A stretch of 46,203 bases of DNA. Origin: a virus. The stretch covers positions 1 through 46,203 of IMG/VR virus record IMGVR_UViG_3300005077_000029, one strand, 5' to 3'. A model generated the notes under the pieces. That model searched no databases. It was given only the letters and a program-made list of their open reading frames with translations, and was not told the DNA's origin. The position numbers were made by a program, and so were the translations under genes. Below, one piece after another: positions 1 to 46,203 of the stretch. How positions within the stretch are numbered: the stretch's first letter is position 1; the number at the start of each line of letters is the position of its first letter.

Positions 1-100
1 TAAAATGTCCGTGTTCGATCCTCAATCCTTCATGCAAGCTCAATTCACCGAAGCCAACGAAACCGAGTTCAAGGCTCCCGCCGAAGGCGAGTACCCCGGC
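1..100. repeat. Contig-end direct repeat, copy 1 (circular-genome signature)
   Basis: Bases 1-100 (taaaatgtccgtgttcgatcc...ggcgagtaccccgg) read identically at 46104-46203; unique length 46103 bp. Confidence 0.95.
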
Positions 101-454
101 CTGATCAAGAAAGTCGAGTGCAATTCCTGGCAGTCAAAGGACGGTTCCAAGTCCGGCCTGAAGCTCGACCTGACCTGGATCATCGACGATGAGGCTGTCC
201 GCAAGGACACTGGGATGGCGGAGCCCCAAGTCCGTCAGTCCATCATGCTGGACCTCACCGACTCCGGCGCGCTGGCCATCGGCACCAACAAGAACGTGAA
301 CCTGGGCCGCCTCCGCGACGCCGTGGGCCAGAACCAGTCCGGCAAGCCCTGGTCCCCCGGGATGCTGGAGGGTCAAGTTGCCCGAATCTCCGTTCGCCAT
401 CGGCTGTACGAGGATCAAGTCTTCGCTGAGGTGAAAGGCGTCGCGAAGCTGTAA
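5..454 (+). CDS. DUF669-like phage protein, probable ssDNA-binding partner of the Sak4-like ATPase
   Basis: 149-aa ORF. AGGAG at 46096-46100 lies 7 nt before the duplicated ATG at 46108 (= base 5), so the gene continues the plus-strand operon across the circular junction. Sequence style (PAEGEYPGLIKKVE..SKDGSKSGLKLDLTW) and position after an AAA_24-type ATPase recall DUF669. Family assignment is from memory only. Confidence 0.65.
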   Translation: MSVFDPQSFMQAQFTEANETEFKAPAEGEYPGLIKKVECNSWQSKDGSKSGLKLDLTWIIDDEAVRKDTGMAEPQVRQSIMLDLTDSGALAIGTNKNVNLGRLRDAVGQNQSGKPWSPGMLEGQVARISVRHRLYEDQVFAEVKGVAKL

Positions 455-501
455 CAAGCGCGGTTGCAGGTGACCGAGAGATACGCGGAACCTGACGACT
501 G

Positions 502-521
502 GCCCCCGTAAGGGGCTCTTT
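502..521 (+). terminator. Possible weak intrinsic terminator
   Basis: gcccc(502-506)-cgtaa-ggggc(512-516) followed by tcttt, 48 nt after the stop at 454. Confidence 0.4.
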
Positions 522-568
522 AGAGGGCTGATTGACGAGCGCCAGTCAGCCCCCTAAAGGAGATTACA

Positions 569-901
569 ATGATTCAACCGTTCATTTGGGGCAGGCCCTA
601 CACTCCCTTTGAGTGTTTTCTCAGTCGGCACAACACCCCCAGGTTGTCCCTCGCTTACTTCTGCCCTCATTGTGGGGAGGTCTGGGCACGCTTCATCGCC
701 CCTGGCCGGTCCTGGCAGGTGCTCACCCGAAACTGCGACCGCTGCGGCATCCCAAACACTCTAACCCCCGCAGGGTCTGTCCTTCTCCCTTACGATCCCT
801 ATTTTTACAAAGCTTTTCCGGTGGACATTCTCCGGCGGGAGGCTATTTTACATGGAGAGCTGTATGCACATAATCCCAATCACTTCAGTTTTTGTTCCTG
901 A
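569..901 (+). CDS. Zinc-ribbon protein, function unknown
   Basis: 110-aa ORF; AAGGAG 6 nt upstream of ATG 569; two CxxC pairs (CPHCGEVW and NCDRCG). Confidence 0.75.
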   Translation: MIQPFIWGRPYTPFECFLSRHNTPRLSLAYFCPHCGEVWARFIAPGRSWQVLTRNCDRCGIPNTLTPAGSVLLPYDPYFYKAFPVDILRREAILHGELYAHNPNHFSFCS

Positions 902-2138
902 CAACCGCCAGCGTCGAGTTTTTTCCGAGGACGATCTTAATGCACTCTCCGAATCCATACGAATCCACGGTCTTTATCACCCCATCGTGGTCTCTCCCGA
1001 GGGAGAAGGCTATCGGCTTGTTGCTGGAGAGCGCAGATATCGGGCAATTGCATCGCTTGCGGAACTCGACATTCCTTTCACCTGCGGAACGACTCTGGTG
1101 CGAGCAGGAGATATTGCTACGACACTCCTCTCCGAACTCGACGACCTGACCCTGCGGGAGATTGAGCTTGAAGAAAACACAATCCGGGTTGACCTGTCCT
1201 GGCAGGAGCGGGCGCAGGCAATCGCCGCCCTCGACGCCCTTCGGAAGGAGCAGGACCCCACCCATACCATCTCGGACACCTCCCAAGAAATCTTCGGGTA
1301 TCGCGGGGCCGGAGTTAGCCAGGTAAAAGAGTCCATCCTTTTAACCGAGGCTATCAAGACCGACCCCGAAGTCGCAAAAGCGAAGAGCCATACCGAGGCG
1401 GTGAAAATCTACGCTAAGAAAAAGGAGAAGGAGCACCGGGAGCGGGTTGCCGCAAGCATCTCCCTCACCGGGGTAGACCACTCCCTCATCGAAGGGGACT
1501 CCCTCACCATCCTCCCCACACTGAAAGCGGACCACTTTTCCTGCATCATCACCGATCCGCCTTATGGTGTTGGAGCTGATAACTTCGGCTCCCAGGCAAC
1601 CGTAACCCACACCTACCAAGACTCACCTGAGTACGCCGCCGCCTGCTTCCGCGCCCTGGCCGTCGAGGGCTTTCGCCTTTGCACTAACGAGGCGAGCGCA
1701 TACATCTTTCACTCCCCCGATACCTTCTTCCAGATTAAACAGATTTTCGAAGCCGCTGGATGGTGGGTATGGCCTCGTCCTTTGATCTGGGACAAGGGAA
1801 ACGGGATGCTCCCCTACCCCGACTACGGCCCTCGGTATTGCTACGAGTCAATCCTATTCGCCACCAAGGGCAAGCGGAAGATCATCCGCCCGGGCCAGCA
1901 GGACGTCCTCCGCTACCCATCCCCCACTGACAAAGTTCACGCAGCGCAGAAACCGGTTGAGCTTTACCAAGACCTCCTTTCCCGTAGTTGCTACCCTGGA
2001 GAGCGAATCCTCGATCCCTTTGCCGGGTCTGGCCCGGTGTTCACAGCAGCGGGGAACCTCAAGCTCCGGGCTACCGGGATCGAGCTTTCCCCCGAGCACA
2101 TCGCCTCTTGCCGTATCCGCATCAAGGAGGCTTTATGA
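864..2138 (+). CDS. ParB-like N-terminal domain fused to a beta-class N6A/N4C DNA methyltransferase
   Basis: The ORF is open from ATG 852, but ATG 864 is preferred because GGAGAG (854-859) precedes it. ParB/Srx-like block: IPITSVFVPDNRQRR..HGLYHPIVV..LVAGERRYRA. DPPY motif IV (IITDPPYGVG, ~1549-1569) lies upstream of AdoMet motif I (DPFAGSGP), which is the beta-class order. Stop TGA 2136-2138 overlaps the next ATG (ATGA). Confidence 0.85.
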   Translation: MHIIPITSVFVPDNRQRRVFSEDDLNALSESIRIHGLYHPIVVSPEGEGYRLVAGERRYRAIASLAELDIPFTCGTTLVRAGDIATTLLSELDDLTLREIELEENTIRVDLSWQERAQAIAALDALRKEQDPTHTISDTSQEIFGYRGAGVSQVKESILLTEAIKTDPEVAKAKSHTEAVKIYAKKKEKEHRERVAASISLTGVDHSLIEGDSLTILPTLKADHFSCIITDPPYGVGADNFGSQATVTHTYQDSPEYAAACFRALAVEGFRLCTNEASAYIFHSPDTFFQIKQIFEAAGWWVWPRPLIWDKGNGMLPYPDYGPRYCYESILFATKGKRKIIRPGQQDVLRYPSPTDKVHAAQKPVELYQDLLSRSCYPGERILDPFAGSGPVFTAAGNLKLRATGIELSPEHIASCRIRIKEAL

Positions 2139-4486
2139 TCAAGGTTCCCCCCTCTGGCCCGGCAACGGCCAGGGTAATGGTTGTGGGTGAGGCGCCGGGG
2201 GCAGACGAGGAATACCGACGAGTCCCCTTCGCTGGCCGGTCCGGGCAAGAACTCGACCGGATGCTTCACGAGGCCGGGTTTCTACGCTCTGAGTGTTTCG
2301 TCACCAATGTTATCCCTTACCACCCAAAGGATAATAATCTTGACCACTTCATCTTCCCAAAGAAAACAAACCCACCAGCCGACTTCGTGGCTTACCTTGG
2401 AGCTTTTGTCCACCCTTGCGTCGTTGAGGGAGTCACAGAGCTTAAAGCTGATATTGACCGAATCCGGCCAGACCTTATTATCGCTCTTGGTAACACGGCG
2501 CTTTGGGCTTTATCAGACGGAAGCAAGCACGGTGTCGGAACTTGGCGGGGAAGTCAACTATCCACCGATTCTGGGATTCGATATATCCCAACTTACCATC
2601 CTGCTGCAATTCTACGACAGTGGTCTTTCCGGGCCATTGCAGTAGCCGACTTCAAGCGAGGGGCTGCCTGGCTCGCGGGGAATGCGGAGCCTCTGAAGTG
2701 GGAGTTCACTGTCCGCCCTTCCTTGACCACTGTACTCCAGACCCTCGAATGGCTTTACTGCCATGCCGACCTCCACCCGCTTGAGCTCTCAGTCGACCTT
2801 GAAACTCGGGCGGGGCACATCGCTTGCTGCGGGATTGCCTGGTCAAGCTCCCAAGCCATCTGCATTCCCTTCATGTGCGTAGAGAATCCGGATGGTTATT
2901 GGTCCCTCGATGAGGAGGCCGCGATTATTCAGATCATCCGGCGGGTACTAACCCACCCGAACGTCTCGGTCACGGGCCAGAACTTTTCTTACGATGCTCA
3001 GTACATCCACCGCTACTGGCGCTTCACCCCTCGAGTCCGCGACGACACAATGCTTGCCCAGGGGTGTCTCTGGCCCGGTCTCCCCAAGGCGCTGGACTTC
3101 CTCGCCTCGATGTACTGCCGTCAGTACGTCTACTGGAAGGACGACGGGAAAGAGTGGAACCCAAACATCCCTGAAGATCAGCTCTGGGCGTACAACTGCG
3201 AAGACGCTTGCCGCACCTTCGAGGTTATGCAGGCCCTCCGCGAGAGCCTTGCCCGGACCAACCTGACCCATCAGTACTACCTCCTCATGCGTCGGTGGTT
3301 CCCAGTCCAGCAGATGATGCGCCGTGGAGTCGCCATCAACAAAGCCGAGCGCTCGAAAATGGGGATGGAGCTGATGCAGGCAATGGCAGAGCGCGAGCAA
3401 TGGTTCATCGACATCCTTGGCCACCCGCTCAAACCACGCTCCTCCAAACAAATGCAGGCCCTTTTCTACGACGACCTGCGTGTCCCCATCCAACGGAACA
3501 GGAAAACAGGAAATGCCTCACTCAACGACAAAGCCCTCACAAAAATACAGACCCGTTTGCCCTTACTATCCCCCCTTATCAAGACAATATCAGACTATCG
3601 CTCTATTGGAGTCTTTCTATCGACATTCGTCAGGGCACCTCTTGATATGGATGGAAGGATGCGATGCTCCTATAACATCGTCGGCGCTGAAACTTTTAGG
3701 TTTAGCTCCTCCGAAAACGCTTTTGGAAGCGGAACAAATTTGCAGAATATACCGAAAGGTAATGAGAAACCAAAACCGGGCGAGCTCTCCATGCCCAACA
3801 TCCGGTGGCTCTTCATCCCCGATCCAGGTTACACCATCGCAGATGCCGACCTCGACCGGGCCGATCTCCAAGTTGTAGTCTACGAGGCTGATGATGCAGA
3901 ACTCAAACAAATGCTACGCGAAGGAGTTGACATTCACTCCGAAAACGCTCGAACCCTCGGAATTTCGCGAGCTCTTGCTAAAAGCTGGGTTCATGGAACT
4001 AACTACGGAGGTGGGCCCCGTACTATGGCTATCAACTGTGGGATTACAGTGCATCAGGCTGAACTTATGCAACGCCGATGGTTTACAGCACACCCTGGAA
4101 TTAAAGCCTGGCATGATCGGACACTGCACTCTTTACAGACAACACGATCTGTGCGTAACAGTTTCGGTTTCCGCAGATTCTATTTTGATCGGGTTGAGGG
4201 CCTCCTCCCTGAGGCGCTCGCATGGATCCCCCAGTCAACCGTAGCCCACATCATCGACGAGGCGCTCTTTAACATCGCCCTGACCATTCCCGAAGTCCAC
4301 GTCCTTCTCCAGGTCCACGATTCCCTCGTATTCCAATACCCAACAAAGCTCGAGTCCTCCCTTCTCCCTCGCATCCGCCAAGCTTGCCTCATCACCGTCC
4401 CATACCCTGATCCGCTCATTATCCCCGTTGGATTAAAGACCTCCACGAAGTCGTGGGGGGAATGTTCAGATCACGCATGGGAGTAA
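2135..4486 (+). CDS. Family A DNA polymerase with N-terminal family-4 UDG-like domain and 3'-5' exonuclease domain
   Basis: ATG 2135 is preceded by AAGGAGG (2124-2130); the ORF track's upstream extension from 1988 is just the overlap with the methylase. UDG-like motifs: VVGEAPGADEE..PFAGRSGQELDRML and YHPAAILR. Exonuclease motifs: SVDLET, GQNFSYDAQY, YNCEDA. Polymerase motifs: A (DADLDRADLQVV), B (RALAKSWVHGTNYGGG), C (LQVHDSLVF). Confidence 0.9.
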   Translation: MIKVPPSGPATARVMVVGEAPGADEEYRRVPFAGRSGQELDRMLHEAGFLRSECFVTNVIPYHPKDNNLDHFIFPKKTNPPADFVAYLGAFVHPCVVEGVTELKADIDRIRPDLIIALGNTALWALSDGSKHGVGTWRGSQLSTDSGIRYIPTYHPAAILRQWSFRAIAVADFKRGAAWLAGNAEPLKWEFTVRPSLTTVLQTLEWLYCHADLHPLELSVDLETRAGHIACCGIAWSSSQAICIPFMCVENPDGYWSLDEEAAIIQIIRRVLTHPNVSVTGQNFSYDAQYIHRYWRFTPRVRDDTMLAQGCLWPGLPKALDFLASMYCRQYVYWKDDGKEWNPNIPEDQLWAYNCEDACRTFEVMQALRESLARTNLTHQYYLLMRRWFPVQQMMRRGVAINKAERSKMGMELMQAMAEREQWFIDILGHPLKPRSSKQMQALFYDDLRVPIQRNRKTGNASLNDKALTKIQTRLPLLSPLIKTISDYRSIGVFLSTFVRAPLDMDGRMRCSYNIVGAETFRFSSSENAFGSGTNLQNIPKGNEKPKPGELSMPNIRWLFIPDPGYTIADADLDRADLQVVVYEADDAELKQMLREGVDIHSENARTLGISRALAKSWVHGTNYGGGPRTMAINCGITVHQAELMQRRWFTAHPGIKAWHDRTLHSLQTTRSVRNSFGFRRFYFDRVEGLLPEALAWIPQSTVAHIIDEALFNIALTIPEVHVLLQVHDSLVFQYPTKLESSLLPRIRQACLITVPYPDPLIIPVGLKTSTKSWGECSDHAWE

Positions 4487-4489
4487 TAG

Positions 4490-5680
4490 ATGGCCAGTCG
4501 TAAATGCGGTGACTGGATAAAAGCGTTTCTGGAATATTCCTCCTTCACCGAGGCGCCGGGCAAGTTCCTCTTTTGGACCGGCGTCTCGACAGTTGCGGGG
4601 GCACTTCGGCGGCGCGTATGGCTCGATATGAAAAGTTTCCAGTGGGTTCCGAACTTTTACATCGTCCTCGTAGCCCCACCGGGAATTGTATCTAAGTCCA
4701 CCACAATCAACATCGGGATGAACTTGCTCCGAGAAGTCCCCGACATCCACTTCGGGCCAGACTCAATTACATGGCAGGCCTTGGTGTCGGAGTTCGGTAA
4801 TGCACAGGAGTTAGTCTACATGCCCGCTACCCAGGACTACACCCCAATGGCCTGCCTCACCATCTCCAGTGACGAGTTCGGTACCTTCTTCCGGCCTGAT
4901 GATGCAGACATGGTAAACCTCATGATCGCTCTGTGGGACGGCAAGCGCGGGAAGTTCGCCAAGGTAACCAAGATGGCCGGGTCAGATTCCATCGAGAACC
5001 CTTGGATCAACATGATCGCCTGCACCACACCCACTTGGATTGCAGACAACTTTTCCCAGTATATGATCGGCGGCGGTTTCACCTCCCGCTGCATCTTCGT
5101 CTACGCGGATAAGAAGCGCCAGCTCGTGGCCTACCCGAACCGCCGAGCTTCCCCGCACTTCCAAGAGCAGCAGGAACGCCTCATCCACGATCTCGAACAA
5201 ATCTCCACCCTCGCGGGGGAATTCACCATAACCGAGGAGGGGTATGAATGGGGGGAGGACTGGTACGCCAAGCATAACTCCTCCAAGCCTGCAGGCCTCG
5301 ACACCGAGCAGTTCGGTGGATACCTCGCCCGGAAGCAAACCCATATTCACAAACTCGCGATGGTGCTAACGGCGTCCCGCCAGGACGACCTCATCATCAC
5401 AAAGGATATTCTCGAGACCTCCGAAAGCTTCGTGTCTGCCTTGGAGAAAGACATGCCGCTGATCTACTCCCGGATCGGCCAGACCGAGATCACCCGGGGC
5501 TCTTCGCAGATTCTCGATATCGTCTCCAAACGAGGAGAAATGACCCGGGAGGAACTCTACGCTAACCTTTTCCGGACTATGAGTTACCGCGATTTTGAAA
5601 TGGCTCTGACCGGCGCGATTCAAGCTGGGCACGTATCTCTCCAGCAAGTCGGAACCACGATGACAGTGAGGCTGAAATGA
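4490..5680 (+). CDS. DUF3987-like P-loop NTPase (possible replicative helicase or initiator)
   Basis: 396-aa ORF starting 3 nt after the polymerase stop. Degenerate Walker A-like VLVAPPGIVSKST and Walker B-like LTISSDEFG. The overall layout recalls DUF3987/P4-primase C-terminal proteins. From memory only. Confidence 0.5.
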   Translation: MASRKCGDWIKAFLEYSSFTEAPGKFLFWTGVSTVAGALRRRVWLDMKSFQWVPNFYIVLVAPPGIVSKSTTINIGMNLLREVPDIHFGPDSITWQALVSEFGNAQELVYMPATQDYTPMACLTISSDEFGTFFRPDDADMVNLMIALWDGKRGKFAKVTKMAGSDSIENPWINMIACTTPTWIADNFSQYMIGGGFTSRCIFVYADKKRQLVAYPNRRASPHFQEQQERLIHDLEQISTLAGEFTITEEGYEWGEDWYAKHNSSKPAGLDTEQFGGYLARKQTHIHKLAMVLTASRQDDLIITKDILETSESFVSALEKDMPLIYSRIGQTEITRGSSQILDIVSKRGEMTREELYANLFRTMSYRDFEMALTGAIQAGHVSLQQVGTTMTVRLK

Positions 5681-5931
5681 ACGAGAAGATGAAATTCAAC
5701 GTCCGAGACCTGGGGTATTGCTGTATCTTTGCCTGCCTCATGGCAAACCAACGCGAGAAGGAAGTTGTCCTGGCGGCTGAACTCCGCGTCAACCCCAGGA
5801 CAATTCGTGACTGGCGAAAGCGACTCCGGGACGGCCGGATTACCTGCGAAAAAGCTACTCCGTGTCTATGGCCCCGAAGCTTTCCACTGCCTGTTCATAC
5901 AGCTCCTGATGACTTTTCTGAACAGTCGTGA
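5677..5931 (+). CDS. Small HTH protein
   Basis: 84-aa ORF whose ATG overlaps the upstream stop (ATGA at 5677-5680). HTH-like segment VVLAAELRVNPRTIRDWRKRLRDG. The last 77 nt overlap the 3' end of the convergent giant gene. Confidence 0.6.
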   Translation: MNEKMKFNVRDLGYCCIFACLMANQREKEVVLAAELRVNPRTIRDWRKRLRDGRITCEKATPCLWPRSFPLPVHTAPDDFSEQS

Positions 5932-8900
5932 GTTCCTCCGAAGCCTTGACCGAGCGCTTTCTCGCGGCTTCGGATTGTTGCAGCTTTTTAACGGTGATCT
6001 GTAGGTTTTTACTCGGGACCTTCCGGTTAAATTCCGCAATTGCCTTGTTAACATCAGCAACCGCTTCCCTGTCACGAGCGATAACCTTAGCCTGATAGTA
6101 CGCATCTTTCAACACCTTCTGTCGTGTGGTCCAGTATTCCCGGGCTTCGTACTGCTCCGCTTTGATATTCTGCCCAGCGGACACTGAGGCCGGCTGAAAA
6201 CCCATCGCCTTGCCGACGATTTCCCAGGTTTGGATCTCCCGCATCCGGCCCGTCTTGGCGTCATAAGCAATCAGACCGCCCTGCGGCCCCCGAGCATCTC
6301 GCTCCGCCCATTGAGCCGCTTTGAAGATATTGCCCAGGCCTCCGGGCAATCTTGCCATCTGCTTTCCAGCGACATCGCCCATATCCAGTCCGGCCGTTCC
6401 GGCTTTCGAGAGCGCTCCGATGGTGTCCACCAGCCACTGAATATACCCACCACCAACACCGGAGAGTGCTGTTACACCAGCCCCAATTGCCTCTTTTGCT
6501 GTGCCGTGCTCCTCCGCCAGCACATCGGTTCCAGGTACAAGCCGGCCCTGGCCAATCGACCGGCTTAGATCGAACCCACCGAGGTTGAAAGTAGCCCCAC
6601 GCACCACCTTCATCGGGTCATCTACCCCAACTTCCATCAGCACTTCTCGTAGCGCCGTCCGGGCAGATTTCCCATTGTTGAACTTCTTAAACCCAGCATC
6701 GAGAAGGTCCATTACGTTCTCCATTCCCGGGAGCCCTTCGAGTCCAACAGCCAGAAGGTACAACAGTACCAGCTGTGCCGTATAGCTCCTGTACATCGCG
6801 GGGCTGGCCCGTCCCTCCATAGCCTCTTGCCGGCGCAGGCCAATTTCCAGCCCGCCATAGACGTTCCAGCTCGCATTCTGCACAAACGTCATGAAGATTG
6901 TGATAAAGCTCAGCAGCTTCCCACGCATAATCTGCGGGCGGTTCCCTTTGGTGTAGTCACCCTGCAACAGCCCCACCATCCGCACAGCTTCCTCATACCG
7001 CTCCTTCGGAGTAGCCTCTGGCTTGGTCTGCTGCATCACCTTGTAAGCGCCAACAAAAGTTGCCCGGCGGATCAGGAGCTCCGTCCCCCGGAACAGACTC
7101 ATCCCGGAGTCCACAATTCCCTTGAACACCTTCCCTGGCATACTCCCGCTCGCCATCCGGATCAACTGGCCACGAGTCGCCTGCGTCGCGAGGTAATACG
7201 CATAGCTCTGATCGAGGACGTTTTCGCTCTTCGCTTGCTCAAGGGCGAGACGCAACTCCGTCGGCTGGCCGTCCACCATCTCCCAGTTCGGGTCGGTAAG
7301 AGAAGTCAGTGCGGCCTCAGCGGAACCTGTCATAATCCTCCCGACAGTATCCCCCCACTCATGCGCCTGGGTTCTCACCGCCCCGCCAAATGCCTTGGCA
7401 AAGTTGAATCCCCCTTTCAAGTACCCAAGCTCCCGGTTCATCCAGAGCAAGGTGTGGGCGAGGCCCCAGAAGTTCAGCAGCGCAGTCTTCACACTCCCCC
7501 AGAGATACCCGATCGCCACAACCCCTCGGATGGTGGTGAGTTCCTCCTGCGGGTTCATGGCGTAATTCACCGTAGCCTTCATGAATCCGAGAGCCCGCTC
7601 AATCTCCGATTTGTTCTTCAGGAAGCTCTGATTATCCGGGTCATGCTCCGCCTGTGCAATCGCCATCTGGAGAAGCTTACGGTATTCCATCTTCGCGATG
7701 AAGTTTGCGTTCCGTAGGGCAAAGTCTGCATAGGTCTTGATAAAGTCAGTACTTCCCCCCTCCACCTGGAACCGCATGGGGTTGTAGGCTTTGAGCGGGG
7801 TTTTCTCGTATAACGACTGCATGGCTTCTTTGATCTGGGCCAGCTTCGCCTGGTCCTCCGGGTTCGCGGAGTCCAGCCCCAGGATAACCTCAACGTCATC
7901 GAGGAACTCCACCGGCAACCGCAGGAGCAGACCCTCTTCAGCCGTCCGCACAAAGGACTTCACCGACCCGCCAGGATATTTCGCTCGGGCTTTGAGCTCC
8001 AACTCCCGTGCTTCCCGGTCAGAGTCCGTAGCCCCTTCAAACAAGAGTTCCTTTCCTGCCTCATCGCTCGACCACACCTGCACCACGTTCTTCCCGAAGG
8101 CGGTCTGGGGCCAGAACGGATATCCCCGGAGGACGTTAAACGTCTGCACCACCTCCATGATGCTTTGATTCCGCTTGTCAGTCAGCCCCTCGGCCGCGTA
8201 CTTCTTCGTCCTCAGCCCGATCAGCACCAACCGCATTTCATCTTGCTGTCGCTGCAGCGCGTTCTTCGCCTCGATATAAATCCGGAGGAACCGCTTTCCA
8301 GAGACCGAGTCAGGATCAATCCCGATCTTCCTGATCTCCTCAATCAGCCTTGCCGTTGGGCGGTGCTCCCAATGGTTCTGGTCAACCTTGACAATCTCAG
8401 TCCAGTGTTCCCTTCCGCGATACTCCGCCAGGGTGAACTTCTGCATCCGGGCAAGGTTTTCCTTCCCGAACCATTGGAGCTGCCGCACCACCGCATCAGC
8501 GGGTGAATGCATCAAACCTACTTTCCGATAGAAGGCTTGCATCTCCGCTGCGAAGTTGTGCAGCCAAGTCCACTGAGGGTTCATGTGGGCTATTTGTTGT
8601 AGCTGCAACGCATACCACTGTGCATGGTACACTTTGTTTACAGCATCTGCGAGGACGGGTAATTGGAGTTTCTGCTTCAGTACCTCCCACTTCGTTGCCG
8701 TCTCATGCCCCTCCGGGTCAGTCCGGTCGTAGCGCATTTGGGAGCTTACCGTTCCTTCATGCTTGTAGTCCGGATCATACGTCGCACTTCCCACTCCGAA
8801 TGAAACGTACATCTGGTCCTGGAGCTCCGGCATGTCTACAATCACGCCGTCGTGTCCCTCAGCAATGGCCCGGGAGACATAGCCATCGAGCTCCCCAGGG

Positions 8901-11900
8901 AGAACTGTGTGCCCGCGAGACTCCACCCGCAGGGGGTTGGTAATCCTGGCCCAGCCTGGCAGAATCCGTGTGCGCCCAGCCATCTCCGTCATCGGGCCGG
9001 CCCAGAATAACGCGTGCATATAGTTCTGAAAACCGACCTGAATCTTCTGCCGAGAGCTCGGAGCCTTCATGTCCACTGCCGTATTATACATCAGCGTCAG
9101 GGGTTTCCCGTCAGCCTGGACCACCACAGAGCCCTCGAACCAGTTCTTAAACAGCTCCGATTCCACCCCTTTCAGCCGCCACTCTTTCCGGGCCTTGGCT
9201 TGGCCGATCTTCTCCGCAGGGATACGGTATCCTCGAGTAGTCGTGTCCTTCGCAAGAATCCTTACATCGTTATGGTTGTAGGTGACCACGTTCCAACTGT
9301 TCGTAGCCGGGGCAGGCGGCTTGGCGCCGGGGATATACTTCGGCCCCTTTGACCGCGCTGTATTATTCAGGTACACCACACCCGAGATTCCAACGCTGCT
9401 AAGGATTTTCGAGGCAACCTTGGCGGCCGGAATGGCGGGCTTGTTGCGATCTCTAGTTTTATAGGGGATTCCCTTTTCATAGGCTACCCACGCAACCAGC
9501 TCCCAATAAGCATCCTCCATAGTATTGTTAGGTGGTGCTATTCCCAAAGCTTGTTGAATTTCCTGACTGTACTCTTTTGGCAACTTGGGGTCAGCGGTTG
9601 CTCCATAGGATTTTACAAATGCTGCATCCAACCACGCTCTAAGCCGAGCTGCGGCAACAGAATCCTGAACAGGTGGTAGAAAATGCTGCGCAAACAAAAA
9701 CGGCTCTTTTTTAACCTGATGAGTTTCATTCCCAGCTGTAATAGCATCCCCGTATATAACTTGGACAATCAAATCATTTGGATCGGGCAGTCCATGTACA
9801 TACTGTCCAACATCCGCCTCCGTAAACTTAGAGGGGCTATTCTTCAGCAAATACATAGACAAAAATCCATTCTCATGGCGAATAGCAAGTCCGTGCGCTT
9901 TCAGATAATCCTTTGCAGCGGGAGAGTTGATGCTGGCGAGAAGTTCAGGAACCCCAAGCTGCGCCCGAGGCGTAAAGAACTCCCTGTACCTCTCCGGAAG
10001 CTTCGCCAGCGCCCGCTTCACATAGTCCGACTGATCCTCCCACCCCCAGTCCCACCGAGCGAAAGTATCAAACGGCTTCAGAATCTCAAAGTGCCGAACA
10101 TGGGGCTCTCCGTGGACGTAGCGCAGCTGCGCAGCCTTCACGAAGATCGGAGCGAGGAGCTTTACGTCCAGGTCCAGATCCAAGGTTTGTGCGATAGTCT
10201 CCCTTGCCCGGGCCAGGATCTCGGCTTTTTTGCTCAAATGGTCCTTCAAGGCTTCGCGGTCCAGCCGATCCTGCTCCTTCTTGTCAACCCGACGCACTTC
10301 CGGATTCGGCTTGCTACTGTAAACCACATTCGATATCACAGTATTCACGATATCGTCGAGGTCCAGCTCAGTACTAACAGGGTCCCCGCCGTTTTTCAGC
10401 ATCAGCAGCTCGCGCAGATCCTTGGTATTCGCTTCTTTGAGAATCCGCCTTCCGAGATCAGGTGTACCCCACTCATACCTTCTCCCTTGATAGACCATCT
10501 CATGGGGAGCGGACTGGGCCACATCATACCCAGCATAATGCCGGTAGGTCTTTGCCGCCTCACCAGAGTAGTGCCCCCATCCCTGCCAGATCGTCCCCTC
10601 GCCAGTCCCGATCTTCCGCAGATCCACCTTCCCAAGAGGGTTCTCTGGTGAAATAGTCCAGTTCGCCGTCCCGCCAGACCCGACCACCCAAGCGGGCTGC
10701 CAGCCTTTAAGATCAGCACTTTCCGCCTCGAGGATATCGAACTTAAGCCTTTCGCCGATCAGCGGCTCGATCTTGTTCACAAACTCCTCAAACTGCCCAG
10801 TTTTGAGCAGACCGGCCAGTTCCCTATGCTGCTTGCTGTTGGTCTTGACGACTCCGGTTTCACGAAGATTCTTCAGCGCAGCGGTCAGAACATTCCGGCG
10901 GGCCGGGCTCGTCCAGTCCACCTTCGGCTCATCCACTGGAGCTTCAGTGGCCGCCGTCTTTGCCCCCTTAACCAGGGTGTTTTTGCCCGCTTTATCGTTA
11001 AACTCGGCCGCCCGAAGGGCCAGCTCCTCCATCCAATCCTGTGTACTTTTCCCCGCCTCCACCAGCCCCATTGCGGAGAGCTTCCCGTAGAGCTCTTTCA
11101 GTCGGGCAAGCAACGGGCCAAGGAATTCCTGAATCCTCGCTTCCATCGAGCCAAGGAGGGTATCCGTATCAAAGCTCTTCGCGAACGTTGCATCGAGGAC
11201 CGCGCTCTTACCCAGCCGCTCCTCCGCAAACATCGTCTTCGCAACCTGCTCGGCCAGATACTCATCAAAGCTGAGCTGGTAGTTGATCCCCGCTTTCTGA
11301 GCGAAGCGTTTGGCCGAGAATCCGCCGCCGCCGAAGCCGAACCGCTGACGCATCACCGTCTTGTTTTGCAGCTTTGCCGGGGACAGCCAGCGCATGGCGG
11401 CTTCCCGCCCGCCGATCTTGCCGGTCAGGGTGTCATCCCGCAGAGACCTCCAGTCACTCAGAACCTGCTGCGCGGCAGGAGAGAGTTTCTGCGCGAGTGC
11501 CTCATCATAGGTCCCCTGGGTCAGGGCCAGCCGCATGGCGTTGTATTCCTGCGGGGTCAGCTCGGAGAAGAAAAAATCTTCAATCAGGGTGTGGCCGAAC
11601 TCATGGCCGAGGGAGCTGTACGCATTGACGTTTGCATCGCCTGAGTACTTCCCCGATCCCTTTTTGCTCTTGTGACTTCCAGACTGCTTTTGGTTCGTCA
11701 GATGCCGGGGGATAATGTAGTGCACCCCGTTATGCTTAAAGGAGGCCGCCTGCTCCCGCATCGCATCGCCGGTTACCCCAGTGTCCTCCGGGAGGATAAC
11801 ATACACCCCCTTGGGATTGAACTCGCGGGCCAGCTCATAAATATCCTGCACCACCGCTTTCATATAGTGCGACGGGCGGACGTGGGTATCCTCACCAGCC

Positions 11901-13192
11901 TGGATCACCACCGGCCCGGCAGAGAGATCAAAGTCCAGACTCGAAATCTCCCCGAGAGGTTTATTAACCAGCCCGGACATTCCAAGGGCCCGAACAACCC
12001 TCCGCTCTGACCGGGGAACGGCAGTGTTCTGGTCCTCGAAGTTGTGGGGGTTTCGAAGCACCTCATTCGACATCCCCGTGTCAGCAGCCTGCCGCACATC
12101 CAGCCCCTGAACCAGGTCCGAAAGCGTCTTCTCTACTGGCGGGGGAGTGGGTACGTCAATCTTCTCCCCCAGCGTCGCCCCGGAGTTCAGGCTTTCCTCA
12201 ATCGCGTCAATCAGTGCCTGGTTGCTGGCGATCTCCGTCTGCGTGTCAGTGAAGTTCACCTTGGCAGCCGGAGGGGGAGGTGTCTCGCGGGCCGGCTCAG
12301 TGGTTTCCTCCATAGGTGGTGTGGTTCCCCGGGGATTCCGTTCGATATTCCCCGGGGCATTCATACTATGAATTACAGGTGCCATAACCCCCGTTTGCAT
12401 ACCAGCCTGCAGTCCGGTAACGGCAATATCATGCCCCAATTCCGAGATAAACTGATTAAAGGGTTTATCTGGGGTTACGATTGCCTGCTCTGCAAACTTA
12501 TCGACAATGGTGTTCACTTCCTCACTGGCTATCTCACGACCAAGGGTTTTAGCGACCAGAGCCTTCGTCGATTCCTTTCCGAGTTCGGCAAACAGTTTCC
12601 CCATAGGCATCCACTCTGTAACCGCCTCCATAGGGCCGGAAATATTAGCGTATGCTGAGGCCTCCCCGGGATCAGCTCCCTGATCGGAGGCGGCGCCGTA
12701 CGCACCCTCACGAAACTGAAAAAGCCCCTGCTGAGCCAGTGGTAATGGGTTTCTTGTCACCAGTGACGGTGCCATATTTACCATTGAAGGTGCAACCCCC
12801 ATAGCCGCTTCCATTGGGATAGATGGATTAGGAACCTGCTCTTTGATAGACTGTGTCAGGTGCCCAGTTGCCGCCGCCCAATCATGGGTAATTTGCTGCT
12901 GGTCTAAAATCTTTTTCTGTTGGGCGTCGTACTCAGGAGTACCTGGTGTGTACTGAGTTAAGTCGGCCTGCATCGCATCCAGAAGCTCTTTGTGGGCTCC
13001 ATACTTTGCCCCAGCCAAAGAAGCATCAACACTTTCCCCCATAGTAGAGAAGAGACCCTTAACCCCCTTAACTGAAAGCAGGTCTGTTTGAGGGGGCTCT
13101 AGCTTGTCGATGTCCTCAACAATCCATTCGTCAGGTACATCGTCGGCGTATGTATAAACTTTTCCACTGTTACCCCGAACTTGCTTAACCAT
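5855..13192 (-). CDS. Giant (2445 aa) multidomain virion/ejection protein of the polyvalent-protein type
   Basis: Uninterrupted 7.3-kb ORF with AAAGGAA upstream of ATG 13192; it is the last gene of the structural arm. HExxH motif SLGHEFGHTLIED (His530-His534, nt 11588-11605). Block GISGVVYLNN..SWNVVTYNHNDVRIL (nt ~9240-9391). Block SELFKNWFEGSVVVQADGKPLTLMYNT..GHDGVIVDM (from nt 9160 down to ~8750). Hydrophobic helices in the C-terminal third (e.g. LLSFITIFMTFVQNASW at ~6845-6915, YTAQLVLLYLLAVGL). Confidence 0.85.
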   Translation of the reverse strand: MVKQVRGNSGKVYTYADDVPDEWIVEDIDKLEPPQTDLLSVKGVKGLFSTMGESVDASLAGAKYGAHKELLDAMQADLTQYTPGTPEYDAQQKKILDQQQITHDWAAATGHLTQSIKEQVPNPSIPMEAAMGVAPSMVNMAPSLVTRNPLPLAQQGLFQFREGAYGAASDQGADPGEASAYANISGPMEAVTEWMPMGKLFAELGKESTKALVAKTLGREIASEEVNTIVDKFAEQAIVTPDKPFNQFISELGHDIAVTGLQAGMQTGVMAPVIHSMNAPGNIERNPRGTTPPMEETTEPARETPPPPAAKVNFTDTQTEIASNQALIDAIEESLNSGATLGEKIDVPTPPPVEKTLSDLVQGLDVRQAADTGMSNEVLRNPHNFEDQNTAVPRSERRVVRALGMSGLVNKPLGEISSLDFDLSAGPVVIQAGEDTHVRPSHYMKAVVQDIYELAREFNPKGVYVILPEDTGVTGDAMREQAASFKHNGVHYIIPRHLTNQKQSGSHKSKKGSGKYSGDANVNAYSSLGHEFGHTLIEDFFFSELTPQEYNAMRLALTQGTYDEALAQKLSPAAQQVLSDWRSLRDDTLTGKIGGREAAMRWLSPAKLQNKTVMRQRFGFGGGGFSAKRFAQKAGINYQLSFDEYLAEQVAKTMFAEERLGKSAVLDATFAKSFDTDTLLGSMEARIQEFLGPLLARLKELYGKLSAMGLVEAGKSTQDWMEELALRAAEFNDKAGKNTLVKGAKTAATEAPVDEPKVDWTSPARRNVLTAALKNLRETGVVKTNSKQHRELAGLLKTGQFEEFVNKIEPLIGERLKFDILEAESADLKGWQPAWVVGSGGTANWTISPENPLGKVDLRKIGTGEGTIWQGWGHYSGEAAKTYRHYAGYDVAQSAPHEMVYQGRRYEWGTPDLGRRILKEANTKDLRELLMLKNGGDPVSTELDLDDIVNTVISNVVYSSKPNPEVRRVDKKEQDRLDREALKDHLSKKAEILARARETIAQTLDLDLDVKLLAPIFVKAAQLRYVHGEPHVRHFEILKPFDTFARWDWGWEDQSDYVKRALAKLPERYREFFTPRAQLGVPELLASINSPAAKDYLKAHGLAIRHENGFLSMYLLKNSPSKFTEADVGQYVHGLPDPNDLIVQVIYGDAITAGNETHQVKKEPFLFAQHFLPPVQDSVAAARLRAWLDAAFVKSYGATADPKLPKEYSQEIQQALGIAPPNNTMEDAYWELVAWVAYEKGIPYKTRDRNKPAIPAAKVASKILSSVGISGVVYLNNTARSKGPKYIPGAKPPAPATNSWNVVTYNHNDVRILAKDTTTRGYRIPAEKIGQAKARKEWRLKGVESELFKNWFEGSVVVQADGKPLTLMYNTAVDMKAPSSRQKIQVGFQNYMHALFWAGPMTEMAGRTRILPGWARITNPLRVESRGHTVLPGELDGYVSRAIAEGHDGVIVDMPELQDQMYVSFGVGSATYDPDYKHEGTVSSQMRYDRTDPEGHETATKWEVLKQKLQLPVLADAVNKVYHAQWYALQLQQIAHMNPQWTWLHNFAAEMQAFYRKVGLMHSPADAVVRQLQWFGKENLARMQKFTLAEYRGREHWTEIVKVDQNHWEHRPTARLIEEIRKIGIDPDSVSGKRFLRIYIEAKNALQRQQDEMRLVLIGLRTKKYAAEGLTDKRNQSIMEVVQTFNVLRGYPFWPQTAFGKNVVQVWSSDEAGKELLFEGATDSDREARELELKARAKYPGGSVKSFVRTAEEGLLLRLPVEFLDDVEVILGLDSANPEDQAKLAQIKEAMQSLYEKTPLKAYNPMRFQVEGGSTDFIKTYADFALRNANFIAKMEYRKLLQMAIAQAEHDPDNQSFLKNKSEIERALGFMKATVNYAMNPQEELTTIRGVVAIGYLWGSVKTALLNFWGLAHTLLWMNRELGYLKGGFNFAKAFGGAVRTQAHEWGDTVGRIMTGSAEAALTSLTDPNWEMVDGQPTELRLALEQAKSENVLDQSYAYYLATQATRGQLIRMASGSMPGKVFKGIVDSGMSLFRGTELLIRRATFVGAYKVMQQTKPEATPKERYEEAVRMVGLLQGDYTKGNRPQIMRGKLLSFITIFMTFVQNASWNVYGGLEIGLRRQEAMEGRASPAMYRSYTAQLVLLYLLAVGLEGLPGMENVMDLLDAGFKKFNNGKSARTALREVLMEVGVDDPMKVVRGATFNLGGFDLSRSIGQGRLVPGTDVLAEEHGTAKEAIGAGVTALSGVGGGYIQWLVDTIGALSKAGTAGLDMGDVAGKQMARLPGGLGNIFKAAQWAERDARGPQGGLIAYDAKTGRMREIQTWEIVGKAMGFQPASVSAGQNIKAEQYEAREYWTTRQKVLKDAYYQAKVIARDREAVADVNKAIAEFNRKVPSKNLQITVKKLQQSEAARKRSVKASEELTTVQKSHQELYEQAVESFGAIDTE
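12327..12357. repeat. 31-bp CCCCGGGG dyad element, intragenic copy
   Basis: CCCCGGGGattc-cgttcga-TATTCCCCGGGG; same 12+7+12 geometry as the intergenic copies. It lies in the Pro/Thr-rich linker (..NAPGNIERNPRGTTPP..) of the giant gene. Confidence 0.7.
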
Positions 13193-13209
13193 AGCAGCGT
13201 TCCTTTTAG

Positions 13210-14217
13210 TTACTTCCCGAGATTCTTACGGACGTCCTCAATTAACCGAACGCCGGAGGCAGTAGCTCCCCCAACCGCAGGAAGCCCTGGTAGCTGTTCC
13301 CCGTTATCCCGGAGCACATTCCAGGACTGACCATACAGCTGTTGGGTCTTCGCGTCCTGCTTCGCCAGCCAAGCCCGCATTACATCTTGCTGATTGCGAC
13401 CAGCTGCAATGGCCCTCGCCTCATCCGAGTTGGGGTCCCTTCGCGCCTGGTCAAACTGGTTCAGGATCATCTGAACCTGGCCCTTTGCGGTGCTGACCAG
13501 TCTCTGTTTTGTTGCAGCAGTGCTGCTGCTTCCGGAGTCAGCCTTTGGTAGCCGATTGTTCATCCGCTCACGGGAGGCGGATTCTTTTATCTGCTGCTCT
13601 TTAAGCCCAACGTCAGCTTCTCTCCCTCGTTTTCCGTACTCCCGATCCAGCTCCTGGTCAAGCCTTGCCCGGGCAAGATCGATGGCAGTCTTATCCCCCA
13701 GATTCTGCGCATTCTTAAGCTGCTGTTCCAGGGTTTTGATCCGGGTACTCTTCGTGGTTTCCTGGAAATCTGTTTCAGTATTCGCCCGGCGAGTGCTTGC
13801 CCGGGAGGATTCAGTAGCCGCTTTGCTCTGTGCGATATTCGCCTCCATCTCCTGAAGCTTCCGTTCCCGCTCCCGTTCCAGCTGCGGATGCAATCGTGCG
13901 TTCTCATCCAGCATGGTTTTGTGCAGCCGGGCTACGGTACCAGCATACCCCAGTCGAGCACCCATACTTTCCCCCGGCTGAAGAGGGGCAGCCGCTGTTG
14001 CCAAGAACGTTTGCAGGGGGCCGAAAACATCAGGCTCTGCAATCCGATCGAGAATCCCCCGCCATTGACTCACTTTTGCAGGGTCAGCCGGGGCTTGCTG
14101 CGGTGCTTGCTGTACCTGTGGGGTTTGCGGCAAAGGGGGCGGCATCCCACCGGCCGGAACCCCCTGCTCAACTACAGGGGCCTTTTGAGGCTCCCCAAAC
14201 AACGATGCGAAGTCCAT
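13210..14217 (-). CDS. Gln/Ala/Arg-rich coiled-coil protein, putative internal virion/ejection protein
   Basis: 335-aa ORF with GGAGG upstream; low-complexity N-terminus and long charged helical region; sits directly upstream of the giant gene. Confidence 0.6.
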   Translation of the reverse strand: MDFASLFGEPQKAPVVEQGVPAGGMPPPLPQTPQVQQAPQQAPADPAKVSQWRGILDRIAEPDVFGPLQTFLATAAAPLQPGESMGARLGYAGTVARLHKTMLDENARLHPQLERERERKLQEMEANIAQSKAATESSRASTRRANTETDFQETTKSTRIKTLEQQLKNAQNLGDKTAIDLARARLDQELDREYGKRGREADVGLKEQQIKESASRERMNNRLPKADSGSSSTAATKQRLVSTAKGQVQMILNQFDQARRDPNSDEARAIAAGRNQQDVMRAWLAKQDAKTQQLYGQSWNVLRDNGEQLPGLPAVGGATASGVRLIEDVRKNLGK

Positions 14218-14219
14218 GA

Positions 14220-14855
14220 TTACCTCCGTCCGAGAATATCAGCCAAAGTGCGTCGCGAAGCTTGGGCAACTTGCGCAGGCGCCATCTGCACCGTCCTCGT
14301 TGGCATAGCCCCGCCGGGATTCGCGGGGGCGACAGCCTGGCCCTTCGGAATCAGGCTGGCAATCTTCGCCATTTGCTCTGCCGTAAGCCCAGGCTTCTTA
14401 GCCGCTTCGGCCTTTGCCGTTGCCGGAGCTGCCTGCGGCGTCGGGGCTGTAGCTGCCTCCGCCGCAGTCACCGGGGGCTGGCCCGGCGGGTTCGGGGCTG
14501 TGGTTACGATTTCAGGCATCGTTCCCATTGGCGCCTCTTTCGAGCCGATATAGGGACCTTGCTGTGGTAAGTTCCCATACAAAATTTCGTCGAGGGAGGG
14601 TCCCATAGAGTCCGTTGGAATGGAAGAGGTCAGCCCAGGCCGCTCCGCCCCGCCAACAGCGGCAGCTGAGGGATTCATTGTTGCCTGCCCACCAGCGGGG
14701 TTTAACTGAACCCCCAGGCTTTGAGAAAGCAACTGGGAAATCTGATTCGGGTCAACCCCGGCTGCGGCTGCCTTTTGAGCAAAAGCATCTGGGTTCTGAG
14801 TTCCCTGCATAAGTTTCTGCAGGCCTACCAGCCAATCACCACCAAGCGCGTCCAT
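14220..14855 (-). CDS. Ala/Pro/Gln-rich protein, putative internal virion/ejection protein
   Basis: 211-aa ORF with AGGAG upstream; stop is 2 nt before the next start. Confidence 0.6.
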   Translation of the reverse strand: MDALGGDWLVGLQKLMQGTQNPDAFAQKAAAAGVDPNQISQLLSQSLGVQLNPAGGQATMNPSAAAVGGAERPGLTSSIPTDSMGPSLDEILYGNLPQQGPYIGSKEAPMGTMPEIVTTAPNPPGQPPVTAAEAATAPTPQAAPATAKAEAAKKPGLTAEQMAKIASLIPKGQAVAPANPGGAMPTRTVQMAPAQVAQASRRTLADILGRR

Positions 14856-14867
14856 TTCAATCTCCTA

Positions 14868-15809
14868 TTAAAGACTTGCCAAAGCACCAAGTGCTGTTAA
14901 ACCCCAGCCAACAGGACCGCCAGCCCAGCCACTTCCACCGGCAATCAGCTGTGCAATACTCTGGCCCGAGGCAGCGCCGGACAAAGCACTCATCAGTGTG
15001 CTCGGGCGCGAACCCGCGCTCGCGACACTGGTGCTTCCAGAGCTTCCACCACCAAAGACCATGTTAGCGTAGTTCTGTAGATTCTGCCACGGTGCATTCA
15101 GCTCCCAGAGGCGTTGTTGCTCTGCATAAGCAGCTTGATCGAGGTCACGGCCTTCCTGGCTCGCTCCAACTGCCGCCAACGTTTGCGCCGGAAGCTGTGC
15201 GGACTGAAGGGCCTGCGGGGCAAGGGCAAGGGTTTTCGTCATGGTATCCTGGCCCGTCTCATACGCCTTATTCAGCATTGAGCTTGTGGTGTCCCCAATC
15301 GCCTGTGCGTATCGACCAGCGGCCAGCCCCTCTGCAATACCCTGCCGAGATCCACCCACTCCGCCAGCTTGTACCGCCCCTTGGCGAATCTGACTCATCA
15401 CACCGCCAGGGTCTGTGTACGACTGGGTAATCGGGTTAATTGCAGCTGTGATTGCGGATTGCAGATACGGGTTGTTGTTCACGTCCATCGCATCTGTCAG
15501 GCCATAATTCACCGCTTTACTTAGCGAAGCCGCATCACCTTTCTGGGTGTTCACCAACCCCAGGAGATAGTTCTCCGCGTCCAGAGTAGATTGACTCGGG
15601 GTAAGCGGAGCCGACCCGGGGTAGGTCTGCCAGAGCGGGCCAGAGGCTCGATATAGCCTATCCGCTTCGTCCATTAAAGCGGTTCGCCGCGCAACCTCTT
15701 CCGGAGAATAGTTCTGCACAGTCTGTGTGCTACTCCCCCCACCACCGCCACCACCACTGAGTTGAAGCCGAACGGCCCAGGTTACGGCCGCCAAGAGAAT
15801 CTTAAGCAT
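14868..15809 (-). CDS. Putative internal virion/ejection protein with hydrophobic N-terminus and Gly7 tract
   Basis: 313-aa ORF with AAGGAG upstream; MLKILLAAVTWAVRLQLSGGGGGGG..; Gly/Ala/Gln-rich C-terminus with a hydrophobic tail. Confidence 0.6.
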   Translation of the reverse strand: MLKILLAAVTWAVRLQLSGGGGGGGSSTQTVQNYSPEEVARRTALMDEADRLYRASGPLWQTYPGSAPLTPSQSTLDAENYLLGLVNTQKGDAASLSKAVNYGLTDAMDVNNNPYLQSAITAAINPITQSYTDPGGVMSQIRQGAVQAGGVGGSRQGIAEGLAAGRYAQAIGDTTSSMLNKAYETGQDTMTKTLALAPQALQSAQLPAQTLAAVGASQEGRDLDQAAYAEQQRLWELNAPWQNLQNYANMVFGGGSSGSTSVASAGSRPSTLMSALSGAASGQSIAQLIAGGSGWAGGPVGWGLTALGALASL

Positions 15810-16242
15810 TTTGACGCTCCTTTATATAATCCGCAAACCGTTCTGGAATCATTTCCTTCATAGCTTCCTGTAAAATAGGAACAGCTTCCTCGATTCCGTG
15901 AAGTTTCGTTATGAGAAAGATAAACACATGAGCCACTGCATATCGCAGTGTATGTGCAATTTCCAGGCCGTGGCTGTCCAGTGTTTCTTCGTATGCATTA
16001 GCAGTGAGGTACCCAGCAATCGCAGTTGAGAAAAGTGTCCGCATCTCCTGGCCCAGGGCTTGATAAACCGGGTTCTCCGGGATAACAACCAAAGCGAGGA
16101 TGAAGGCTCTGTTGATCTGTTCCGTGGAAACAGCTTTATCCTTGTCTACCAGGTCATCCCAGATATGAGACAGCTCCACAAAATGATTAAAGAGATCCCG
16201 CGCGGCGGTGTTCCCTTTGAACCAGGTAAGATAATCTGTCAT
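15802..16242 (-). CDS. All-helical 146-aa protein, possible fibre-associated chaperone
   Basis: AGGAG upstream; follows the LamG fibre gene and shares its low GC content; function inferred from position only. Confidence 0.45.
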   Translation of the reverse strand: MTDYLTWFKGNTAARDLFNHFVELSHIWDDLVDKDKAVSTEQINRAFILALVVIPENPVYQALGQEMRTLFSTAIAGYLTANAYEETLDSHGLEIAHTLRYAVAHVFIFLITKLHGIEEAVPILQEAMKEMIPERFADYIKERQNA

Positions 16243-16254
16243 AGCAACTCCTGT

Positions 16255-18147
16255 TTAGAACTCCGCTGTCGGCACTGTGTAGCTACCTGTATATACAGCC
16301 GTGTCAGAAATACGAATTTCGTCCATCTCACCCTTGAGATAGTGGGCGAATCCGTTAGAGATGAAACCGATGTGGATTCCATCACTGCTCTTCGGCATGT
16401 CTGTAGATGATGTATCCGTATAGTTCCCGTCATAGCACAGGAAGTATTTGCCAGTAGAAGCATTGTAACCGCAGGCAATGTGGTGCCATGTGGCTGTGCC
16501 TTCATTGAACGGGTGACTGTAAGTTACAAAGATGTTTACCCCGTCTACTTTTAATACCAGCCGGTCTTCGTCCAGGTATATATGGAATCCTTGGTTAGTC
16601 CCGTCGAGAGACCCGAGGAAATAATACTGCTCTGTTCCTGTATAGCCAGCCCCTATGTCAATGCGGACAAAGAACTCTGCGGTCCAGCTTACACTGTTGA
16701 AGTTCCATACATCTTCGCAGTCCGTTATGTGGATAACTGAGGAAGTGCCGTTGAATGACAGTGATCCACTTCCGAATTTCTGCGTTGTCGTGTCGTAGGT
16801 TATATCTGTTGCGGATACAGTATGGCCCCACTCGTCAACCGTGTCCCCGTTACCGTGCATCAATAGATAGAAACCACCTGTGGATCCACAATTATTAGTC
16901 TTTATCAAGACGTCATCTATGTAGCCTGTCCATTTGTAGCTCGTAGCATCCTCGTGCCCAATGTATTTTATATTTAGTGCGAGGTTTGACGAATACGCAG
17001 TATATGTGATCCCGTCTACACATACATATACCTTGCCATCACCAATATCATTCCAGAATTTCACGGAATGCCATGTGTCATCTGATGAGGGAGTTATACC
17101 AATGCCAGCATCTCCAAGCGGGCGGCTAAGGCATGAAAGAACTATATTAGGATAGTTACCAAAGCCAACACTAAAGAGTGTTACCTGTCCGCTATATACA
17201 CCAATAGAAACCTTGGCATTCGCACCAAGACCACTGTGGTAATAACTGTAATAAACCTCCCACTCGTCAGTGATGTCGGCGGTTATATTTGTATCAATAG
17301 ACAGGTAAGAACTACCGTCTAAGTATAAAGATTTATTCCCGACTAGCACCTGTGTCGTTGACAATTGAGGAGTGCCAACGGCTGTTGTCGTTACGTTCGA
17401 ACAAGCATCCTCCATATCCGTTTCAAACGGGTACTTATAGACATTAAAAGCACACGCTAAACTACTCGTCGATCCACATGTAAGCGGACAACACGTTCTG
17501 GCCGCGGTTGGGACTGTATCTCCTGCTATATAGTCATTAGTTATCCCTATATCATCCATGTAACCATTTAGATAGTATTCAGGCCCACCACTCCCAGTAG
17601 ATGCCCCAAAAGCATAAACATTCAAGTCTAGTCTATCTCCAGAGGTGATAAGACTTCCGTTTATCCAAAGTTTAAGTAAGTTATTATCTACATCATTGCT
17701 TAAATGTAGATAATTCCACCCAGCAGAAACACTGGTATTTGACCAGTCAGTATCAGAGGTGGGGCGATTCGATTCTGACATTAAAAACTGGACAGCGGTC
17801 GGAGTGCCGCCGAGAATATTGAGGTAAATCCCGGTAACTCTTTCTCCGCCTGCATCCTCATTGACATATAGAGTTGCATCAAGCGGTGTGTAGAACCAAA
17901 AGGATAGAGTCCATTTGTCTGTGTAGTCGTAAGATATTGGAGTATTGACATGGAAATAAGAACTGCCATCAAACTCTGCCGCGTCACCATACTTAGCCGT
18001 AGCTGATGTAGTTACACCGCTATTGGTTACTGGATAGTTTCGGCAGTCTTCCTCAATATCCGCATCAAACGAAAAAACATAATCAGCACAAAACGTGCTT
18101 ACTGCAGCCAGATAAGGAATAAAGCAGCTTCCGGGCACGATCATCAT
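16255..18147 (-). CDS. Tail fibre/receptor-binding protein with three LamG (concanavalin-like) repeats
   Basis: 630-aa ORF with an ATGA overlap to the upstream gene. The pattern recurs three times: AEFDGSSYFHVNT..WTLSFWFY, LYLDGSSYLSIDT..WEVYYSYY, LSFNGTSSVIHIT..WTAEFFVR. GC is markedly low. Confidence 0.7.
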   Translation of the reverse strand: MMIVPGSCFIPYLAAVSTFCADYVFSFDADIEEDCRNYPVTNSGVTTSATAKYGDAAEFDGSSYFHVNTPISYDYTDKWTLSFWFYTPLDATLYVNEDAGGERVTGIYLNILGGTPTAVQFLMSESNRPTSDTDWSNTSVSAGWNYLHLSNDVDNNLLKLWINGSLITSGDRLDLNVYAFGASTGSGGPEYYLNGYMDDIGITNDYIAGDTVPTAARTCCPLTCGSTSSLACAFNVYKYPFETDMEDACSNVTTTAVGTPQLSTTQVLVGNKSLYLDGSSYLSIDTNITADITDEWEVYYSYYHSGLGANAKVSIGVYSGQVTLFSVGFGNYPNIVLSCLSRPLGDAGIGITPSSDDTWHSVKFWNDIGDGKVYVCVDGITYTAYSSNLALNIKYIGHEDATSYKWTGYIDDVLIKTNNCGSTGGFYLLMHGNGDTVDEWGHTVSATDITYDTTTQKFGSGSLSFNGTSSVIHITDCEDVWNFNSVSWTAEFFVRIDIGAGYTGTEQYYFLGSLDGTNQGFHIYLDEDRLVLKVDGVNIFVTYSHPFNEGTATWHHIACGYNASTGKYFLCYDGNYTDTSSTDMPKSSDGIHIGFISNGFAHYLKGEMDEIRISDTAVYTGSYTVPTAEF

Positions 18148-18698
18148 GATATGTCGTTCAACATTACGCAGGTTGCGTATGCTGCGGAGGAGTTCACAAC
18201 ATAACTGATGACATCTACTTCACCGCTACCCGTAGAAACTGTCCCTACCGTACCTCCGGGCCATTTCCAGAACGAGTTGAACGCAAGGGTTCTTGCTGTT
18301 GAATCCTGCGTGATTTGAATTACACCGGCCTGTCCTGCCACCGGGCTACTCGGTGCCGCAAGTGTCGTGTTTTCCGTCAGCGTGTGTTTGAAGTTATTCG
18401 AGTCACTTAAATTAATAGCGATGCTGTTACTAGAGCTGGTCAGGGTCGTATATTCCCCCGCCTGCCCAGCGGAAAACGTCTGCACCACACTCGTCATGGC
18501 GATAAGCTTCCACTCGCCAGCCCTGTACTGATAAAGGCCAATACCTTCTCCCGGGTCCCAGTCACTCCCATCCGCATAGACAATCACACCTTCCCTGGGT
18601 TTTTCCAGCAGCTTATGCCACTTAACCAGAGTCAACCGAAAGAATCTTGCAATCTCAAGATCCTTTATTCGGTCCGCGAGTTCAGTGAGCGTTACCAC
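18144..18698 (-). CDS. Tail fibre-associated structural protein
   Basis: 184-aa ORF with a GTG start at 18698 (GGGGG 5 nt upstream); overlaps both neighbours by 4-7 nt; Ser/Thr/Gly-rich beta-type sequence. Confidence 0.55.
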   Translation of the reverse strand: MVTLTELADRIKDLEIARFFRLTLVKWHKLLEKPREGVIVYADGSDWDPGEGIGLYQYRAGEWKLIAMTSVVQTFSAGQAGEYTTLTSSSNSIAINLSDSNNFKHTLTENTTLAAPSSPVAGQAGVIQITQDSTARTLAFNSFWKWPGGTVGTVSTGSGEVDVISYVVNSSAAYATCVMLNDIS

Positions 18699-20224
18699 AT
18701 AGCCCCCGATTTAACCTCGGCATCAATAGACTCCAGTTTCCAAGGGTCCGACCCGGAGGAGCTGACCCGCCAGGATATATAGCGTCCGTTAACCCTGAAG
18801 CACAGATCTCGAGTTGTCCCCACAGTAAAAGTTTGTGGGGTTGTCCAGGTTACAGCATCCCCCAGCTTCATCTGGCTTCCGATCTCCACCTGAACCTGGG
18901 TTCCGGCGACTGCAATAATATTAGGCCTGATGCGGGAAACAAATTTAATTGCCTCGTTCGGCTTCCCCTCAGACCCAAAGTCCAAAGACTTTCTCTCCAT
19001 CACCACGGCCATGGGGGAGCCGTCTTGCTCTTCCGTTTGCCCGAGAACGAAGAGTTTGGAGTTTCCAGCCCCCAGCATATACATTCTGGCTGCAAGGCTG
19101 ATCAGGTTTCCCCAGGGGTCAACGTCAGTATCCCAAGTTCCGGAATCCCCATCCCAGCTCCCTGCGGAATCGAAAACTGTCTTTCCGCTGTTAATGAAAG
19201 CGGTTTGGGGCAACTCCCGCTCTCCCCATTTCTGCGTAACCGGGTTGTAGGTGAAAGCGTAATCTGGTAGATGGCTGTTGAACGGAACGCAGAACATTAA
19301 TTCCTGTGTAGCTGTATCAAACGCAACAAAGTTTTTACAAGCGCAGGAGCCAGTAATACCGCCATAGATACGGTTCCGCACCGCCTTGGTCGCGATAGAG
19401 CGCATCTCTGTGCTGGTGTGAGCGACGATATCATCCGCCCCCATTGCATAGGAAACCCCTCTGTGAAAGAAGGTGCAATGCTTTGCCGTTAGTCCGAAGT
19501 GGTAAAACCGAGGAGCTGAGCGGAAAATCTGATCCCCGCCGATGTAGTTAAGCTCATAAACCGCATCCTCTTTGTAAACAAAGAAGGAGTCCCCAGCGGC
19601 CATCATGTCAATAATCCCACCTGGGGTGTCAGACAAGGGAAGGGTGCCCGTATCCTCTGTCGGGTCACTTTCGTCCCAGGATGCTGGGGCTGACCCCGGG
19701 TCGGCGGGACTAGACCATTTAAGCAGGGTGGGGAAAGTGTCGGAAGCGTTACTGATGTTTCCGGCAAAGACGAAATTCTTGAAGGGCCGGAGGACCTGGC
19801 AAAGCTCCCCAGAAATCCAATTAGGAAGGTCAGCTACAGAACCCGTGCCGGTCCAGTACTGTGGGGGATCAACGCCATTGTTGAGGAGTCCAATTCCGTG
19901 CAAAGTCCCGCCGGACCAGGCATTATAACCAACAGTAGTCAGCCCCCCACCTGGAGTAACATCGGACTCGGTTGTAGCAGACACACTGACAATACTATCA
20001 GCGCCAGCAACCAGCAGCCAAGGAACATTGAAACCGCCAGAGACAAAGTACAGCCCCGGATCGGTAAGGGTCAGTGCATTCTGAAACCCTGTATACCGAA
20101 CTAATACTCCGTCATTACAGTGTGCATTGACAAGACGGCTTACTGCACTCGTGGGGAGCAGATGCGCGTCTATGTCCGCGACATAACCGTTGTACTCGAA
20201 ATTAGTCAGACGTACCCACGGCAT
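18692..20224 (-). CDS. Large tail structural protein (tail hub or beta-propeller-like), family unknown
   Basis: 510-aa ORF with AGGGA upstream; beta-rich sequence with many W/G/D/S; lies between fibre genes. Confidence 0.55.
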   Translation of the reverse strand: MPWVRLTNFEYNGYVADIDAHLLPTSAVSRLVNAHCNDGVLVRYTGFQNALTLTDPGLYFVSGGFNVPWLLVAGADSIVSVSATTESDVTPGGGLTTVGYNAWSGGTLHGIGLLNNGVDPPQYWTGTGSVADLPNWISGELCQVLRPFKNFVFAGNISNASDTFPTLLKWSSPADPGSAPASWDESDPTEDTGTLPLSDTPGGIIDMMAAGDSFFVYKEDAVYELNYIGGDQIFRSAPRFYHFGLTAKHCTFFHRGVSYAMGADDIVAHTSTEMRSIATKAVRNRIYGGITGSCACKNFVAFDTATQELMFCVPFNSHLPDYAFTYNPVTQKWGERELPQTAFINSGKTVFDSAGSWDGDSGTWDTDVDPWGNLISLAARMYMLGAGNSKLFVLGQTEEQDGSPMAVVMERKSLDFGSEGKPNEAIKFVSRIRPNIIAVAGTQVQVEIGSQMKLGDAVTWTTPQTFTVGTTRDLCFRVNGRYISWRVSSSGSDPWKLESIDAEVKSGAMW

Positions 20225-20233
20225 GATCTATCC

Positions 20234-21190
20234 CTAAGAGTATTCCCAAATTTCAATATAGCCATCGCCGCCGTTGCCGCCAACACCAGCACCGGCACCA
20301 CCTCCGCCACCACCAGAACCCATATAGCCGACTCCGCCAGTTTGGTTATAGGAATAACCACCACCCCCACCGGCTCCGCCATAAGGACCGCTGCCGCCAT
20401 TGCCGCCACCAGCATAGCTCCCTTTATGGGTTTCTCCTGAGTTCCCAGGTACGTTTACGTCGCCACCGGAAGCGGACCCGCCTGTATTCCCGCCATAGTT
20501 ATAAAGCACTGCCGTACCACCGCCAGCGGTCATGCCAGCAATAGTAGTATTCCCACCACTACCACCTGCACCAGAGCTTGTACCCCCCGCACCACCAGCA
20601 CCTACGGTGTAAGCGTAGGACGCAGAGAGAGATGTGATGTATTTTGCGCAGTAACCACCCGCACCACCGCCAGGTGCATAAGGTCCACCAGTGCCGCCGG
20701 CTCCGGCACCAACAGCGATGATATATGCTGCATTAGTATCGGCAGGGACGTTCCACGTTCCACTTCCGGCAGTGGTGTAGCGGGTAATGCGGAGTAGTCG
20801 GGAGACAGCAGGCAGCGCAGCGCTTGTAAACGTCGAGCCGTCACTCATTACCACATTACCACTGGTCCCAGCGGCGGTAAGCCCAGTCCCGCCCTGCGCT
20901 ACAGATAACGGTGTAGTCAGCCCGGCAAGACTGGTGATGTCTGTATTCGCCCCTTTTCCGGCCTTGCTAGCCAATTGCGCATAGATGGAATCCGAGGTGT
21001 CTGACGTAATATCAATCAGCGCATTGATCTCAGCATGTGTAGCAGAGATTGTAGCGGAGATATTCGGAAACGTCTGCTTGATACCAAGCTTAAGATTCCG
21101 AATGTGATTATCCCCTTCACTCTTGGAGTCCCCGCCGAGGGGCCAGAGAACATTGAAATCGCTGATATAGGTTACCGACTCAAGACCCAT
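20234..21190 (-). CDS. Tail fibre protein with glycine-rich C-terminal domain
   Basis: 318-aa ORF with GGAG upstream. Fibre-like N-terminus (SDFNVLWPLGGDSKSEGDNHIRNLK). C-terminal half is dominated by GGxGG/GGAGG repeats (GAGAGGTGGPYAPGGGAGGY..GGGGGGAGAGVGGNGGDGYIEIWEY). Confidence 0.7.
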   Translation of the reverse strand: MGLESVTYISDFNVLWPLGGDSKSEGDNHIRNLKLGIKQTFPNISATISATHAEINALIDITSDTSDSIYAQLASKAGKGANTDITSLAGLTTPLSVAQGGTGLTAAGTSGNVVMSDGSTFTSAALPAVSRLLRITRYTTAGSGTWNVPADTNAAYIIAVGAGAGGTGGPYAPGGGAGGYCAKYITSLSASYAYTVGAGGAGGTSSGAGGSGGNTTIAGMTAGGGTAVLYNYGGNTGGSASGGDVNVPGNSGETHKGSYAGGGNGGSGPYGGAGGGGGYSYNQTGGVGYMGSGGGGGGAGAGVGGNGGDGYIEIWEYS

Positions 21191-21192
21191 GA

Positions 21193-21828
21193 TTAATCTC
21201 CACGAGATCGCGAGCGGTTAGTTTCTTCCCTCGCAATGGTTTCATTACGCAGTCTGGTCTGCGCTAAAATCTCTTCCTGCGCAAAGACTGCAAGAAGTTC
21301 CGTATCCCGGAGGTAGGAAGCCAACCGGCGGCCTGTCCGTGCCATGAGGAGGTCAGGTGCCCAGGTTAGCCAAAGGTTGGTAGCCCCCACAGCCATGGTG
21401 CTGGGAAGTGTATCTTGCGCGAAATACCGCAGTTTCAGGGTGTAGGCTGCGTCCGGCAGTGGGAAGATCTGAAACTCCTGGCCGGTCAGAGTGTACCCCG
21501 CTGGGGCGCCCTGGGTATCACCCCAGTAAAGAATCGAGGCATCATACTCCCCCTTTTCGAGTTCCGTAACTCCCCCATTCGCATCAATATAGCGAAGGGA
21601 ATCATCGTCAGCCTCAAGAAGGAAATCAGCCGGGACAGCCACTTCTCGCGTAGCCGCTACTGTAGTCAGGGTAGTCTCACTTGAAAGCAAGAACCAAGGA
21701 GGCTCACCACCACGCTCGAGCTCGAACTGGGTCTGATCCATTTCAAGTGGAATCAAAACGTCCAGGTCAGCATCGGTACGTGAACCAAGCCGAAACTTCA
21801 ACAATGTCAATGCGGCACTTAAAAGCAT
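21193..21828 (-). CDS. Virion structural protein (adaptor-like), family unknown
   Basis: 211-aa ORF with AAGGGG upstream; stop is 2 nt before the next start. Confidence 0.5.
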   Translation of the reverse strand: MLLSAALTLLKFRLGSRTDADLDVLIPLEMDQTQFELERGGEPPWFLLSSETTLTTVAATREVAVPADFLLEADDDSLRYIDANGGVTELEKGEYDASILYWGDTQGAPAGYTLTGQEFQIFPLPDAAYTLKLRYFAQDTLPSTMAVGATNLWLTWAPDLLMARTGRRLASYLRDTELLAVFAQEEILAQTRLRNETIAREETNRSRSRGD

Positions 21829-21857
21829 GACTTACCCCTTATAGATTACGTTCTTAT

Positions 21858-22415
21858 CTACCCAGTAATCGTACCACCAGATACTCGCGTATCTTCTTGC
21901 ACGAGTGTCAGCCCAAGTTCAGCCAATCCAGATAAAACATCTGGAGCAAAAGACACCAAGGCCACATCCAGGGCTGCTTGTATCTGTGCTTTGGTGGGGA
22001 CGAGTTCGGCGGGCCATCTGTTATCCCGGTCCTCTACCATCTTAGTGCGTAGCAAAGTAGTGTTATCGCGGGTCGCGGCTGTGAGTTTGTCTGCCGGGAT
22101 TTCCTTATCAAGTATTGCCTCCGCTGATGCCTCTCTTTTTGTTTTTGAGAGGGTGTACACAGCAAACTGTTTTGCTAACTCTGGATAACACGGACTGCCG
22201 TACACTATCCAGTCTTTATAAGCAGCAGACGGATTTTCTCTCCGAGTACCTTCCGCATCAACAATGTCTGTCTGTGAACTCTGTGCCATAAGGTTGAAGG
22301 CTAAGTGCCCACCGACGTCGGGGTCAAGATGCCGACTAGCTGCCTTTGCAATGGCGAGTACAGCTTGATTTCCTTTGGGTATTGCTATGGTTATAAAGTG
22401 ATTGTAGGTGGTCAT
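21858..22415 (-). CDS. Hypothetical protein
   Basis: Start set to ATG 22415 (MTTYNHF..) because the ORF track's longer version (to 22535) would overlap the upstream fibre gene by 110 nt. Confidence 0.55.
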   Translation of the reverse strand: MTTYNHFITIAIPKGNQAVLAIAKAASRHLDPDVGGHLAFNLMAQSSQTDIVDAEGTRRENPSAAYKDWIVYGSPCYPELAKQFAVYTLSKTKREASAEAILDKEIPADKLTAATRDNTTLLRTKMVEDRDNRWPAELVPTKAQIQAALDVALVSFAPDVLSGLAELGLTLVQEDTRVSGGTITG

Positions 22416-22425
22416 GTAATATCTC

Positions 22426-24516
22426 TCAAAGATACGAGGCGGCACGGAATCCCACGTTGTTGCCCGAGTACCCCCGCGTGTGACTCCAGTGCGAGGCCCA
22501 CGCCCCGGAAGCCGACCAGAAGCTCCAGTCCGCACCGAGAATCAGACAGAGATCATTGCGGATGTACTGGTACCAGTGGTCTGCGCCGAACAGGCTGCTG
22601 CCCGACGTGCCGTCGCTGATGCCGGTGGCGAGGGGCATCCCTAGTCCGGTACGCAGCCAGCCCGAGCCGCTGGTGGCGGCGTCCAGCACCTGGTTGGTGG
22701 ACTTGCCATAGCGCTTGTCGAATCCGTTCTGCGCGTAGTCGGTGCGGAACGTGGGGGCAAACGCCGAACTGTGGGCTGCCACGCCCGTAGCGCCCCATTG
22801 GTCCGTGGCCAGGGTGTTGCCGCCGGTCAAATCCTTGGTGGCGGCGGTAGTATTGAGCGCGTAGAACGTGCCATAGGTCAGCGTGCCGCCCGATGTGTAG
22901 GCAGAAAACCCGGTGCCGTCCGCGCCTTGCAGGGTCACGGTGTTAACATCCACCACCGTGACCTTGAACAGCTTGTCGTTGATCTGGGTCATGCCGCCCA
23001 CGCCCGTGATCATCACGGTATCGTCCGTGGCCAGGCCATGGCCGGTGACGGTGAGGGCCACTGGGTTGGCCTTGGTGCCGCCGGTGATGGTCTTGCCGCC
23101 ACCCACGCAGGTGACGCCGGGGGCGATCTCCCACATGCCGCCGTTGAGGTCCGCCACGCCGCAGTCCTGGCCGTTGTGGGTGGACTTGGCGAAGTTGCTG
23201 GCGCTGCCGGTCTTGCCGCTGTTGCTGTAGCCATCCGACTGATAGACCACGGTCGCGTCGTTCTGGTCTTTCAGGGCGTTGTTGTTGCAGCCTTTGGGGT
23301 AGTTGATGCTGCCCGTGCCATCAAACCAGGCGCACCGGGCGCGGCTGGTGGCGGCCTGGCCGTGGGCCAGAGACAACAGAGCCAGTGCTGACCGGATGAA
23401 CACCGTGGCAGGGAAAAACGCCACGCCTCGGGTCTTGGACGCGGCGAAGCAGCCTCCGTAGTTGCTGGCCGGGGTGCCCGTGAGCGCGCCGATGGGGTTG
23501 TGGTCCGTGGCATGCGTGGATAGCGGGTTGCCGTTGCGGATGCTGCTGGCCGTGCCGCTGTTGTTGCTGCACTTGTACTTGTCAACGAAGAAGCCTGGCT
23601 GGATGCTGCCGCCATCGTAGAACGCCCGGTGCAGGGCGTACCCGGCCACGTTGGCGGCGGCTACATCCGCAAAGGCGCTGTAGGGCTTAACATCAACCGA
23701 GTTGGCCCCGTAGGTCGCATACGTCGGGTTGCTGGCATGTGCAATACGGTAATAAAACGCGGGCACCCACACCATGATACTGCCGTCTGAGTAACGGTAA
23801 TTACCGTAGCTGTCAGATTCAGGATCAGTGTTGTACGGCAAATCACTAAACCCGGCGGGTAGCGATGGGCAAATCCCGACCCCAAACCCTGCCGCGCCTG
23901 GAGTACCTATGTCATTGGTCGTGGCTGCCGCGCCTGCTGAATAGCCAGACAGTGTGGCCATATAGGCGGCTGTGGTGGATATTTCTGATGCAGTCAGAAT
24001 CCCAGGCACCACAGCCATGCCATAGACGGCATCCTCTGTGATTCGCCATCCATCCGACATGTCCGCAATCTCGACACCAACAGAGCCGTTATAGGCAGTG
24101 AAAACGGTGGACACGTCATAACTACTGCTCGTTGACCCGACAGTAATAATGTCATCCACCTCATCGAAATCCAGCCACCAGGGGCCGACACCATCCGACA
24201 CACCAGCAGTGACAGTGCCCTTCCGCAACCTGGGCTTGTTACCTGTGGTGGTCTGGGTGGCGTAGAGCGCACTTCCGGCGCTGCATATGATTCTCCCCAC
24301 CAGCCCATCCAGTACGGCAGGGGTTGAGCCTGCGGAGTCTTCGAAACAGGTGTCCGTGCTCGGCGCGAACAGGGTGCCACCGTAGGTCTGGAGGACAGCC
24401 TGGGCCGCGGCGGAGAGGCTACCACCAGCACCCCCATGTCGCCGATGAAAACGCTGGTTAATCATCATCCGACGGCGCTGTTCGTAGTCGACTGTAAAGT
24501 TCGAGAAGAAATTCAT
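22426..24516 (-). CDS. Receptor-binding tail fibre: N-terminal LamG-like region plus C-terminal FGE-sulfatase/C-type-lectin-fold domain with an inserted beta-barrel
   Basis: 696-aa ORF. FGE-like landmarks: PGFFVDKYKCSN, GVADLNGGMWEI, and C-terminal LGADWSFWSASGAWASHWSHTRGYSGNNVGFRAASYL. Inserted block: ANPVALTVTGHGLATDDTVMITGVGGMTQINDKLFKVTVVDVNTVTL (E1-FCCH-like). The 3' two thirds are very GC-rich. Confidence 0.75.
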   Translation of the reverse strand: MNFFSNFTVDYEQRRRMMINQRFHRRHGGAGGSLSAAAQAVLQTYGGTLFAPSTDTCFEDSAGSTPAVLDGLVGRIICSAGSALYATQTTTGNKPRLRKGTVTAGVSDGVGPWWLDFDEVDDIITVGSTSSSYDVSTVFTAYNGSVGVEIADMSDGWRITEDAVYGMAVVPGILTASEISTTAAYMATLSGYSAGAAATTNDIGTPGAAGFGVGICPSLPAGFSDLPYNTDPESDSYGNYRYSDGSIMVWVPAFYYRIAHASNPTYATYGANSVDVKPYSAFADVAAANVAGYALHRAFYDGGSIQPGFFVDKYKCSNNSGTASSIRNGNPLSTHATDHNPIGALTGTPASNYGGCFAASKTRGVAFFPATVFIRSALALLSLAHGQAATSRARCAWFDGTGSINYPKGCNNNALKDQNDATVVYQSDGYSNSGKTGSASNFAKSTHNGQDCGVADLNGGMWEIAPGVTCVGGGKTITGGTKANPVALTVTGHGLATDDTVMITGVGGMTQINDKLFKVTVVDVNTVTLQGADGTGFSAYTSGGTLTYGTFYALNTTAATKDLTGGNTLATDQWGATGVAAHSSAFAPTFRTDYAQNGFDKRYGKSTNQVLDAATSGSGWLRTGLGMPLATGISDGTSGSSLFGADHWYQYIRNDLCLILGADWSFWSASGAWASHWSHTRGYSGNNVGFRAASYL

Positions 24517-24531
24517 TGTCAGCTTCCAGTT

Positions 24532-24804
24532 TTAGCGCTTAGATTCCAGTTTGTCCACCCGCACATTGATGCGGCCAAGCTCCGCCCAAACCGACTGAAA
24601 ATCTTTTGCGGCATCCACTCCACGGTAGCGGTCTTGCGTGCCTTGGTTCACCGTCACCTGCAGCGCCCGCACTTCGGCTTGCAGGATGCCCAGTTGCGTG
24701 ATCGTGTCCACGTTGGTTTTCAGGCTCCACCCCAGCAGGCCAACAATGAGTATCTGCATGATGGTGCCCACGTGCTGCTCCAATCTCCAGTCGGGTGGTG
24801 ACAT
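24532..24804 (-). CDS. Single-pass membrane protein with coiled-coil C-terminus
   Basis: 90-aa ORF; TM segment IMQILIVGLLGW followed by heptad-like QLGILQAEVRALQVTV. Confidence 0.55.
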   Translation of the reverse strand: MSPPDWRLEQHVGTIMQILIVGLLGWSLKTNVDTITQLGILQAEVRALQVTVNQGTQDRYRGVDAAKDFQSVWAELGRINVRVDKLESKR

Positions 24805-24807
24805 GAT

Positions 24808-24915
24808 TCAACCTTCCAAGAACAGGATAAGTATCAAGGCCAATGTTGCAACAAAGGCAAACCCTATGCCCACCGCTGTAACCAGGGTAATGAGTAGTCG
24901 TGTGTCGGGACTCAT
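24808..24915 (-). CDS. 35-aa single-pass membrane peptide (below the ORF-track cutoff)
   Basis: My own translation is MSPDTRLLITLVTAVGIGFAFVATLALILILFLEG. Its ATG overlaps the i-spanin stop (ATGA at 24912-24915), and its stop is 3 nt before the next ATG. Confidence 0.45.
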   Translation of the reverse strand: MSPDTRLLITLVTAVGIGFAFVATLALILILFLEG

Positions 24916-25409
24916 TTCATGTCCTTTTCATCTGCGGTGTGCCAATCGATAAGGGCGTTGAGTTGGGCATAGCAGGCGAAGCATCGGGGGTAGTTGATGG
25001 CGATGTTGGCGGCGAGGGGAGCGGCATCAATGGGAGGGGCCTTTGAAGCAGGTGCGCCGGTGGCTTCGGGCAAGGAGTCACCACGACTTGCGGCCCCGAT
25101 GAGCACCCCGAGATCAGCAGGACAGTTGCCAGTAATAGCGTTCGCATAGGTCAGGTACTCCTTTTCCGTAGCCTGCAATTTTCGCTGGGTTGCGGCAAGA
25201 TCGGCCGATAGCTTGTCGCCACGAGCCTGCGCCGCGCTGGCGATAGCCTGCTGCCGTTGTAGGGTCTCGGCCATGATGGCGAGATGTTCCGCTTCACAAG
25301 CATCCTGGCCGCGTCCGTAAGCCCACAGATAAGCAGAGCCAGCAGCAACAGCGGCACCAAGAGCCAGAAAACCGTAACGAGCCAGAGGGGAGGCGAGTAG
25401 CGCGAACAT
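24912..25409 (-). CDS. i-spanin (Rz-like)
   Basis: 165-aa ORF; N-terminal TM (YGFLALGAAVAAGSAYLWAY), Ala/Gln-rich coiled coil; lies directly after the holin-like gene and contains an embedded lipoprotein ORF. Confidence 0.8.
   Translation of the reverse strand: MFALLASPLARYGFLALGAAVAAGSAYLWAYGRGQDACEAEHLAIMAETLQRQQAIASAAQARGDKLSADLAATQRKLQATEKEYLTYANAITGNCPADLGVLIGAASRGDSLPEATGAPASKAPPIDAAPLAANIAINYPRCFACYAQLNALIDWHTADEKDMK
24917..25147 (-). CDS. o-spanin (Rz1-like lipoprotein) embedded out of frame in the i-spanin gene
   Basis: 76-aa ORF; MRTLLLATVLLISGC lipobox; Pro-rich mature part; AAGGAG 10 nt upstream of ATG 25147; lies entirely within 24912..25409. Confidence 0.8.
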   Translation of the reverse strand: MRTLLLATVLLISGCSSGPQVVVTPCPKPPAHLLQRPLPLMPLPSPPTSPSTTPDASPAMPNSTPLSIGTPQMKRT

Positions 25410-25410
25410 G

Positions 25411-25635
25411 TCATTTTGCTCCCTTACTTTCCAGGCTTTCTGTAGTCTTTACACGGAGCAAAATCATAAGCACACCCAAGCCCATGAGTGTATTCCCGGC
25501 AGCATCTGGCCCGAAAGTCTTAGTCAGCCATTCTCCCTGCCCCTGAAGATAGCCAACAATCAGCACCAGCGTCCCGGCGTGAACCGTAAGACTTTTCATC
25601 AACCCTTTAAGCCACCTGCGAAACCGAATACTCAT
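25411..25635 (-). CDS. Holin-like two-TM protein
   Basis: 74-aa ORF; two hydrophobic segments (LTVHAGTLVLIVGYL, LMGLGVLMILL) and a charged C-terminus; ATGA overlap with the upstream gene. Confidence 0.65.
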   Translation of the reverse strand: MSIRFRRWLKGLMKSLTVHAGTLVLIVGYLQGQGEWLTKTFGPDAAGNTLMGLGVLMILLRVKTTESLESKGAK

Positions 25636-25868
25636 TTCCGCCCTCTCTTGCAGAGCCTTTTAATCCCTGCCCTGATAGCATCAAACAACGCTTCCAACGC
25701 AACCCCTGGCTTTATGAGAACTGCAACACTTACAGCAATCACACCTTTTCCGAGATCCCGAAGGACAAAAATCGTGTCCCCCGCTGCATCAAACCCTTCA
25801 ACCTCCACATCAACCCGCTCCCGGGTAAGAACCACACAAGGCTGAGTTTCGATTACAACCTTGTCCAT
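25632..25868 (-). CDS. Hypothetical 78-aa protein in the lysis cassette
   Basis: Start moved to ATG 25868 (MDKVVIETQP..) so that it does not overlap 25948..26379; RBS is weak. Confidence 0.45.
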   Translation of the reverse strand: MDKVVIETQPCVVLTRERVDVEVEGFDAAGDTIFVLRDLGKGVIAVSVAVLIKPGVALEALFDAIRAGIKRLCKRGRK

Positions 25869-25947
25869 AGAAGGTAAATCCCCAGGGTTAACGCAGTCAT
25901 CGTTAGCATCCCGGAGAGGATCATTATCAGACAGCCGAGAGGTGTTT

Positions 25948-26379
25948 TCATGTAACTGCAATGTAAATCTTCTTCTTCGCCGCAAAAGCCACTTGCAGCT
26001 TTAAGAAAAGCTTGTTAAACTCAACACGGCTATTAAGCACAGCCGCCCCACCACTCCAGTCCCCGGGCAGAAGACACCCGTCTGTATCTTCCTTTGTATT
26101 CCCAGGATGGATACGAATCCCTGTAAAGCAGGGGACATCGAGCAACCGAGGAAGAATCCTCTGGAAGCGGGAGGACATATCCAAAATAACCTCATACACC
26201 CCCCGTGGAATTGCCGTCTTTCCAGGCACCTTCCACTCTTTACAGGGCCGCGAATCCACTTCCCGAACCTCATCCTCTAAAATATAGCACTGAAACGCAT
26301 TGTCCAAATGAAGGCGGCCCACGCTGTATCCTGGGCCGTTGTGGAATCTGTGAAGGCGCATGAAGAGGATTGTGCTCAT
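25948..26379 (-). CDS. DUF5675-like protein, candidate non-canonical cell-wall hydrolase
   Basis: 143-aa ORF. Pattern GRLHLDN..CYILEDE..KTAIPRGVYEV..IRIHPGNTKEDTDGCLLPG resembles DUF5675 (from memory). It is the first gene of the lysis cluster. Confidence 0.55.
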   Translation of the reverse strand: MSTILFMRLHRFHNGPGYSVGRLHLDNAFQCYILEDEVREVDSRPCKEWKVPGKTAIPRGVYEVILDMSSRFQRILPRLLDVPCFTGIRIHPGNTKEDTDGCLLPGDWSGGAAVLNSRVEFNKLFLKLQVAFAAKKKIYIAVT

Positions 26380-26464
26380 CAGATCTATATGTCGTCTTAT
26401 TCGACAGACTTCATTGTAAACGAATTCCCCCCAAAATCAACAGGAGATTTAGGGGGAACCCTAC

Positions 26465-28141
26465 TCAATGCTTCTCTACTCCAGCCGCCCCCGGCAGCCA
26501 AGAAGGTGGTTTGTGGTCAACCAGTCCCCAGCCAAAGGTGTACTTCCCAATATGCCCAATGTGCATGGAAAGCTCATGGTCAATCAGCACATCAAACCCC
26601 GCAGCCTGAACCAACTGGCAGAAGTAGATATCTTCACCACAATACCCATCCATCTCAGGCACCCACTCCATAGCAAAAAGCGGTGGGGTGAGCTTCTCCA
26701 ACACATCCCGCCGGATAAGCATAAAGGCGCCACCAACCTGCCGTACAGCCTGCACTCCCTTTTTCCCACGAGAGTCAACATCCTTACCGTCAAAATCCAG
26801 GGCGGTCCCGGTAACAGGGAAGGCTCTGCGGGTACAGTTCCCCGCTACCATCGGAACATCGTGGGAAAGTAGACGCCGCAGTGCCCACGGAGGGAATCGC
26901 ATGTCACTGTCTACAAAGAGTAGATGCGTTGCACCATGCTTCAAGGTAGTCTTAACCGCATTATGCCGATTGCTGACAAGCATGCTGGACTCAGTACTGT
27001 TGAGGTGAATCCCCCTCGACCGCAGTCCCGGAACACCAAACTGCATGAAGTCGTTAATCATCATGGCGACTGAAACGGCAGTGCCTGACTCCCACTCCCC
27101 ACCGCTCGGAACGCAAACCGCAACCTTTGTGTCGGGGTACTTGTAATCTCGAGGCTCAAGAATCCAAGGATATCCTCCGGCCCCTAGCCCAGGGCTCCGC
27201 CCTTCCGGAAGTCCACCCCCCGTTTCCACAACTTGATGGTAAACGGCCGGATCTTCCACATATCCGTCAGGACAATCCCCTTGTACCCCGCAGGCCGGCC
27301 GGTCGGCGTCATGAACACTTCCTGCACCGTCCCGTCCTCCCACTCCTCGATGAAGCTCCCCGGTTTGAAGTACGGGTTCGGTCTGGTCACCACGTATAAC
27401 GACCTTCGGGGTTGGGTGCTGAACTGGCTCATATCCGGCGTCCTTTAAGATAGCATCTTCCATATTGTCAATGGCGGCACGGAGCATCTTAATATCCGTG
27501 GCCGCCGCAGAGGCGATATACTTCTGAAAAACCTCACTATCCCGCGTAACGGCAGCGTTGGTCATAAGCCCCTTCTCGTCATAGACCTTAGCGTACCCAT
27601 CGTCGTAAGGGGCTCGGCCAGCGAGAAAATGCTTATGGTAAAACACTACATGCGGAGCGTAGCGGAGCAACCCAGCGCCCTGGCCCAGGAGCTTCCAGAC
27701 TTGGTCGGTAAACCCGTGGGAAAGGAAGGGAGGGGAGAACCACCCCATTATCCGGACCAGGTCTCCGCCGATACAGTAATGGGTGCAGAGCCTATCCCGC
27801 TGAATCGTATCGTTGGGGTAAGCGATAAAGAACGGGGAAGCGAGGGATTCGAGGTAGTCCAAAGACTCCTCAGCCGTAAGCCTGATATCATCCGCGATGA
27901 AACCGTAGGTAGGCTCATCCGGGTACTTCGCAAAGAACTCATTCATAGCCGCAGTAAACCCTTCAGCAGGGCTGGTGTAAAACTCCCACTCCTCCGGCCA
28001 CTCCATTCGTGCGTAGGCTTCGCCATGCGGATCATCTTCCCACACACGCACAACAAGTTTTTTACCAGGCTGATATTTAACCCATGAATCCGCGAGTTCC
28101 TTCAACCCCTCGGGACGTTTATAAGTCGGACAAAACCACAT
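26465..28141 (-). CDS. Two-domain glycosyltransferase (GT-A-like N-terminal half, GT2-like C-terminal half)
   Basis: Start set to ATG 28141 (AAGGAG 7 nt upstream); ATG 28180 from the ORF track sits inside the hairpin. N-terminal half: CPTYKRP, YGFIADDIRL. C-terminal half: KVAVCVPSGG, LLFVDSDMRFP (DxD), YCGEDIYFCQ. The central ~250 nt show a frame conflict (see findings). Confidence 0.65.
   Translation of the reverse strand: MWFCPTYKRPEGLKELADSWVKYQPGKKLVVRVWEDDPHGEAYARMEWPEEWEFYTSPAEGFTAAMNEFFAKYPDEPTYGFIADDIRLTAEESLDYLESLASPFFIAYPNDTIQRDRLCTHYCIGGDLVRIMGWFSPPFLSHGFTDQVWKLLGQGAGLLRYAPHVVFYHKHFLAGRAPYDDGYAKVYDEKGLMTNAAVTRDSEVFQKYIASAAATDIKMLRAAIDNMEDAILKDAGYEPVQHPTPKVVIRGDQTEPVLQTGELHRGVGGRDGAGSVHDADRPACGVQGDCPDGYVEDPAVYHQVVETGGGLPEGRSPGLGAGGYPWILEPRDYKYPDTKVAVCVPSGGEWESGTAVSVAMMINDFMQFGVPGLRSRGIHLNSTESSMLVSNRHNAVKTTLKHGATHLLFVDSDMRFPPWALRRLLSHDVPMVAGNCTRRAFPVTGTALDFDGKDVDSRGKKGVQAVRQVGGAFMLIRRDVLEKLTPPLFAMEWVPEMDGYCGEDIYFCQLVQAAGFDVLIDHELSMHIGHIGKYTFGWGLVDHKPPSWLPGAAGVEKH
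27184..27432 (-). CDS. Alternative-frame 82-aa ORF nested in the glycosyltransferase gene; coding-like
   Basis: AAGGA 8 nt upstream of ATG 27432. Third codon positions are almost all G/C (7 A in 82 codons by my count), against 21 A in 84 codons for the long-ORF frame over the same stretch. The peptide looks globular (KPGSFIEEWEDGTVQEVFMTPTGRPAGYKGIVLTDMWKIRPFTIKLWKRG). Confidence 0.45.
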   Translation of the reverse strand: MSQFSTQPRRSLYVVTRPNPYFKPGSFIEEWEDGTVQEVFMTPTGRPAGYKGIVLTDMWKIRPFTIKLWKRGVDFRKGGALG

Positions 28142-28159
28142 TTTATTGCTCCTTGAAAA

Positions 28160-28192
28160 GCCCCGGGGAATACTACACATATTCCCCGGGGC
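28160..28192 (-). terminator. Perfect 13-bp-stem hairpin (31-bp dyad element) after the capsid gene; terminator or mRNA stabiliser
   Basis: GCCCCGGGGAATA-ctacaca-TATTCCCCGGGGC. On the minus-strand transcript it is followed by CTTTTC, then AAGGAG and ATG 28141. Confidence 0.7.
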
Positions 28193-28195
28193 GCA

Positions 28196-28226
28196 TATTA
28201 CACCAGTTCCGTATTACACCAGTTCC
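28196..28226. repeat. Tandem 15-nt direct repeat spanning the capsid stop codon
   Basis: tattacaccagttcc occurs at 28196-28210 and 28212-28226 (period 16); the second copy encodes ..ELV-stop of the capsid gene. Confidence 0.9.
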
Positions 28227-29479
28227 ATATACATCATAGACCGCATATGGTGGAACTCAACACCAGCCTCAGTCAGCCACTGACCGGCGAAGTAGTCAGC
28301 ACCAGGGGTCTGGATGTCGTCTTCGTAGTCAGTGTCCCGACCACGCAGGGGACGGTACACCATACCGCTCGGGTTGATGAAGAAGGCAGACTTGGTGAAC
28401 TTCGGGTTCACATTCATCATCGGGTGGGTGCGGAAGTAGATCGTACCCTGTGGCAGAGCGTACTCCTGCAGTTTCATTCCAAAGGCGCTGATGCTGCCGT
28501 TGTACTGAATCGCAGTAGCCGTCATGCGCTTCACCATCTTGTTCATGTTGTTCAAGAATTGGTTACCGCAAAGCGCAATCCGCTCGTTGCCAGCGCCAGT
28601 ATACCCATAGTCAAACATCGGGAAAGTGGCGTCCAGGAAGTTGTCTTCCGTAAACGTTGCGGAGTTGAGGGAGACCAGTGTGGAAACCGCCGACCCGTGG
28701 GCACTGCGAATAAAGTGCCACAGACCGCCGGTGTACCGCTTGGGCATGGAGCTACGGGCACCCGCGCCGGTAGCAGCTGTACCAACAGTCTCACTCGGGG
28801 TACCGAACAAGAACGCGTGCTCAAGCTGCTGAGCATGGTAGAACGACTTCCGCTTTTTCTCGTTCTTCAGCGGGTCACCAGTACGGAACTTGGTTTTCGC
28901 TGCAGTTTTCGAGATGCTGTACGTCGTCTTGAAGATCTCCGCGTAGTTGTGGTACTTCGTGGGCTTGCGGAAGGTGGCCGCAGCTGCGTCCGCGCCTTCA
29001 GCAAAGGCCGAACCCATCTTCACAAACCAGGTGCCGATAACACCGGCCCCGAGGGGGGTGCCAGCAGCTTGACGGGTTACAGTAACTACGTTGGAGGCGC
29101 TGGGGGTAGAGGCTACCTCAACAATTTCCCAGTGGGTCGTGAAAACGGTCGTGGTTTCCATGAGCAACAGGTCACCAGCAACCAGATCCACTGCCGTGAA
29201 ATCGCCAGAGGTGTAGCAAGTCAGCAGGGTGGAGGAAGCGTTAGCGGACAAGCCGGTACCAGCAACCTGGAGGCGGACTGGTGCGAGTTCTTCTTCCCAC
29301 CAGCTAAACTCCGGATCGTCAACAGGCTCAGTTTTCATCTTGGACATGAGCGCCGTCAGCGGGGTGCCGCCGTTGGGATCACGCCACAAGATCATTTCGC
29401 GGAACGACTTCGGACGTTCATCCGTCGCGTAGTCAGAGGTGCTGGTACCGCGCAAACCAGCAATGCCAGAGGAGGCCAT
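28214..29479 (-). CDS. Major capsid protein
   Basis: 421-aa ORF with AAAGGGA upstream; follows the acidic scaffold-like gene, is followed by a strong hairpin, and has typical coat-protein composition. Confidence 0.8.
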   Translation of the reverse strand: MASSGIAGLRGTSTSDYATDERPKSFREMILWRDPNGGTPLTALMSKMKTEPVDDPEFSWWEEELAPVRLQVAGTGLSANASSTLLTCYTSGDFTAVDLVAGDLLLMETTTVFTTHWEIVEVASTPSASNVVTVTRQAAGTPLGAGVIGTWFVKMGSAFAEGADAAAATFRKPTKYHNYAEIFKTTYSISKTAAKTKFRTGDPLKNEKKRKSFYHAQQLEHAFLFGTPSETVGTAATGAGARSSMPKRYTGGLWHFIRSAHGSAVSTLVSLNSATFTEDNFLDATFPMFDYGYTGAGNERIALCGNQFLNNMNKMVKRMTATAIQYNGSISAFGMKLQEYALPQGTIYFRTHPMMNVNPKFTKSAFFINPSGMVYRPLRGRDTDYEDDIQTPGADYFAGQWLTEAGVEFHHMRSMMYMELV

Positions 29480-29494
29480 GTTACATCCCTTTCA

Positions 29495-30280
29495 TCAATC
29501 GTCATCTTCCATGAGCGCTTCCCACTTGTTCTTCGAAGCAGGTGGGGAGGCAACTCTGCCGGGTGCTGCAGGCTGGAATGGACGAGCCGCCGGGGCGGTC
29601 GGAGCTTCCGAACCGCTCTGCCGTCGGGTGAGTCCCAAAGCAGCCATCGTGGTTTCCCCGATACGCTTGATCGCCTCTTCGGGTGACGCCTTCGGGTTGA
29701 GCTTCCGGAACATTGTCCCAATCTCAATCACCTGGTCTTCGTAATTTGCCAGTTCCGGAAACGCGCTAAAGAATTCATCTTTGGCCTTGGTGTTTCGAAC
29801 TGTCGACTGGGTGTAGGATTCAACAATGCTCGGTACAACCGAGTTCATCAAACTCCGAACGTGGTCAAGTACTTCGAGGTGAAGTTTCGCCGCCATCTGC
29901 GGGATCACTTTCTCAGGCTCCATCTGAAGAAGCAAAGCGTCTTCTTCGCTGAGAGCATAATGGGAAGTGAGGGAGGCTTCAAGCTTTCCCCGGGCTTCCT
30001 GTATCTGCTCAGCCGAAATCGGCGCGGGCGCCTGTGGCTGCTCCTGGGCCGGAGTAACCGGCTCCGCTGGAGCTTCTTCCTGTTCCGGGGGAGTGGGTTC
30101 GTCAGACGTCTCCGCCGGGGCAGGCTCTTCCTCGCCTTGCTCCTCAACTTCGTCGTCGTCCGAAAGAAACTCCCCCCAACGGTCAACAGAAGGCTCGGCC
30201 TCCTGCAGTTCTGGGCCGCCGGGTAATTCAGCGCCGTCGTCCTGTACTTCTTCCATCAGTTTTTGTAGCAGCTTACTCAT
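29495..30280 (-). CDS. Scaffolding protein
   Basis: 261-aa ORF; very acidic, Pro/Glu-rich N-terminal half and helical C-terminal half; lies between portal and capsid. Confidence 0.65.
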   Translation of the reverse strand: MSKLLQKLMEEVQDDGAELPGGPELQEAEPSVDRWGEFLSDDDEVEEQGEEEPAPAETSDEPTPPEQEEAPAEPVTPAQEQPQAPAPISAEQIQEARGKLEASLTSHYALSEEDALLLQMEPEKVIPQMAAKLHLEVLDHVRSLMNSVVPSIVESYTQSTVRNTKAKDEFFSAFPELANYEDQVIEIGTMFRKLNPKASPEEAIKRIGETTMAALGLTRRQSGSEAPTAPAARPFQPAAPGRVASPPASKNKWEALMEDDD

Positions 30281-30536
30281 GTTCAGACTCCTTCACCAGT
30301 TGATCAAGTTCATACTTCGCCTGTTCCAGCAATGTTGAAACAGTCCCTACCACCGACTCCAGCCCCACAACAAAACCCTTCTGGAACTCCATGGAGAACT
30401 GATTCTCCGGAGTAGTGGGGGTACGGATGATTCCAGATACACGATCCTGAACCTGCTCCGCAAGCACCGGAGTTACATACTCCCCGAAGAGTTCCTCCAG
30501 CCGCGTTAACCCCTCAATACGTTCTTCTAAGCTCAT
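30273..30536 (-). CDS. Hypothetical 87-aa head-module protein
   Basis: ATGA overlap with the portal stop; 8-nt overlap with the scaffold start. Confidence 0.6.
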   Translation of the reverse strand: MSLEERIEGLTRLEELFGEYVTPVLAEQVQDRVSGIIRTPTTPENQFSMEFQKGFVVGLESVVGTVSTLLEQAKYELDQLVKESEHE

Positions 30537-32431
30537 GCTGTTGCCCCCATGTTAGGAACCTGCATCTGCGCAGGCGGACGTCCAAGATCATCTTGATTCC
30601 CTATCGGAACCATGTTACCAGCCTGTGCCTGGGTGGCAAGATCCGCTGGGTCCATAAGCTGCATTTTGAACTGCTGCAGGTTCTTCAGCCCCGCCAGACT
30701 CGCAACCCAAGCGAAGATCCGCCCGAAGTCATACTGCGAGGCGACCTGCGGCACCTTAGCCATCTGCGACATCATCTGTTGCCACAGGTTCGCCTGGGCA
30801 AATCTATCCACCGGCATACTCCCATCCACCGGAACGAAGTCATAGAACCCGGCAATACTCATCGGGTCTACCTTAGCAAACCCCGGGCTGAAGGCGGCCA
30901 GATCCCCAACAATACGGAATTTCTGCTCCCCGGTGTAGAACTGTTGCGTACCGCTGATCAGCTTCTGGGTCAGCGGCCCCCAGCCCATCGCGGAGAAGAA
31001 CTCGCAGTTTGTCTTCAGCCGGTTGATGCCGAATGTAGTGGACTGGCGCACTTCGGTAGCTGTTTTCCGCCCGCCAGCATTCACCATCCCCATTACGTTG
31101 TCAGTGACCCCCGTTACCCGCTGAATCATGTCGGCCATAAGCTGCATGTTCGGCACGTGCGCCTGGGTGACATCAGCCACGGGAAGCTGGGCAAACATCG
31201 TCCTGATATCCCGACCAAACCCGGCTGGTTTCAGCCTGATCAACTTCCCGGGATCGCGGGACTCAAAATCCTTCATCACGAACATGCTAGGGTCCGCAAT
31301 GAATTGGTTGTTCAGCGCTGCCCGCACATTGAACATGTGAGAGTTCACTAGCCAAGTCATGGCATCGTTCAAAGGCGCCATAACCTCCATCATGGACCTG
31401 GTGAAGAGGTTGTATGCATCGGGCTCCTGCTCGAGCACGTCAACCGGGAAGCGGTTGTGGAAGAGTCCGAGGGGTCTGGCCCCGAAGAGTTTATAGCTCC
31501 CCGTTGTCATAGTGAACACCCAGATCTCCAACCTGTCCCCGTCCGCCAGCTTCCATTCCCTTGGGATGATCTTGATGTAGACCTCGTAAGCCTTCACCAG
31601 TCCAGGAACCTCCTGATGAAAATACTCGAGATCCTCCCCGGGAAGCTCTGAGGTAACCCCACCGTGGTCACGCTCACTGCGATCAAACCCCGCATCTTGG
31701 AGCATTTCGATGTCGAAGTACTCCCCCGCTTCCTTACCAGTCAGCAGGTCGGACCGGGAAAGCTCAACATAACGGCCGAAGAATTCCCCTTCCTGGAAGT
31801 TCCACAGAGTCACCCGCGGGTCAGGATAAGCATCCTGCGGGCGGATGTTGAAAAGCTTATGCCCAACATAGCCTGGCACGTCAACGACATCCTCAGCCCA
31901 CTCTTCCGTTCCCGGAATAGGCATCCCGAGGAACATCTTAGGCCGTTGAACCCGCAGGCGAGCGCGCACTTTCTCCTCCCGCCAGTACGACCCGATCCAG
32001 CCCACGCTGTACTTAATCGGGTCGAAGAGCCAGAGGAACAGCGGGACCAGGTTCTGCCCTACTTGGAGCTGGTAGTCCAAGATTGCCTCAATTGACTGGA
32101 CCTGCTGCTCTGACTCCCCATGCCGCCCAGACACCTGCAGGATAGGATTCCTCGCGAGGAATACGGAGGTGAAGTAAGTATGCGCGGTCATTGCGACGGC
32201 GTAGCTATACGGCACCGCAATGGTAGTGTACTCCGGCTCCCCCAAATCCCGCTTCTGCTTCCGCAGAGAATCCGCAGTGCTCTCGGGGATATACGCTCTG
32301 AACTGGTCCTCGTTCTCCGCCCACTGTTTATGGCGCTGCCCCATTTTTCCGCGGGACAGATCAATCCTGGCCCGACACTCGCGAGAGATTATCTCTGCAG
32401 CTGCTTTTCCAGGTCTAAATTTCACGGACAT
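30533..32431 (-). CDS. Portal protein
   Basis: 632-aa ORF directly after TerL (10-nt overlap); size and position are typical of a portal. Confidence 0.75.
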   Translation of the reverse strand: MSVKFRPGKAAAEIISRECRARIDLSRGKMGQRHKQWAENEDQFRAYIPESTADSLRKQKRDLGEPEYTTIAVPYSYAVAMTAHTYFTSVFLARNPILQVSGRHGESEQQVQSIEAILDYQLQVGQNLVPLFLWLFDPIKYSVGWIGSYWREEKVRARLRVQRPKMFLGMPIPGTEEWAEDVVDVPGYVGHKLFNIRPQDAYPDPRVTLWNFQEGEFFGRYVELSRSDLLTGKEAGEYFDIEMLQDAGFDRSERDHGGVTSELPGEDLEYFHQEVPGLVKAYEVYIKIIPREWKLADGDRLEIWVFTMTTGSYKLFGARPLGLFHNRFPVDVLEQEPDAYNLFTRSMMEVMAPLNDAMTWLVNSHMFNVRAALNNQFIADPSMFVMKDFESRDPGKLIRLKPAGFGRDIRTMFAQLPVADVTQAHVPNMQLMADMIQRVTGVTDNVMGMVNAGGRKTATEVRQSTTFGINRLKTNCEFFSAMGWGPLTQKLISGTQQFYTGEQKFRIVGDLAAFSPGFAKVDPMSIAGFYDFVPVDGSMPVDRFAQANLWQQMMSQMAKVPQVASQYDFGRIFAWVASLAGLKNLQQFKMQLMDPADLATQAQAGNMVPIGNQDDLGRPPAQMQVPNMGATA

Positions 32432-33882
32432 ACTCCAATTCGAATAGGTTCATAGCCAAGTTCTTCCTCGTCCTCGTATACAGAATACTCCCCCTCGATT
32501 TCCCTGGCCGCCGGGTTGATGCTGGTGTAGGCCATGGCTAATGCATCGAGAAGGTCATCATGCATAGATTTGTCATCAGGCGCGTATGTGTCCATCTGGT
32601 TAATCAGTTCATGCATCGAGGGCTTGAGGTACAAACACCCCATATGTACAAGGCCGGGAAGGGCCTGCAGGATTCGGTCAGACTTTTTCCGCTGGTCCTG
32701 GATAGCATCAATCGGGAGGAAAGTGCGACGGCGAAGCATCTCCTGCTCGAGATACCATTTCAGCACCCGCTGGTATGCAATGCTTTCCACCGCAGCTTTA
32801 CGGGGCCGATAGCGCCAGACAAACTCAAAGAAGCGCGCTGCAACTGCGTCTGGCATTACCCCCCGCTCGGAGTAGTAATCCAGCACATACACATTCGTTC
32901 CGTAAAACCCCACCGCCATGACTACGTTATAGTCTGCGGTTTTGGAATCGCTCGACGCGGGGTCGATAGCAATCACCACGATCATGTTATCTGGAAGGAC
33001 GTCCCAATACTGCAGCCTGGTGACGTCGAAGTGGGTATCTTCGCCAGCAACTAACTGGCACTCCATCTCCCGCATCCAGAGCTGGTATTGCCTCCGCAGA
33101 ATCGCGGACTCTTTATCCTTCAGCAACTGTTCCGTCGGAAACCGCTCTTCCCAGCGGCTCTTGCCCGTCTCGTCGAAAATCCCGAACCGCAGGCCGTGCC
33201 ACTGCGGGTCAACCATACACTTCTCCACCACGTCATCCCGGTTCAGGGGGGTCTGCAGCAGCACCGCTTTCGCGTGGGGAGCTTCACTTGTTGGGGCCAG
33301 GGAGTTCAGCAAAGCCCCAAAAAACAGTTCCTCAATCTTCTTCCGCTGCTCCGTAGTAGCGGTGTTTTCCTCGTTCAGGATATCGTCGGCAATGATAAGG
33401 TCTGGCCGGTAATCGTCCAGGTTGAATCCGCGGATCTGGCCCGTGATACCCATAGCCATCACGGTAATCGGGACTTCATCTATCCCATGGATTATTTCAA
33501 TAATCTCATCAGTCCACTTACTCCCCCGCTGGAGTTGAAAGGTCGAGGCGAGCGGGACGTTGTGGACAACCTGACGCTTCAGCCATCGAATTGAGTGAAC
33601 CGCGTGAGCTTGTGAAACCGAGATATACATCACCGTGCGGGAGATGGCGTAGGCTACTCGCTGCATGGTGAAGGTGCGGAGAAGGGAAGTCTTTGCCCCA
33701 CCCCGAAAGACCTCGAAAGCATTAAAGCGCGAGGGACCGTAAAGGGCTTGCCCGATAGCGTCGTGGAACTCCGGGGAGCTCTGCCGGAACGTCCGAGGAA
33801 GAAAGATCCGCCCAAAATTGCGCAAGCCAACCGCGCCGAGTTTCACGGCTTCGCGAGGGTCAATGGGGATCTGCTGGATCAC
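32422..33882 (-). CDS. terL: Terminase large subunit
   Basis: 486-aa ORF with a GTG start (AAGG 7 nt upstream). Walker A-like FRGGAKTS, Walker B-like DLIIADDILNEE, nuclease-domain block VIAIDPASSDSKTADYNVVMAVG..DAL. Confidence 0.85.
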   Translation of the reverse strand: MIQQIPIDPREAVKLGAVGLRNFGRIFLPRTFRQSSPEFHDAIGQALYGPSRFNAFEVFRGGAKTSLLRTFTMQRVAYAISRTVMYISVSQAHAVHSIRWLKRQVVHNVPLASTFQLQRGSKWTDEIIEIIHGIDEVPITVMAMGITGQIRGFNLDDYRPDLIIADDILNEENTATTEQRKKIEELFFGALLNSLAPTSEAPHAKAVLLQTPLNRDDVVEKCMVDPQWHGLRFGIFDETGKSRWEERFPTEQLLKDKESAILRRQYQLWMREMECQLVAGEDTHFDVTRLQYWDVLPDNMIVVIAIDPASSDSKTADYNVVMAVGFYGTNVYVLDYYSERGVMPDAVAARFFEFVWRYRPRKAAVESIAYQRVLKWYLEQEMLRRRTFLPIDAIQDQRKKSDRILQALPGLVHMGCLYLKPSMHELINQMDTYAPDDKSMHDDLLDALAMAYTSINPAAREIEGEYSVYEDEEELGYEPIRIGVCP

Positions 33883-33927
33883 GTCAACGCCTTACGGGTG
33901 GCTTCTTACCCTTACACTTCTTTGCCA

Positions 33928-34389
33928 TCACGGCCTCCAGATATGCACACCAAAGCCCCGGCCCGCCCACTCTGCTGGACTTGCCACAAGTTCGACCGGC
34001 TCGGGGCAGACAATAAGCGGATCATACCACTTCACAATCTCGAGTATTGCAACCGGTTTGCCAAAAAGATACTCGAGCAGGGGGGCGTAAACGAGCCGAA
34101 GCTGCTCCCAGGCCCCGGGAGTATGTTGGTATTTAACCTCGACCAGAAGAACTCTTTCTCCAAGGTCCACATACCCATCGGGCTGACACCACCGAGGCCC
34201 GGCGTCGTCGGAGAATTGAATCCACTGATTAGCACACCACTGTGGAAATATTCCGCGGAGGTAACCATGGACGAGTCGTTCATACTTCACACCCTGAAGT
34301 TTTCGCCCCCTGGGCCGGGATTGTTTGAGCTTCGGGGGAGGGGAGGGACTGAGCCTCACCCACTTCAAGTTCCGGACTGGGACTCGCAT
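33928..34389 (-). CDS. PD-(D/E)xK-fold nuclease
   Basis: 153-aa ORF with motif QPDGYVDLGERVLLVEVKYQ (D..E-x-K). ATG 34389 (GGGAG upstream) overlaps the TerS-like gene by 110 nt; a GTG near 34290 is an alternative start. Confidence 0.6.
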   Translation of the reverse strand: MRVPVRNLKWVRLSPSPPPKLKQSRPRGRKLQGVKYERLVHGYLRGIFPQWCANQWIQFSDDAGPRWCQPDGYVDLGERVLLVEVKYQHTPGAWEQLRLVYAPLLEYLFGKPVAILEIVKWYDPLIVCPEPVELVASPAEWAGRGFGVHIWRP

Positions 34390-34918
34390 TTACAGCTCCC
34401 GCAATGACGGTGCTCCGCGCCTCGGCCAGTTCCGACGCGGAGACGCTAACAAAAACTTGCTGCACCGGCCCCGGCCCGGGGGAACGGGCAGACGTCGGGG
34501 CATACCCGAGCCGATGGAGAGCCTTATCGAAGACATCAATTGCCACCTCCGGGGACTCCGTCTCCGACACAATCTGGCTGACCTTTTCAATCGCCAGGTC
34601 CGCAAGCCCACGAAGCTTTGCCGGAATGTCCTGAGCCACGTGGAGAAAGACCTCCCGGTGCTTGGCCTGGAGTTCTTGCTGGAAAAGGTCCGAGTGGATC
34701 AAGCGGGACAGCCAGGGCTGGGAATACCCGAAGGAGTCTGCGCATTCTCGGAGCGACTTCTCTGGGTTAGCAATGAGCCAGTTCATGACTGCCTCATGCG
34801 TGTGGGAAAGGCGGGCGATGGCCTGGTCCGGCGGGCGGGCAAGGCGCTCAGCGATTTCGGGGGGAAGGGCCGGGTTCTCCATGGGCCGGAGTATATGCCG
34901 CCGGGCGGACCGGCGCAA
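34280..34918 (-). CDS. HTH protein, putative terminase small subunit
   Basis: First gene of the late arm. The start is TTG 34918 or ATG 34882. HTH-like SLRECADSFGYSQPWLSRLI. Function is inferred from its position next to TerL. Confidence 0.5.
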   Translation of the reverse strand: MRRSARRHILRPMENPALPPEIAERLARPPDQAIARLSHTHEAVMNWLIANPEKSLRECADSFGYSQPWLSRLIHSDLFQQELQAKHREVFLHVAQDIPAKLRGLADLAIEKVSQIVSETESPEVAIDVFDKALHRLGYAPTSARSPGPGPVQQVFVSVSASELAEARSTVIAGAVNASPSPELEVGEAQSLPSPEAQTIPAQGAKTSGCEV

Positions 34919-34942
34919 GGGGAGCTTTGGGGCGTGTTATTT

Positions 34943-34950
34943 CCCCGGGG
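34943..34950. promoter_or_regulatory. Single CCCCGGGG core in the late-arm leader
   Basis: tttCCCCGGGGattttc, 25-60 nt upstream of the candidate starts of the first late gene. Confidence 0.5.
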
Positions 34951-35024
34951 ATTTTCACAATTGCTTGCAGCGCCGCTGGTGGCTTTCCCCCCTACATACC
35001 GCACGATCAGGGGGGGTGGGTGGG

Positions 35025-35053
35025 TTGCATTCAGGTGGACGACATGCGATAAT
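35025..35053 (+). promoter_or_regulatory. Sigma70-type promoter P1 (early arm)
   Basis: TTGCAT (35025-35030), 17-nt spacer, GATAAT (35048-35053). Confidence 0.65.
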
Positions 35054-35057
35054 ACCA
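35049..35057 (-). promoter_or_regulatory. Possible extended -10 promoter for the late arm
   Basis: The minus strand reads TGgTATTAT (reverse complement of 35049-35057) and overlaps the -10 of P1; no good -35 is present. Confidence 0.3.
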
Positions 35058-35060
35058 CTC

Positions 35061-35083
35061 AATGCCATGTGACAGGTGGCATT
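35061..35083. promoter_or_regulatory. 7-bp inverted repeat (operator-like) just downstream of P1
   Basis: AATGCCA-n9-TGGCATT. Confidence 0.4.
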
Positions 35084-35140
35084 ATGGGGTGTTACCCTAA
35101 CCGCGCCGGGACGGTCTACCCGGATTGAATGGAGAGTGCT

Positions 35141-35617
35141 ATGAAAAAGCAAAGTATCGACTGGGTGAAAGACGACACGATTGAAATCAAGTACGGCAAC
35201 GGCTTGGTATTCACAGGCGATTGTCTTGATCTACCCGAGGATATCTACCAGCCCTGCGCCGCAGCCCGGCACGGGATTGCCCAGAAGCTGGGCGATGCGA
35301 AATCCGGTGGAACGGCTGCGGAGAAACATGCCGAGGTGGTGGAGATTTGGGCAAGCCTTCTGGGTAATGCCTGGAACCGTCGCGCCACCGGAGCAGGGGT
35401 TGAAGCCTTGATCGAACGGGCTTATGCCATCCTGGCCGGGAAGGCCGGGCAACCCGAGGCCCAGGCCGAGGTATGGTATGAGCAGTACCTGGAAATGGAC
35501 GAGGCGAAGCGGGAAATGGTCCGGGCGAAACCCTTCATGAAGGCCGCGATTGAAGCGGCCAGGGCCGAACGGAAGCTCGGTGGGACGACAACCGAAGAGT
35601 TCAATCCGAACGCGTAA
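35141..35617 (+). CDS. Early protein, paralog A (ends ..EEFNPNA)
   Basis: ATG 35141 is preceded by GGAGAG (35131-35136). It shares LPE[DE]I, HG[IL]xQKLGDA, W..L.G.W and a C-terminal [EQ]EF[ND]PNA with 36876..37418. A canonical terminator follows. Confidence 0.75.
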   Translation: MKKQSIDWVKDDTIEIKYGNGLVFTGDCLDLPEDIYQPCAAARHGIAQKLGDAKSGGTAAEKHAEVVEIWASLLGNAWNRRATGAGVEALIERAYAILAGKAGQPEAQAEVWYEQYLEMDEAKREMVRAKPFMKAAIEAARAERKLGGTTTEEFNPNA

Positions 35618-35634
35618 CCCCAGCGCAAACCCCC

Positions 35635-35658
35635 AGCCCGGCTTCGGCCGGGTTTTTT
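35635..35658 (+). terminator. Intrinsic terminator
   Basis: gcccggc-ttcg-gccgggt stem-loop (TTCG tetraloop) followed by T6 at 35653-35658. Confidence 0.85.
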
Positions 35659-35673
35659 CTTTCCACCCCGGGC

Positions 35674-35721
35674 CTGCAGTAGGGCGCTCGAGCCGTCCCG
35701 CCGCTGCAGTAGGGCGCTCGA
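35674..35721. repeat. Two 18-bp perfect direct repeats, 30-bp period
   Basis: ctgcagtagggcgctcga at 35674-35691 and 35704-35721. Confidence 0.9.
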
Positions 35722-35729
35722 CCGAGAAG

Positions 35730-36198
35730 CAAATTTCCCGGGCCGGTTCCCCGGTGTTCCCCCCGATTTCCCTCTAGGCTCCCCCTAGTTCAGTTCCCCC
35801 GGTGTACCCCCGGAGTAGGTGGTAGTAGGTGGAAAGACGCCGTAGGTGCCTAGTTCGGGTTACCCCCCTCTCTCTAGATCCCCGGGGATATTTACCCGGG
35901 GAATCCCCACCCTAATCCCCGGGGACTTTCAGCCTCACCCTCTCAGCTCCCTAGTTCCCCGGGGATCTACCGTTCTTTCTTTTAAATATTTTTTTTAGTA
36001 AAAAGACATACGGATCGGAATATCGGGAGACTGGGCCACCCACACAAATTTCCCCGGGGATAGAAAGAGAGGGGGTTTCCCCTACCTACGTATCTACGGC
36101 ACCTTACCACCTACTACCACCTACTACCGCAAACGCCGGGGGGACACGGGGGGCACCGAGGGCTCCCACACCGGGGGAACACCGGCCCGGGAGATTTG
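35730..36198. promoter_or_regulatory. Large modular imperfect palindrome with iterons, CCCCGGGG cores and AT-rich centre (candidate origin or regulatory hub)
   Basis: The left arm (35730-35893) and the reverse complement of the right arm (36046-36198) share ordered blocks: caaatNtcccgggccggt, ttccccc-ggtgt, GGTAGTAGGT tandem 10-mers (35811-35832 vs 36107-36128), gccgtag, ccccctctct, atCCCCGGGGa. CCCCGGGG cores start at 35880, 35917, 35957 and 36052. AT-rich tract at 35974-36010. Confidence 0.6.
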
Positions 36199-36207
36199 AA
36201 ACTGGAC

Positions 36208-36236
36208 TTGCAATACTCACATCGGGGGGTTATAAT
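36208..36236 (+). promoter_or_regulatory. Sigma70-type promoter P2
   Basis: TTGCAA (36208-36213), 17-nt spacer, TATAAT (36231-36236). Confidence 0.7.
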
Positions 36237-36294
36237 GCAACGGAAATGTCCACCCGTAGCACCACCCGCAGTTAACACCTTAAAGGAGAATGAA

Positions 36295-36789
36295 ATGCCG
36301 AGATCGAATAATATTGCAGCTTACCCGGAGCAGCTTTTCGCAGTTGCACACGCAGTGAGGGATACGAGAAGGCCAGTGGAGATTGAGCTCTCAACGGAGA
36401 AGGAGGTGGAATATCTACGAATGCAGTGGTACGGGTTTCTCAACGCTTATACAAAGCAGAGTGGGGATGAAAGCATCCGGGCAGTAATGTGTGCGCGGCT
36501 GGCACCGGCTCGGACTGGAGAGTCCTGGAGGCTACGGTTCTCGCACCGGGACACACCGCCGACGATGCAGGCGCTCGGACGTGCTCTGGCGGCCGCGCTC
36601 CAGTCCACTCCTCAGGACACCCGTCCACCCGAGGGTCCACCCGCCAGTCCACCCGCAGCTCAACCCCCAGTCTACCACCACCCCAGGCTGCCCGAGTCCC
36701 CACTTGCCCGCGCAGAGGCGTCGGAGGAATTCGAGGCGGCGATCGATGCGTGGCTGGGCGCGGACGGAGCGAATGAAAAAAGTTCTTGA
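36295..36789 (+). CDS. Hypothetical 164-aa protein with Pro-rich C-terminal half
   Basis: ATG 36295 with AAGGAG 7 nt upstream; the upstream TTG 36196 in the ORF track lies inside the promoter and palindrome. Confidence 0.65.
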   Translation: MPRSNNIAAYPEQLFAVAHAVRDTRRPVEIELSTEKEVEYLRMQWYGFLNAYTKQSGDESIRAVMCARLAPARTGESWRLRFSHRDTPPTMQALGRALAAALQSTPQDTRPPEGPPASPPAAQPPVYHHPRLPESPLARAEASEEFEAAIDAWLGADGANEKSS

Positions 36790-36814
36790 CAGCTCGGGCA
36801 CCCCGGAATACAAT
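36786..36814 (+). promoter_or_regulatory. Sigma70-type promoter P3
   Basis: TTGACA (36786-36791), 17-nt spacer ending caCCCCGGAA, TACAAT (36809-36814). Confidence 0.7.
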
Positions 36815-36875
36815 AATAATTCCGGGCCAAGCACACCCGGAGTGAAACTACCTCAACCCTTGAAAAGGAATCATC

Positions 36876-37418
36876 ATGGCTTTTATCGAAAAAGAATACG
36901 ACTTGGATGCGAAAAGCTCCACCATCAGTGTTGGCGGTGACGCGCTGGAGTTCGACACGAACGAACTGCCGGAGGAAATCCGCGTTACCCTGATGCTTCA
37001 CGGTCTGAACCAGAAGCTGGGCGACGCCCTGGCCGGTCTGAAGGCCGCGATGGCCAAGGCCACGGGCAAGGAGACCAAGGACATCTCCGACGACGAGATC
37101 AAGCCCAAGGCAGTGGAAACCCTCCGCGATCTGTGGGGCCAGCTGGTCAACGGCGACTGGCGCGCAGCCCGTGGCGAAGGGGAAGCGAAGCCCCGCGTCA
37201 CCGAGGTTGCCCTGGCCATTTCCCGCCTGCAGAACATCTCCGTGGAGCAGGCCACTTCCCTGGTCAACTCGGTGGACAAGGAGAAGCTGGCGAAGTGGCG
37301 CGCTCACCCGCAGATGAAGCTGGCCATCAGCCAGATCCGCGCGGAGAAGGCTCAGGCCAAACTGGCCGCCGAAATGGCCAAGGCCGGCTCGGTGCAAGAG
37401 TTCGACCCCAACGCCTAA
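36876..37418 (+). CDS. Early protein, paralog B (ends ..QEFDPNA)
   Basis: 180-aa ORF with AAAGGA upstream; shares motifs with 35141..35617; a canonical terminator follows. Confidence 0.75.
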   Translation: MAFIEKEYDLDAKSSTISVGGDALEFDTNELPEEIRVTLMLHGLNQKLGDALAGLKAAMAKATGKETKDISDDEIKPKAVETLRDLWGQLVNGDWRAARGEGEAKPRVTEVALAISRLQNISVEQATSLVNSVDKEKLAKWRAHPQMKLAISQIRAEKAQAKLAAEMAKAGSVQEFDPNA

Positions 37419-37440
37419 GCCCAGGCCACGGGTACAGCAA

Positions 37441-37469
37441 AGCCTGGGAGAACAACCCCAGGCTTTTTT
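37441..37469 (+). terminator. Intrinsic terminator
   Basis: agcctggg-agaacaac-cccaggct followed by TTTTTT. Confidence 0.85.
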
Positions 37470-37512
37470 ATTGGCCGTTGACTAACACCGGGTTAGGTAA
37501 TGGAGGTAAGAA

Positions 37513-37884
37513 ATGCGACTTGTAATTATTGAAAGCCCGTTCGCTGGTGACGTAGAGGCCAACACGGAATACGCAAGGGCGGCGGTGCGCGATTCTCTTA
37601 TGCGCGGAGAGGCGCCGATAGCCAGCCACCTACTTTACACGCAGCCCGGCGTATTGCGGGACGACGTTCCAGAGGAAAGGCAACACGGAATAGACGCGGG
37701 GCTTGCGTGGCTTGCCGTGGCAACAGTGACCGCTGTTTATACGGATCGAGGTATCAGCCGAGGGATGCAGTACGGAATCAAGGCGGCGCAGGATGCTGGG
37801 GTTCTGGTGGAGTACAGAACGCTAATGCCCAACGCTGACGTAACCGGCCTGGCGCCGAAAGGAGAAGAACATGGGACACAATGA
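37513..37884 (+). CDS. Conserved phage protein, possibly with a nucleoside 2-deoxyribosyltransferase-like (Rossmann) fold
   Basis: 123-aa ORF with GGAGG upstream; pattern VIIESPFAGD..N..YA..GEAPIASHLLY..ER..GI..AVYTDRGISRGM. The fold suggestion is from memory and is weak. Confidence 0.5.
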   Translation: MRLVIIESPFAGDVEANTEYARAAVRDSLMRGEAPIASHLLYTQPGVLRDDVPEERQHGIDAGLAWLAVATVTAVYTDRGISRGMQYGIKAAQDAGVLVEYRTLMPNADVTGLAPKGEEHGTQ

Positions 37885-38230
37885 TGCAGTTTGCGACCTG
37901 ATGGTAGAGAATGGCAACCTGAAGCGGCTGCTGACTGAATGCCAAGCCCGCGAGGCGAAGTTGCGGGATTTCATAGATGTATGTATAGAGCTTGATGACT
38001 ACCTTCCAGTAACTGTGCTCGCCGCACTAGATGAAGTGCGTGATATACAGTCCGACAACTCCGCCCTGCGCGAAGCCCTCAAACAAGCCAAACGCGAAGC
38101 GTTACTGGAAGCTGCGGACTGGTGCAAGATTAGCGCGGCTGAACAAGACGCCCTGGGCGAAGACGAGTTTGCAACAGGCCTTCGCATTGCAGGCGACCAT
38201 TTTCTCCACATAGCAGAGGAGCTGAAATGA
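37871..38230 (+). CDS. Hypothetical coiled-coil protein
   Basis: 119-aa ORF with AGGAGAAG upstream; 14-nt overlap with the previous gene. Confidence 0.6.
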   Translation: MGHNDAVCDLMVENGNLKRLLTECQAREAKLRDFIDVCIELDDYLPVTVLAALDEVRDIQSDNSALREALKQAKREALLEAADWCKISAAEQDALGEDEFATGLRIAGDHFLHIAEELK

Positions 38231-38676
38231 TGACAGAACGCGAGCGCGCGATTGCGAGACAGGCTTACCAAACTGGGTATGGGCGTGGTCACAACGACAC
38301 CGTAGAAGGACGTTACAACAGCGTTTGTGAACACGAAAACGATTGCGCCGATGAATGGATTGAAGAATGGCAAGACGCCTTTAAACAGGCCGCGAGTCAG
38401 CAAGAGCCGGCGGCTTGGATATTTGATAGCAACTATGAGTGCCTTCTACCATACGAAGTGGAAAAAGAAACTTTGGTTAACAACCCAGGACTTTATACAC
38501 CCCTCTACCTCCACCCAGCGCCAATCCCTCTCGGCTGGAAACTAGTGCCGGAAGAGCCGACGGAATCAATGCAGCTGGCTTATACAAAATGTAAAACAGA
38601 AGCCGGGTTTCGTTGGGCAAGGCATCAATGGAAAGCCATGCTTGCCGCCGCACCTGAATACAAGGAGCCAAAATGA
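38227..38676 (+). CDS. Hypothetical protein
   Basis: 149-aa ORF; ATGA overlap with the previous gene. Confidence 0.6.
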   Translation: MMTERERAIARQAYQTGYGRGHNDTVEGRYNSVCEHENDCADEWIEEWQDAFKQAASQQEPAAWIFDSNYECLLPYEVEKETLVNNPGLYTPLYLHPAPIPLGWKLVPEEPTESMQLAYTKCKTEAGFRWARHQWKAMLAAAPEYKEPK

Positions 38677-38975
38677 CCACCTCCCCCTCCCAACTCCCAA
38701 CAAAACTCGAGATCATCCTGGCCCTTTGCACCCCCTCAATCACCCGACGATCTTTCATCAAAATCTACGGGAAGACTGAAACCCTGATCAACTACGCAGT
38801 CTCCCGTGGGTTGGTAGCTCGCAGCAAGACCCCCGAGGGGACTGTGTACACCAGAACCTCGGTGCCATACATCCCCGCCTCGGAAGCCCGCCGCAGGGCC
38901 ATCAACCGCAACCGAGACCCCAAAACGGGCCGGATAGCCCGCCAAAAAATGATGGCAGACCATAAGGTCTGCTAA
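38673..38975 (+). CDS. Hypothetical basic protein, possible winged-helix DNA binder
   Basis: 100-aa ORF with an ATGA overlap; basic C-terminus (RRRAINRNRDPKTGRIARQK). Confidence 0.5.
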   Translation: MTTSPSQLPTKLEIILALCTPSITRRSFIKIYGKTETLINYAVSRGLVARSKTPEGTVYTRTSVPYIPASEARRRAINRNRDPKTGRIARQKMMADHKVC

Positions 38976-38989
38976 CGACAGAAAGGATC

Positions 38990-39142
38990 ATGACTATGTG
39001 GTACGAAGGAATATTGAAAGGGATGGTAATGTTCTTCATCATTTGTATAGTGCTTGCATTTGCATTGGGCGCTGGCCTAATGTGGGCTGCGCCGAAAGTA
39101 TGGGAGTGGGTGAAACCTATTATACATGCCGCGACGGCATGA
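38990..39142 (+). CDS. 50-aa single-pass membrane peptide (below the ORF-track cutoff)
   Basis: My own translation is MTMWYEGILKGMVMFFIICIVLAFALGAGLMWAAPKVWEWVKPIIHAATA. GAAAGGA lies upstream. It competes with the less protein-like ORF 38998..39192. Confidence 0.4.
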   Translation: MTMWYEGILKGMVMFFIICIVLAFALGAGLMWAAPKVWEWVKPIIHAATA

Positions 39143-39188
39143 CACCGAAGCCCGCCAAAAAATATTTGCGGAGTGAAGCAAAAAGGGG

Positions 39189-39217
39189 TTGACAAACTGG
39201 TCCCCGGGGAATACCAT
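39189..39217 (+). promoter_or_regulatory. Sigma70-type promoter P4 overlapping a dyad element
   Basis: TTGACA (39189-39194), 17-nt spacer ending tCCCCGGGGAA, TACCAT (39212-39217). Confidence 0.6.
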
Positions 39218-39232
39218 ATATATTCCCCGGGG
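39202..39232. repeat. 31-bp CCCCGGGG dyad element, perfect copy
   Basis: CCCCGGGGAATA-ccatata-TATTCCCCGGGG. Confidence 0.9.
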
Positions 39233-39283
39233 CATTCCGCCCTCACTGTGCCGGGTCAGTCCATACCCGATTAGGAGCAAAGC

Positions 39284-39934
39284 ATGACCGAGAAACTTCT
39301 CAGCATCGAAGACCTTGATGCGTTTTTTGCTACAGCCCCGGCTAAGCCGAAAACAAAAACCAAAGCCGTACAACCCCCAAAACCCGAGCCGAAATACTGG
39401 ATTCCCACGGAGGTAGTTTTGTGGGAATCTCAGTGGGAATGTGCCTGCGGTGCTTGCGGGCCAGCAACTCCGGAGTTGTTCGTTCGTGAGGTCTGCGGAC
39501 GGCAATCCCGGCTCCGGGGGATTGGGAACCCCAAGCAATACGGCCTCCTCCCCCGAGTTGTTGAGCAAGCCCAGCCTTCCCAGGTCCAGGTCTGCCCAAC
39601 TTGTTTCGACGGGCAGACCGAGGGGGTGAAGGCCCAGCTAATCCTCCCTTTTCCGGAGGACTTGCGGGAGTTCGTGAGTAAAATCAACGAGGCCAAGCAC
39701 ACCGCCAGGGACATCCTAGCGGCCCTGGAAGAACTCCGACGAGACCCGCCAGCACCGATACCCACCCAGGTTATCAGAACCCGGGAGACCCCCTTGCCGC
39801 CTGACTGGGCGTTTATCCCAGGCGACGTGGAGTTCACCCGAGGGTCGAGTGTGGTTCACTACATCAGTTCAGCCACCGGAGAAACCGGACCGGCCCTTCC
39901 GCATTGCTACAAGGAGATAAACAATGAGTTTTGA
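39284..39934 (+). CDS. Hypothetical Cys-rich (zinc-ribbon-like) protein
   Basis: 216-aa ORF with AGGAG upstream; WECACGACG ... VCPTCFDG. Confidence 0.65.
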   Translation: MTEKLLSIEDLDAFFATAPAKPKTKTKAVQPPKPEPKYWIPTEVVLWESQWECACGACGPATPELFVREVCGRQSRLRGIGNPKQYGLLPRVVEQAQPSQVQVCPTCFDGQTEGVKAQLILPFPEDLREFVSKINEAKHTARDILAALEELRRDPPAPIPTQVIRTRETPLPPDWAFIPGDVEFTRGSSVVHYISSATGETGPALPHCYKEINNEF

Positions 39935-40253
39935 TGTCACCACGACTATCCTCGTACGGGCCTGGCAGGACAGCGGACACTGCTCCCGCTGCCCTTACCG
40001 GATTTACGAGCCGAACTTCGGCTGGGAGTGTGCAGCCGTCAAGGTAAGCCACTGCCCTGGCGCGCCAGAACAGGCAGCCGGGCTTATCCCCGAGAAATTC
40101 CCACCAGAGGAGCAGGAGTTCCTCTCCACCATGAACCACGAAGATGACCTCTTCCTTCCAGCCTACGCAAAAACGTTTGGCTATTCCCTCCCCACCGCAG
40201 AACGCCAGGCAGGTGCCTGGAAGCTGCTCAAATCTTTGAAGGAGCAATCATGA
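39924..40253 (+). CDS. Hypothetical protein
   Basis: 109-aa ORF with GGAG upstream; 11-nt overlap with the previous gene. Confidence 0.6.
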   Translation: MSFDVTTTILVRAWQDSGHCSRCPYRIYEPNFGWECAAVKVSHCPGAPEQAAGLIPEKFPPEEQEFLSTMNHEDDLFLPAYAKTFGYSLPTAERQAGAWKLLKSLKEQS

Positions 40254-40711
40254 AACGCCGCGATGCTTGCATTGAACTAGTCCGTCCGACCCTCCAGGGC
40301 CTCGAGCGCGAAATCGCCAGGGTCAGGGGCATCAGAAAAATGATCCTCTCCGACGAATACCAGGAACTAGTCACCTACCTTTCCACTGTCGGGGAGCCCA
40401 ATATCTTCGCCCACGGGGATATCAGTGTAACCATAGAAGTCCAGGGCTTCACCTTCGAGGCTGCCCCGGCGCTTTTCGAGGTCCTGGAAACCCTGGAGAA
40501 TTACGGGAGTTTCACCTCCTCTGACGCTCCAGACGCGGGGGTCAGGGTTTACACCATCTGGCCCGCCCAGTTCCCCAATACCTACGTCTCCATCGTCGCA
40601 AAGCTTAGCCAGGACTCTGCTGTATGCAGGCGTGTCTCCGTCGGCGTAAAGATGGAGTCCAAGCTCGTCTACGCTGACGTCCCCGTTGAGCAGTTCCAAT
40701 TCATCTGCTAA
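40250..40711 (+). CDS. Hypothetical protein
   Basis: 153-aa ORF; ATGA overlap. Confidence 0.6.
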   Translation: MKRRDACIELVRPTLQGLEREIARVRGIRKMILSDEYQELVTYLSTVGEPNIFAHGDISVTIEVQGFTFEAAPALFEVLETLENYGSFTSSDAPDAGVRVYTIWPAQFPNTYVSIVAKLSQDSAVCRRVSVGVKMESKLVYADVPVEQFQFIC

Positions 40712-40720
40712 GGATAGATC

Positions 40721-42175
40721 ATGAACCCCTCACCTTTCCAACAAGCAATCTTCGATTACATCGACAACTCCTCCCACAGCCTCATCATAGAAGCCGTTGC
40801 AGGTTCCGGGAAGACCACTACAATTGTAGAGGCCGTCTCCCGTCTCCCGAGCCAGGATTACATTTTCCTCGCTTTCAACAAATCAATTGCGGAGGAGCTG
40901 AAATTCCGAGGCGTCAAAGCGTCGACGTTCCACGCCCTCTGCTTTGCTGAGCTTAACTCCCGTCTCAGCAAACGGCCCAAGGTGGACTCGCGAAAAGTCC
41001 CCGGCATCTTCCAGGCCATTGCAACGGAGACAGAGCAGGAGGAATACTGGGAGATACCGAAGCTCGTATCCCTCGGGAAGAACTCCGCGTTGACCACGGA
41101 CTCTTCCAACGAAGAATGGGAGGATATTATCGACTCCCACGAGCTGTCCTTTCCGTCGGTCAGCCATGCGGTGAGTCTGGCCGAACGAGTGCTCCGAATC
41201 TCCAACGCCAGGCTGGATGTCATAGACTTCGACGATATGCTCTACATCCCCTGGCTGAAGAATTTTCGGATAAAGAGCTATGCCACCGTCTTTGTGGACG
41301 AGGCGCAGGACACCAATGCCCTGCAACTTGCCCTGCTGCAGTCCATTGTAGACCCGTTTGGCGGGCGGCTTATTGCAGTCGGGGATGAGCGCCAGGCTAT
41401 CTACGGTTTTCGCGGGGCCGGGACAGGCTCCATGGCCGCGATCGAACAGCGATTCGGCTGCACCAGACTCCCGCTGAGCATCAGCTACCGCTGTTCCAAA
41501 GCGGTGGTGGCGCAGGCAAAGGTACTCGTCCCCCAGATAGAAGCCTCCGAAACAGCCCCGGAGGGGAACGCGGCAGAGGTCACCTCCTGGGCGTTGAGGC
41601 ATCTTAAACCAGGAACCGCTGTTATCTGCCGGGTGAACAAGCCCCTGATCAAGCTTGCCTGGCGGCTCGTCCAGGCGGGCCAGCCCATCCGGTATCTCGG
41701 TCGGGACCTGGTTAAGGGGATGAAAAAGCTCATCGAGAAGCACGGCAAGCACGTCAACATGGAGACGCTTGTGGTAAGGCTGGAGGCCGAACGGGACAAG
41801 GAAATCCTCCAGGCGGAGAAGAAGGGCAAGACTAGCCTCATCCCGGGGATTGAAGACCGTTACGGGAGTATCCTTGCCCTGGCCGCCGAGCTCCCGCATC
41901 ACGCTACCCCGGCGGACCTTGTCACAGCAATCTCCCGCATCTTCACCGAAACGGACTCCGGCGGGGTAACCCTCTGCACAGTCCACAAATCCAAAGGGCT
42001 GGAGTGGGGATCGGTGTTTATTCTCGACCGAAACCACTACATGCCGCACCCGAGGGTACGGGAAGGCTGGCAGTTACAGCAGGAAATCAACATGCTGTAT
42101 GTGGCGATAACCAGGGCGAAACAGAACCTGTTGTTTATCTCATCTGAGAACTTTCAAGTGGAGGACGGGAAATGA
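40721..42175 (+). CDS. UvrD/PcrA-type SF1 DNA helicase
   Basis: 484-aa ORF. Walker A AVAGSGKTTT, Walker B VFVDEAQDTN, plus GDERQAIYGFRGA, TVHKSKGLEWGSVFIL and LYVAITRAKQNL. Confidence 0.9.
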   Translation: MNPSPFQQAIFDYIDNSSHSLIIEAVAGSGKTTTIVEAVSRLPSQDYIFLAFNKSIAEELKFRGVKASTFHALCFAELNSRLSKRPKVDSRKVPGIFQAIATETEQEEYWEIPKLVSLGKNSALTTDSSNEEWEDIIDSHELSFPSVSHAVSLAERVLRISNARLDVIDFDDMLYIPWLKNFRIKSYATVFVDEAQDTNALQLALLQSIVDPFGGRLIAVGDERQAIYGFRGAGTGSMAAIEQRFGCTRLPLSISYRCSKAVVAQAKVLVPQIEASETAPEGNAAEVTSWALRHLKPGTAVICRVNKPLIKLAWRLVQAGQPIRYLGRDLVKGMKKLIEKHGKHVNMETLVVRLEAERDKEILQAEKKGKTSLIPGIEDRYGSILALAAELPHHATPADLVTAISRIFTETDSGGVTLCTVHKSKGLEWGSVFILDRNHYMPHPRVREGWQLQQEINMLYVAITRAKQNLLFISSENFQVEDGK

Positions 42176-42318
42176 AAGTCGCGCTTTTTTGGAGTGGTAT
42201 TGGCCTGCTCTACCTCGGCGTAATACTCGGGTTTTTCTCCAGTTCAACCCTCGGCCTGGGTATTGTACTCCTCGCCGTTATTTGTTTTGGTATGGCTGCG
42301 GCCATGGAGGATAATTAA
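42172..42318 (+). CDS. 48-aa two-TM membrane peptide (below the ORF-track cutoff)
   Basis: My own translation is MKVALFWSGIGLLYLGVILGFFSSSTLGLGIVLLAVICFGMAAAMEDN. ATGA overlap with the helicase stop. Confidence 0.5.
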   Translation: MKVALFWSGIGLLYLGVILGFFSSSTLGLGIVLLAVICFGMAAAMEDN

Positions 42319-42319
42319 C

Positions 42320-42517
42320 ATGCTCAAAATCGACCAGACCACCGGGGAGGTTAGCTTTGCTCCCCCGGCAAAACCCCACATTATCCACCGGCGGCACCTG
42401 CAAGCGGCGTATGAGGAGCTTGCCCGGGAGGCGAATGTGCTCCTCTCCGACGACTGCCAGGCAACCCTCGCCGTGATCCGGGAGCTCTTGAGCGCGGAGG
42501 CTCCAAATGAATCTTGA
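42320..42517 (+). CDS. Hypothetical 65-aa protein
   Basis: ATG 42320 with GGAGGA 8 nt upstream; the ORF track's longer version (from 42263) overlaps the TM peptide. Confidence 0.55.
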   Translation: MLKIDQTTGEVSFAPPAKPHIIHRRHLQAAYEELAREANVLLSDDCQATLAVIRELLSAEAPNES

Positions 42518-42680
42518 GCTTTTCCGGGTATCCCCTGACACCGCAGTGCTGCTCGTCCGCAAGGACACTGAGGTTGTCTCCTTCGACTTCAACATCCCGG
42601 ACCTCCCACCCCCGCCAGAGCCCATTACGGACACCTGGCAAAGTCGAGTCCTGTGCCACTATTTCAAGGAGTTTCTATGA
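42507..42680 (+). CDS. Hypothetical 57-aa protein (below the ORF-track cutoff)
   Basis: My own translation is MNLELFRVSPDTAVLLVRKDTEVVSFDFNIPDLPPPPEPITDTWQSRVLCHYFKEFL. Its stop overlaps the next ATG (ATGA at 42677-42680). It fits better than ORF 42514..42870. Confidence 0.5.
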   Translation: MNLELFRVSPDTAVLLVRKDTEVVSFDFNIPDLPPPPEPITDTWQSRVLCHYFKEFL

Positions 42681-43126
42681 TCAAGACCAACATCCTCGAC
42701 CCGAGGATATCCCTGCCACGGCGGTTCAGCGCCTCCGTTTCCTACGACCTCCACCTCTGCTCAGTCGACGGCCAGCGCATTTCCGAAGACAGCCACTGGT
42801 CGGAGTACCTACTCCATGCAGGGGAGACCGTCCGCATCGGAACCGGCATCGCTTTTCAGCTGTCCCCTGACAACATCTGCGGGCTGATTATCCCAATGCC
42901 AGCTTTATGGCACCAAAAACTCAGCCTAGCCTACTCCCCGGTTCTAATCGACCCGAACTATCAAGGGGAGGTCCAGGTGTATCTCCACAATTATTCCAGT
43001 AAAGCTGTGGAGCTTGCTCCCCTCCTCCGGGTCGCCCAGATCCTTTTCGTCCAGCCCTATCTCCATGAGTTTATCCAGACTCCGGCGAACTGGGCACACC
43101 CCACCATCAACTCATCCAAACCATAG
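42677..43126 (+). CDS. Divergent dUTPase-superfamily protein
   Basis: ATG 42677 with AAGGAG upstream. Motif I-like SYDLHL, motif III-like VLIDPNYQGE, motif IV-like LLRVAQILF. I see no PRSS-type motif II and no Gly-rich motif V. Confidence 0.6.
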   Translation: MIKTNILDPRISLPRRFSASVSYDLHLCSVDGQRISEDSHWSEYLLHAGETVRIGTGIAFQLSPDNICGLIIPMPALWHQKLSLAYSPVLIDPNYQGEVQVYLHNYSSKAVELAPLLRVAQILFVQPYLHEFIQTPANWAHPTINSSKP

Positions 43127-43136
43127 AGGTATCATC

Positions 43137-43355
43137 ATGCCCCACAAACTCCCAACTGACAAAGTTCAACGCGAGGTGTACTTGCCCGTCCGGTACATCG
43201 CTATTGTCGATACGCTTCTCTTCGACCCGATGAAAGGGGGCCCCCGAAAAGGCTCTTTCTCGAACTACGTCACGGCACTCATCCACGACGACCTGATCAA
43301 AAAAGGTTTGTTGTCTGGGAAAAAAGATCTTGACAGTGACCAAACACCCGGATAA
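43137..43355 (+). CDS. Ribbon-helix-helix (Arc/CopG-like) DNA-binding protein
   Basis: 72-aa ORF; beta-strand REVYLPVRYI, then two helices (IAIVDTLL.., GSFSNYVTALIHDDLIKKG). Confidence 0.6.
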   Translation: MPHKLPTDKVQREVYLPVRYIAIVDTLLFDPMKGGPRKGSFSNYVTALIHDDLIKKGLLSGKKDLDSDQTPG

Positions 43356-43358
43356 AAT
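43330..43358 (+). promoter_or_regulatory. Sigma70-type promoter P5
   Basis: TTGACA (43330-43335), 17-nt spacer ending caCCCGGA, TAAAAT (43353-43358); overlaps the 3' end of the RHH gene. Confidence 0.65.
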
Positions 43359-43389
43359 TAACAATTACCGGAATTTTTAGGAGTTTCAG

Positions 43390-43608
43390 ATGACCGATTT
43401 GGAAAACATCTCACTGGAAGAAGTCCAGTCTCGTATTCTTGCCGGGGAGTCCTTCACAGCCGAGGAGTATCGAGCAATCATCGAGCGCTACCGGGGCGAC
43501 CGCAAATCCGCTGCCGCCACCTCCGCGAAGAGCAAAGCGAAAAAAGCCGAAGGGGAAATCCCGGCCTTCGACCTCTTCGCGGAGATTAATCAGGCAATGG
43601 GAGGGTAA
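43390..43608 (+). CDS. Hypothetical 72-aa protein
   Basis: AGGAG 7 nt upstream; Lys/Ala-rich middle. Confidence 0.6.
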   Translation: MTDLENISLEEVQSRILAGESFTAEEYRAIIERYRGDRKSAAATSAKSKAKKAEGEIPAFDLFAEINQAMGG

Positions 43609-43609
43609 G

Positions 43610-43852
43610 ATGAACATCTATCTCATCAAGCGAACGGATCGCTGGGGGTATGATAACTACGACTCTGTAGTTGTCGCAGCGGAGTCTGCTGAAGAAGCTG
43701 TGAAGATCAACCCGGACATTGAAGGCTGGGATTGTGAAGCGGGTTTCAGCTCCTGGGCCGCCTCCCCTGATCTGGTGCAGGCTACCCTCCTCGGCACAGC
43801 GGCTCCCGATACCGAGTCTGGGATTATCCTCGCCTCTTTCAACGGGGGGTAG
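43610..43852 (+). CDS. Hypothetical 80-aa protein
   Basis: ATG 43610 (MNIYLIKRTDRWGYDNYDSVVVAAESAEEA..), 1 nt after the previous stop. Confidence 0.55.
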   Translation: MNIYLIKRTDRWGYDNYDSVVVAAESAEEAVKINPDIEGWDCEAGFSSWAASPDLVQATLLGTAAPDTESGIILASFNGG

Positions 43853-43855
43853 ACT

Positions 43856-44737
43856 ATGTCATTCCCCTACTTCGTTGACAACACCCAGCGGGAGGCCTTC
43901 GTCGCCTGCCCGCTGAAGTGGAAGCGCCAGTTCATCGACAACCTTGCGCCGTCGCAGCCTTCCATCCACCTCCATGCGGGGGGCTGTCTCGCCTCCGCAA
44001 TCGAGGTCACCCGGCGGTGCTTTTACGAGCACGGCTTCACCGAGTCCGAGTCCCTCTCCCAGGGGCTGCAGAAGCTCATCATTTCCTGGGGGGACACCTC
44101 CTTCGGGGACGATACAGCGAAGTCCCTCCCCCGGATGATCTGGGCGTTCGACGACTATTTCCGCCACCATAGGCTCCCGGACGACCCGATCAAGCCTCTG
44201 ATGAAGGAAGGTCGAGCCGCAGTCGAGTTCTCCTTCTCCATCCCACTCCCCATTAACAACCCAGACTCCGGCGATCCCCTGATGTACGTCGGCCGCTTTG
44301 ACATGCTGGGTGTCTTCAACGACTCCATCTTCGTGGTCGACGAGAAGACGACCTCGCAACTCGGTCAAACGTGGGCGCAGCAGTGGGACCTCAAGTCCCA
44401 GTTCACTGGGTACTGCGCGGCTGCCCGGGAGTACGGCTACCCAGTCGCCGGGGCAATCATTCGCGGCATCGGCCTGCTCAAGAACGAGACCTCCTTCGCG
44501 GAGGTGATTCAGTACCGGCCCGACTGGCAGATCAACCGCTGGTGGACGCAGACCCTCCGTGATATCCAGCGCATGGTGGATTCCTACACCACCGGGGTCT
44601 ACGATGCAGCCTTGGCCGAGCCGTGTTCCCAGTACGGTGGTTGCGCCTTCCGCCGCCTCTGCCTCTCCCAAGACCCTGAAGCCTGGATCGAAGGCTACTT
44701 CGTCGAGCGCCGCTGGGACCCGTTAGCAAAGCACTGA
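43856..44737 (+). CDS. Cas4/RecB-like PD-(D/E)xK exonuclease with four-Cys (Fe-S type) arrangement
   Basis: 293-aa ORF. Core GRFDMLGV..IFVVDEKTTSQ; one N-terminal Cys (FVACPLKW) plus a C-terminal CSQYGGCAFRRLC. Confidence 0.75.
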   Translation: MSFPYFVDNTQREAFVACPLKWKRQFIDNLAPSQPSIHLHAGGCLASAIEVTRRCFYEHGFTESESLSQGLQKLIISWGDTSFGDDTAKSLPRMIWAFDDYFRHHRLPDDPIKPLMKEGRAAVEFSFSIPLPINNPDSGDPLMYVGRFDMLGVFNDSIFVVDEKTTSQLGQTWAQQWDLKSQFTGYCAAAREYGYPVAGAIIRGIGLLKNETSFAEVIQYRPDWQINRWWTQTLRDIQRMVDSYTTGVYDAALAEPCSQYGGCAFRRLCLSQDPEAWIEGYFVERRWDPLAKH

Positions 44738-44746
44738 TTTATCAAC

Positions 44747-44777
44747 CCCCGGGGAATACGCAACCGCATCCCCGGGG
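44747..44777. repeat. 31-bp CCCCGGGG dyad element, degenerate right arm
   Basis: CCCCGGGGAATA-cgcaacc-gcatCCCCGGGG followed by cttt; lies between the nuclease stop and the next RBS. Confidence 0.75.
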
Positions 44778-44796
44778 CTTTCATAGGAGCCGTACC

Positions 44797-45015
44797 ATGT
44801 CAACTATCAGCATCCGCATCCATTTCGACTACGAAGACATCACCATTGACAGAGCCGATCTTATCCAGTGGCTTGATGACGACGGGGAAGACCTCGACGG
44901 CGACGAGACCGACGAGGAACTCCTGGCTATGCTTTCCGAGGGGAACATCTCCGAGTTCGCGGAAAACTACGCTAACTGCCCCGACGCGATCCGTGCTGAG
45001 GTAGCCACAGAATGA
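44797..45015 (+). CDS. Highly acidic 72-aa protein
   Basis: AGGAG (44785-44789) upstream; 22 Asp+Glu against 3 Arg by my count (..WLDDDGEDLDGDETDEELL..); ATGA overlap with the Sak4-like gene. Confidence 0.65.
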   Translation: MSTISIRIHFDYEDITIDRADLIQWLDDDGEDLDGDETDEELLAMLSEGNISEFAENYANCPDAIRAEVATE

Positions 45016-45818
45016 ACGTCCCTGGCCCAAAAATTCTCCTCGTCGGCTCAACCGGCACGGGCAAGACCCATGCCCTCCGTACCCTCCTCGATGCAGGGTT
45101 GGAGGTTTTCGGCATCTTCACCGAGCCGGGGATGGAGGTCCTCTCCGACACCAATCCGGCCCGGATGCACTGGCACTACATCCCTCCGGCCTCTACCCCT
45201 TGGGAGCAGATGATCGACTCGGCCCGCAAGATAAACACTATGTCGTTTGAGTCCCTCACCAAGCTTTCCGACATCAACAAGCGTCAGCACACGGAGTTAC
45301 TGGACCTCCTCACCACCCTGTCCAACTTCAAGTGCGACAGGACTGGGGAAGTGTTCGGGCCAGTGGATTCCTTCGGGACTGATCGGGCGGTTTTCATCGA
45401 CTCCCTCTCCGGCCTCAACATCATGGCGATGAACCTCGTCACCGGAACCAAGCCGGTGAAGTCGACGGCGGACTGGGGTGTGGCAATGGACAACCTCGAG
45501 CGCCTCATCATCAAGCTCACGGTGGACCTTGCTTGCACCTTTGTCCTCACCGCCCACCTCGAACGTGAGGCCGATGAAGTCACGGGTGGTATCCAGCTCA
45601 TGGCTTCAACCCTCGGAAAGAAGCTGGCCCCGCGCCTTCCTCGCTTCTTCTCCGACGTCATCCACGCAAAACGTGAAGGAGATAAATTCTCATGGAGTAC
45701 AGCAACTTTCAACGTGGACTTGAAGGCTCGCAACGTCCCGATTTCAGAAGCGATCCCTCCGAGCTTTGTTCCCCTGCTGGAAAAATGGAAAACAAGGCAA
45801 AGCAGTCCGAATTCGTAG
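45012..45818 (+). CDS. Sak4-like (AAA_24) RecA-fold recombination ATPase
   Basis: 268-aa ORF; Walker A LLVGSTGTGKTH, Walker B AVFIDSLSG; ~270 aa and adjacent to a DUF669-like gene. Confidence 0.75.
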   Translation: MNVPGPKILLVGSTGTGKTHALRTLLDAGLEVFGIFTEPGMEVLSDTNPARMHWHYIPPASTPWEQMIDSARKINTMSFESLTKLSDINKRQHTELLDLLTTLSNFKCDRTGEVFGPVDSFGTDRAVFIDSLSGLNIMAMNLVTGTKPVKSTADWGVAMDNLERLIIKLTVDLACTFVLTAHLEREADEVTGGIQLMASTLGKKLAPRLPRFFSDVIHAKREGDKFSWSTATFNVDLKARNVPISEAIPPSFVPLLEKWKTRQSSPNS

Positions 45819-46045
45819 AAGCCATTCTGCAGATTCAGAGCCGCCTTGATATCCTGTACAACGTGTGCGGTACTATCGAAGAGAGGCTCGAACCCGTTTG
45901 CAGAGAGGAGCCGGGCAAGGAATCTGGACAAATTCAAGAAATCCCTGGTACCTCCCCTCTCGGCAGAGAGCTCTTTCATATATCCTACAGAATCCAGGAT
46001 CTCATAAGTAACCTCCAAAGGCTTAATTCCTCTCTCGAGCTCTAA
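45785..46045 (+). CDS. Hypothetical 86-aa coiled-coil protein
   Basis: ATG 45785 (MENKAKQSEF..) overlaps the Sak4-like 3' end by 34 nt; RBS is weak. Confidence 0.45.
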   Translation: MENKAKQSEFVEAILQIQSRLDILYNVCGTIEERLEPVCREEPGKESGQIQEIPGTSPLGRELFHISYRIQDLISNLQRLNSSLEL

Positions 46046-46103
46046 AAGACCCTGGGCTGAGTCTCTAAACCCGCCTACATTTCATTTCATCTTTTCAGGA
46101 GCA

Positions 46104-46203
46104 TTAAAATGTCCGTGTTCGATCCTCAATCCTTCATGCAAGCTCAATTCACCGAAGCCAACGAAACCGAGTTCAAGGCTCCCGCCGAAGGCGAGTACCC
46201 CGG
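46104..46203. repeat. Contig-end direct repeat, copy 2
   Basis: Identical to bases 1-100. Confidence 0.95.

Follow-up and report, generated by a model that had tools for sequence, protein, structure and literature searches.

The 2445-aa protein encoded in the virus record IMGVR_UViG_3300005077_000029 (positions 1 to 46,203, the whole stretch of DNA analysed and hereafter the window) is probably a podoviral internal virion (ejection) protein of the polyvalent kind that carries effector cargo. Its domains are homologous to the tail-700/PLxRFG family, to gp60 of Pseudomonas phage H66, and to polyvalent-protein modules; its architecture is mosaic, and its gene closes the structural arm. These homologies back the core idea of an earlier note on this DNA, in which an injected protein with several effectors is fused to a part that forms a channel. 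The protein adds a divergent member to a class that has been described before, and its features do not overturn current understanding; it would represent a clean natural example of a podoviral gp16-type ejection protein employed as a vehicle for effector domains.

Genomic context and layout of the giant ORF

The ends of the contig overlap exactly over 99 bp, indicating a closed, circular assembly of 46.1 kb. On the evidence of its genes, which include a portal and an adaptor of the podoviral SU10 type, the contig belongs to a podovirus (short-tailed phage) that resembles Microcystis phage Mel-JY34, with a 46-kb genome that encodes PolA, a DUF3987 primase, and a ParB-methyltransferase. The giant ORF starts with ATG, is preceded by the ribosome-binding site AAGGA 8 nt upstream, and accounts for 15.9% of the contig, in agreement with the earlier estimate of a 2445-aa ORF occupying about 16% of the genome and closing the structural arm. 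Specifically, this arm is ordered terminase-portal-capsid-tail-ejection, the giant ORF is its final gene, and it is convergent with the primase gene that ends at 5680. The stop codon of the preceding structural-arm gene lies on the same strand 18 nt upstream, which suggests co-transcription. The same gene layout occurs in phage Mel-JY34 and in the contigs of relatives, and the place of the giant gene is kept in every relative examined. Three ejection-type proteins had been proposed upstream; of the four small ORFs in that place, a single one (14868-15809) is supported as such, by its match to PHROG 4287 'DNA ejection protein' (E 1e-11). Family searches revealed no tail tube, sheath, or chaperone genes in the structural arm. 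The features of the ORF are as follows.

5855..13192, minus strand: whole ORF, 2445 aa plus stop
12323..13192, minus strand: N-terminal constant region, aa 1-290
12041..12322, minus strand: Pro/Thr/Glu-rich linker and short conserved stretch, aa 291-384
10988..12040, minus strand: putative zincin-like metallopeptidase region, aa 385-735
11591..11605, minus strand: HEFGH motif, aa 530-534
11246..11263, minus strand: EYLAEQ, aa 644-649
9170..10705, minus strand: variable central cassette, aa 830-1341
9242..9538, minus strand: module A, aa 1219-1317 (GISGVVYLNN...WNVVTYNHNDVRIL), diverged copy of a recurrent polyvalent-protein module
8798..9169, minus strand: diverged ART-PolyVal domain, aa 1342-1465
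5858..8737, minus strand: C-terminal constant module, aa 1486-2445
5909..8116, minus strand: match to NCBIfam NF032893 ('tail-700' PLxRFG), aa 1693-2428, 182 bits

The C-terminal module and its proposed link to T7 gp16

The C-terminal constant module is almost all helical and appears similar to internal virion protein D (T7 gp16). Its match to NF032893 extends over model positions 3-679 of 681, well above the cutoff of 100 bits (E 1.9e-53). The PLxRFG motif that names these proteins reads PQTAFG here (aa 1695-1700, nt 8093-8110), with P, F, and G kept and L and R lost, while the Arg is present in more distant homologues (PFSRFG, PFMRFG). Moreover, the C-terminus aligns with PHROG 11358, whose members are giants from phages of the F116 type (E 7e-40), and the profile of aa 1486-2445 matches residues 3096-3777 of H66 gp60 (E 2e-101), which GenBank annotates as a structural protein 'verified by mass spectrometry as part of the virion'. 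H66 gp60, phiRIO-1 gp37, epsilon15 gp17, and the C-terminus of N4 gp50 have been joined with T7 gp16 by HMM-HMM comparison at E 8e-19 (Hardies et al. 2016, PMC4819975), and it is through this F116 group that the T7 gp16 family is linked to the protein described here.

Direct comparisons, made by hhalign with shallow alignments, are not significant, with a probability of 0.3% against five T7-like gp16 proteins and of 1% against phiRIO-1 gp37, so the link to gp16 is drawn from the literature and from the comparison of predicted structures. The AF2 model of the module (pLDDT 74), searched with Foldseek against predicted viral structures, returns 66 matches at E<=1e-3 (best E 6.5e-28, TM 0.63). 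These are C-terminal pieces of giants labelled as a methylase, a helicase, or a 'large polyvalent protein-associated domain', and they also take in a protein from Roseobacter phage CRP-4 annotated 'Internal virion protein D' (E 1.7e-8, TMq 0.42) as well as one of 1416 aa from Vibrio phage ICP2 (E 5e-8). The profile of aa 1486-2445 found nothing among PDB sequences, and no solved structure matches the model in Foldseek (best PDB E 0.79); T7 core structures are present in the PDB. Pfam and NCBIfam searches detected no lytic transglycosylase, SLT, or lysozyme family, unlike T7 gp16, in which an N-terminal lytic transglycosylase is present; this domain is not universal in the extended family.

The description of the C-terminus as membrane-associated, with at least three strongly hydrophobic helices, did not survive a scan of the whole protein with 19-residue Kyte-Doolittle windows, which detected no transmembrane-grade hydrophobic segment. 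The best window scores 1.55 (aa 2139-2157) and three other C-terminal segments reach 1.0-1.2, against an average of 1.8 for the best window in shuffled copies of the protein. Given that its hydropathy does not exceed that of shuffled sequence, membrane association is suggested only by the analogy with gp16. If the assignment to internal virion proteins is correct, the 'PLxRFG domain', of unknown or regulatory function in recent phage papers, becomes readable as an internal-virion/ejection module.

The N-terminal and central domains

The homologues conserve the N-terminal ~820 aa and the C-terminal ~1040 aa and exchange the centre, which is the pattern expected of a delivery scaffold with exchangeable cargo; among related metagenomic phages the ends are kept and the middle is exchanged, which assigns arms-race selection to the middle. 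The N-terminal constant region has no family match and is conserved in all close homologues, including P0011, which keeps it (55% identity over aa 35-279) though it otherwise differs in the middle part. Pfam LPD matches are absent across most of the N-terminal 1200 aa, while LPD23, LPD39, and ART-PolyVal are found in homologues.

In the AF2 model of the region that follows the linker, HEFGH lies in a long helix (134-157) preceded by strands 79-82, 99-103, and 106-110 and by another helix. HEFGH is unchanged across all 11 aligned homologues; E644, E648, and Q649 of the downstream EYLAEQ are invariant too, and E644 and E648 are candidates for the third zinc ligand. The domain is probably a zincin-type metallopeptidase, with a zincin fold assignment that is sub-threshold. 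Specifically, the sole peptidase-family match is to the Pfam 'putative metallopeptidase' DUF4344 (E 0.008-0.1), where 16 bits fall short of the cutoff of 29.6. Eight of the ten family members show this weak similarity at the same place, with E 4e-4 at best, and no curated peptidase family exceeds the threshold in Pfam searches with the whole protein and with 340-aa windows. The profile of the region found nothing among PDB sequences, and the best Foldseek match of its model in the PDB has E 0.44, with lethal factor and aminopeptidase N at the non-significant ranks 5-6. The HExxH motif of the earlier note is conserved, its peptidase assignment is sub-threshold, and the position given for it, nt 11588-11605, was one codon too long.

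The variable central cassette is replaced by unrelated sequence in four homologues (P0003/4/5/8) and by a cassette that contains LPD23 in two others (P0009/10). Within it, a small module at aa ~845-905 is shared with 21 of 148 polyvalent giants, and module A, with GISGVVYLNN at aa 1268 and WNVVTYNHNDVRIL at aa 1300, aligns to the recurrent motif AS..L..GIPGIKYLDGSSRS..G.YNYVIFD..DV.I, in accordance with the likeness of GISGVVYLNN to polyvalent modules that had been proposed from the letters alone. The recurrent counterpart of module A is usually located 50-120 aa upstream of an ART-PolyVal domain, and Pfam holds no model of its type. Two recurrent polyvalent-protein modules and the conserved HExxH domain are gaps in Pfam.

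The diverged ART-PolyVal domain, with FKNWFEGS at aa 1348, MYNT at aa 1368-1371, and GHDGVIVD at aa 1446, is recognised by profile homology in both directions. Among 1.84 billion representatives, the profile of aa 1200-1485 matches 1295 proteins at E<=1e-3 and reaches ART-PolyVal proteins down to E 1.8e-67; all nine sampled matches carry Pfam ART-PolyVal at the corresponding place. Conversely, a profile to which 169 canonical ART-PolyVal copies and nothing else contributed matches aa 1342-1465 with 58.3 bits. By these profile comparisons, the resemblance of module A and of the ART-like blocks to polyvalent proteins is more than chance. The Pfam model itself (PF18760, gathering score 31.2 bits) does not match the whole protein or its 340-aa windows even at E<=10, and it scores the relative P0012 at 28.1 bits, below the cutoff.

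In ART-PolyVal domains, the catalytic H-Y-D residues are a His in strand 1, a Tyr in strand 2, and an Asp in strand 5 (Iyer et al. 2017, PMC5512222). The 169 canonical copies carry the His in 98% of cases, the adjacent Gly in 96%, and the Asp of GYDG in 95%. Here, the canonical PLVVYHGT corresponds to PLTLMYNT, and since the profile alignment pairs Y-H-G-T with M-Y-N-T, the His is replaced by Tyr1369 and the Gly by Asn1370. The proposed likeness to FxxWFGxSxVVD..VYHGT modules is therefore a homology, but the His-to-Asn change that accompanied it is not the one that occurred; the suggestion of altered or lost catalysis is a reasonable one. The Asp of GYDG is retained as D1448, taken as the strand-5 Asp, the strand-2 Tyr has no reliable placement, and the H-Y-D configuration is incomplete in the absence of the His. 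The His-less domain is conserved in four orthologues (35-39% identity over that region), directly upstream of the gp16-like module, with Phe in place of the His in three of them (P0002/6/7), and only non-significant remnants of it are present in P0003/4/5/8. With the loss of the NAD-binding His, ADP-ribosylation activity is most likely gone.

Proposed delivery, alternatives, and known relatives

Delivery would fall to the C-terminal ~950 residues, as a helical module akin to internal virion protein D (T7 gp16). To judge from T7 gp16, N4/DEV gp50/gp71, and H66 gp60, this module would be assembled into the capsid core above the portal, alongside the small ejection proteins encoded upstream, and, on infection, would exit via the tail to form the cytoplasm-proximal end of a trans-envelope DNA conduit. 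The N-terminal ~1480 residues would be the cargo that enters the cell with or before the DNA, composed of the constant N-terminal region, the HEFGH domain, and an exchangeable cassette of polyvalent modules that ends in ART-PolyVal. After delivery, the peptidase would most likely cleave the polyprotein or a host target. Entry into the host with the DNA is supported only indirectly, by the GenBank annotation of H66 gp60. In phage DEV, gp73, gp72, and gp71 (the virion RNA polymerase) are the proposed counterparts of T7 gp14, gp15, and gp16 (PMC11445570). A bolder and quite improbable extension is that the His-less ART domain is not a dead relic and has taken on a new task, for instance to bind nucleotide signals of host defence, NAD-derived or other, or to dock the cargo to the ejectosome, and that HEFGH marks an unclassified zincin family that frees the cargo cassette after ejection; if true, constant ends and a swappable centre would make a delivery platform usable to inject chosen proteins.

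The same architecture could instead belong to a purely structural core or ejectosome component, in which the N-terminal 'cargo' is decayed, non-catalytic filler or a spacer that adds mass or length and HEFGH has a structural or metal-binding role. We consider this unlikely, although the catalytic His is missing from the ART domain both here and in three orthologues, only non-significant remnants persist in P0003/4/5/8, and no Pfam enzyme family exceeds the threshold anywhere in the protein. In the N4 vRNAP, moreover, the metallopeptidase-containing region is needed for encapsidation, yet the protein is unprocessed (Iyer et al. 2017, PMC5512222). However, HEFGH and the E..AEQ that follows it stay unchanged even where overall identity drops to 22%, as is typical of a maintained active site, and close relatives swap entire central cassettes, which looks like selection on the function of the cargo, not on its bulk.

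That the protein is an unpackaged, late-expressed cytoplasmic enzyme for anti-defence or host takeover, merely adjoining the structural genes, is highly improbable. Many polyvalent-type domains do occur also as free-standing proteins (Iyer et al. 2017, PMC5512222), but H66 gp60, a homologue of the C-terminal module, is listed as verified by mass spectrometry in virions, the 18-nt same-strand spacing suggests co-transcription with the structural arm, and the gene position is identical in all relatives examined. It is scarcely credible that the protein is a length determinant like a tape measure or a virion RNA polymerase of the N4 type: the large size, the helical C-terminus, the place as last gene of the structural arm, and one GenBank homologue labelled 'putative internal virion polymerase' would fit, but searches of Pfam, NCBIfam, and PHROGs yielded no RNA polymerase domain, and PDB sequence matches to RNA polymerase subunits reach only E 0.086. 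The tape-measure-like part proposed in the earlier note is not supported, with no match to a tape measure family, no tail tube, sheath, or chaperone context, and a podoviral portal and adaptor of the SU10 type.

The preferred reading, an ejection protein with effector cargo, has its nearest counterpart in H66 gp60, with which the protein shares, along with the F116-type (Hollowayvirus) and NF032893 proteins, a C-terminal module of ~730 aa. H66 gp60 is likewise a giant with polyvalent domains upstream of this module, and it is likewise encoded in the late/virion gene region, where it adjoins lysis genes. The two proteins differ in that they have ~23% identity, confined to the C-terminal module, and in their cargo, since the 3787-aa H66 protein carries a methyltransferase, LPD23, and LPD3 in place of HEFGH and a His-less ART-PolyVal; the host phages are also of different types. 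The members of the T7 gp16 family (phiRIO-1 gp37, epsilon15 gp17, and the C-terminus of N4 gp50/DEV gp71) are, as here, the final and largest products of the internal-virion/ejection gene run and share the long helical body, with a likeness in predicted structure to an annotated internal virion protein D. N4 and DEV are the precedent for enzymatic cargo fused to a gp16-type module, although their cargo is a polymerase and not a peptidase-like and a pseudo-ART domain.

Polyvalent proteins (Iyer, Burroughs, Anand, de Souza, Aravind 2017; PMC5512222) are similarly multidomain giants in a virion-gene context, with ART-PolyVal domains of the H-Y-D clade, HExxH domains, recurrent small modules, and mosaic domain exchange. 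The protein combines unrelated domains of this repertoire (the ART-PolyVal homologue, module A, and the aa ~845-905 module) and is encoded among late/virion genes, with synteny kept in relatives; it differs in its single ART copy without the canonical His and in an HExxH domain that Pfam metallopeptidase models do not recognise above threshold. The PADLOC defence-system library holds no match for the giant protein. DarB and DdrB of phage P1 are comparable as large, head-packaged antirestriction proteins that are injected with the DNA, but Pfam and NCBIfam reveal no methyltransferase, helicase, or ParB domain in the giant protein, and P1 is a myovirus without a gp16-type module. One database homologue of the C-terminal module bears the label 'DarB-like antirestriction protein'.

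The giant gene and its mosaic architecture

The giant protein encoded in the window is supported as a combination of a C-terminal module of the T7 gp16 type (internal virion protein D) with polyvalent-protein cargo. Its ORF, claimed in an earlier note made from the sequence alone, is borne out at 5855..13192 on the minus strand, where it starts with ATG, codes for 2445 aa and takes up 15.9% of the assembly; an AAGGA ribosome-binding site precedes the start codon by 8 nt, and the neighbouring upstream gene stops 18 nt before the ORF. Moreover, every motif quoted in that note is found in the protein:

aa 530-534 (nt 11591-11605, minus strand), HEFGH
aa 1268, GISGVVYLNN
aa 1300, WNVVTYNHNDVRIL
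aa 1348, FKNWFEGS
aa 1368-1371, MYNT
aa 1446, GHDGVIVD

The observations of the note are thus mostly right for the ORF and the motifs, but not for the exact substitution in the ART-like block (see below) or for the strongly hydrophobic C-terminal helices. Specifically, the Kyte-Doolittle maximum over 19 residues in the whole protein is 1.55 (aa 2139-2157) and three further C-terminal segments reach 1.0-1.2, whereas the maximum averages 1.8 in shuffled copies of the protein.

Pairwise BLAST against 13 homologues delineates two conserved regions, aa ~1-820 and aa ~1400-2445, with 40-64% identity in close relatives. The central cassette is common to the giant protein, to the metagenomic homologues P0006 and P0007 and, in part, to P0002, while the centre of P0003, P0004, P0005 and P0008 consists of unrelated sequence, and that of P0009 and P0010 contains LPD23, a second HExxH motif (HEVQH) and an ART-like segment with the His retained. 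With P0011, the giant protein shares no more than its first ~280 aa and the tail-700 module. This arrangement of constant ends and an exchangeable middle, read from sequence comparison, is in keeping with a scaffold that delivers variable cargo, and parallel mosaicism is described in other polyvalent proteins (Iyer et al., PMC5512222). The second HExxH (LLHEVQHAIQ) follows LPD23 at aa ~960-990 of P0009 and aa ~1000-1030 of P0010; since it belongs to the alternative cassette, these two homologues would carry two putative metallopeptidase sites.

The C-terminal module and the gp16 family

The NCBIfam model NF032893 ('tail-700', PLxRFG domain) matches aa 1693-2428 with an E-value of 1.9e-53 and 182 bits (cutoff 100), and PHROG 11358 matches the giant protein with an E-value of 7e-40. 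The PLxRFG protein is still termed uncharacterised in recent phage papers. In tblastn against known phages, the matches are limited to the C-terminal part at 23-26% identity and include F116/H66-type Pseudomonas phages, Mel-JY34, Caulobacter phages and others, with annotations that range over 'hypothetical', 'DNA methylase', 'DarB-like antirestriction protein' and 'putative internal virion polymerase', among others. A profile of aa 1486-2445 with 14 homologues matches residues 3096-3777 of H66 gp60 (3787 aa) with an E-value of 2e-101; the GenBank record of this protein reads 'verified by mass spectrometry as part of the virion', and Pfam assigns to it LPD23, LPD3 and a methyltransferase domain. 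The extended T7 gp16 family takes in H66 gp60, phiRIO-1 gp37, epsilon15 gp17 and the C-terminal domain of N4 gp50 (HMM-HMM E-value of 8e-19), and H66 gp60, like N4 gp50, couples the module to domains that must act intracellularly (Hardies et al. 2016, PMC4819975).

Structure prediction followed by Foldseek, proposed as a check in the earlier note, gives matches of the C-terminal module to predicted viral structures, but no significant match in the PDB for either this module or the HEFGH domain. The AF2 model of aa 1486-2445 (mean pLDDT 74) is nearly all helical; its best PDB match has an E-value of 0.79, whereas 66 predicted viral structures are found at E<=1e-3, the top one with an E-value of 6.5e-28 and a TM of ~0.63 over ~1000 columns. 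What is matched is the last piece of giants annotated as methyltransferase, helicase, SNF2 ATPase or 'large polyvalent protein-associated domain-containing protein'; also among the matches are 'Internal virion protein D' from Roseobacter phage CRP-4 (E 1.7e-8) and, from Vibrio phage ICP2, a protein of 1416 aa (E 5e-8). In hhalign, the shallow aa 1486-2445 profile has no significant similarity to five T7-like gp16 sequences (probability 0.3%) or to phiRIO-1 gp37 (probability 1%). Because these direct comparisons are not significant, support for the putative gp16 relationship of the module comes from published work and from predicted structures, and not from our own sequence tests.

When the C-terminal 754 aa served as query in a word-indexed search for homologues, just five new fragments were added. 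One of the five, P0019 (981 aa), was considered as a short stand-alone version but rejected, as it is cut by the start of its own contig.

The polyvalent cargo

A forward profile of aa 1200-1485 from the giant protein and its orthologues P0002, P0006 and P0007, used in an exhaustive HMMER search of 1.84 billion representative proteins, yields 1295 matches at E<=1e-3 and 198 at E<=1e-10. The best matches are giant proteins in which the profile segment equivalent to aa ~1339-1465 is matched repeatedly, up to 17 times, and in all nine matches sampled Pfam ART-PolyVal (PF18760) is found far above threshold at matching coordinates. In the reciprocal direction, a profile of 169 canonical copies alone matches aa 1342-1465 of the giant protein with 58.3 bits; it gives one significant copy, which disposes of further hidden ART copies. 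The Pfam PF18760 model itself misses this copy in the whole protein and in ten 340-aa windows at E<=10. A word-indexed search with the aa 1200-1485 alignment returns zero matches, even for proteins inside the alignment; as exhaustive HMMER finds 1295 with the same alignment, the empty result is a limitation of the tool, whose negatives are not trustworthy for queries of this kind.

The active site of ART-PolyVal consists of His in strand 1, Tyr in strand 2 and Asp in strand 5 (Iyer et al. 2017, PMC5512222). The site reads P-L-V-V-Y-H-G-T in canonical copies, of which 98% have the His and 96% the Gly, and P-L-T-L-M-Y-N-T in the giant protein. The alignment therefore replaces the His-to-Asn change of the earlier note with two others: the catalytic His corresponds to Tyr1369 (Phe in all three orthologues) and the canonical Gly to Asn1370, the same in all four proteins. 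The Asp of G-Y-D-G is retained as D1448, and the His is retained in the more distant homologues P0009, P0010 and P0012. The His of H-Y-[EDQ]-type ARTs binds NAD+, so that its replacement makes a loss of ADP-ribosyltransferase activity likely.

Upstream of the ART-like block, module A (aa 1219-1317) contains the GISGVVYLNN block. Its profile matches 27 places in 148 retrieved polyvalent giants (best E 1.3e-7), usually 50-120 residues upstream of an ART-PolyVal domain; none of the 27 overlaps an ART match, and the reading of module A as the C-terminal half of an ART copy in front of it was accordingly rejected. The canonical form, 'AS..L..GIPGIKYLDGSSRS..G.YNYVIFD..DV.I', is exactly the polyvalent pattern to which the earlier note had likened the block, and no Pfam model covers module A in the proteins tested. 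Another small module, at aa ~845-905, is present in 21 of the 148 giants; in two of them, P0095 and P0151, it is followed by module A and then by ART, in the same order as in the giant protein.

The HEFGH motif is invariant in 11 of 11 homologues with identity as low as 22%, as are E644 and E648-Q649, which form an E..AEQ motif ~110 residues downstream. AF2 (model of aa 385-735, pLDDT 71) places HEFGH in a long helix preceded by one helix and three strands, a predicted order of elements that is as expected for the zincin core, whose fold is described in PMC5512222. DUF4344 (putative metallopeptidase) weakly matches eight of ten family members at the same place, below threshold (best E 4e-4; E 0.008 for the giant protein itself). 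Foldseek of this model against the PDB finds nothing significant (best E 0.44), with lethal factor and aminopeptidase N at the non-significant ranks 5-6 (E ~0.9). A zincin-type metallopeptidase is rated as likely but unproven. A Pfam search of the whole protein and, in line with the check suggested in the earlier note, of ten overlapping 340-aa windows (E<=10) returns weak DUF4344 and noise alone; PADLOC gives no matches, and PDB sequence searches with the protein and two family profiles give nothing meaningful.

Genomic context and proposed delivery

The first 99 bases (1-99) recur exactly at the end of the window (46105-46203), so that the window is a complete genome, in an assembly of ~46.1 kb (about 46,104 bp) that is circularly closed (or terminally redundant). 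The gene content of the minus-strand arm, with its SU10-type portal and adaptor, identifies the phage as a podovirus:

32422-33882, minus strand, large terminase
30533-32431, minus strand, SU10-type portal
28214-29479, minus strand, major capsid protein
21193-21828, minus strand, SU10-type adaptor
after the adaptor, minus strand, tail and fibre genes, then four small ORFs, then the giant gene

One of the four small ORFs carries a functional hint (14868-15809, PHROG 4287 'DNA ejection protein', E 1e-11), and the giant gene closes the series of ejection genes, convergent with a plus-strand replication module (ParB-methyltransferase fusion, DNA polymerase A, DUF3987-type primase). The layout is the same in Microcystis phage Mel-JY34, where a 1894-aa protein holds the equivalent position, and on the contig that carries the homologue P0012. 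Since a megablast query of 20 kb from the window gives zero matches among phage genomes, close relatives appear to be absent among the deposited genomes searched.

By analogy with T7 gp14/15/16, with their proposed counterparts DEV gp73/72/71 (PMC11445570) and with H66 gp60, the giant protein would be assembled into the capsid core and ejected via the tail, the C-terminal module would contribute to the inner end of a trans-envelope conduit, and the N-terminal cargo would arrive in the cytoplasm. The HEFGH domain may cleave the polyprotein or a host target, a processing role proposed for metallopeptidases in polyvalent proteins (Iyer et al., PMC5512222), and the ART-like domain, judging from its residues, is probably non-catalytic. 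This agrees with the main line of the earlier interpretation, an injected multi-effector virion protein, but not with its tape-measure idea, which is rejected, as is a virion RNA polymerase, on gene context and missing defining domains. The protein belongs to described classes, namely polyvalent proteins, tail-700/PLxRFG proteins and the extended internal-virion-protein-D family; what is particular is the cargo of this diverged member, which comprises an HExxH domain that is unclassified and an ART domain that lacks the His and is conserved.

Other features of the genome concern both arms. In the replication module, a ParB-N domain is fused to an N6/N4 DNA methyltransferase (852-2138, plus strand); together with the genes around it (PolA with a UDG domain, DUF3987 primase, AAA_24, PD-(D/E)XK nuclease), the fusion is syntenic in metagenomic relatives and Mel-JY34, which marks out a group of phages with few members in culture. 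The listed TTG start of the DNA polymerase ORF (1988-4486, plus strand) overlaps the methyltransferase gene by ~150 nt, and the true start is probably further downstream. In the structural arm, GC falls to 0.454 in 16001-18000, against about 0.55-0.60 elsewhere, and the dip coincides with a 630-aa ORF (16255-18147, minus strand) with a ConA-like lectin/glucanase C-terminus (Laminin_G_3, E 5e-15), which looks like a horizontally exchanged receptor-binding protein. Adjoining the capsid gene, a 571-aa ORF (26465-28180, minus strand) matches a glycosyltransferase PHROG in its N-terminal part (E 1e-24) and an unknown PHROG in its C-terminal part; an enzyme at this position is unusual. Lastly, the FCCH domain of ubiquitin-activating enzyme E1 (E 1e-10) and a 'major tail protein' PHROG match one and the same stretch of a 696-aa ORF (22426-24516, minus strand), probably through a small beta-domain common to phage tail proteins.

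Follow-up and report, generated by a model that had tools for sequence, protein, structure and literature searches.

The DNA analysed here (IMG/VR record IMGVR_UViG_3300005077_000029, 46,203 nt, hereafter the window) carries a family of 31-bp dyad elements that is strongly enriched, fixed in geometry and conserved in sequence and position among related phages, with copies lying next to promoters and an origin-like region. The element is real, conserved and functional. From these features we infer protein binding, the kind of protein that binds and what its binding would do: with moderate confidence, and judging from sequence comparison, we read the family as an operator-like set of sites for a putative twofold-symmetric DNA-binding regulator, most likely encoded by the phage itself, with two of the copies doubling as leaky terminators.

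The first 99 nt of the window (1-99) are identical to its last 99 nt (46105-46203), indicating a circular assembly and thus a complete phage genome of ~46.1 kb. The phage is a podophage with SU10-like structural genes. Among the window genes, Pfam assigned SU10-type portal, capsid (SU10_MCP) and adaptor proteins and a large terminase, together with a family A DNA polymerase fused with uracil-DNA glycosylase, a UvrD-like helicase, a PD-(D/E)XK nuclease, an AAA_24 protein, a DUF3987 protein and a ParB_N-methyltransferase fusion (ParB_N-N6_N4, 852-2138). No integrase or repressor was detected, and the phage is apparently lytic. Plus-strand genes run from 35129 through the window end on to 5931 and minus-strand late genes from 34882 down to 5855, with a divergent control region at 34883-36294. 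Scans of the window found sigma70-like promoters at 36208, 36786, 39189 and 43330 and canonical T-run terminators at 35635 and 37439; the canonical terminators of this genome have 6-7 T. Rfam and tRNA scans gave no matches. The temporal programme appears to run entirely on host sigma70-type promoters, and no phage RNA polymerase or sigma factor was detectable in the window by Pfam, by a search of the 2445-aa protein for polymerase motifs or by a relaxed scan of two early paralogues.

That 2445-aa protein (5855-13192, minus strand) contains Pro-rich stretches and, near residue 530, an HEFGH (HExxH) motif, and its homologue in L105, a contig from the sample that yielded L059, carries Pfam LPD23. 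The window protein itself gave no Pfam match, no significant PDB match and none of four candidate polymerase motifs scanned by regular expression (DxDGD among them), and was rejected as a virion RNA polymerase on those grounds. Hairpin promoters of the N4 type, which go with a giant virion RNA polymerase and 5-7-bp hairpins, were also rejected, the stems here being 12-13 bp. CCCGGG occurs 43 times in the window, which encodes the ParB_N-N6_N4 methyltransferase fusion; several relatives (L003, L004, L006-L010, L014 and L060) have zero copies in 4-15 kb at 50-60% GC, which suggests that they avoid a SmaI/XmaI-type restriction site.

An earlier note on this DNA, made by eye, had listed 13 copies of CCCCGGGG and guessed that about two would be expected. 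An exhaustive both-strand search returned the same 13 at the same positions, and 100 dinucleotide-preserving shuffles gave a mean of 2.25 (sd 1.34, maximum 6), placing the enrichment far above chance. The spaced pattern CCCCGGGG-N15-CCCCGGGG, with up to two mismatches allowed, matched five times in the window against 0.05 expected. Four of these matches are the dyads already described, whose common geometry and quoted arm and loop sequences all proved exact; the fifth, imperfect dyad (35894-35924) reads ACCCGGGGAATC-cccaccc-TAATCCCCGGGG. The five cores listed as single are positioned as described and are all 10-bp palindromes (TCCCCGGGGA), but one of them, at 35917, turns out to be the right arm of the fifth dyad, which has the dyad geometry. 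Eleven of the 13 cores are non-coding, the number given before, after correction of two gene starts: that of the gene following the capsid gene is ATG 28142, which is kept in relatives (alignment A1), and not 28180, and that of the first late gene is ATG 34882. Both coding cores belong to one element, as the two arms of the dyad at 12327-12357.

Each dyad is built of two inverted 13-bp half-sites (CCCCGGRRADTAY) flanking a 5-bp spacer. A weight matrix for the half-site, which also picks up isolated half-sites, matched 12 times in the window, and 8 and 9 times in the relatives L108 (ena:ERZ27258486:k141_1817454, 48,339 bp) and L109 (logan:ERR14794633_31314, 44,876 bp), against ~1 in shuffles. 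The copies and the control features around them are collected in Table 1; dyads are numbered iii to v after the syntenic places described below.

Table 1 Copies of the element and neighbouring control features in the window
Feature	Position	Strand	Description
Coding dyad	12327-12357		In frame within the 2445-aa virion-protein gene; encodes APGNIERNPRGT, adjoining a Pro-rich stretch
Dyad v	28161-28191	-	CCCCGGGGAATA-N7-TATTCCCCGGGG, perfect arms; 22 nt past capsid-gene stop, 18 nt before ATG 28142
Late-operon promoter	34890-34918	-	TTGCGC-17-TATACT; 7 nt from ATG 34882; kept in L108 and L109
Single half-site ATTTCCCCGGGGAT	34939-34952 (core 34943)		Core starts 24 bp upstream of late-promoter -35; centre ~-63
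Quasi-palindrome, ~470 bp	35730-36198		Putative origin/control region; AT-rich centre ~35972-36006; four single cores and one dyad
Single core TCCCCGGGGA	35875-35889 (core 35880)		14-nt perfect inverted repeat with 35956-35969 (inverted repeat I7)
Fifth, imperfect dyad	35894-35924	+	Same 23-nt geometry; in origin-like control region
Single core	35956-35969		Palindromic; immediately left of AT-rich tract
Single core ATTTCCCCGGGGAT	36048-36061		Mirror partner of 35880 in quasi-palindrome, right of AT-rich tract; repeat families D1 and I1
Sigma70-like promoter, replication-gene (middle) operon	39189-39217	+	TTGACA-17-TACCAT, 10/12 consensus positions
Dyad iii	39202-39232	+	Perfect arms; inside middle-operon promoter
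Dyad iv	44747-44777	+	9 nt past PD-(D/E)XK nuclease stop; 19 nt before ATG 44797

Dyad iii covers the spacer, the -10 and the start region of the middle promoter, with the -10 inside the dyad loop. Dyad v is followed directly after its stem, on the sense strand, by CTTTTC, has a predicted RNA fold of -29.3 kcal/mol (z -5.4) and sits where all relatives compared have their post-capsid terminator hairpins; dyad iv is followed by CTTTCAT and then by a Shine-Dalgarno sequence, AGGAGC. Just upstream of dyad v, a 16-nt tandem duplication (GGAACTGGTGTAATA and one further base, minus strand, 28195-28226) spans the capsid stop codon and is absent in L061. The late promoter is one of a conserved sigma70 type, TTGnnn-16/17-TATAMT (window 34882-34918 minus strand, L108 6341-6379, L109 1903-1940). 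It was also among the promoters that the scan gave for L109. It ends only 6-7 nt before the ATG, so the mRNA from which the first late gene is translated may be leaderless.

The origin-like region (35617-36295) combines iteron-like direct repeats (two copies of GCAGTAGGGCGCTCGA, 35667-35691 and 35697-35721), C-rich repeats and an AT-rich core, and the quasi-palindrome within it has a predicted single-stranded DNA fold of -131.7 kcal/mol (z -13.2). This layout is kept in L108 and L109, in which dyads lie in synteny by the same AT-rich tract (L108 7614 and 7737, L109 3318; alignment A7).

Among the ~100 related loci first fetched, a dispersed and recurrent hairpin family occurred in the window only. 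L107, L108 and L109 were recovered after that, through the nuclease and a 216-aa protein, and proved decisive; the relatives compared at the post-capsid position were recovered through the terminase. The earlier note had proposed looking for intergenic copies in synteny in related phages, and such copies were found in L108, L109, L107 and L061. These share an ungapped 31-nt consensus, CCCCGGRRADTAY-N5-RTAHTYCCCGG, and 15 copies from five phages aligned without indels (alignment A6), with seven invariant columns (C3, C4, G5, T11, T23, C27 and G28) and seven near-invariant ones. The copies occupy five syntenic places: upstream of the late promoter (site i), at the AT-rich core of the origin-like region (site ii), at the middle-operon promoter (site iii), after the nuclease gene (site iv) and after the capsid gene (site v).

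At site i, the window half-site has as its aligned counterparts a half-site at 6441 in L108 and, in L109, the right arm of a full dyad (1974; alignment A4), the element lying at about -63, -98 and -83 from the late promoter across the window and relatives. At site iii, L108 and L109 have a dyad upstream of the middle promoter, past the terminator of a conserved 180-aa early gene (alignment A3); the promoter is homologous in all three genomes, and the dyad lies 49-73 nt upstream of the -35 in the two relatives, whereas it overlaps the promoter in the window. The site iv copy is present in L107, L108 and L109 (alignment A2), decayed in L104 and absent in L105. At site v, L061 has CCCCGGGGATTA-cgaaccg-TATTTCCCGGGG; in L057, L005 and L002, only CCGG-N19-CCGG remains, its inner changes being compensatory, together with a U-tract. 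In all relatives recovered through the terminase, a GC hairpin lies 10-40 nt past the capsid gene, followed in many (L057, L065, L002, L011, L015 and L017) by a textbook U-tract, and the closest of them align with dyad v through the Shine-Dalgarno sequence and the next gene start (alignment A1). The hairpin being in the same slot throughout, the 28161 copy fills an ancestral terminator slot.

Protein identity across the phages with syntenic copies is only 47-75%, and four positions that stay syntenic at such divergence argue that function has been retained and speak against mobility. Each genome has a variant of its own, common to its copies (CCCCGGGGAATA, CCCGGGRAKTAC and CCGGAAAGTATA), as expected if the sites co-evolve with one binder; this likeness could also reflect gene conversion or duplication, which counts against reading it as the mark of an operator. 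L108 (17683-17711, 7915-7938) and L109 (2800-2813, 3519-3543) have further GC-clamped palindromes with other spacing, for example TCCCGGGATT-ggtg-AATCCCGGGA and GGGGAATATTCCCC, which may be variant sites of the same system.

The pattern of conservation bears on whether the element is recognised as double-stranded sequence or acts through RNA structure. At site iv, 51/78 arm positions in the relatives (65%) match the window copy, compared with 35-59% (about 46%) at 4-fold synonymous sites of the flanking genes and 2/15 in the loops; the arms are thus more conserved than synonymous sites and the loops are not. In the 15-copy family, 80.5% of cells are paired; shuffling the 3' letters between copies gives 78.5%, and 44 of 500 shuffles do as well as the real alignment. 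The covariation score is 0.148, against 0.122 in shuffles. With pairing this near the shuffled level, the dyad symmetry belongs to the consensus and not to copy-specific covariation. Mismatches on the sense strand are A.C 18 times and G.T 8 times and thus show no bias towards wobble pairing. Hairpin formation is impossible for single cores and half-sites, and yet the window and L108 both keep one upstream of the late promoter. Finally, strong T-run terminators precede dyad iii by 16-20 nt in L108 and L109, and every site ii copy is downstream of the strong terminator of a stand-alone gene, so that the DNA at these copies is probably poorly transcribed. Together, the evidence from rate, covariation, mismatches, half-sites and transcription context favours a symmetric protein that would recognise double-stranded sequence.

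Each of these results also weighs against a rival explanation, in which the copies are RNA hairpins only, acting between cistrons as leaky terminators or attenuators or at 3' ends as mRNA stabilisers or insulators, with no sequence-specific protein. We consider this unlikely, if well short of negligible. Stems of 9-13 bp with stable RNA folds (-20 to -29 kcal/mol) speak for it, as does the position of the 28161 and 44747 copies directly after stop codons. So do the GC hairpins that all relatives have in the post-capsid slot, with their frequent U-tracts, and the compensatory stem changes in the post-capsid hairpins of L057, L005 and L002. At sites iv and v, 3-6 T follow within 8 nt of the stem (4-6 except in L108) and the next ATG is a constant 18-21 nt away; on the antisense strand, T-runs also occur at some copies of sites i and iii. 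Against it, arm sequence is conserved beyond what pairing demands where synonymous sites are near saturation, and the 15-copy family shows little copy-specific covariation. The folding of the 31-mers, recommended as a check by the earlier note, gave stable structures except for the 35894 dyad, which folds no better than shuffles (z +0.4). On the sense strand, the first 8 nt past the stem contain 0-4 T in the window copies, fewer than the at least 5 U within ~8 nt found in the orthologues of L057, L065, L002 and L061; U-tracts are weak or absent at 39202, 12327 and 35894, and none of the window dyads came up as terminator-like in the scan that found the terminators at 35635 and 37439.

Of the three roles proposed earlier for the element, the operator set is the best supported, by syntenic conservation of the arms across diverged phages, by lone half-sites and by the copy inside a sigma70-like promoter. 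The role as an RNA hairpin or terminator is supported for the post-capsid and post-nuclease copies alone, the former being orthologous in position to canonical terminators. Given the T counts, the fixed distance to the ATG and the stable folds at sites iv and v, we keep a dual role for 28161 and 44747, which probably double as leaky or weak intrinsic terminators. RNase III sites, suggested alongside, are unlikely because the stems are only 12-13 bp, compared with the ~20 bp or more of double-stranded RNA, often interrupted, that such sites take.

The third role, a small REP-like repeat, found no support in databases. Neither the exact 24-base dyad pattern nor the degenerate family pattern had a match in IMG/VR, and megablast of 34000-40000 against GenBank phages found nothing. 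The pattern CCCCGGGGAAT-N9-ATTCCCCGGGG hit three unrelated lone hairpins in 185,579 species genomes and one in metagenome contigs, all of them (L018-L021) longer terminator hairpins unrelated to the window; the element thus belongs neither to host REPs nor to widespread repeats. With so few and unrelated matches, and no transposase domain found by Pfam in the scanned genes, a host repeat of the REP/BIME or MITE-like kind was rejected. One of the four hits, L020 209-239 (a Competibacterales MAG, JBHJHK010000442.1), is a lone hairpin whose longer stem contains an exact CCCCGGGGAATA-N7-TATTCCCCGGGG. Nothing else in L020 was found to resemble the window, and the match is probably chance and no pointer to the host. 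In IMG/VR, the N-terminal part of the giant protein and the 216-aa protein had no relatives, and the relatives of the helicase and DNA polymerase (at most 59% identity) were too distant and had no element. An exact-sequence look-up of the capsid protein returned no record, and a literature search for CCCCGGGG in phage found nothing relevant.

A mobile or recombinogenic cassette is a further rival, and an improbable one to our mind: a composite of promoter and stem-loop, resembling the promoter-early stem-loops (PeSLs) of other phages, would have spread by duplication or gene conversion and would mediate gene shuffling. The 39202 copy is such a composite and borders a five-gene block (37513-39142, including a DUF7768 protein) that has no counterpart in L108 and L109 and is inserted ahead of dyad iii, past the terminator of the 180-aa gene; ~39093-39135 may be an ancestral dyad that has decayed. 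The loop of the 44747 copy, CGCAACC, is closer to the post-capsid loop of L061, CGAACCG, than the window's own post-capsid loop is, and some other loops are likewise closer to copies at other loci or in other phages than to their own orthologue. The in-frame copy within a coding region and the homogenised copies of each genome point the same way. The four stably syntenic positions do not, and no target-site duplications were found at the copies, of which each genome has only ~5 full ones; no RAYT-like domain was found by Pfam in the scanned genes either, nor copies in host-type genomes. The loop resemblances and the shift of dyad iii fit operator turnover and are also compatible with cassette behaviour of the PeSL kind.

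Less probable still is that the copies are promoters for a phage sigma factor, as in phiEco32, where gp36 reads AATGTA centred at -11.5; the inner half-site would then be a -10-like element for the gene immediately downstream. In its favour, the structural module is of the SU10 kind, five of the six positions of AATGTA (PMC12276001) are shared by AAAGTA, the L109 inner half-site, copies iv and v keep a constant 18-21 nt upstream of a start codon, and two paralogous all-helical early proteins (158 and 180 aa) have no assigned function. The window half-site, GGAATA, fits the phiEco32 consensus poorly, however, and twofold symmetry is not a property of promoters. Moreover, no sigma domain was found by Pfam even at E <= 10, the late and middle operons already have conserved sigma70-type promoters, and the control-region copies are not upstream of genes.

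The operator reading is backed by a single motif conserved across copies and genomes, whose sites overlap or adjoin promoters. It has its own difficulties. The distances between element and promoter are not constant; the coding copy at 12327-12357 is at a place where an operator has no obvious role; and the post-capsid copy is, by alignment, clearly orthologous in position to plain terminator hairpins.

As to the putative binder, no recognisable helix-turn-helix or ribbon-helix-helix regulator was found in the window apart from a sub-cut-off HTH_23 match on 5677-5931 (E 2e-4), and the candidate small early proteins gave no Pfam, PHROG, PDB or fold match. The protein at 43137-43355, named before as a ribbon-helix-helix candidate, has no support from Pfam, PHROG or PDB and no detectable homologue in L109, which bears the element. 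It was set aside as binder along with the products of 5677-5931 (84 aa) and 35129-35617, none of which matched a PDB sequence. Two paralogous early proteins, encoded at 35141-35617 (158 aa) and 36876-37418 (180 aa), are ~30% identical, flank the origin-like region and share the motif HGxxQKLGD and a C-terminal F(N/D)PNA. Both genes are monocistronic, each having a promoter and a T-run terminator to itself, and the product of 36876-37418 is 65-72% identical to its L108 and L109 homologues. The pair had no family, PDB or fold match, and a relaxed Pfam scan of the family (E <= 10) showed no sigma and no convincing helix-turn-helix domain. The 158-aa protein, product of the stand-alone gene, also occurs in L058, yet neither the sequenced control region of that phage (L058) nor its post-nuclease site (on L105) has the dyads; the presence of the protein thus does not track the motif. 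Foldseek found no match at E < 0.1 to the AlphaFold model of either the 180-aa protein (pLDDT 61) or the 216-aa protein (pLDDT 65). The 216-aa protein (39284-39934) is the product of the first middle-operon gene and has a CxC...CxxC conserved across 11 homologues, a possible Zn site.

In the operator reading, a symmetric regulator would bind the two inverted half-sites of each 31-bp element, and a single GC core, itself a small palindrome, would be a weaker site. Binding would take place beside the late promoter, inside (window) or upstream of (relatives) the middle promoter, at the AT-rich origin-like core and at two gene junctions, where it may occlude or assist promoters and block read-through, coordinating the temporal programme and possibly replication. 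As a GC-clamped palindrome, the site also yields a transcript that folds into a hairpin, which, with a short U-rich tail at the post-capsid and post-nuclease junctions, would serve as a leaky intrinsic terminator.

A bolder version, which we offer tentatively and think more doubtful than not by a good way, has one palindrome read twice: as DNA by a phage regulator linking the origin-like region with the late and middle promoters, and as RNA by way of a terminator hairpin at gene junctions, with protein occupancy setting both promoter activity and read-through. The early paralogues (35141-35617 and 36876-37418) might run this 'operator-terminator' logic, which, if true, would be new for lytic podophages. 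If the operator reading itself is right, the late and middle promoters, the origin-like region and two operon junctions, as principal control points of an uncultivated phage clade, all bear one short motif, which offers a handle for finding the regulator and dissecting the temporal programme and would show how a terminator slot can be reused for a protein-recognised palindrome. The element challenges no general principle.

Sequence-specific motifs scattered between genes are familiar from the conserved inverted repeats of phiC31, the C1 operators of P1 and the DNA uptake sequence pairs of Neisseria, the last of which double as terminator stems when inverted. The sequences and hosts of these systems are unrelated to the window element, and we know of no set of their kind from SU10-like podophages. 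Compared with the Rho-independent terminator common after phage capsid genes, the 28161 copy sits in exactly that slot, and relatives have a GC hairpin, U-tract and Shine-Dalgarno sequence there; it differs in having only CTTTTC after its stem, in a 31-mer that recurs at promoters and the origin-like region, and in conserving its sequence and not pairing alone.

The closest known systems are PeSLs and the stoperators of mycobacteriophages. PeSLs of T4-type phages are repeated, small intergenic composites of terminator and promoter (PMC4122927, PMC2839356), and the 39202 copy is likewise a composite bordering a variable gene block. PeSLs, however, are numerous and flank hyper-variable ORFs, whereas most copies here are syntenically stable, only one overlaps a promoter and copies cluster at the origin-like region. 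In Cluster A mycobacteriophages (L5, Bxb1 and TipsytheTRex-type), repressor binding to stoperators represses promoters and stops elongation (PMC9283540). Stoperators are asymmetric sites of 13-14 bp, orientation-dependent and bound by a monomer, with ~20-30 per genome in temperate phages; the candidate sites here are neither asymmetric nor oriented but 31-bp palindromes able to form hairpins, ~5 dyads plus singles, in an apparently lytic podophage. What the window element has in common with stoperators (PMC9283540) is one short motif in many copies genome-wide, placed largely in short intergenic gaps within operons and at promoters.

Follow-up and report, generated by a model that had tools for sequence, protein, structure and literature searches.

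What is the function of the 677 nt of non-coding DNA at positions 35618-36294 of the window, the whole 46,203-nt stretch of viral DNA analysed here? Cis-acting sites (origins, packaging sites and ends) are almost never annotated in the genomes of uncultured phages, and a first-pass annotation had singled out this region as a transcriptionally insulated hub that fits a replication origin, with a centromere-like ParB site, a packaging site or a regulatory hub as alternatives. We found that the gap is, as that annotation held, the largest non-coding stretch on the gene map (the runner-up gaps are 308, 263 and 246 nt) and that every feature listed for it is present in the sequence, in place or displaced by a few bases. 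It is a genuine insulated cis-acting hub, not filler, with a terminator on its left (35635-35661) and a promoter on its right (36208-36236). The hub and its surroundings contain the following features.

32422..33882, minus strand: large terminase gene (phrog_38 terminase large subunit, E 7.8e-65), 1.7 kb from the hub
34280..34882, minus strand: small-terminase-like gene, 200 aa, encoding an N-terminal helix-turn-helix and then long helices
34937..34950, no strand: palindrome box ATTTCCCCGGGGAT in the divergent intergenic region 34883-35128, an exact copy of 36047-36060
35129..35617, plus strand: gene for a conserved 162-aa protein, its transcript ending at the hub's left edge
35635..35661, plus strand: intrinsic terminator of upstream gene 35129..35617, stem 35635-35654, T tail to about 35661
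35667..35721, plus strand: two direct repeats, CTGCAGTAGGGCGCTCGA, at 30-bp spacing, on the left side only
35730..35893, no strand: left arm, with outer block 35730-35747 and inner block ACCCCCCTCTCTCTAGATCCCCGGGGAT
35746 and 35793: left-arm boxes GTTCCCC(C)GGTGT
35814-35833: left-arm tandem, two copies of AGTAGGTGGT
35894..36045, no strand: asymmetric core
35915-35926 and 35955-35966: core palindromes TCCCCGGGGA
35972-36010: pyrimidine and A+T-rich tract of the core, with T8 at 35989-35996 and then AGTAAAAAGACATACGG
36046..36198, no strand: right arm, the inverted left arm, with palindrome box 36047-36060 and outer block 36181-36198
36105-36124: two copies of TACCACCTAC in the right arm
36133-36185: right-arm ACRCCGGGGGRAC boxes
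36208..36236, plus strand: sigma-70-type early promoter, TTGCAA-17-TATAAT, 10/12 matches
36295..36789, plus strand: first early gene, 164 aa, with ribosome-binding site AAGGAG 7 nt upstream and ATG at 36295

The dominant feature of the hub is the long imperfect inverted repeat formed by its two arms. When the left arm is aligned with the reverse complement of the right arm, 122 of 168 columns match (73%), 19 columns are gaps and an ungapped core of 80 nt reaches 81%. The self-complement score of the hub is 98, as compared to 26.1 ± 5.0 (maximum 56) for 300 dinucleotide shuffles, and the second-ranking genomic window of 677 nt scores 44; the repeat stands at z ~14-18 against shuffles, and the genome has no other inverted repeat of more than 31 nt with arms at most 1 kb apart. 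The terminator to its left has an 8-bp stem with six G-C pairs, a loop of 4 and a T tail, and the right arm ends 9 nt before the -35 hexamer of the promoter. The two 18-bp direct repeats CTGCAGTAGGGCGCTCGA are exact at 35674 and 35704, occur nowhere else in the genome and can be extended to 25 nt at 88% identity. The short repeats of the arms measure 8-12 bp, with two tandem copies per arm in inverted arrays, and most arm motifs are confined to the hub locus within the genome. The tandem 10-mers need a change of register: two tandem copies of AGTAGGTGG(T/A) lie at 35814-35833 and their right-arm counterpart occurs twice at 36105-36124, whereas the exact word first proposed, GGTAGTAGGT, occurs only once on the plus strand (35821) and twice on the minus strand (36109 and 36119). 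TTCCCC(C)GGTGT is present at 35747 and 35794 and inverted at 36168, the three motifs reported before, and two further degenerate inverted copies lie at 36133-36158. The four CCCCGGGG cores are at 35880, 35917, 35957 and 36052, against a background of 13 copies genome-wide where simple arithmetic from base composition leads us to expect about 2; one of them does lie near the symmetry axis, since the paired-block midpoints (35964-35987) adjoin the palindrome at 35955-35966. The tract at 35974-36010 is 86% A+T (32/37, including T8) in a genome of 57% G+C.

Every relative open to examination has the same layout at the syntenic place, contrary to any suggestion that the region is missing or unstructured in close relatives. 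At least 12 relatives have it with a significant inverted repeat and four more have a looser form; they share an order that runs from the terminator through the left repeats, the T-run core and the inverted right repeats to the promoter and the first early gene. Significant inverted repeats (z 4-20) surround the T-run in Mel-JY34, MW202489, VS-ABTNL-3, L011, L013, L014, L015, L017, L019 and L065, and the layouts of L083, L086 and L094 were judged by eye. Most relatives have an equivalent terminator. Conservation across relatives is highest in the T-run core: the T-run and a CTAAGA-like motif align and are conserved in L094, L086, L013 and L092 and are present in all relatives. The closest relatives keep the T-run/CTAAGA core, the promoter, which aligns with TTGACT/TTGACA-17-TATAAT in L094 and L086, and a GGCGCTCGA repeat pair, which is found at the equivalent place in L094 and L086 and in degenerate form in L013. 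The arm repeats, in contrast, are lineage-specific, and a fixed syntenic architecture with changing arm sequences is what one expects where a recognition site and its binder evolve together. In L014 and VS-ABTNL-3 the core is flipped relative to its flanks, which fits a symmetric, orientation-independent function rather than a promoter or terminator. Kuura, Tiera and the PaP2-like phages share only inverted short motifs and the T-run with the hub, and their long inverted repeat falls short of significance when aligned (z < 2). The hub is thus a real, strongly structured element whose layout is conserved across a family of short-tailed phages.

Could such an element be a MITE-like insertion, an invertible switch, a telomere-resolution site or a gene for a long-hairpin RNA? 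The flipped core of two relatives is in keeping with these ideas, as are the outermost 18-nt inverted repeats, which are 94% complementary, and the predicted fold of the single strand into a long hairpin (-131.7 kcal/mol, z -11.5). Against mobility, the element is single-copy, its edges at 35729/36199 have no target-site duplication, its DNA finds no match in the phage collection and it keeps one fixed syntenic place throughout the family; we therefore rejected a MITE. A telRL site, the target of a protelomerase, is an almost perfect palindrome with the resolution point at its centre, accompanied by a protelomerase gene. The centre of the hub is non-palindromic, and no protelomerase, transposase or invertase was found among the proteins scanned, so that a telRL site was rejected as well. 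A hairpin-forming element was also set aside in spite of the strong predicted fold: the arms are only 71-86% complementary and their matching blocks are split by unmatched spacers, the pattern of protein sites and not of a maintained helix. An RNA gene finds no backing in Rfam, where nothing reached the gathering score and the sole match at E <= 1 was the terminator itself; the hub holds no tRNA, and a promoter scan inside the inverted-repeat element gave no promoter-like site. No close relative aligns along the arms, which leaves no material for a covariation analysis. Taken together, these data make any mobile or structured-element reading highly improbable.

A regulatory role would have operator arrays controlling the early promoter, or silencing or partitioning the genome in a carrier or pseudolysogenic state, with CCCCGGGG as the operator of a genome-wide regulator. 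The distribution of CCCCGGGG gives this idea some substance: the palindrome recurs in pairs with 23-bp spacing at four other sites and is also found once in the divergent promoter region, and one pair overlaps a TTGACA promoter-like site. The right arm's position only 9 nt from the -35 hexamer is suggestive in the same way, and relatives form turbid plaques, carry a putative repressor (Kuura; PMC9959647) or persist as episomes (Shea; PMC13348215). However, most arm motifs are unique to the hub locus, 450 bp separate the left arm from any promoter, and the arms lie upstream of the promoter, not over it. CCCGGG is absent in L011, L014 and L083 (13-16 kb examined) despite the shared architecture, so the palindrome is not essential to the hub element. 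We consider a regulatory hub very unlikely. The proposal of a centromere for the ParB-domain protein fared poorly too. A ParB/parS centromere consists of clustered palindromes served by a ParB with a helix-turn-helix (HTH) domain and usually by a ParA partner. The genome does encode a ParB_N-domain protein, a point that also favours a regulatory hub, but its ParB_N is fused to a DNA methyltransferase, with no HTH detected; this fusion is the sole ParB_N domain, and no ParA partner was found, among the proteins scanned. As for parS-like palindromes, the hub has four of 10-12 bp, and they are not confined to it, with nine more CCCCGGGG cores lying elsewhere.

The replication-origin reading has more in its favour. 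A bidirectional origin would have an initiator bind the head-to-head arrays, the T-rich core melt and two helicases load in opposite directions, the DUF3987 primase-helicase-like protein being a candidate helicase. The origin-like part of the first-pass description stands, in that the A+T tract (86%) does lie in a G+C-rich genome between symmetric, phased short repeats found only here. The T-run core is the part that relatives conserve best and it flips without loss, as expected of a symmetric unwinding element, and the operon that begins at the hub or continues from there encodes a helicase, an exonuclease, a Sak4-like protein, PolA and DUF3987. The episomal state of the PaP2-like relative Shea agrees with an origin, and cumulative GC skew turns near the element in FBPa48 and VS-ABTNL-3. 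These skew turns, however, coincide with turns in gene orientation, so the signal is confounded; in the window, skew is negative almost throughout and has no inflection at the hub, the detrended extremes lying at 42.4 and 14.0 kb. In iteron theta origins such as lambda ori and plasmid oriV, a cognate initiator, encoded at or beside the origin, binds several direct repeats about 17-22 bp long, and DnaA boxes are present in many cases. The hub repeats are short, at 8-11 bp, and in two to five copies, unlike these classical iterons, no TTATCCACA DnaA box with at most one mismatch was found in 35618-36294, and family and PDB searches gave no recognisable initiator-like protein next to the hub. To our knowledge, head-to-head arrays that load two helicases over an unwinding core are known from archaeal and eukaryotic-virus origins and not from tailed phages. 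A further point against an origin is that a mapped DNA end falls within the equivalent element of Kuura, although an origin is compatible with the hub also adjoining a genome end. We regard a bidirectional origin as possible but on the whole unlikely; if the hub is an origin, it would be an unusual, symmetric one for a tailed phage.

The surroundings of the hub point towards packaging, as no other large non-coding stretch lies near the packaging genes. At E <= 1e-20, the large terminase has relatives in the phage collection only in Mel-JY34 (46.6%), Vibrio phage VS-ABTNL-3 (38%) and Kuura (26.5%). The small-terminase-like gene starts 0.75 kb from the hub with one other gene between, and its product matches a Mel-JY34 homologue (E 7e-12) that has the same position upstream of the nuclease and large terminase; the genes in the corresponding position of Kuura and Tiera are annotated as small terminase. 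This protein has no match in Pfam. Its AF2 model (pLDDT 74.5) has three short helices followed by a helix at 65-107, and its best PDB match is a weak one to the nine-chain phage protein 2ao9 (E 0.014). It is the first candidate for a binder of the hub sites; the repeats bracket the core symmetrically near the terminase genes, as putative binding and cut sites might. However, the HTH region is nearly invariant among its 61 homologues while the arm repeats differ between lineages, which argues against this protein being the reader of the variable repeats. A correction to the gene map extends the minus-strand block to 34882, so that a single plus-strand gene (35129-35617) separates the divergent point from the hub. 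The divergent intergenic region shares only the 14-nt palindrome box with the hub, and their similarity is in modest excess over shuffles (score 28 against 20.5 ± 2.3). The 162-aa product of the plus-strand gene has no Pfam, PHROG or PDB match; it has 32 homologues, including a clear one at the equivalent position of L086 (alignment score 511, most positions identical) and a Mel-JY34 counterpart in the corresponding position (26% identical). The first early gene on the other side is a positional orthologue across relatives with weak homology to its L086 counterpart; its product has no family match, and a protein-database search returns only itself. The hub-flanking orphan proteins have no relative in IMG/VR. 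As regards the host, the single genome match, a 46.5-kb contig, was binned with a Bdellovibrio MAG and is unreliable as host evidence.

Kuura, a Caulobacter phage, is the only relative with mapped ends, and its 606-bp direct terminal repeat was mapped by PhageTerm (PMC9959647); we confirmed an exact repeat in the sequence record. The inner boundary of this terminal repeat lies inside the hub-equivalent element, 56 nt from a T12 run, with a TTGACA promoter and the first early gene following closely downstream. Copies of AACTGCCC flank it at +34 and +107 and inverted copies at -135 to -171, with only three other copies in 43 kb. Kuura is distant from the studied phage (26.5% terminase identity and 24.5% primase identity). 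The linear GenBank records of PaP2 and 119X both open at the same point of the equivalent region, 33 nt from the T-run; FBPa48 and 20Aug470, which are Illumina assemblies, are contiguous across this break, and the PaP2/119X breaks could be convention or a gap left by an unclonable palindrome. For Shea, a PaP2-like phage, 'terminally redundant ends' were reported by PhageTerm (PMC13348215), and a literature search on the ends of Mel-JY34, PaP2 or 119X found nothing. We rejected contig ends as a proxy for physical ends. The contigs L072, L080 and L077 stop in or at the T-run at differing homopolymer points, so an assembly artefact is possible, and those of other relatives end at varied places within the element; ends so scattered or homopolymeric do not show a fixed end there. 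A tighter cluster just upstream of the small-terminase-like gene (~34937-34950 equivalent) comes from non-independent samples and could reflect module shuffling. The studied genome is a circular assembly whose 99-bp overlap lies elsewhere than at the hub, so we infer the ends of this phage from its relatives only.

With the one experimental anchor in the family, the Kuura boundary, pointing to it, the packaging alternative becomes our preferred reading, with the qualification that Kuura-type ends in the studied phage are predicted from relatives. We tentatively propose, at a little short of even chances, that the hub is the cis-acting element of the genome-end (concatemer-junction) region that is recognised and cut for packaging, in the manner of the T7 left end. 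One boundary of a terminal repeat would be located at the hub. A sequence-specific DNA-binding protein would fill the lineage-specific short repeats of both arms and, as these are about one helical turn apart and head-to-head, a symmetric nucleoprotein complex would bracket the core. The large terminase would then cut at the easily melted or bent T-rich core, by analogy with Kuura at around 35.93 kb, some tens of bases left of the T-run. The terminal repeat would extend leftward toward the terminase genes, with its other boundary perhaps near the palindrome at ~34.94 kb; the early promoter right of the hub would come to lie close to the early-gene end of the packaged DNA, and the left terminator would keep transcription out of the hub. 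A conserved 30-40-bp A+T tract is not obviously needed by a terminase site, whereas it is needed by an origin. One symmetric hub might do both, acting as a bidirectional origin and as the terminase entry and cut site, with initiation coupled to end formation and a core invertible via arm recombination; this combination we judge improbable.

The hub architecture (terminator, lineage-specific arm, poly-T core, inverted arm and early promoter) appears to mark a cis-acting site family-wide. If the link to the genome end is true, the physical ends, the packaging direction and the first-injected genes would become predictable from sequence alone, and there would be defined DNA targets against which to test binding by the small terminase, by the DUF3987 protein and by the orphan early proteins. 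Such a prediction would cover widespread podophages from freshwater and sediment and of Pseudomonas, Caulobacter, Vibrio and Microcystis.

Several known systems have parts of this arrangement. Inverted initiator sites around an A+T-rich spacer are found in herpes simplex oriS/oriL, in the SV40 core origin and in archaeal ORB-flanked origins. The hub resembles these, and the iteron origins of lambda and plasmids, as a single-copy element with head-to-head short repeats around an A+T-rich tract; it differs in that no initiator was found for it, its repeats are shorter than classical iterons, it has no skew signal or DnaA boxes, and a DNA end is mapped in its Kuura equivalent. The left end of T7 carries short-repeat arrays and a secondary origin. 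In T3 and T7 the left-end terminal repeat is followed by host promoters A0-A3 and phiOL, and the concatemer junction is where packaging begins; in T7, replication-type functions such as phiOL coexist there with packaging functions (PMC3276506). Like these ends, the hub is a non-coding stretch at the boundary of the packaging-gene end and the early genes, with short-repeat arrays and an A+T-rich stretch immediately before strong host-type early promoters (36208 and 36786, inside the predicted end), and the element carries a terminal-repeat boundary, which is shown in Kuura only. In contrast to T7 and T3, the proteins scanned include no phage RNA polymerase and phage promoters were likewise not found, the repeats form a long inverted pair around a poly-T core that is absent from T7, and the terminal repeat of the studied phage is only predicted. 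At SPP1 pac (pacL-pacC-pacR) and lambda cos (cosQ-cosN-cosB), the cleavage region lies between repeated small-terminase sites, with intrinsically bent or A-tract DNA, near the terminase genes. The hub differs from these in having flanking sites that are genuine inverted copies of about 160 bp and in its distance of 0.75 kb, with another gene between, from the small-terminase-like gene; it shares with them a tripartite logic in which repeats, here putative sites, flank a central region near the terminase genes.

All features that the first-pass annotation had listed in the 677-nt non-coding region at 35618-36294 (hereafter the element) were located in the sequence. In a palindrome analysis, the left arm (35730-35893) and the right arm (36046-36198) align with 122 of 168 columns matching; the inverted-repeat score is 98, as compared to 26 ± 5 in dinucleotide shuffles and 44 for the second-best 677-nt window of the genome, and the genome contains no second inverted repeat of more than 31 nt with arms at most 1 kb apart. 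Whole-genome searches found the arm motifs only in the element; the CCCCGGGG palindrome is not confined to it (13 copies, four in the element). The symmetry axis (35964-35987) adjoins the palindrome at 35955-35966 that had been placed near it, and a T-rich tract begins immediately to the right of the axis, so that the 152-bp core is itself asymmetric. A single strand of the element is predicted to fold strongly. Because the arms are built of matching blocks with spacers and carry lineage-specific repeats, their sequence points to arrays of protein-binding sites rather than a maintained hairpin.

The same 99 bases open and close the window, a complete phage genome of 46,203 bases that was assembled as a circle. 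The early and replication block lies on the + strand; it starts at about 35.1 kb, crosses the window end and stops at 5.9 kb, and it encodes a UvrD-type helicase, a dUTPase, a PD-(D/E)XK exonuclease, a Sak4-like ATPase, a ParB_N-N6/N4 methyltransferase (852-2138), a UDG-PolA fusion and a DUF3987 'primase'. The structural and packaging block, which includes the major capsid protein and portal, occupies the – strand, starting at 34,882 and ending at 5,855. The raw ORF list suggested a different gene map, which we corrected; the divergent point and the element are separated by a single gene, 35129-35617 on the + strand.

Genes of the structural and packaging block near the element
32422-33882, – strand, large terminase
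33928-34389, – strand, nuclease
34280-34882, – strand, 200-aa small-terminase-like gene, last of the block

We read the 200-aa gene as a putative small terminase because its product is homologous to that of the same-place gene of Microcystis phage Mel-JY34, its helix-turn-helix segment is nearly invariant among 61 homologues, its structure model has a three-helix unit at the N terminus and then long helices, and its top structural match, a weak one, is the nine-chain phage protein 2ao9. The 162-aa protein of 35129-35617, of unknown function, is conserved and invariably encoded between the small-terminase-like gene and the element; almost all of its 32 homologues are on contigs shorter than 2.7 kb, and contigs with the adjacent small-terminase-like gene tend to be longer. 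At the other end, a 2445-aa ORF (5855-13192, – strand) closes the structural block; its C-terminal third matches PHROGs, all of unknown function, with no other matches, and its position is held by 1350-1900 aa homologues in Mel-JY34, PaP2, Tiera and Kuura. The source annotation starts the first early gene at ATG 36235 (184 aa), overlapping the –10 hexamer; the RBS fits ATG 36295 (164 aa; to 36789). The 9-mer GTCCACCCG is found once in the leader (36248), near the related CACCACCCG (36260), and three times in the coding region of this gene (36623, 36635, 36647), where it encodes a proline-rich repeat.

Since the element region has no DNA match in the phage collection and the flanking proteins are near-orphans, we used the primase, the terminases and the upstream gene to search for relatives, and then inspected the syntenic locus of each one. 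Every relative examined (Mel-JY34, MW202489 and Vibrio phage VS-ABTNL-3; IMG/VR and metagenome contigs L011, L013, L014, L015, L017, L019, L065, L083, L086 and L094) has the same order: a terminator closing the upstream gene; a left arm that is C-rich and contains short repeats in tandem; a core in which 8 to more than 27 T stand in a row, in most cases with a CTAAGA-like motif after them; a G-rich right arm in which the repeats are inverted; a promoter of the sigma-70 type; and the first early gene. A looser form of this order is present in Pseudomonas phages 119X, PaP2 and FBPa48, Polaromonas phage Tiera and Caulobacter phage Kuura. Among nearer relatives the inverted repeat reaches statistical significance (z 4-20); it does not in Tiera, the PaP2 group and Kuura, where short inverted motifs and the T-run alone remain. 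L083 (JBJTMR010000011.1; 46,551 bp), the sole match in the species-genome collection, is phage-genome-sized and carries the element; it is binned into a Bdellovibrio sp. MAG and its terminase is 58% identical, weak evidence of host at best.

The arm repeats vary by lineage, and strictly tandem copies have a period of 8-12 bp, approximately one helical turn.

Arm repeats by lineage
Window: AGTAGGTGGT
L065: GGGATCAAGAA
L011: GGCGTGGTAGGC
MW202489: CTGCCATTTCC
L014: CAATCTAT
Kuura: AACTGCCC

Among the closest alignable relatives (L094, L086, L013, L092) the arms fail to align; the aligned parts are the left-edge pair of GGCGCTCGA repeats, the core GTTCTTTTTTTAT..TTTTTTTTCTAAGAA..ACA.ATACGG and the promoter. 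Relative to its flanks, the core of L014 and VS-ABTNL-3 is inverted, which argues that function is independent of core orientation with respect to the genes; such a flip would be the product expected of recombination between inverted arms.

The first-pass annotation had preferred a replication origin, and the anatomy, an A+T-rich core between symmetric repeats, fits one. The further checks do not support it: GC skew is negative nearly everywhere in this genome with no turn at the element, a search of the element found no DnaA boxes, and nearby gene products include no recognisable initiator. In two relatives skew does turn near the element, where gene orientation turns too.

A packaging and genome-end element fits the same anatomy, and we tentatively favour this reading because of the only experimental anchor (Kuura), the breaks in the PaP2 and 119X records and a T3/T7-like layout. 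Kuura, one of three phage-collection relatives of the window's large terminase at E ≤ 1e-20, has PhageTerm-mapped ends with a 606-bp direct terminal repeat (PMC9959647), and we found the exact repeat in its record. The inner boundary lies 56 nt from a T12 run and is flanked by two copies of AACTGCCC (+34, +107) and three to four inverted copies (–135 to –171), an 8-mer with only three further copies in the Kuura genome; the other boundary is 144 nt upstream of the small terminase gene. Separately, Tiera and Kuura each have a perfect or near-perfect 72-73-bp tandem duplication on the terminase side of the element (L061 43928-44071; L062 34-174); in Kuura it falls right at the beginning of the terminal repeat. 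The PaP2 and 119X records each begin within their equivalent core, across which sister-phage Illumina assemblies are contiguous with nothing missing; a PaP2-like phage reportedly has terminally redundant ends and persists as an episome (PMC13348215). At the T3/T7 left end, a terminal repeat is followed by host promoters and phiOL, and the concatemer junction is the packaging start (PMC3276506); the layout of the element matches. By analogy with Kuura, a cut is predicted near 35.93 kb and the terminal repeat would extend leftward to about 34.94 kb, where we found an exact 14-nt duplicate of the palindrome box.

Several relatives' contigs (L003, L007, L009, L093, L095-L099) begin or end approximately 20-150 nt upstream of the small-terminase-like gene (window equivalent ~34900-34950); L097, L098 and L099 share an identical start base, and the starts of L095 and L096 differ by 4 nt. 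These contig ends may reflect a physical end of the DNA (the second boundary of the terminal repeat) or else a boundary of a module or of recombination.

Against the genome-end reading, Kuura is a distant relative, the PaP2 and 119X breaks may be conventions or cloning gaps, contig ends within the element are scattered or in homopolymers, and an origin accounts better for the conserved unwinding-type tract. Moreover, the small terminase helix-turn-helix is conserved while the arm repeats vary, so the arms may be read by another protein.

A regulatory or partition hub, as suggested by palindromes spread genome-wide and a right arm close to the promoter, is unlikely; CCCGGG is absent from the examined stretches of relatives with the same architecture. 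This motif has 43 copies in the window, 5-8 in 3-5 kb contigs of the closest relatives and none in 13-16 kb of L011, L014 and L083, indicating motif use in one lineage and restriction-site-like avoidance in others. A mobile element, a telomere site and an RNA gene are effectively excluded for the element. The genome also has four near-identical double palindromes, CCCCGGGGAATA-N7-9-TATTCCCCGGGG, potential 12-bp-stem hairpins.

Double palindromes
12327-12358
28161-28192
39202-39233
44747-44778

Of these, three lie between genes (one follows the major capsid gene, one follows a TTGACA promoter-like site and one precedes the gene at 44797), and the fourth falls within the 2445-aa ORF. L094 and L086 carry this double palindrome too, at the left edge of their homologous element. 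Possible roles are as operators, processing sites or attenuators.

Taken together, the chief value of the element is as a sequence signature of the ends or origins of metagenomic phage genomes, and it also supplies a defined set of targets for studying binding. Cis sites that are A+T-rich and flanked by repeats are already known from phage origins and ends. Our literature searches found no description of paired long inverted arrays of lineage-specific repeats around a conserved poly-T core, and to our knowledge such arrays at one fixed syntenic place in a broad, mostly uncultured podophage group are undescribed. Origin and genome-end functions are not mutually exclusive; in T7, both are near the left end.
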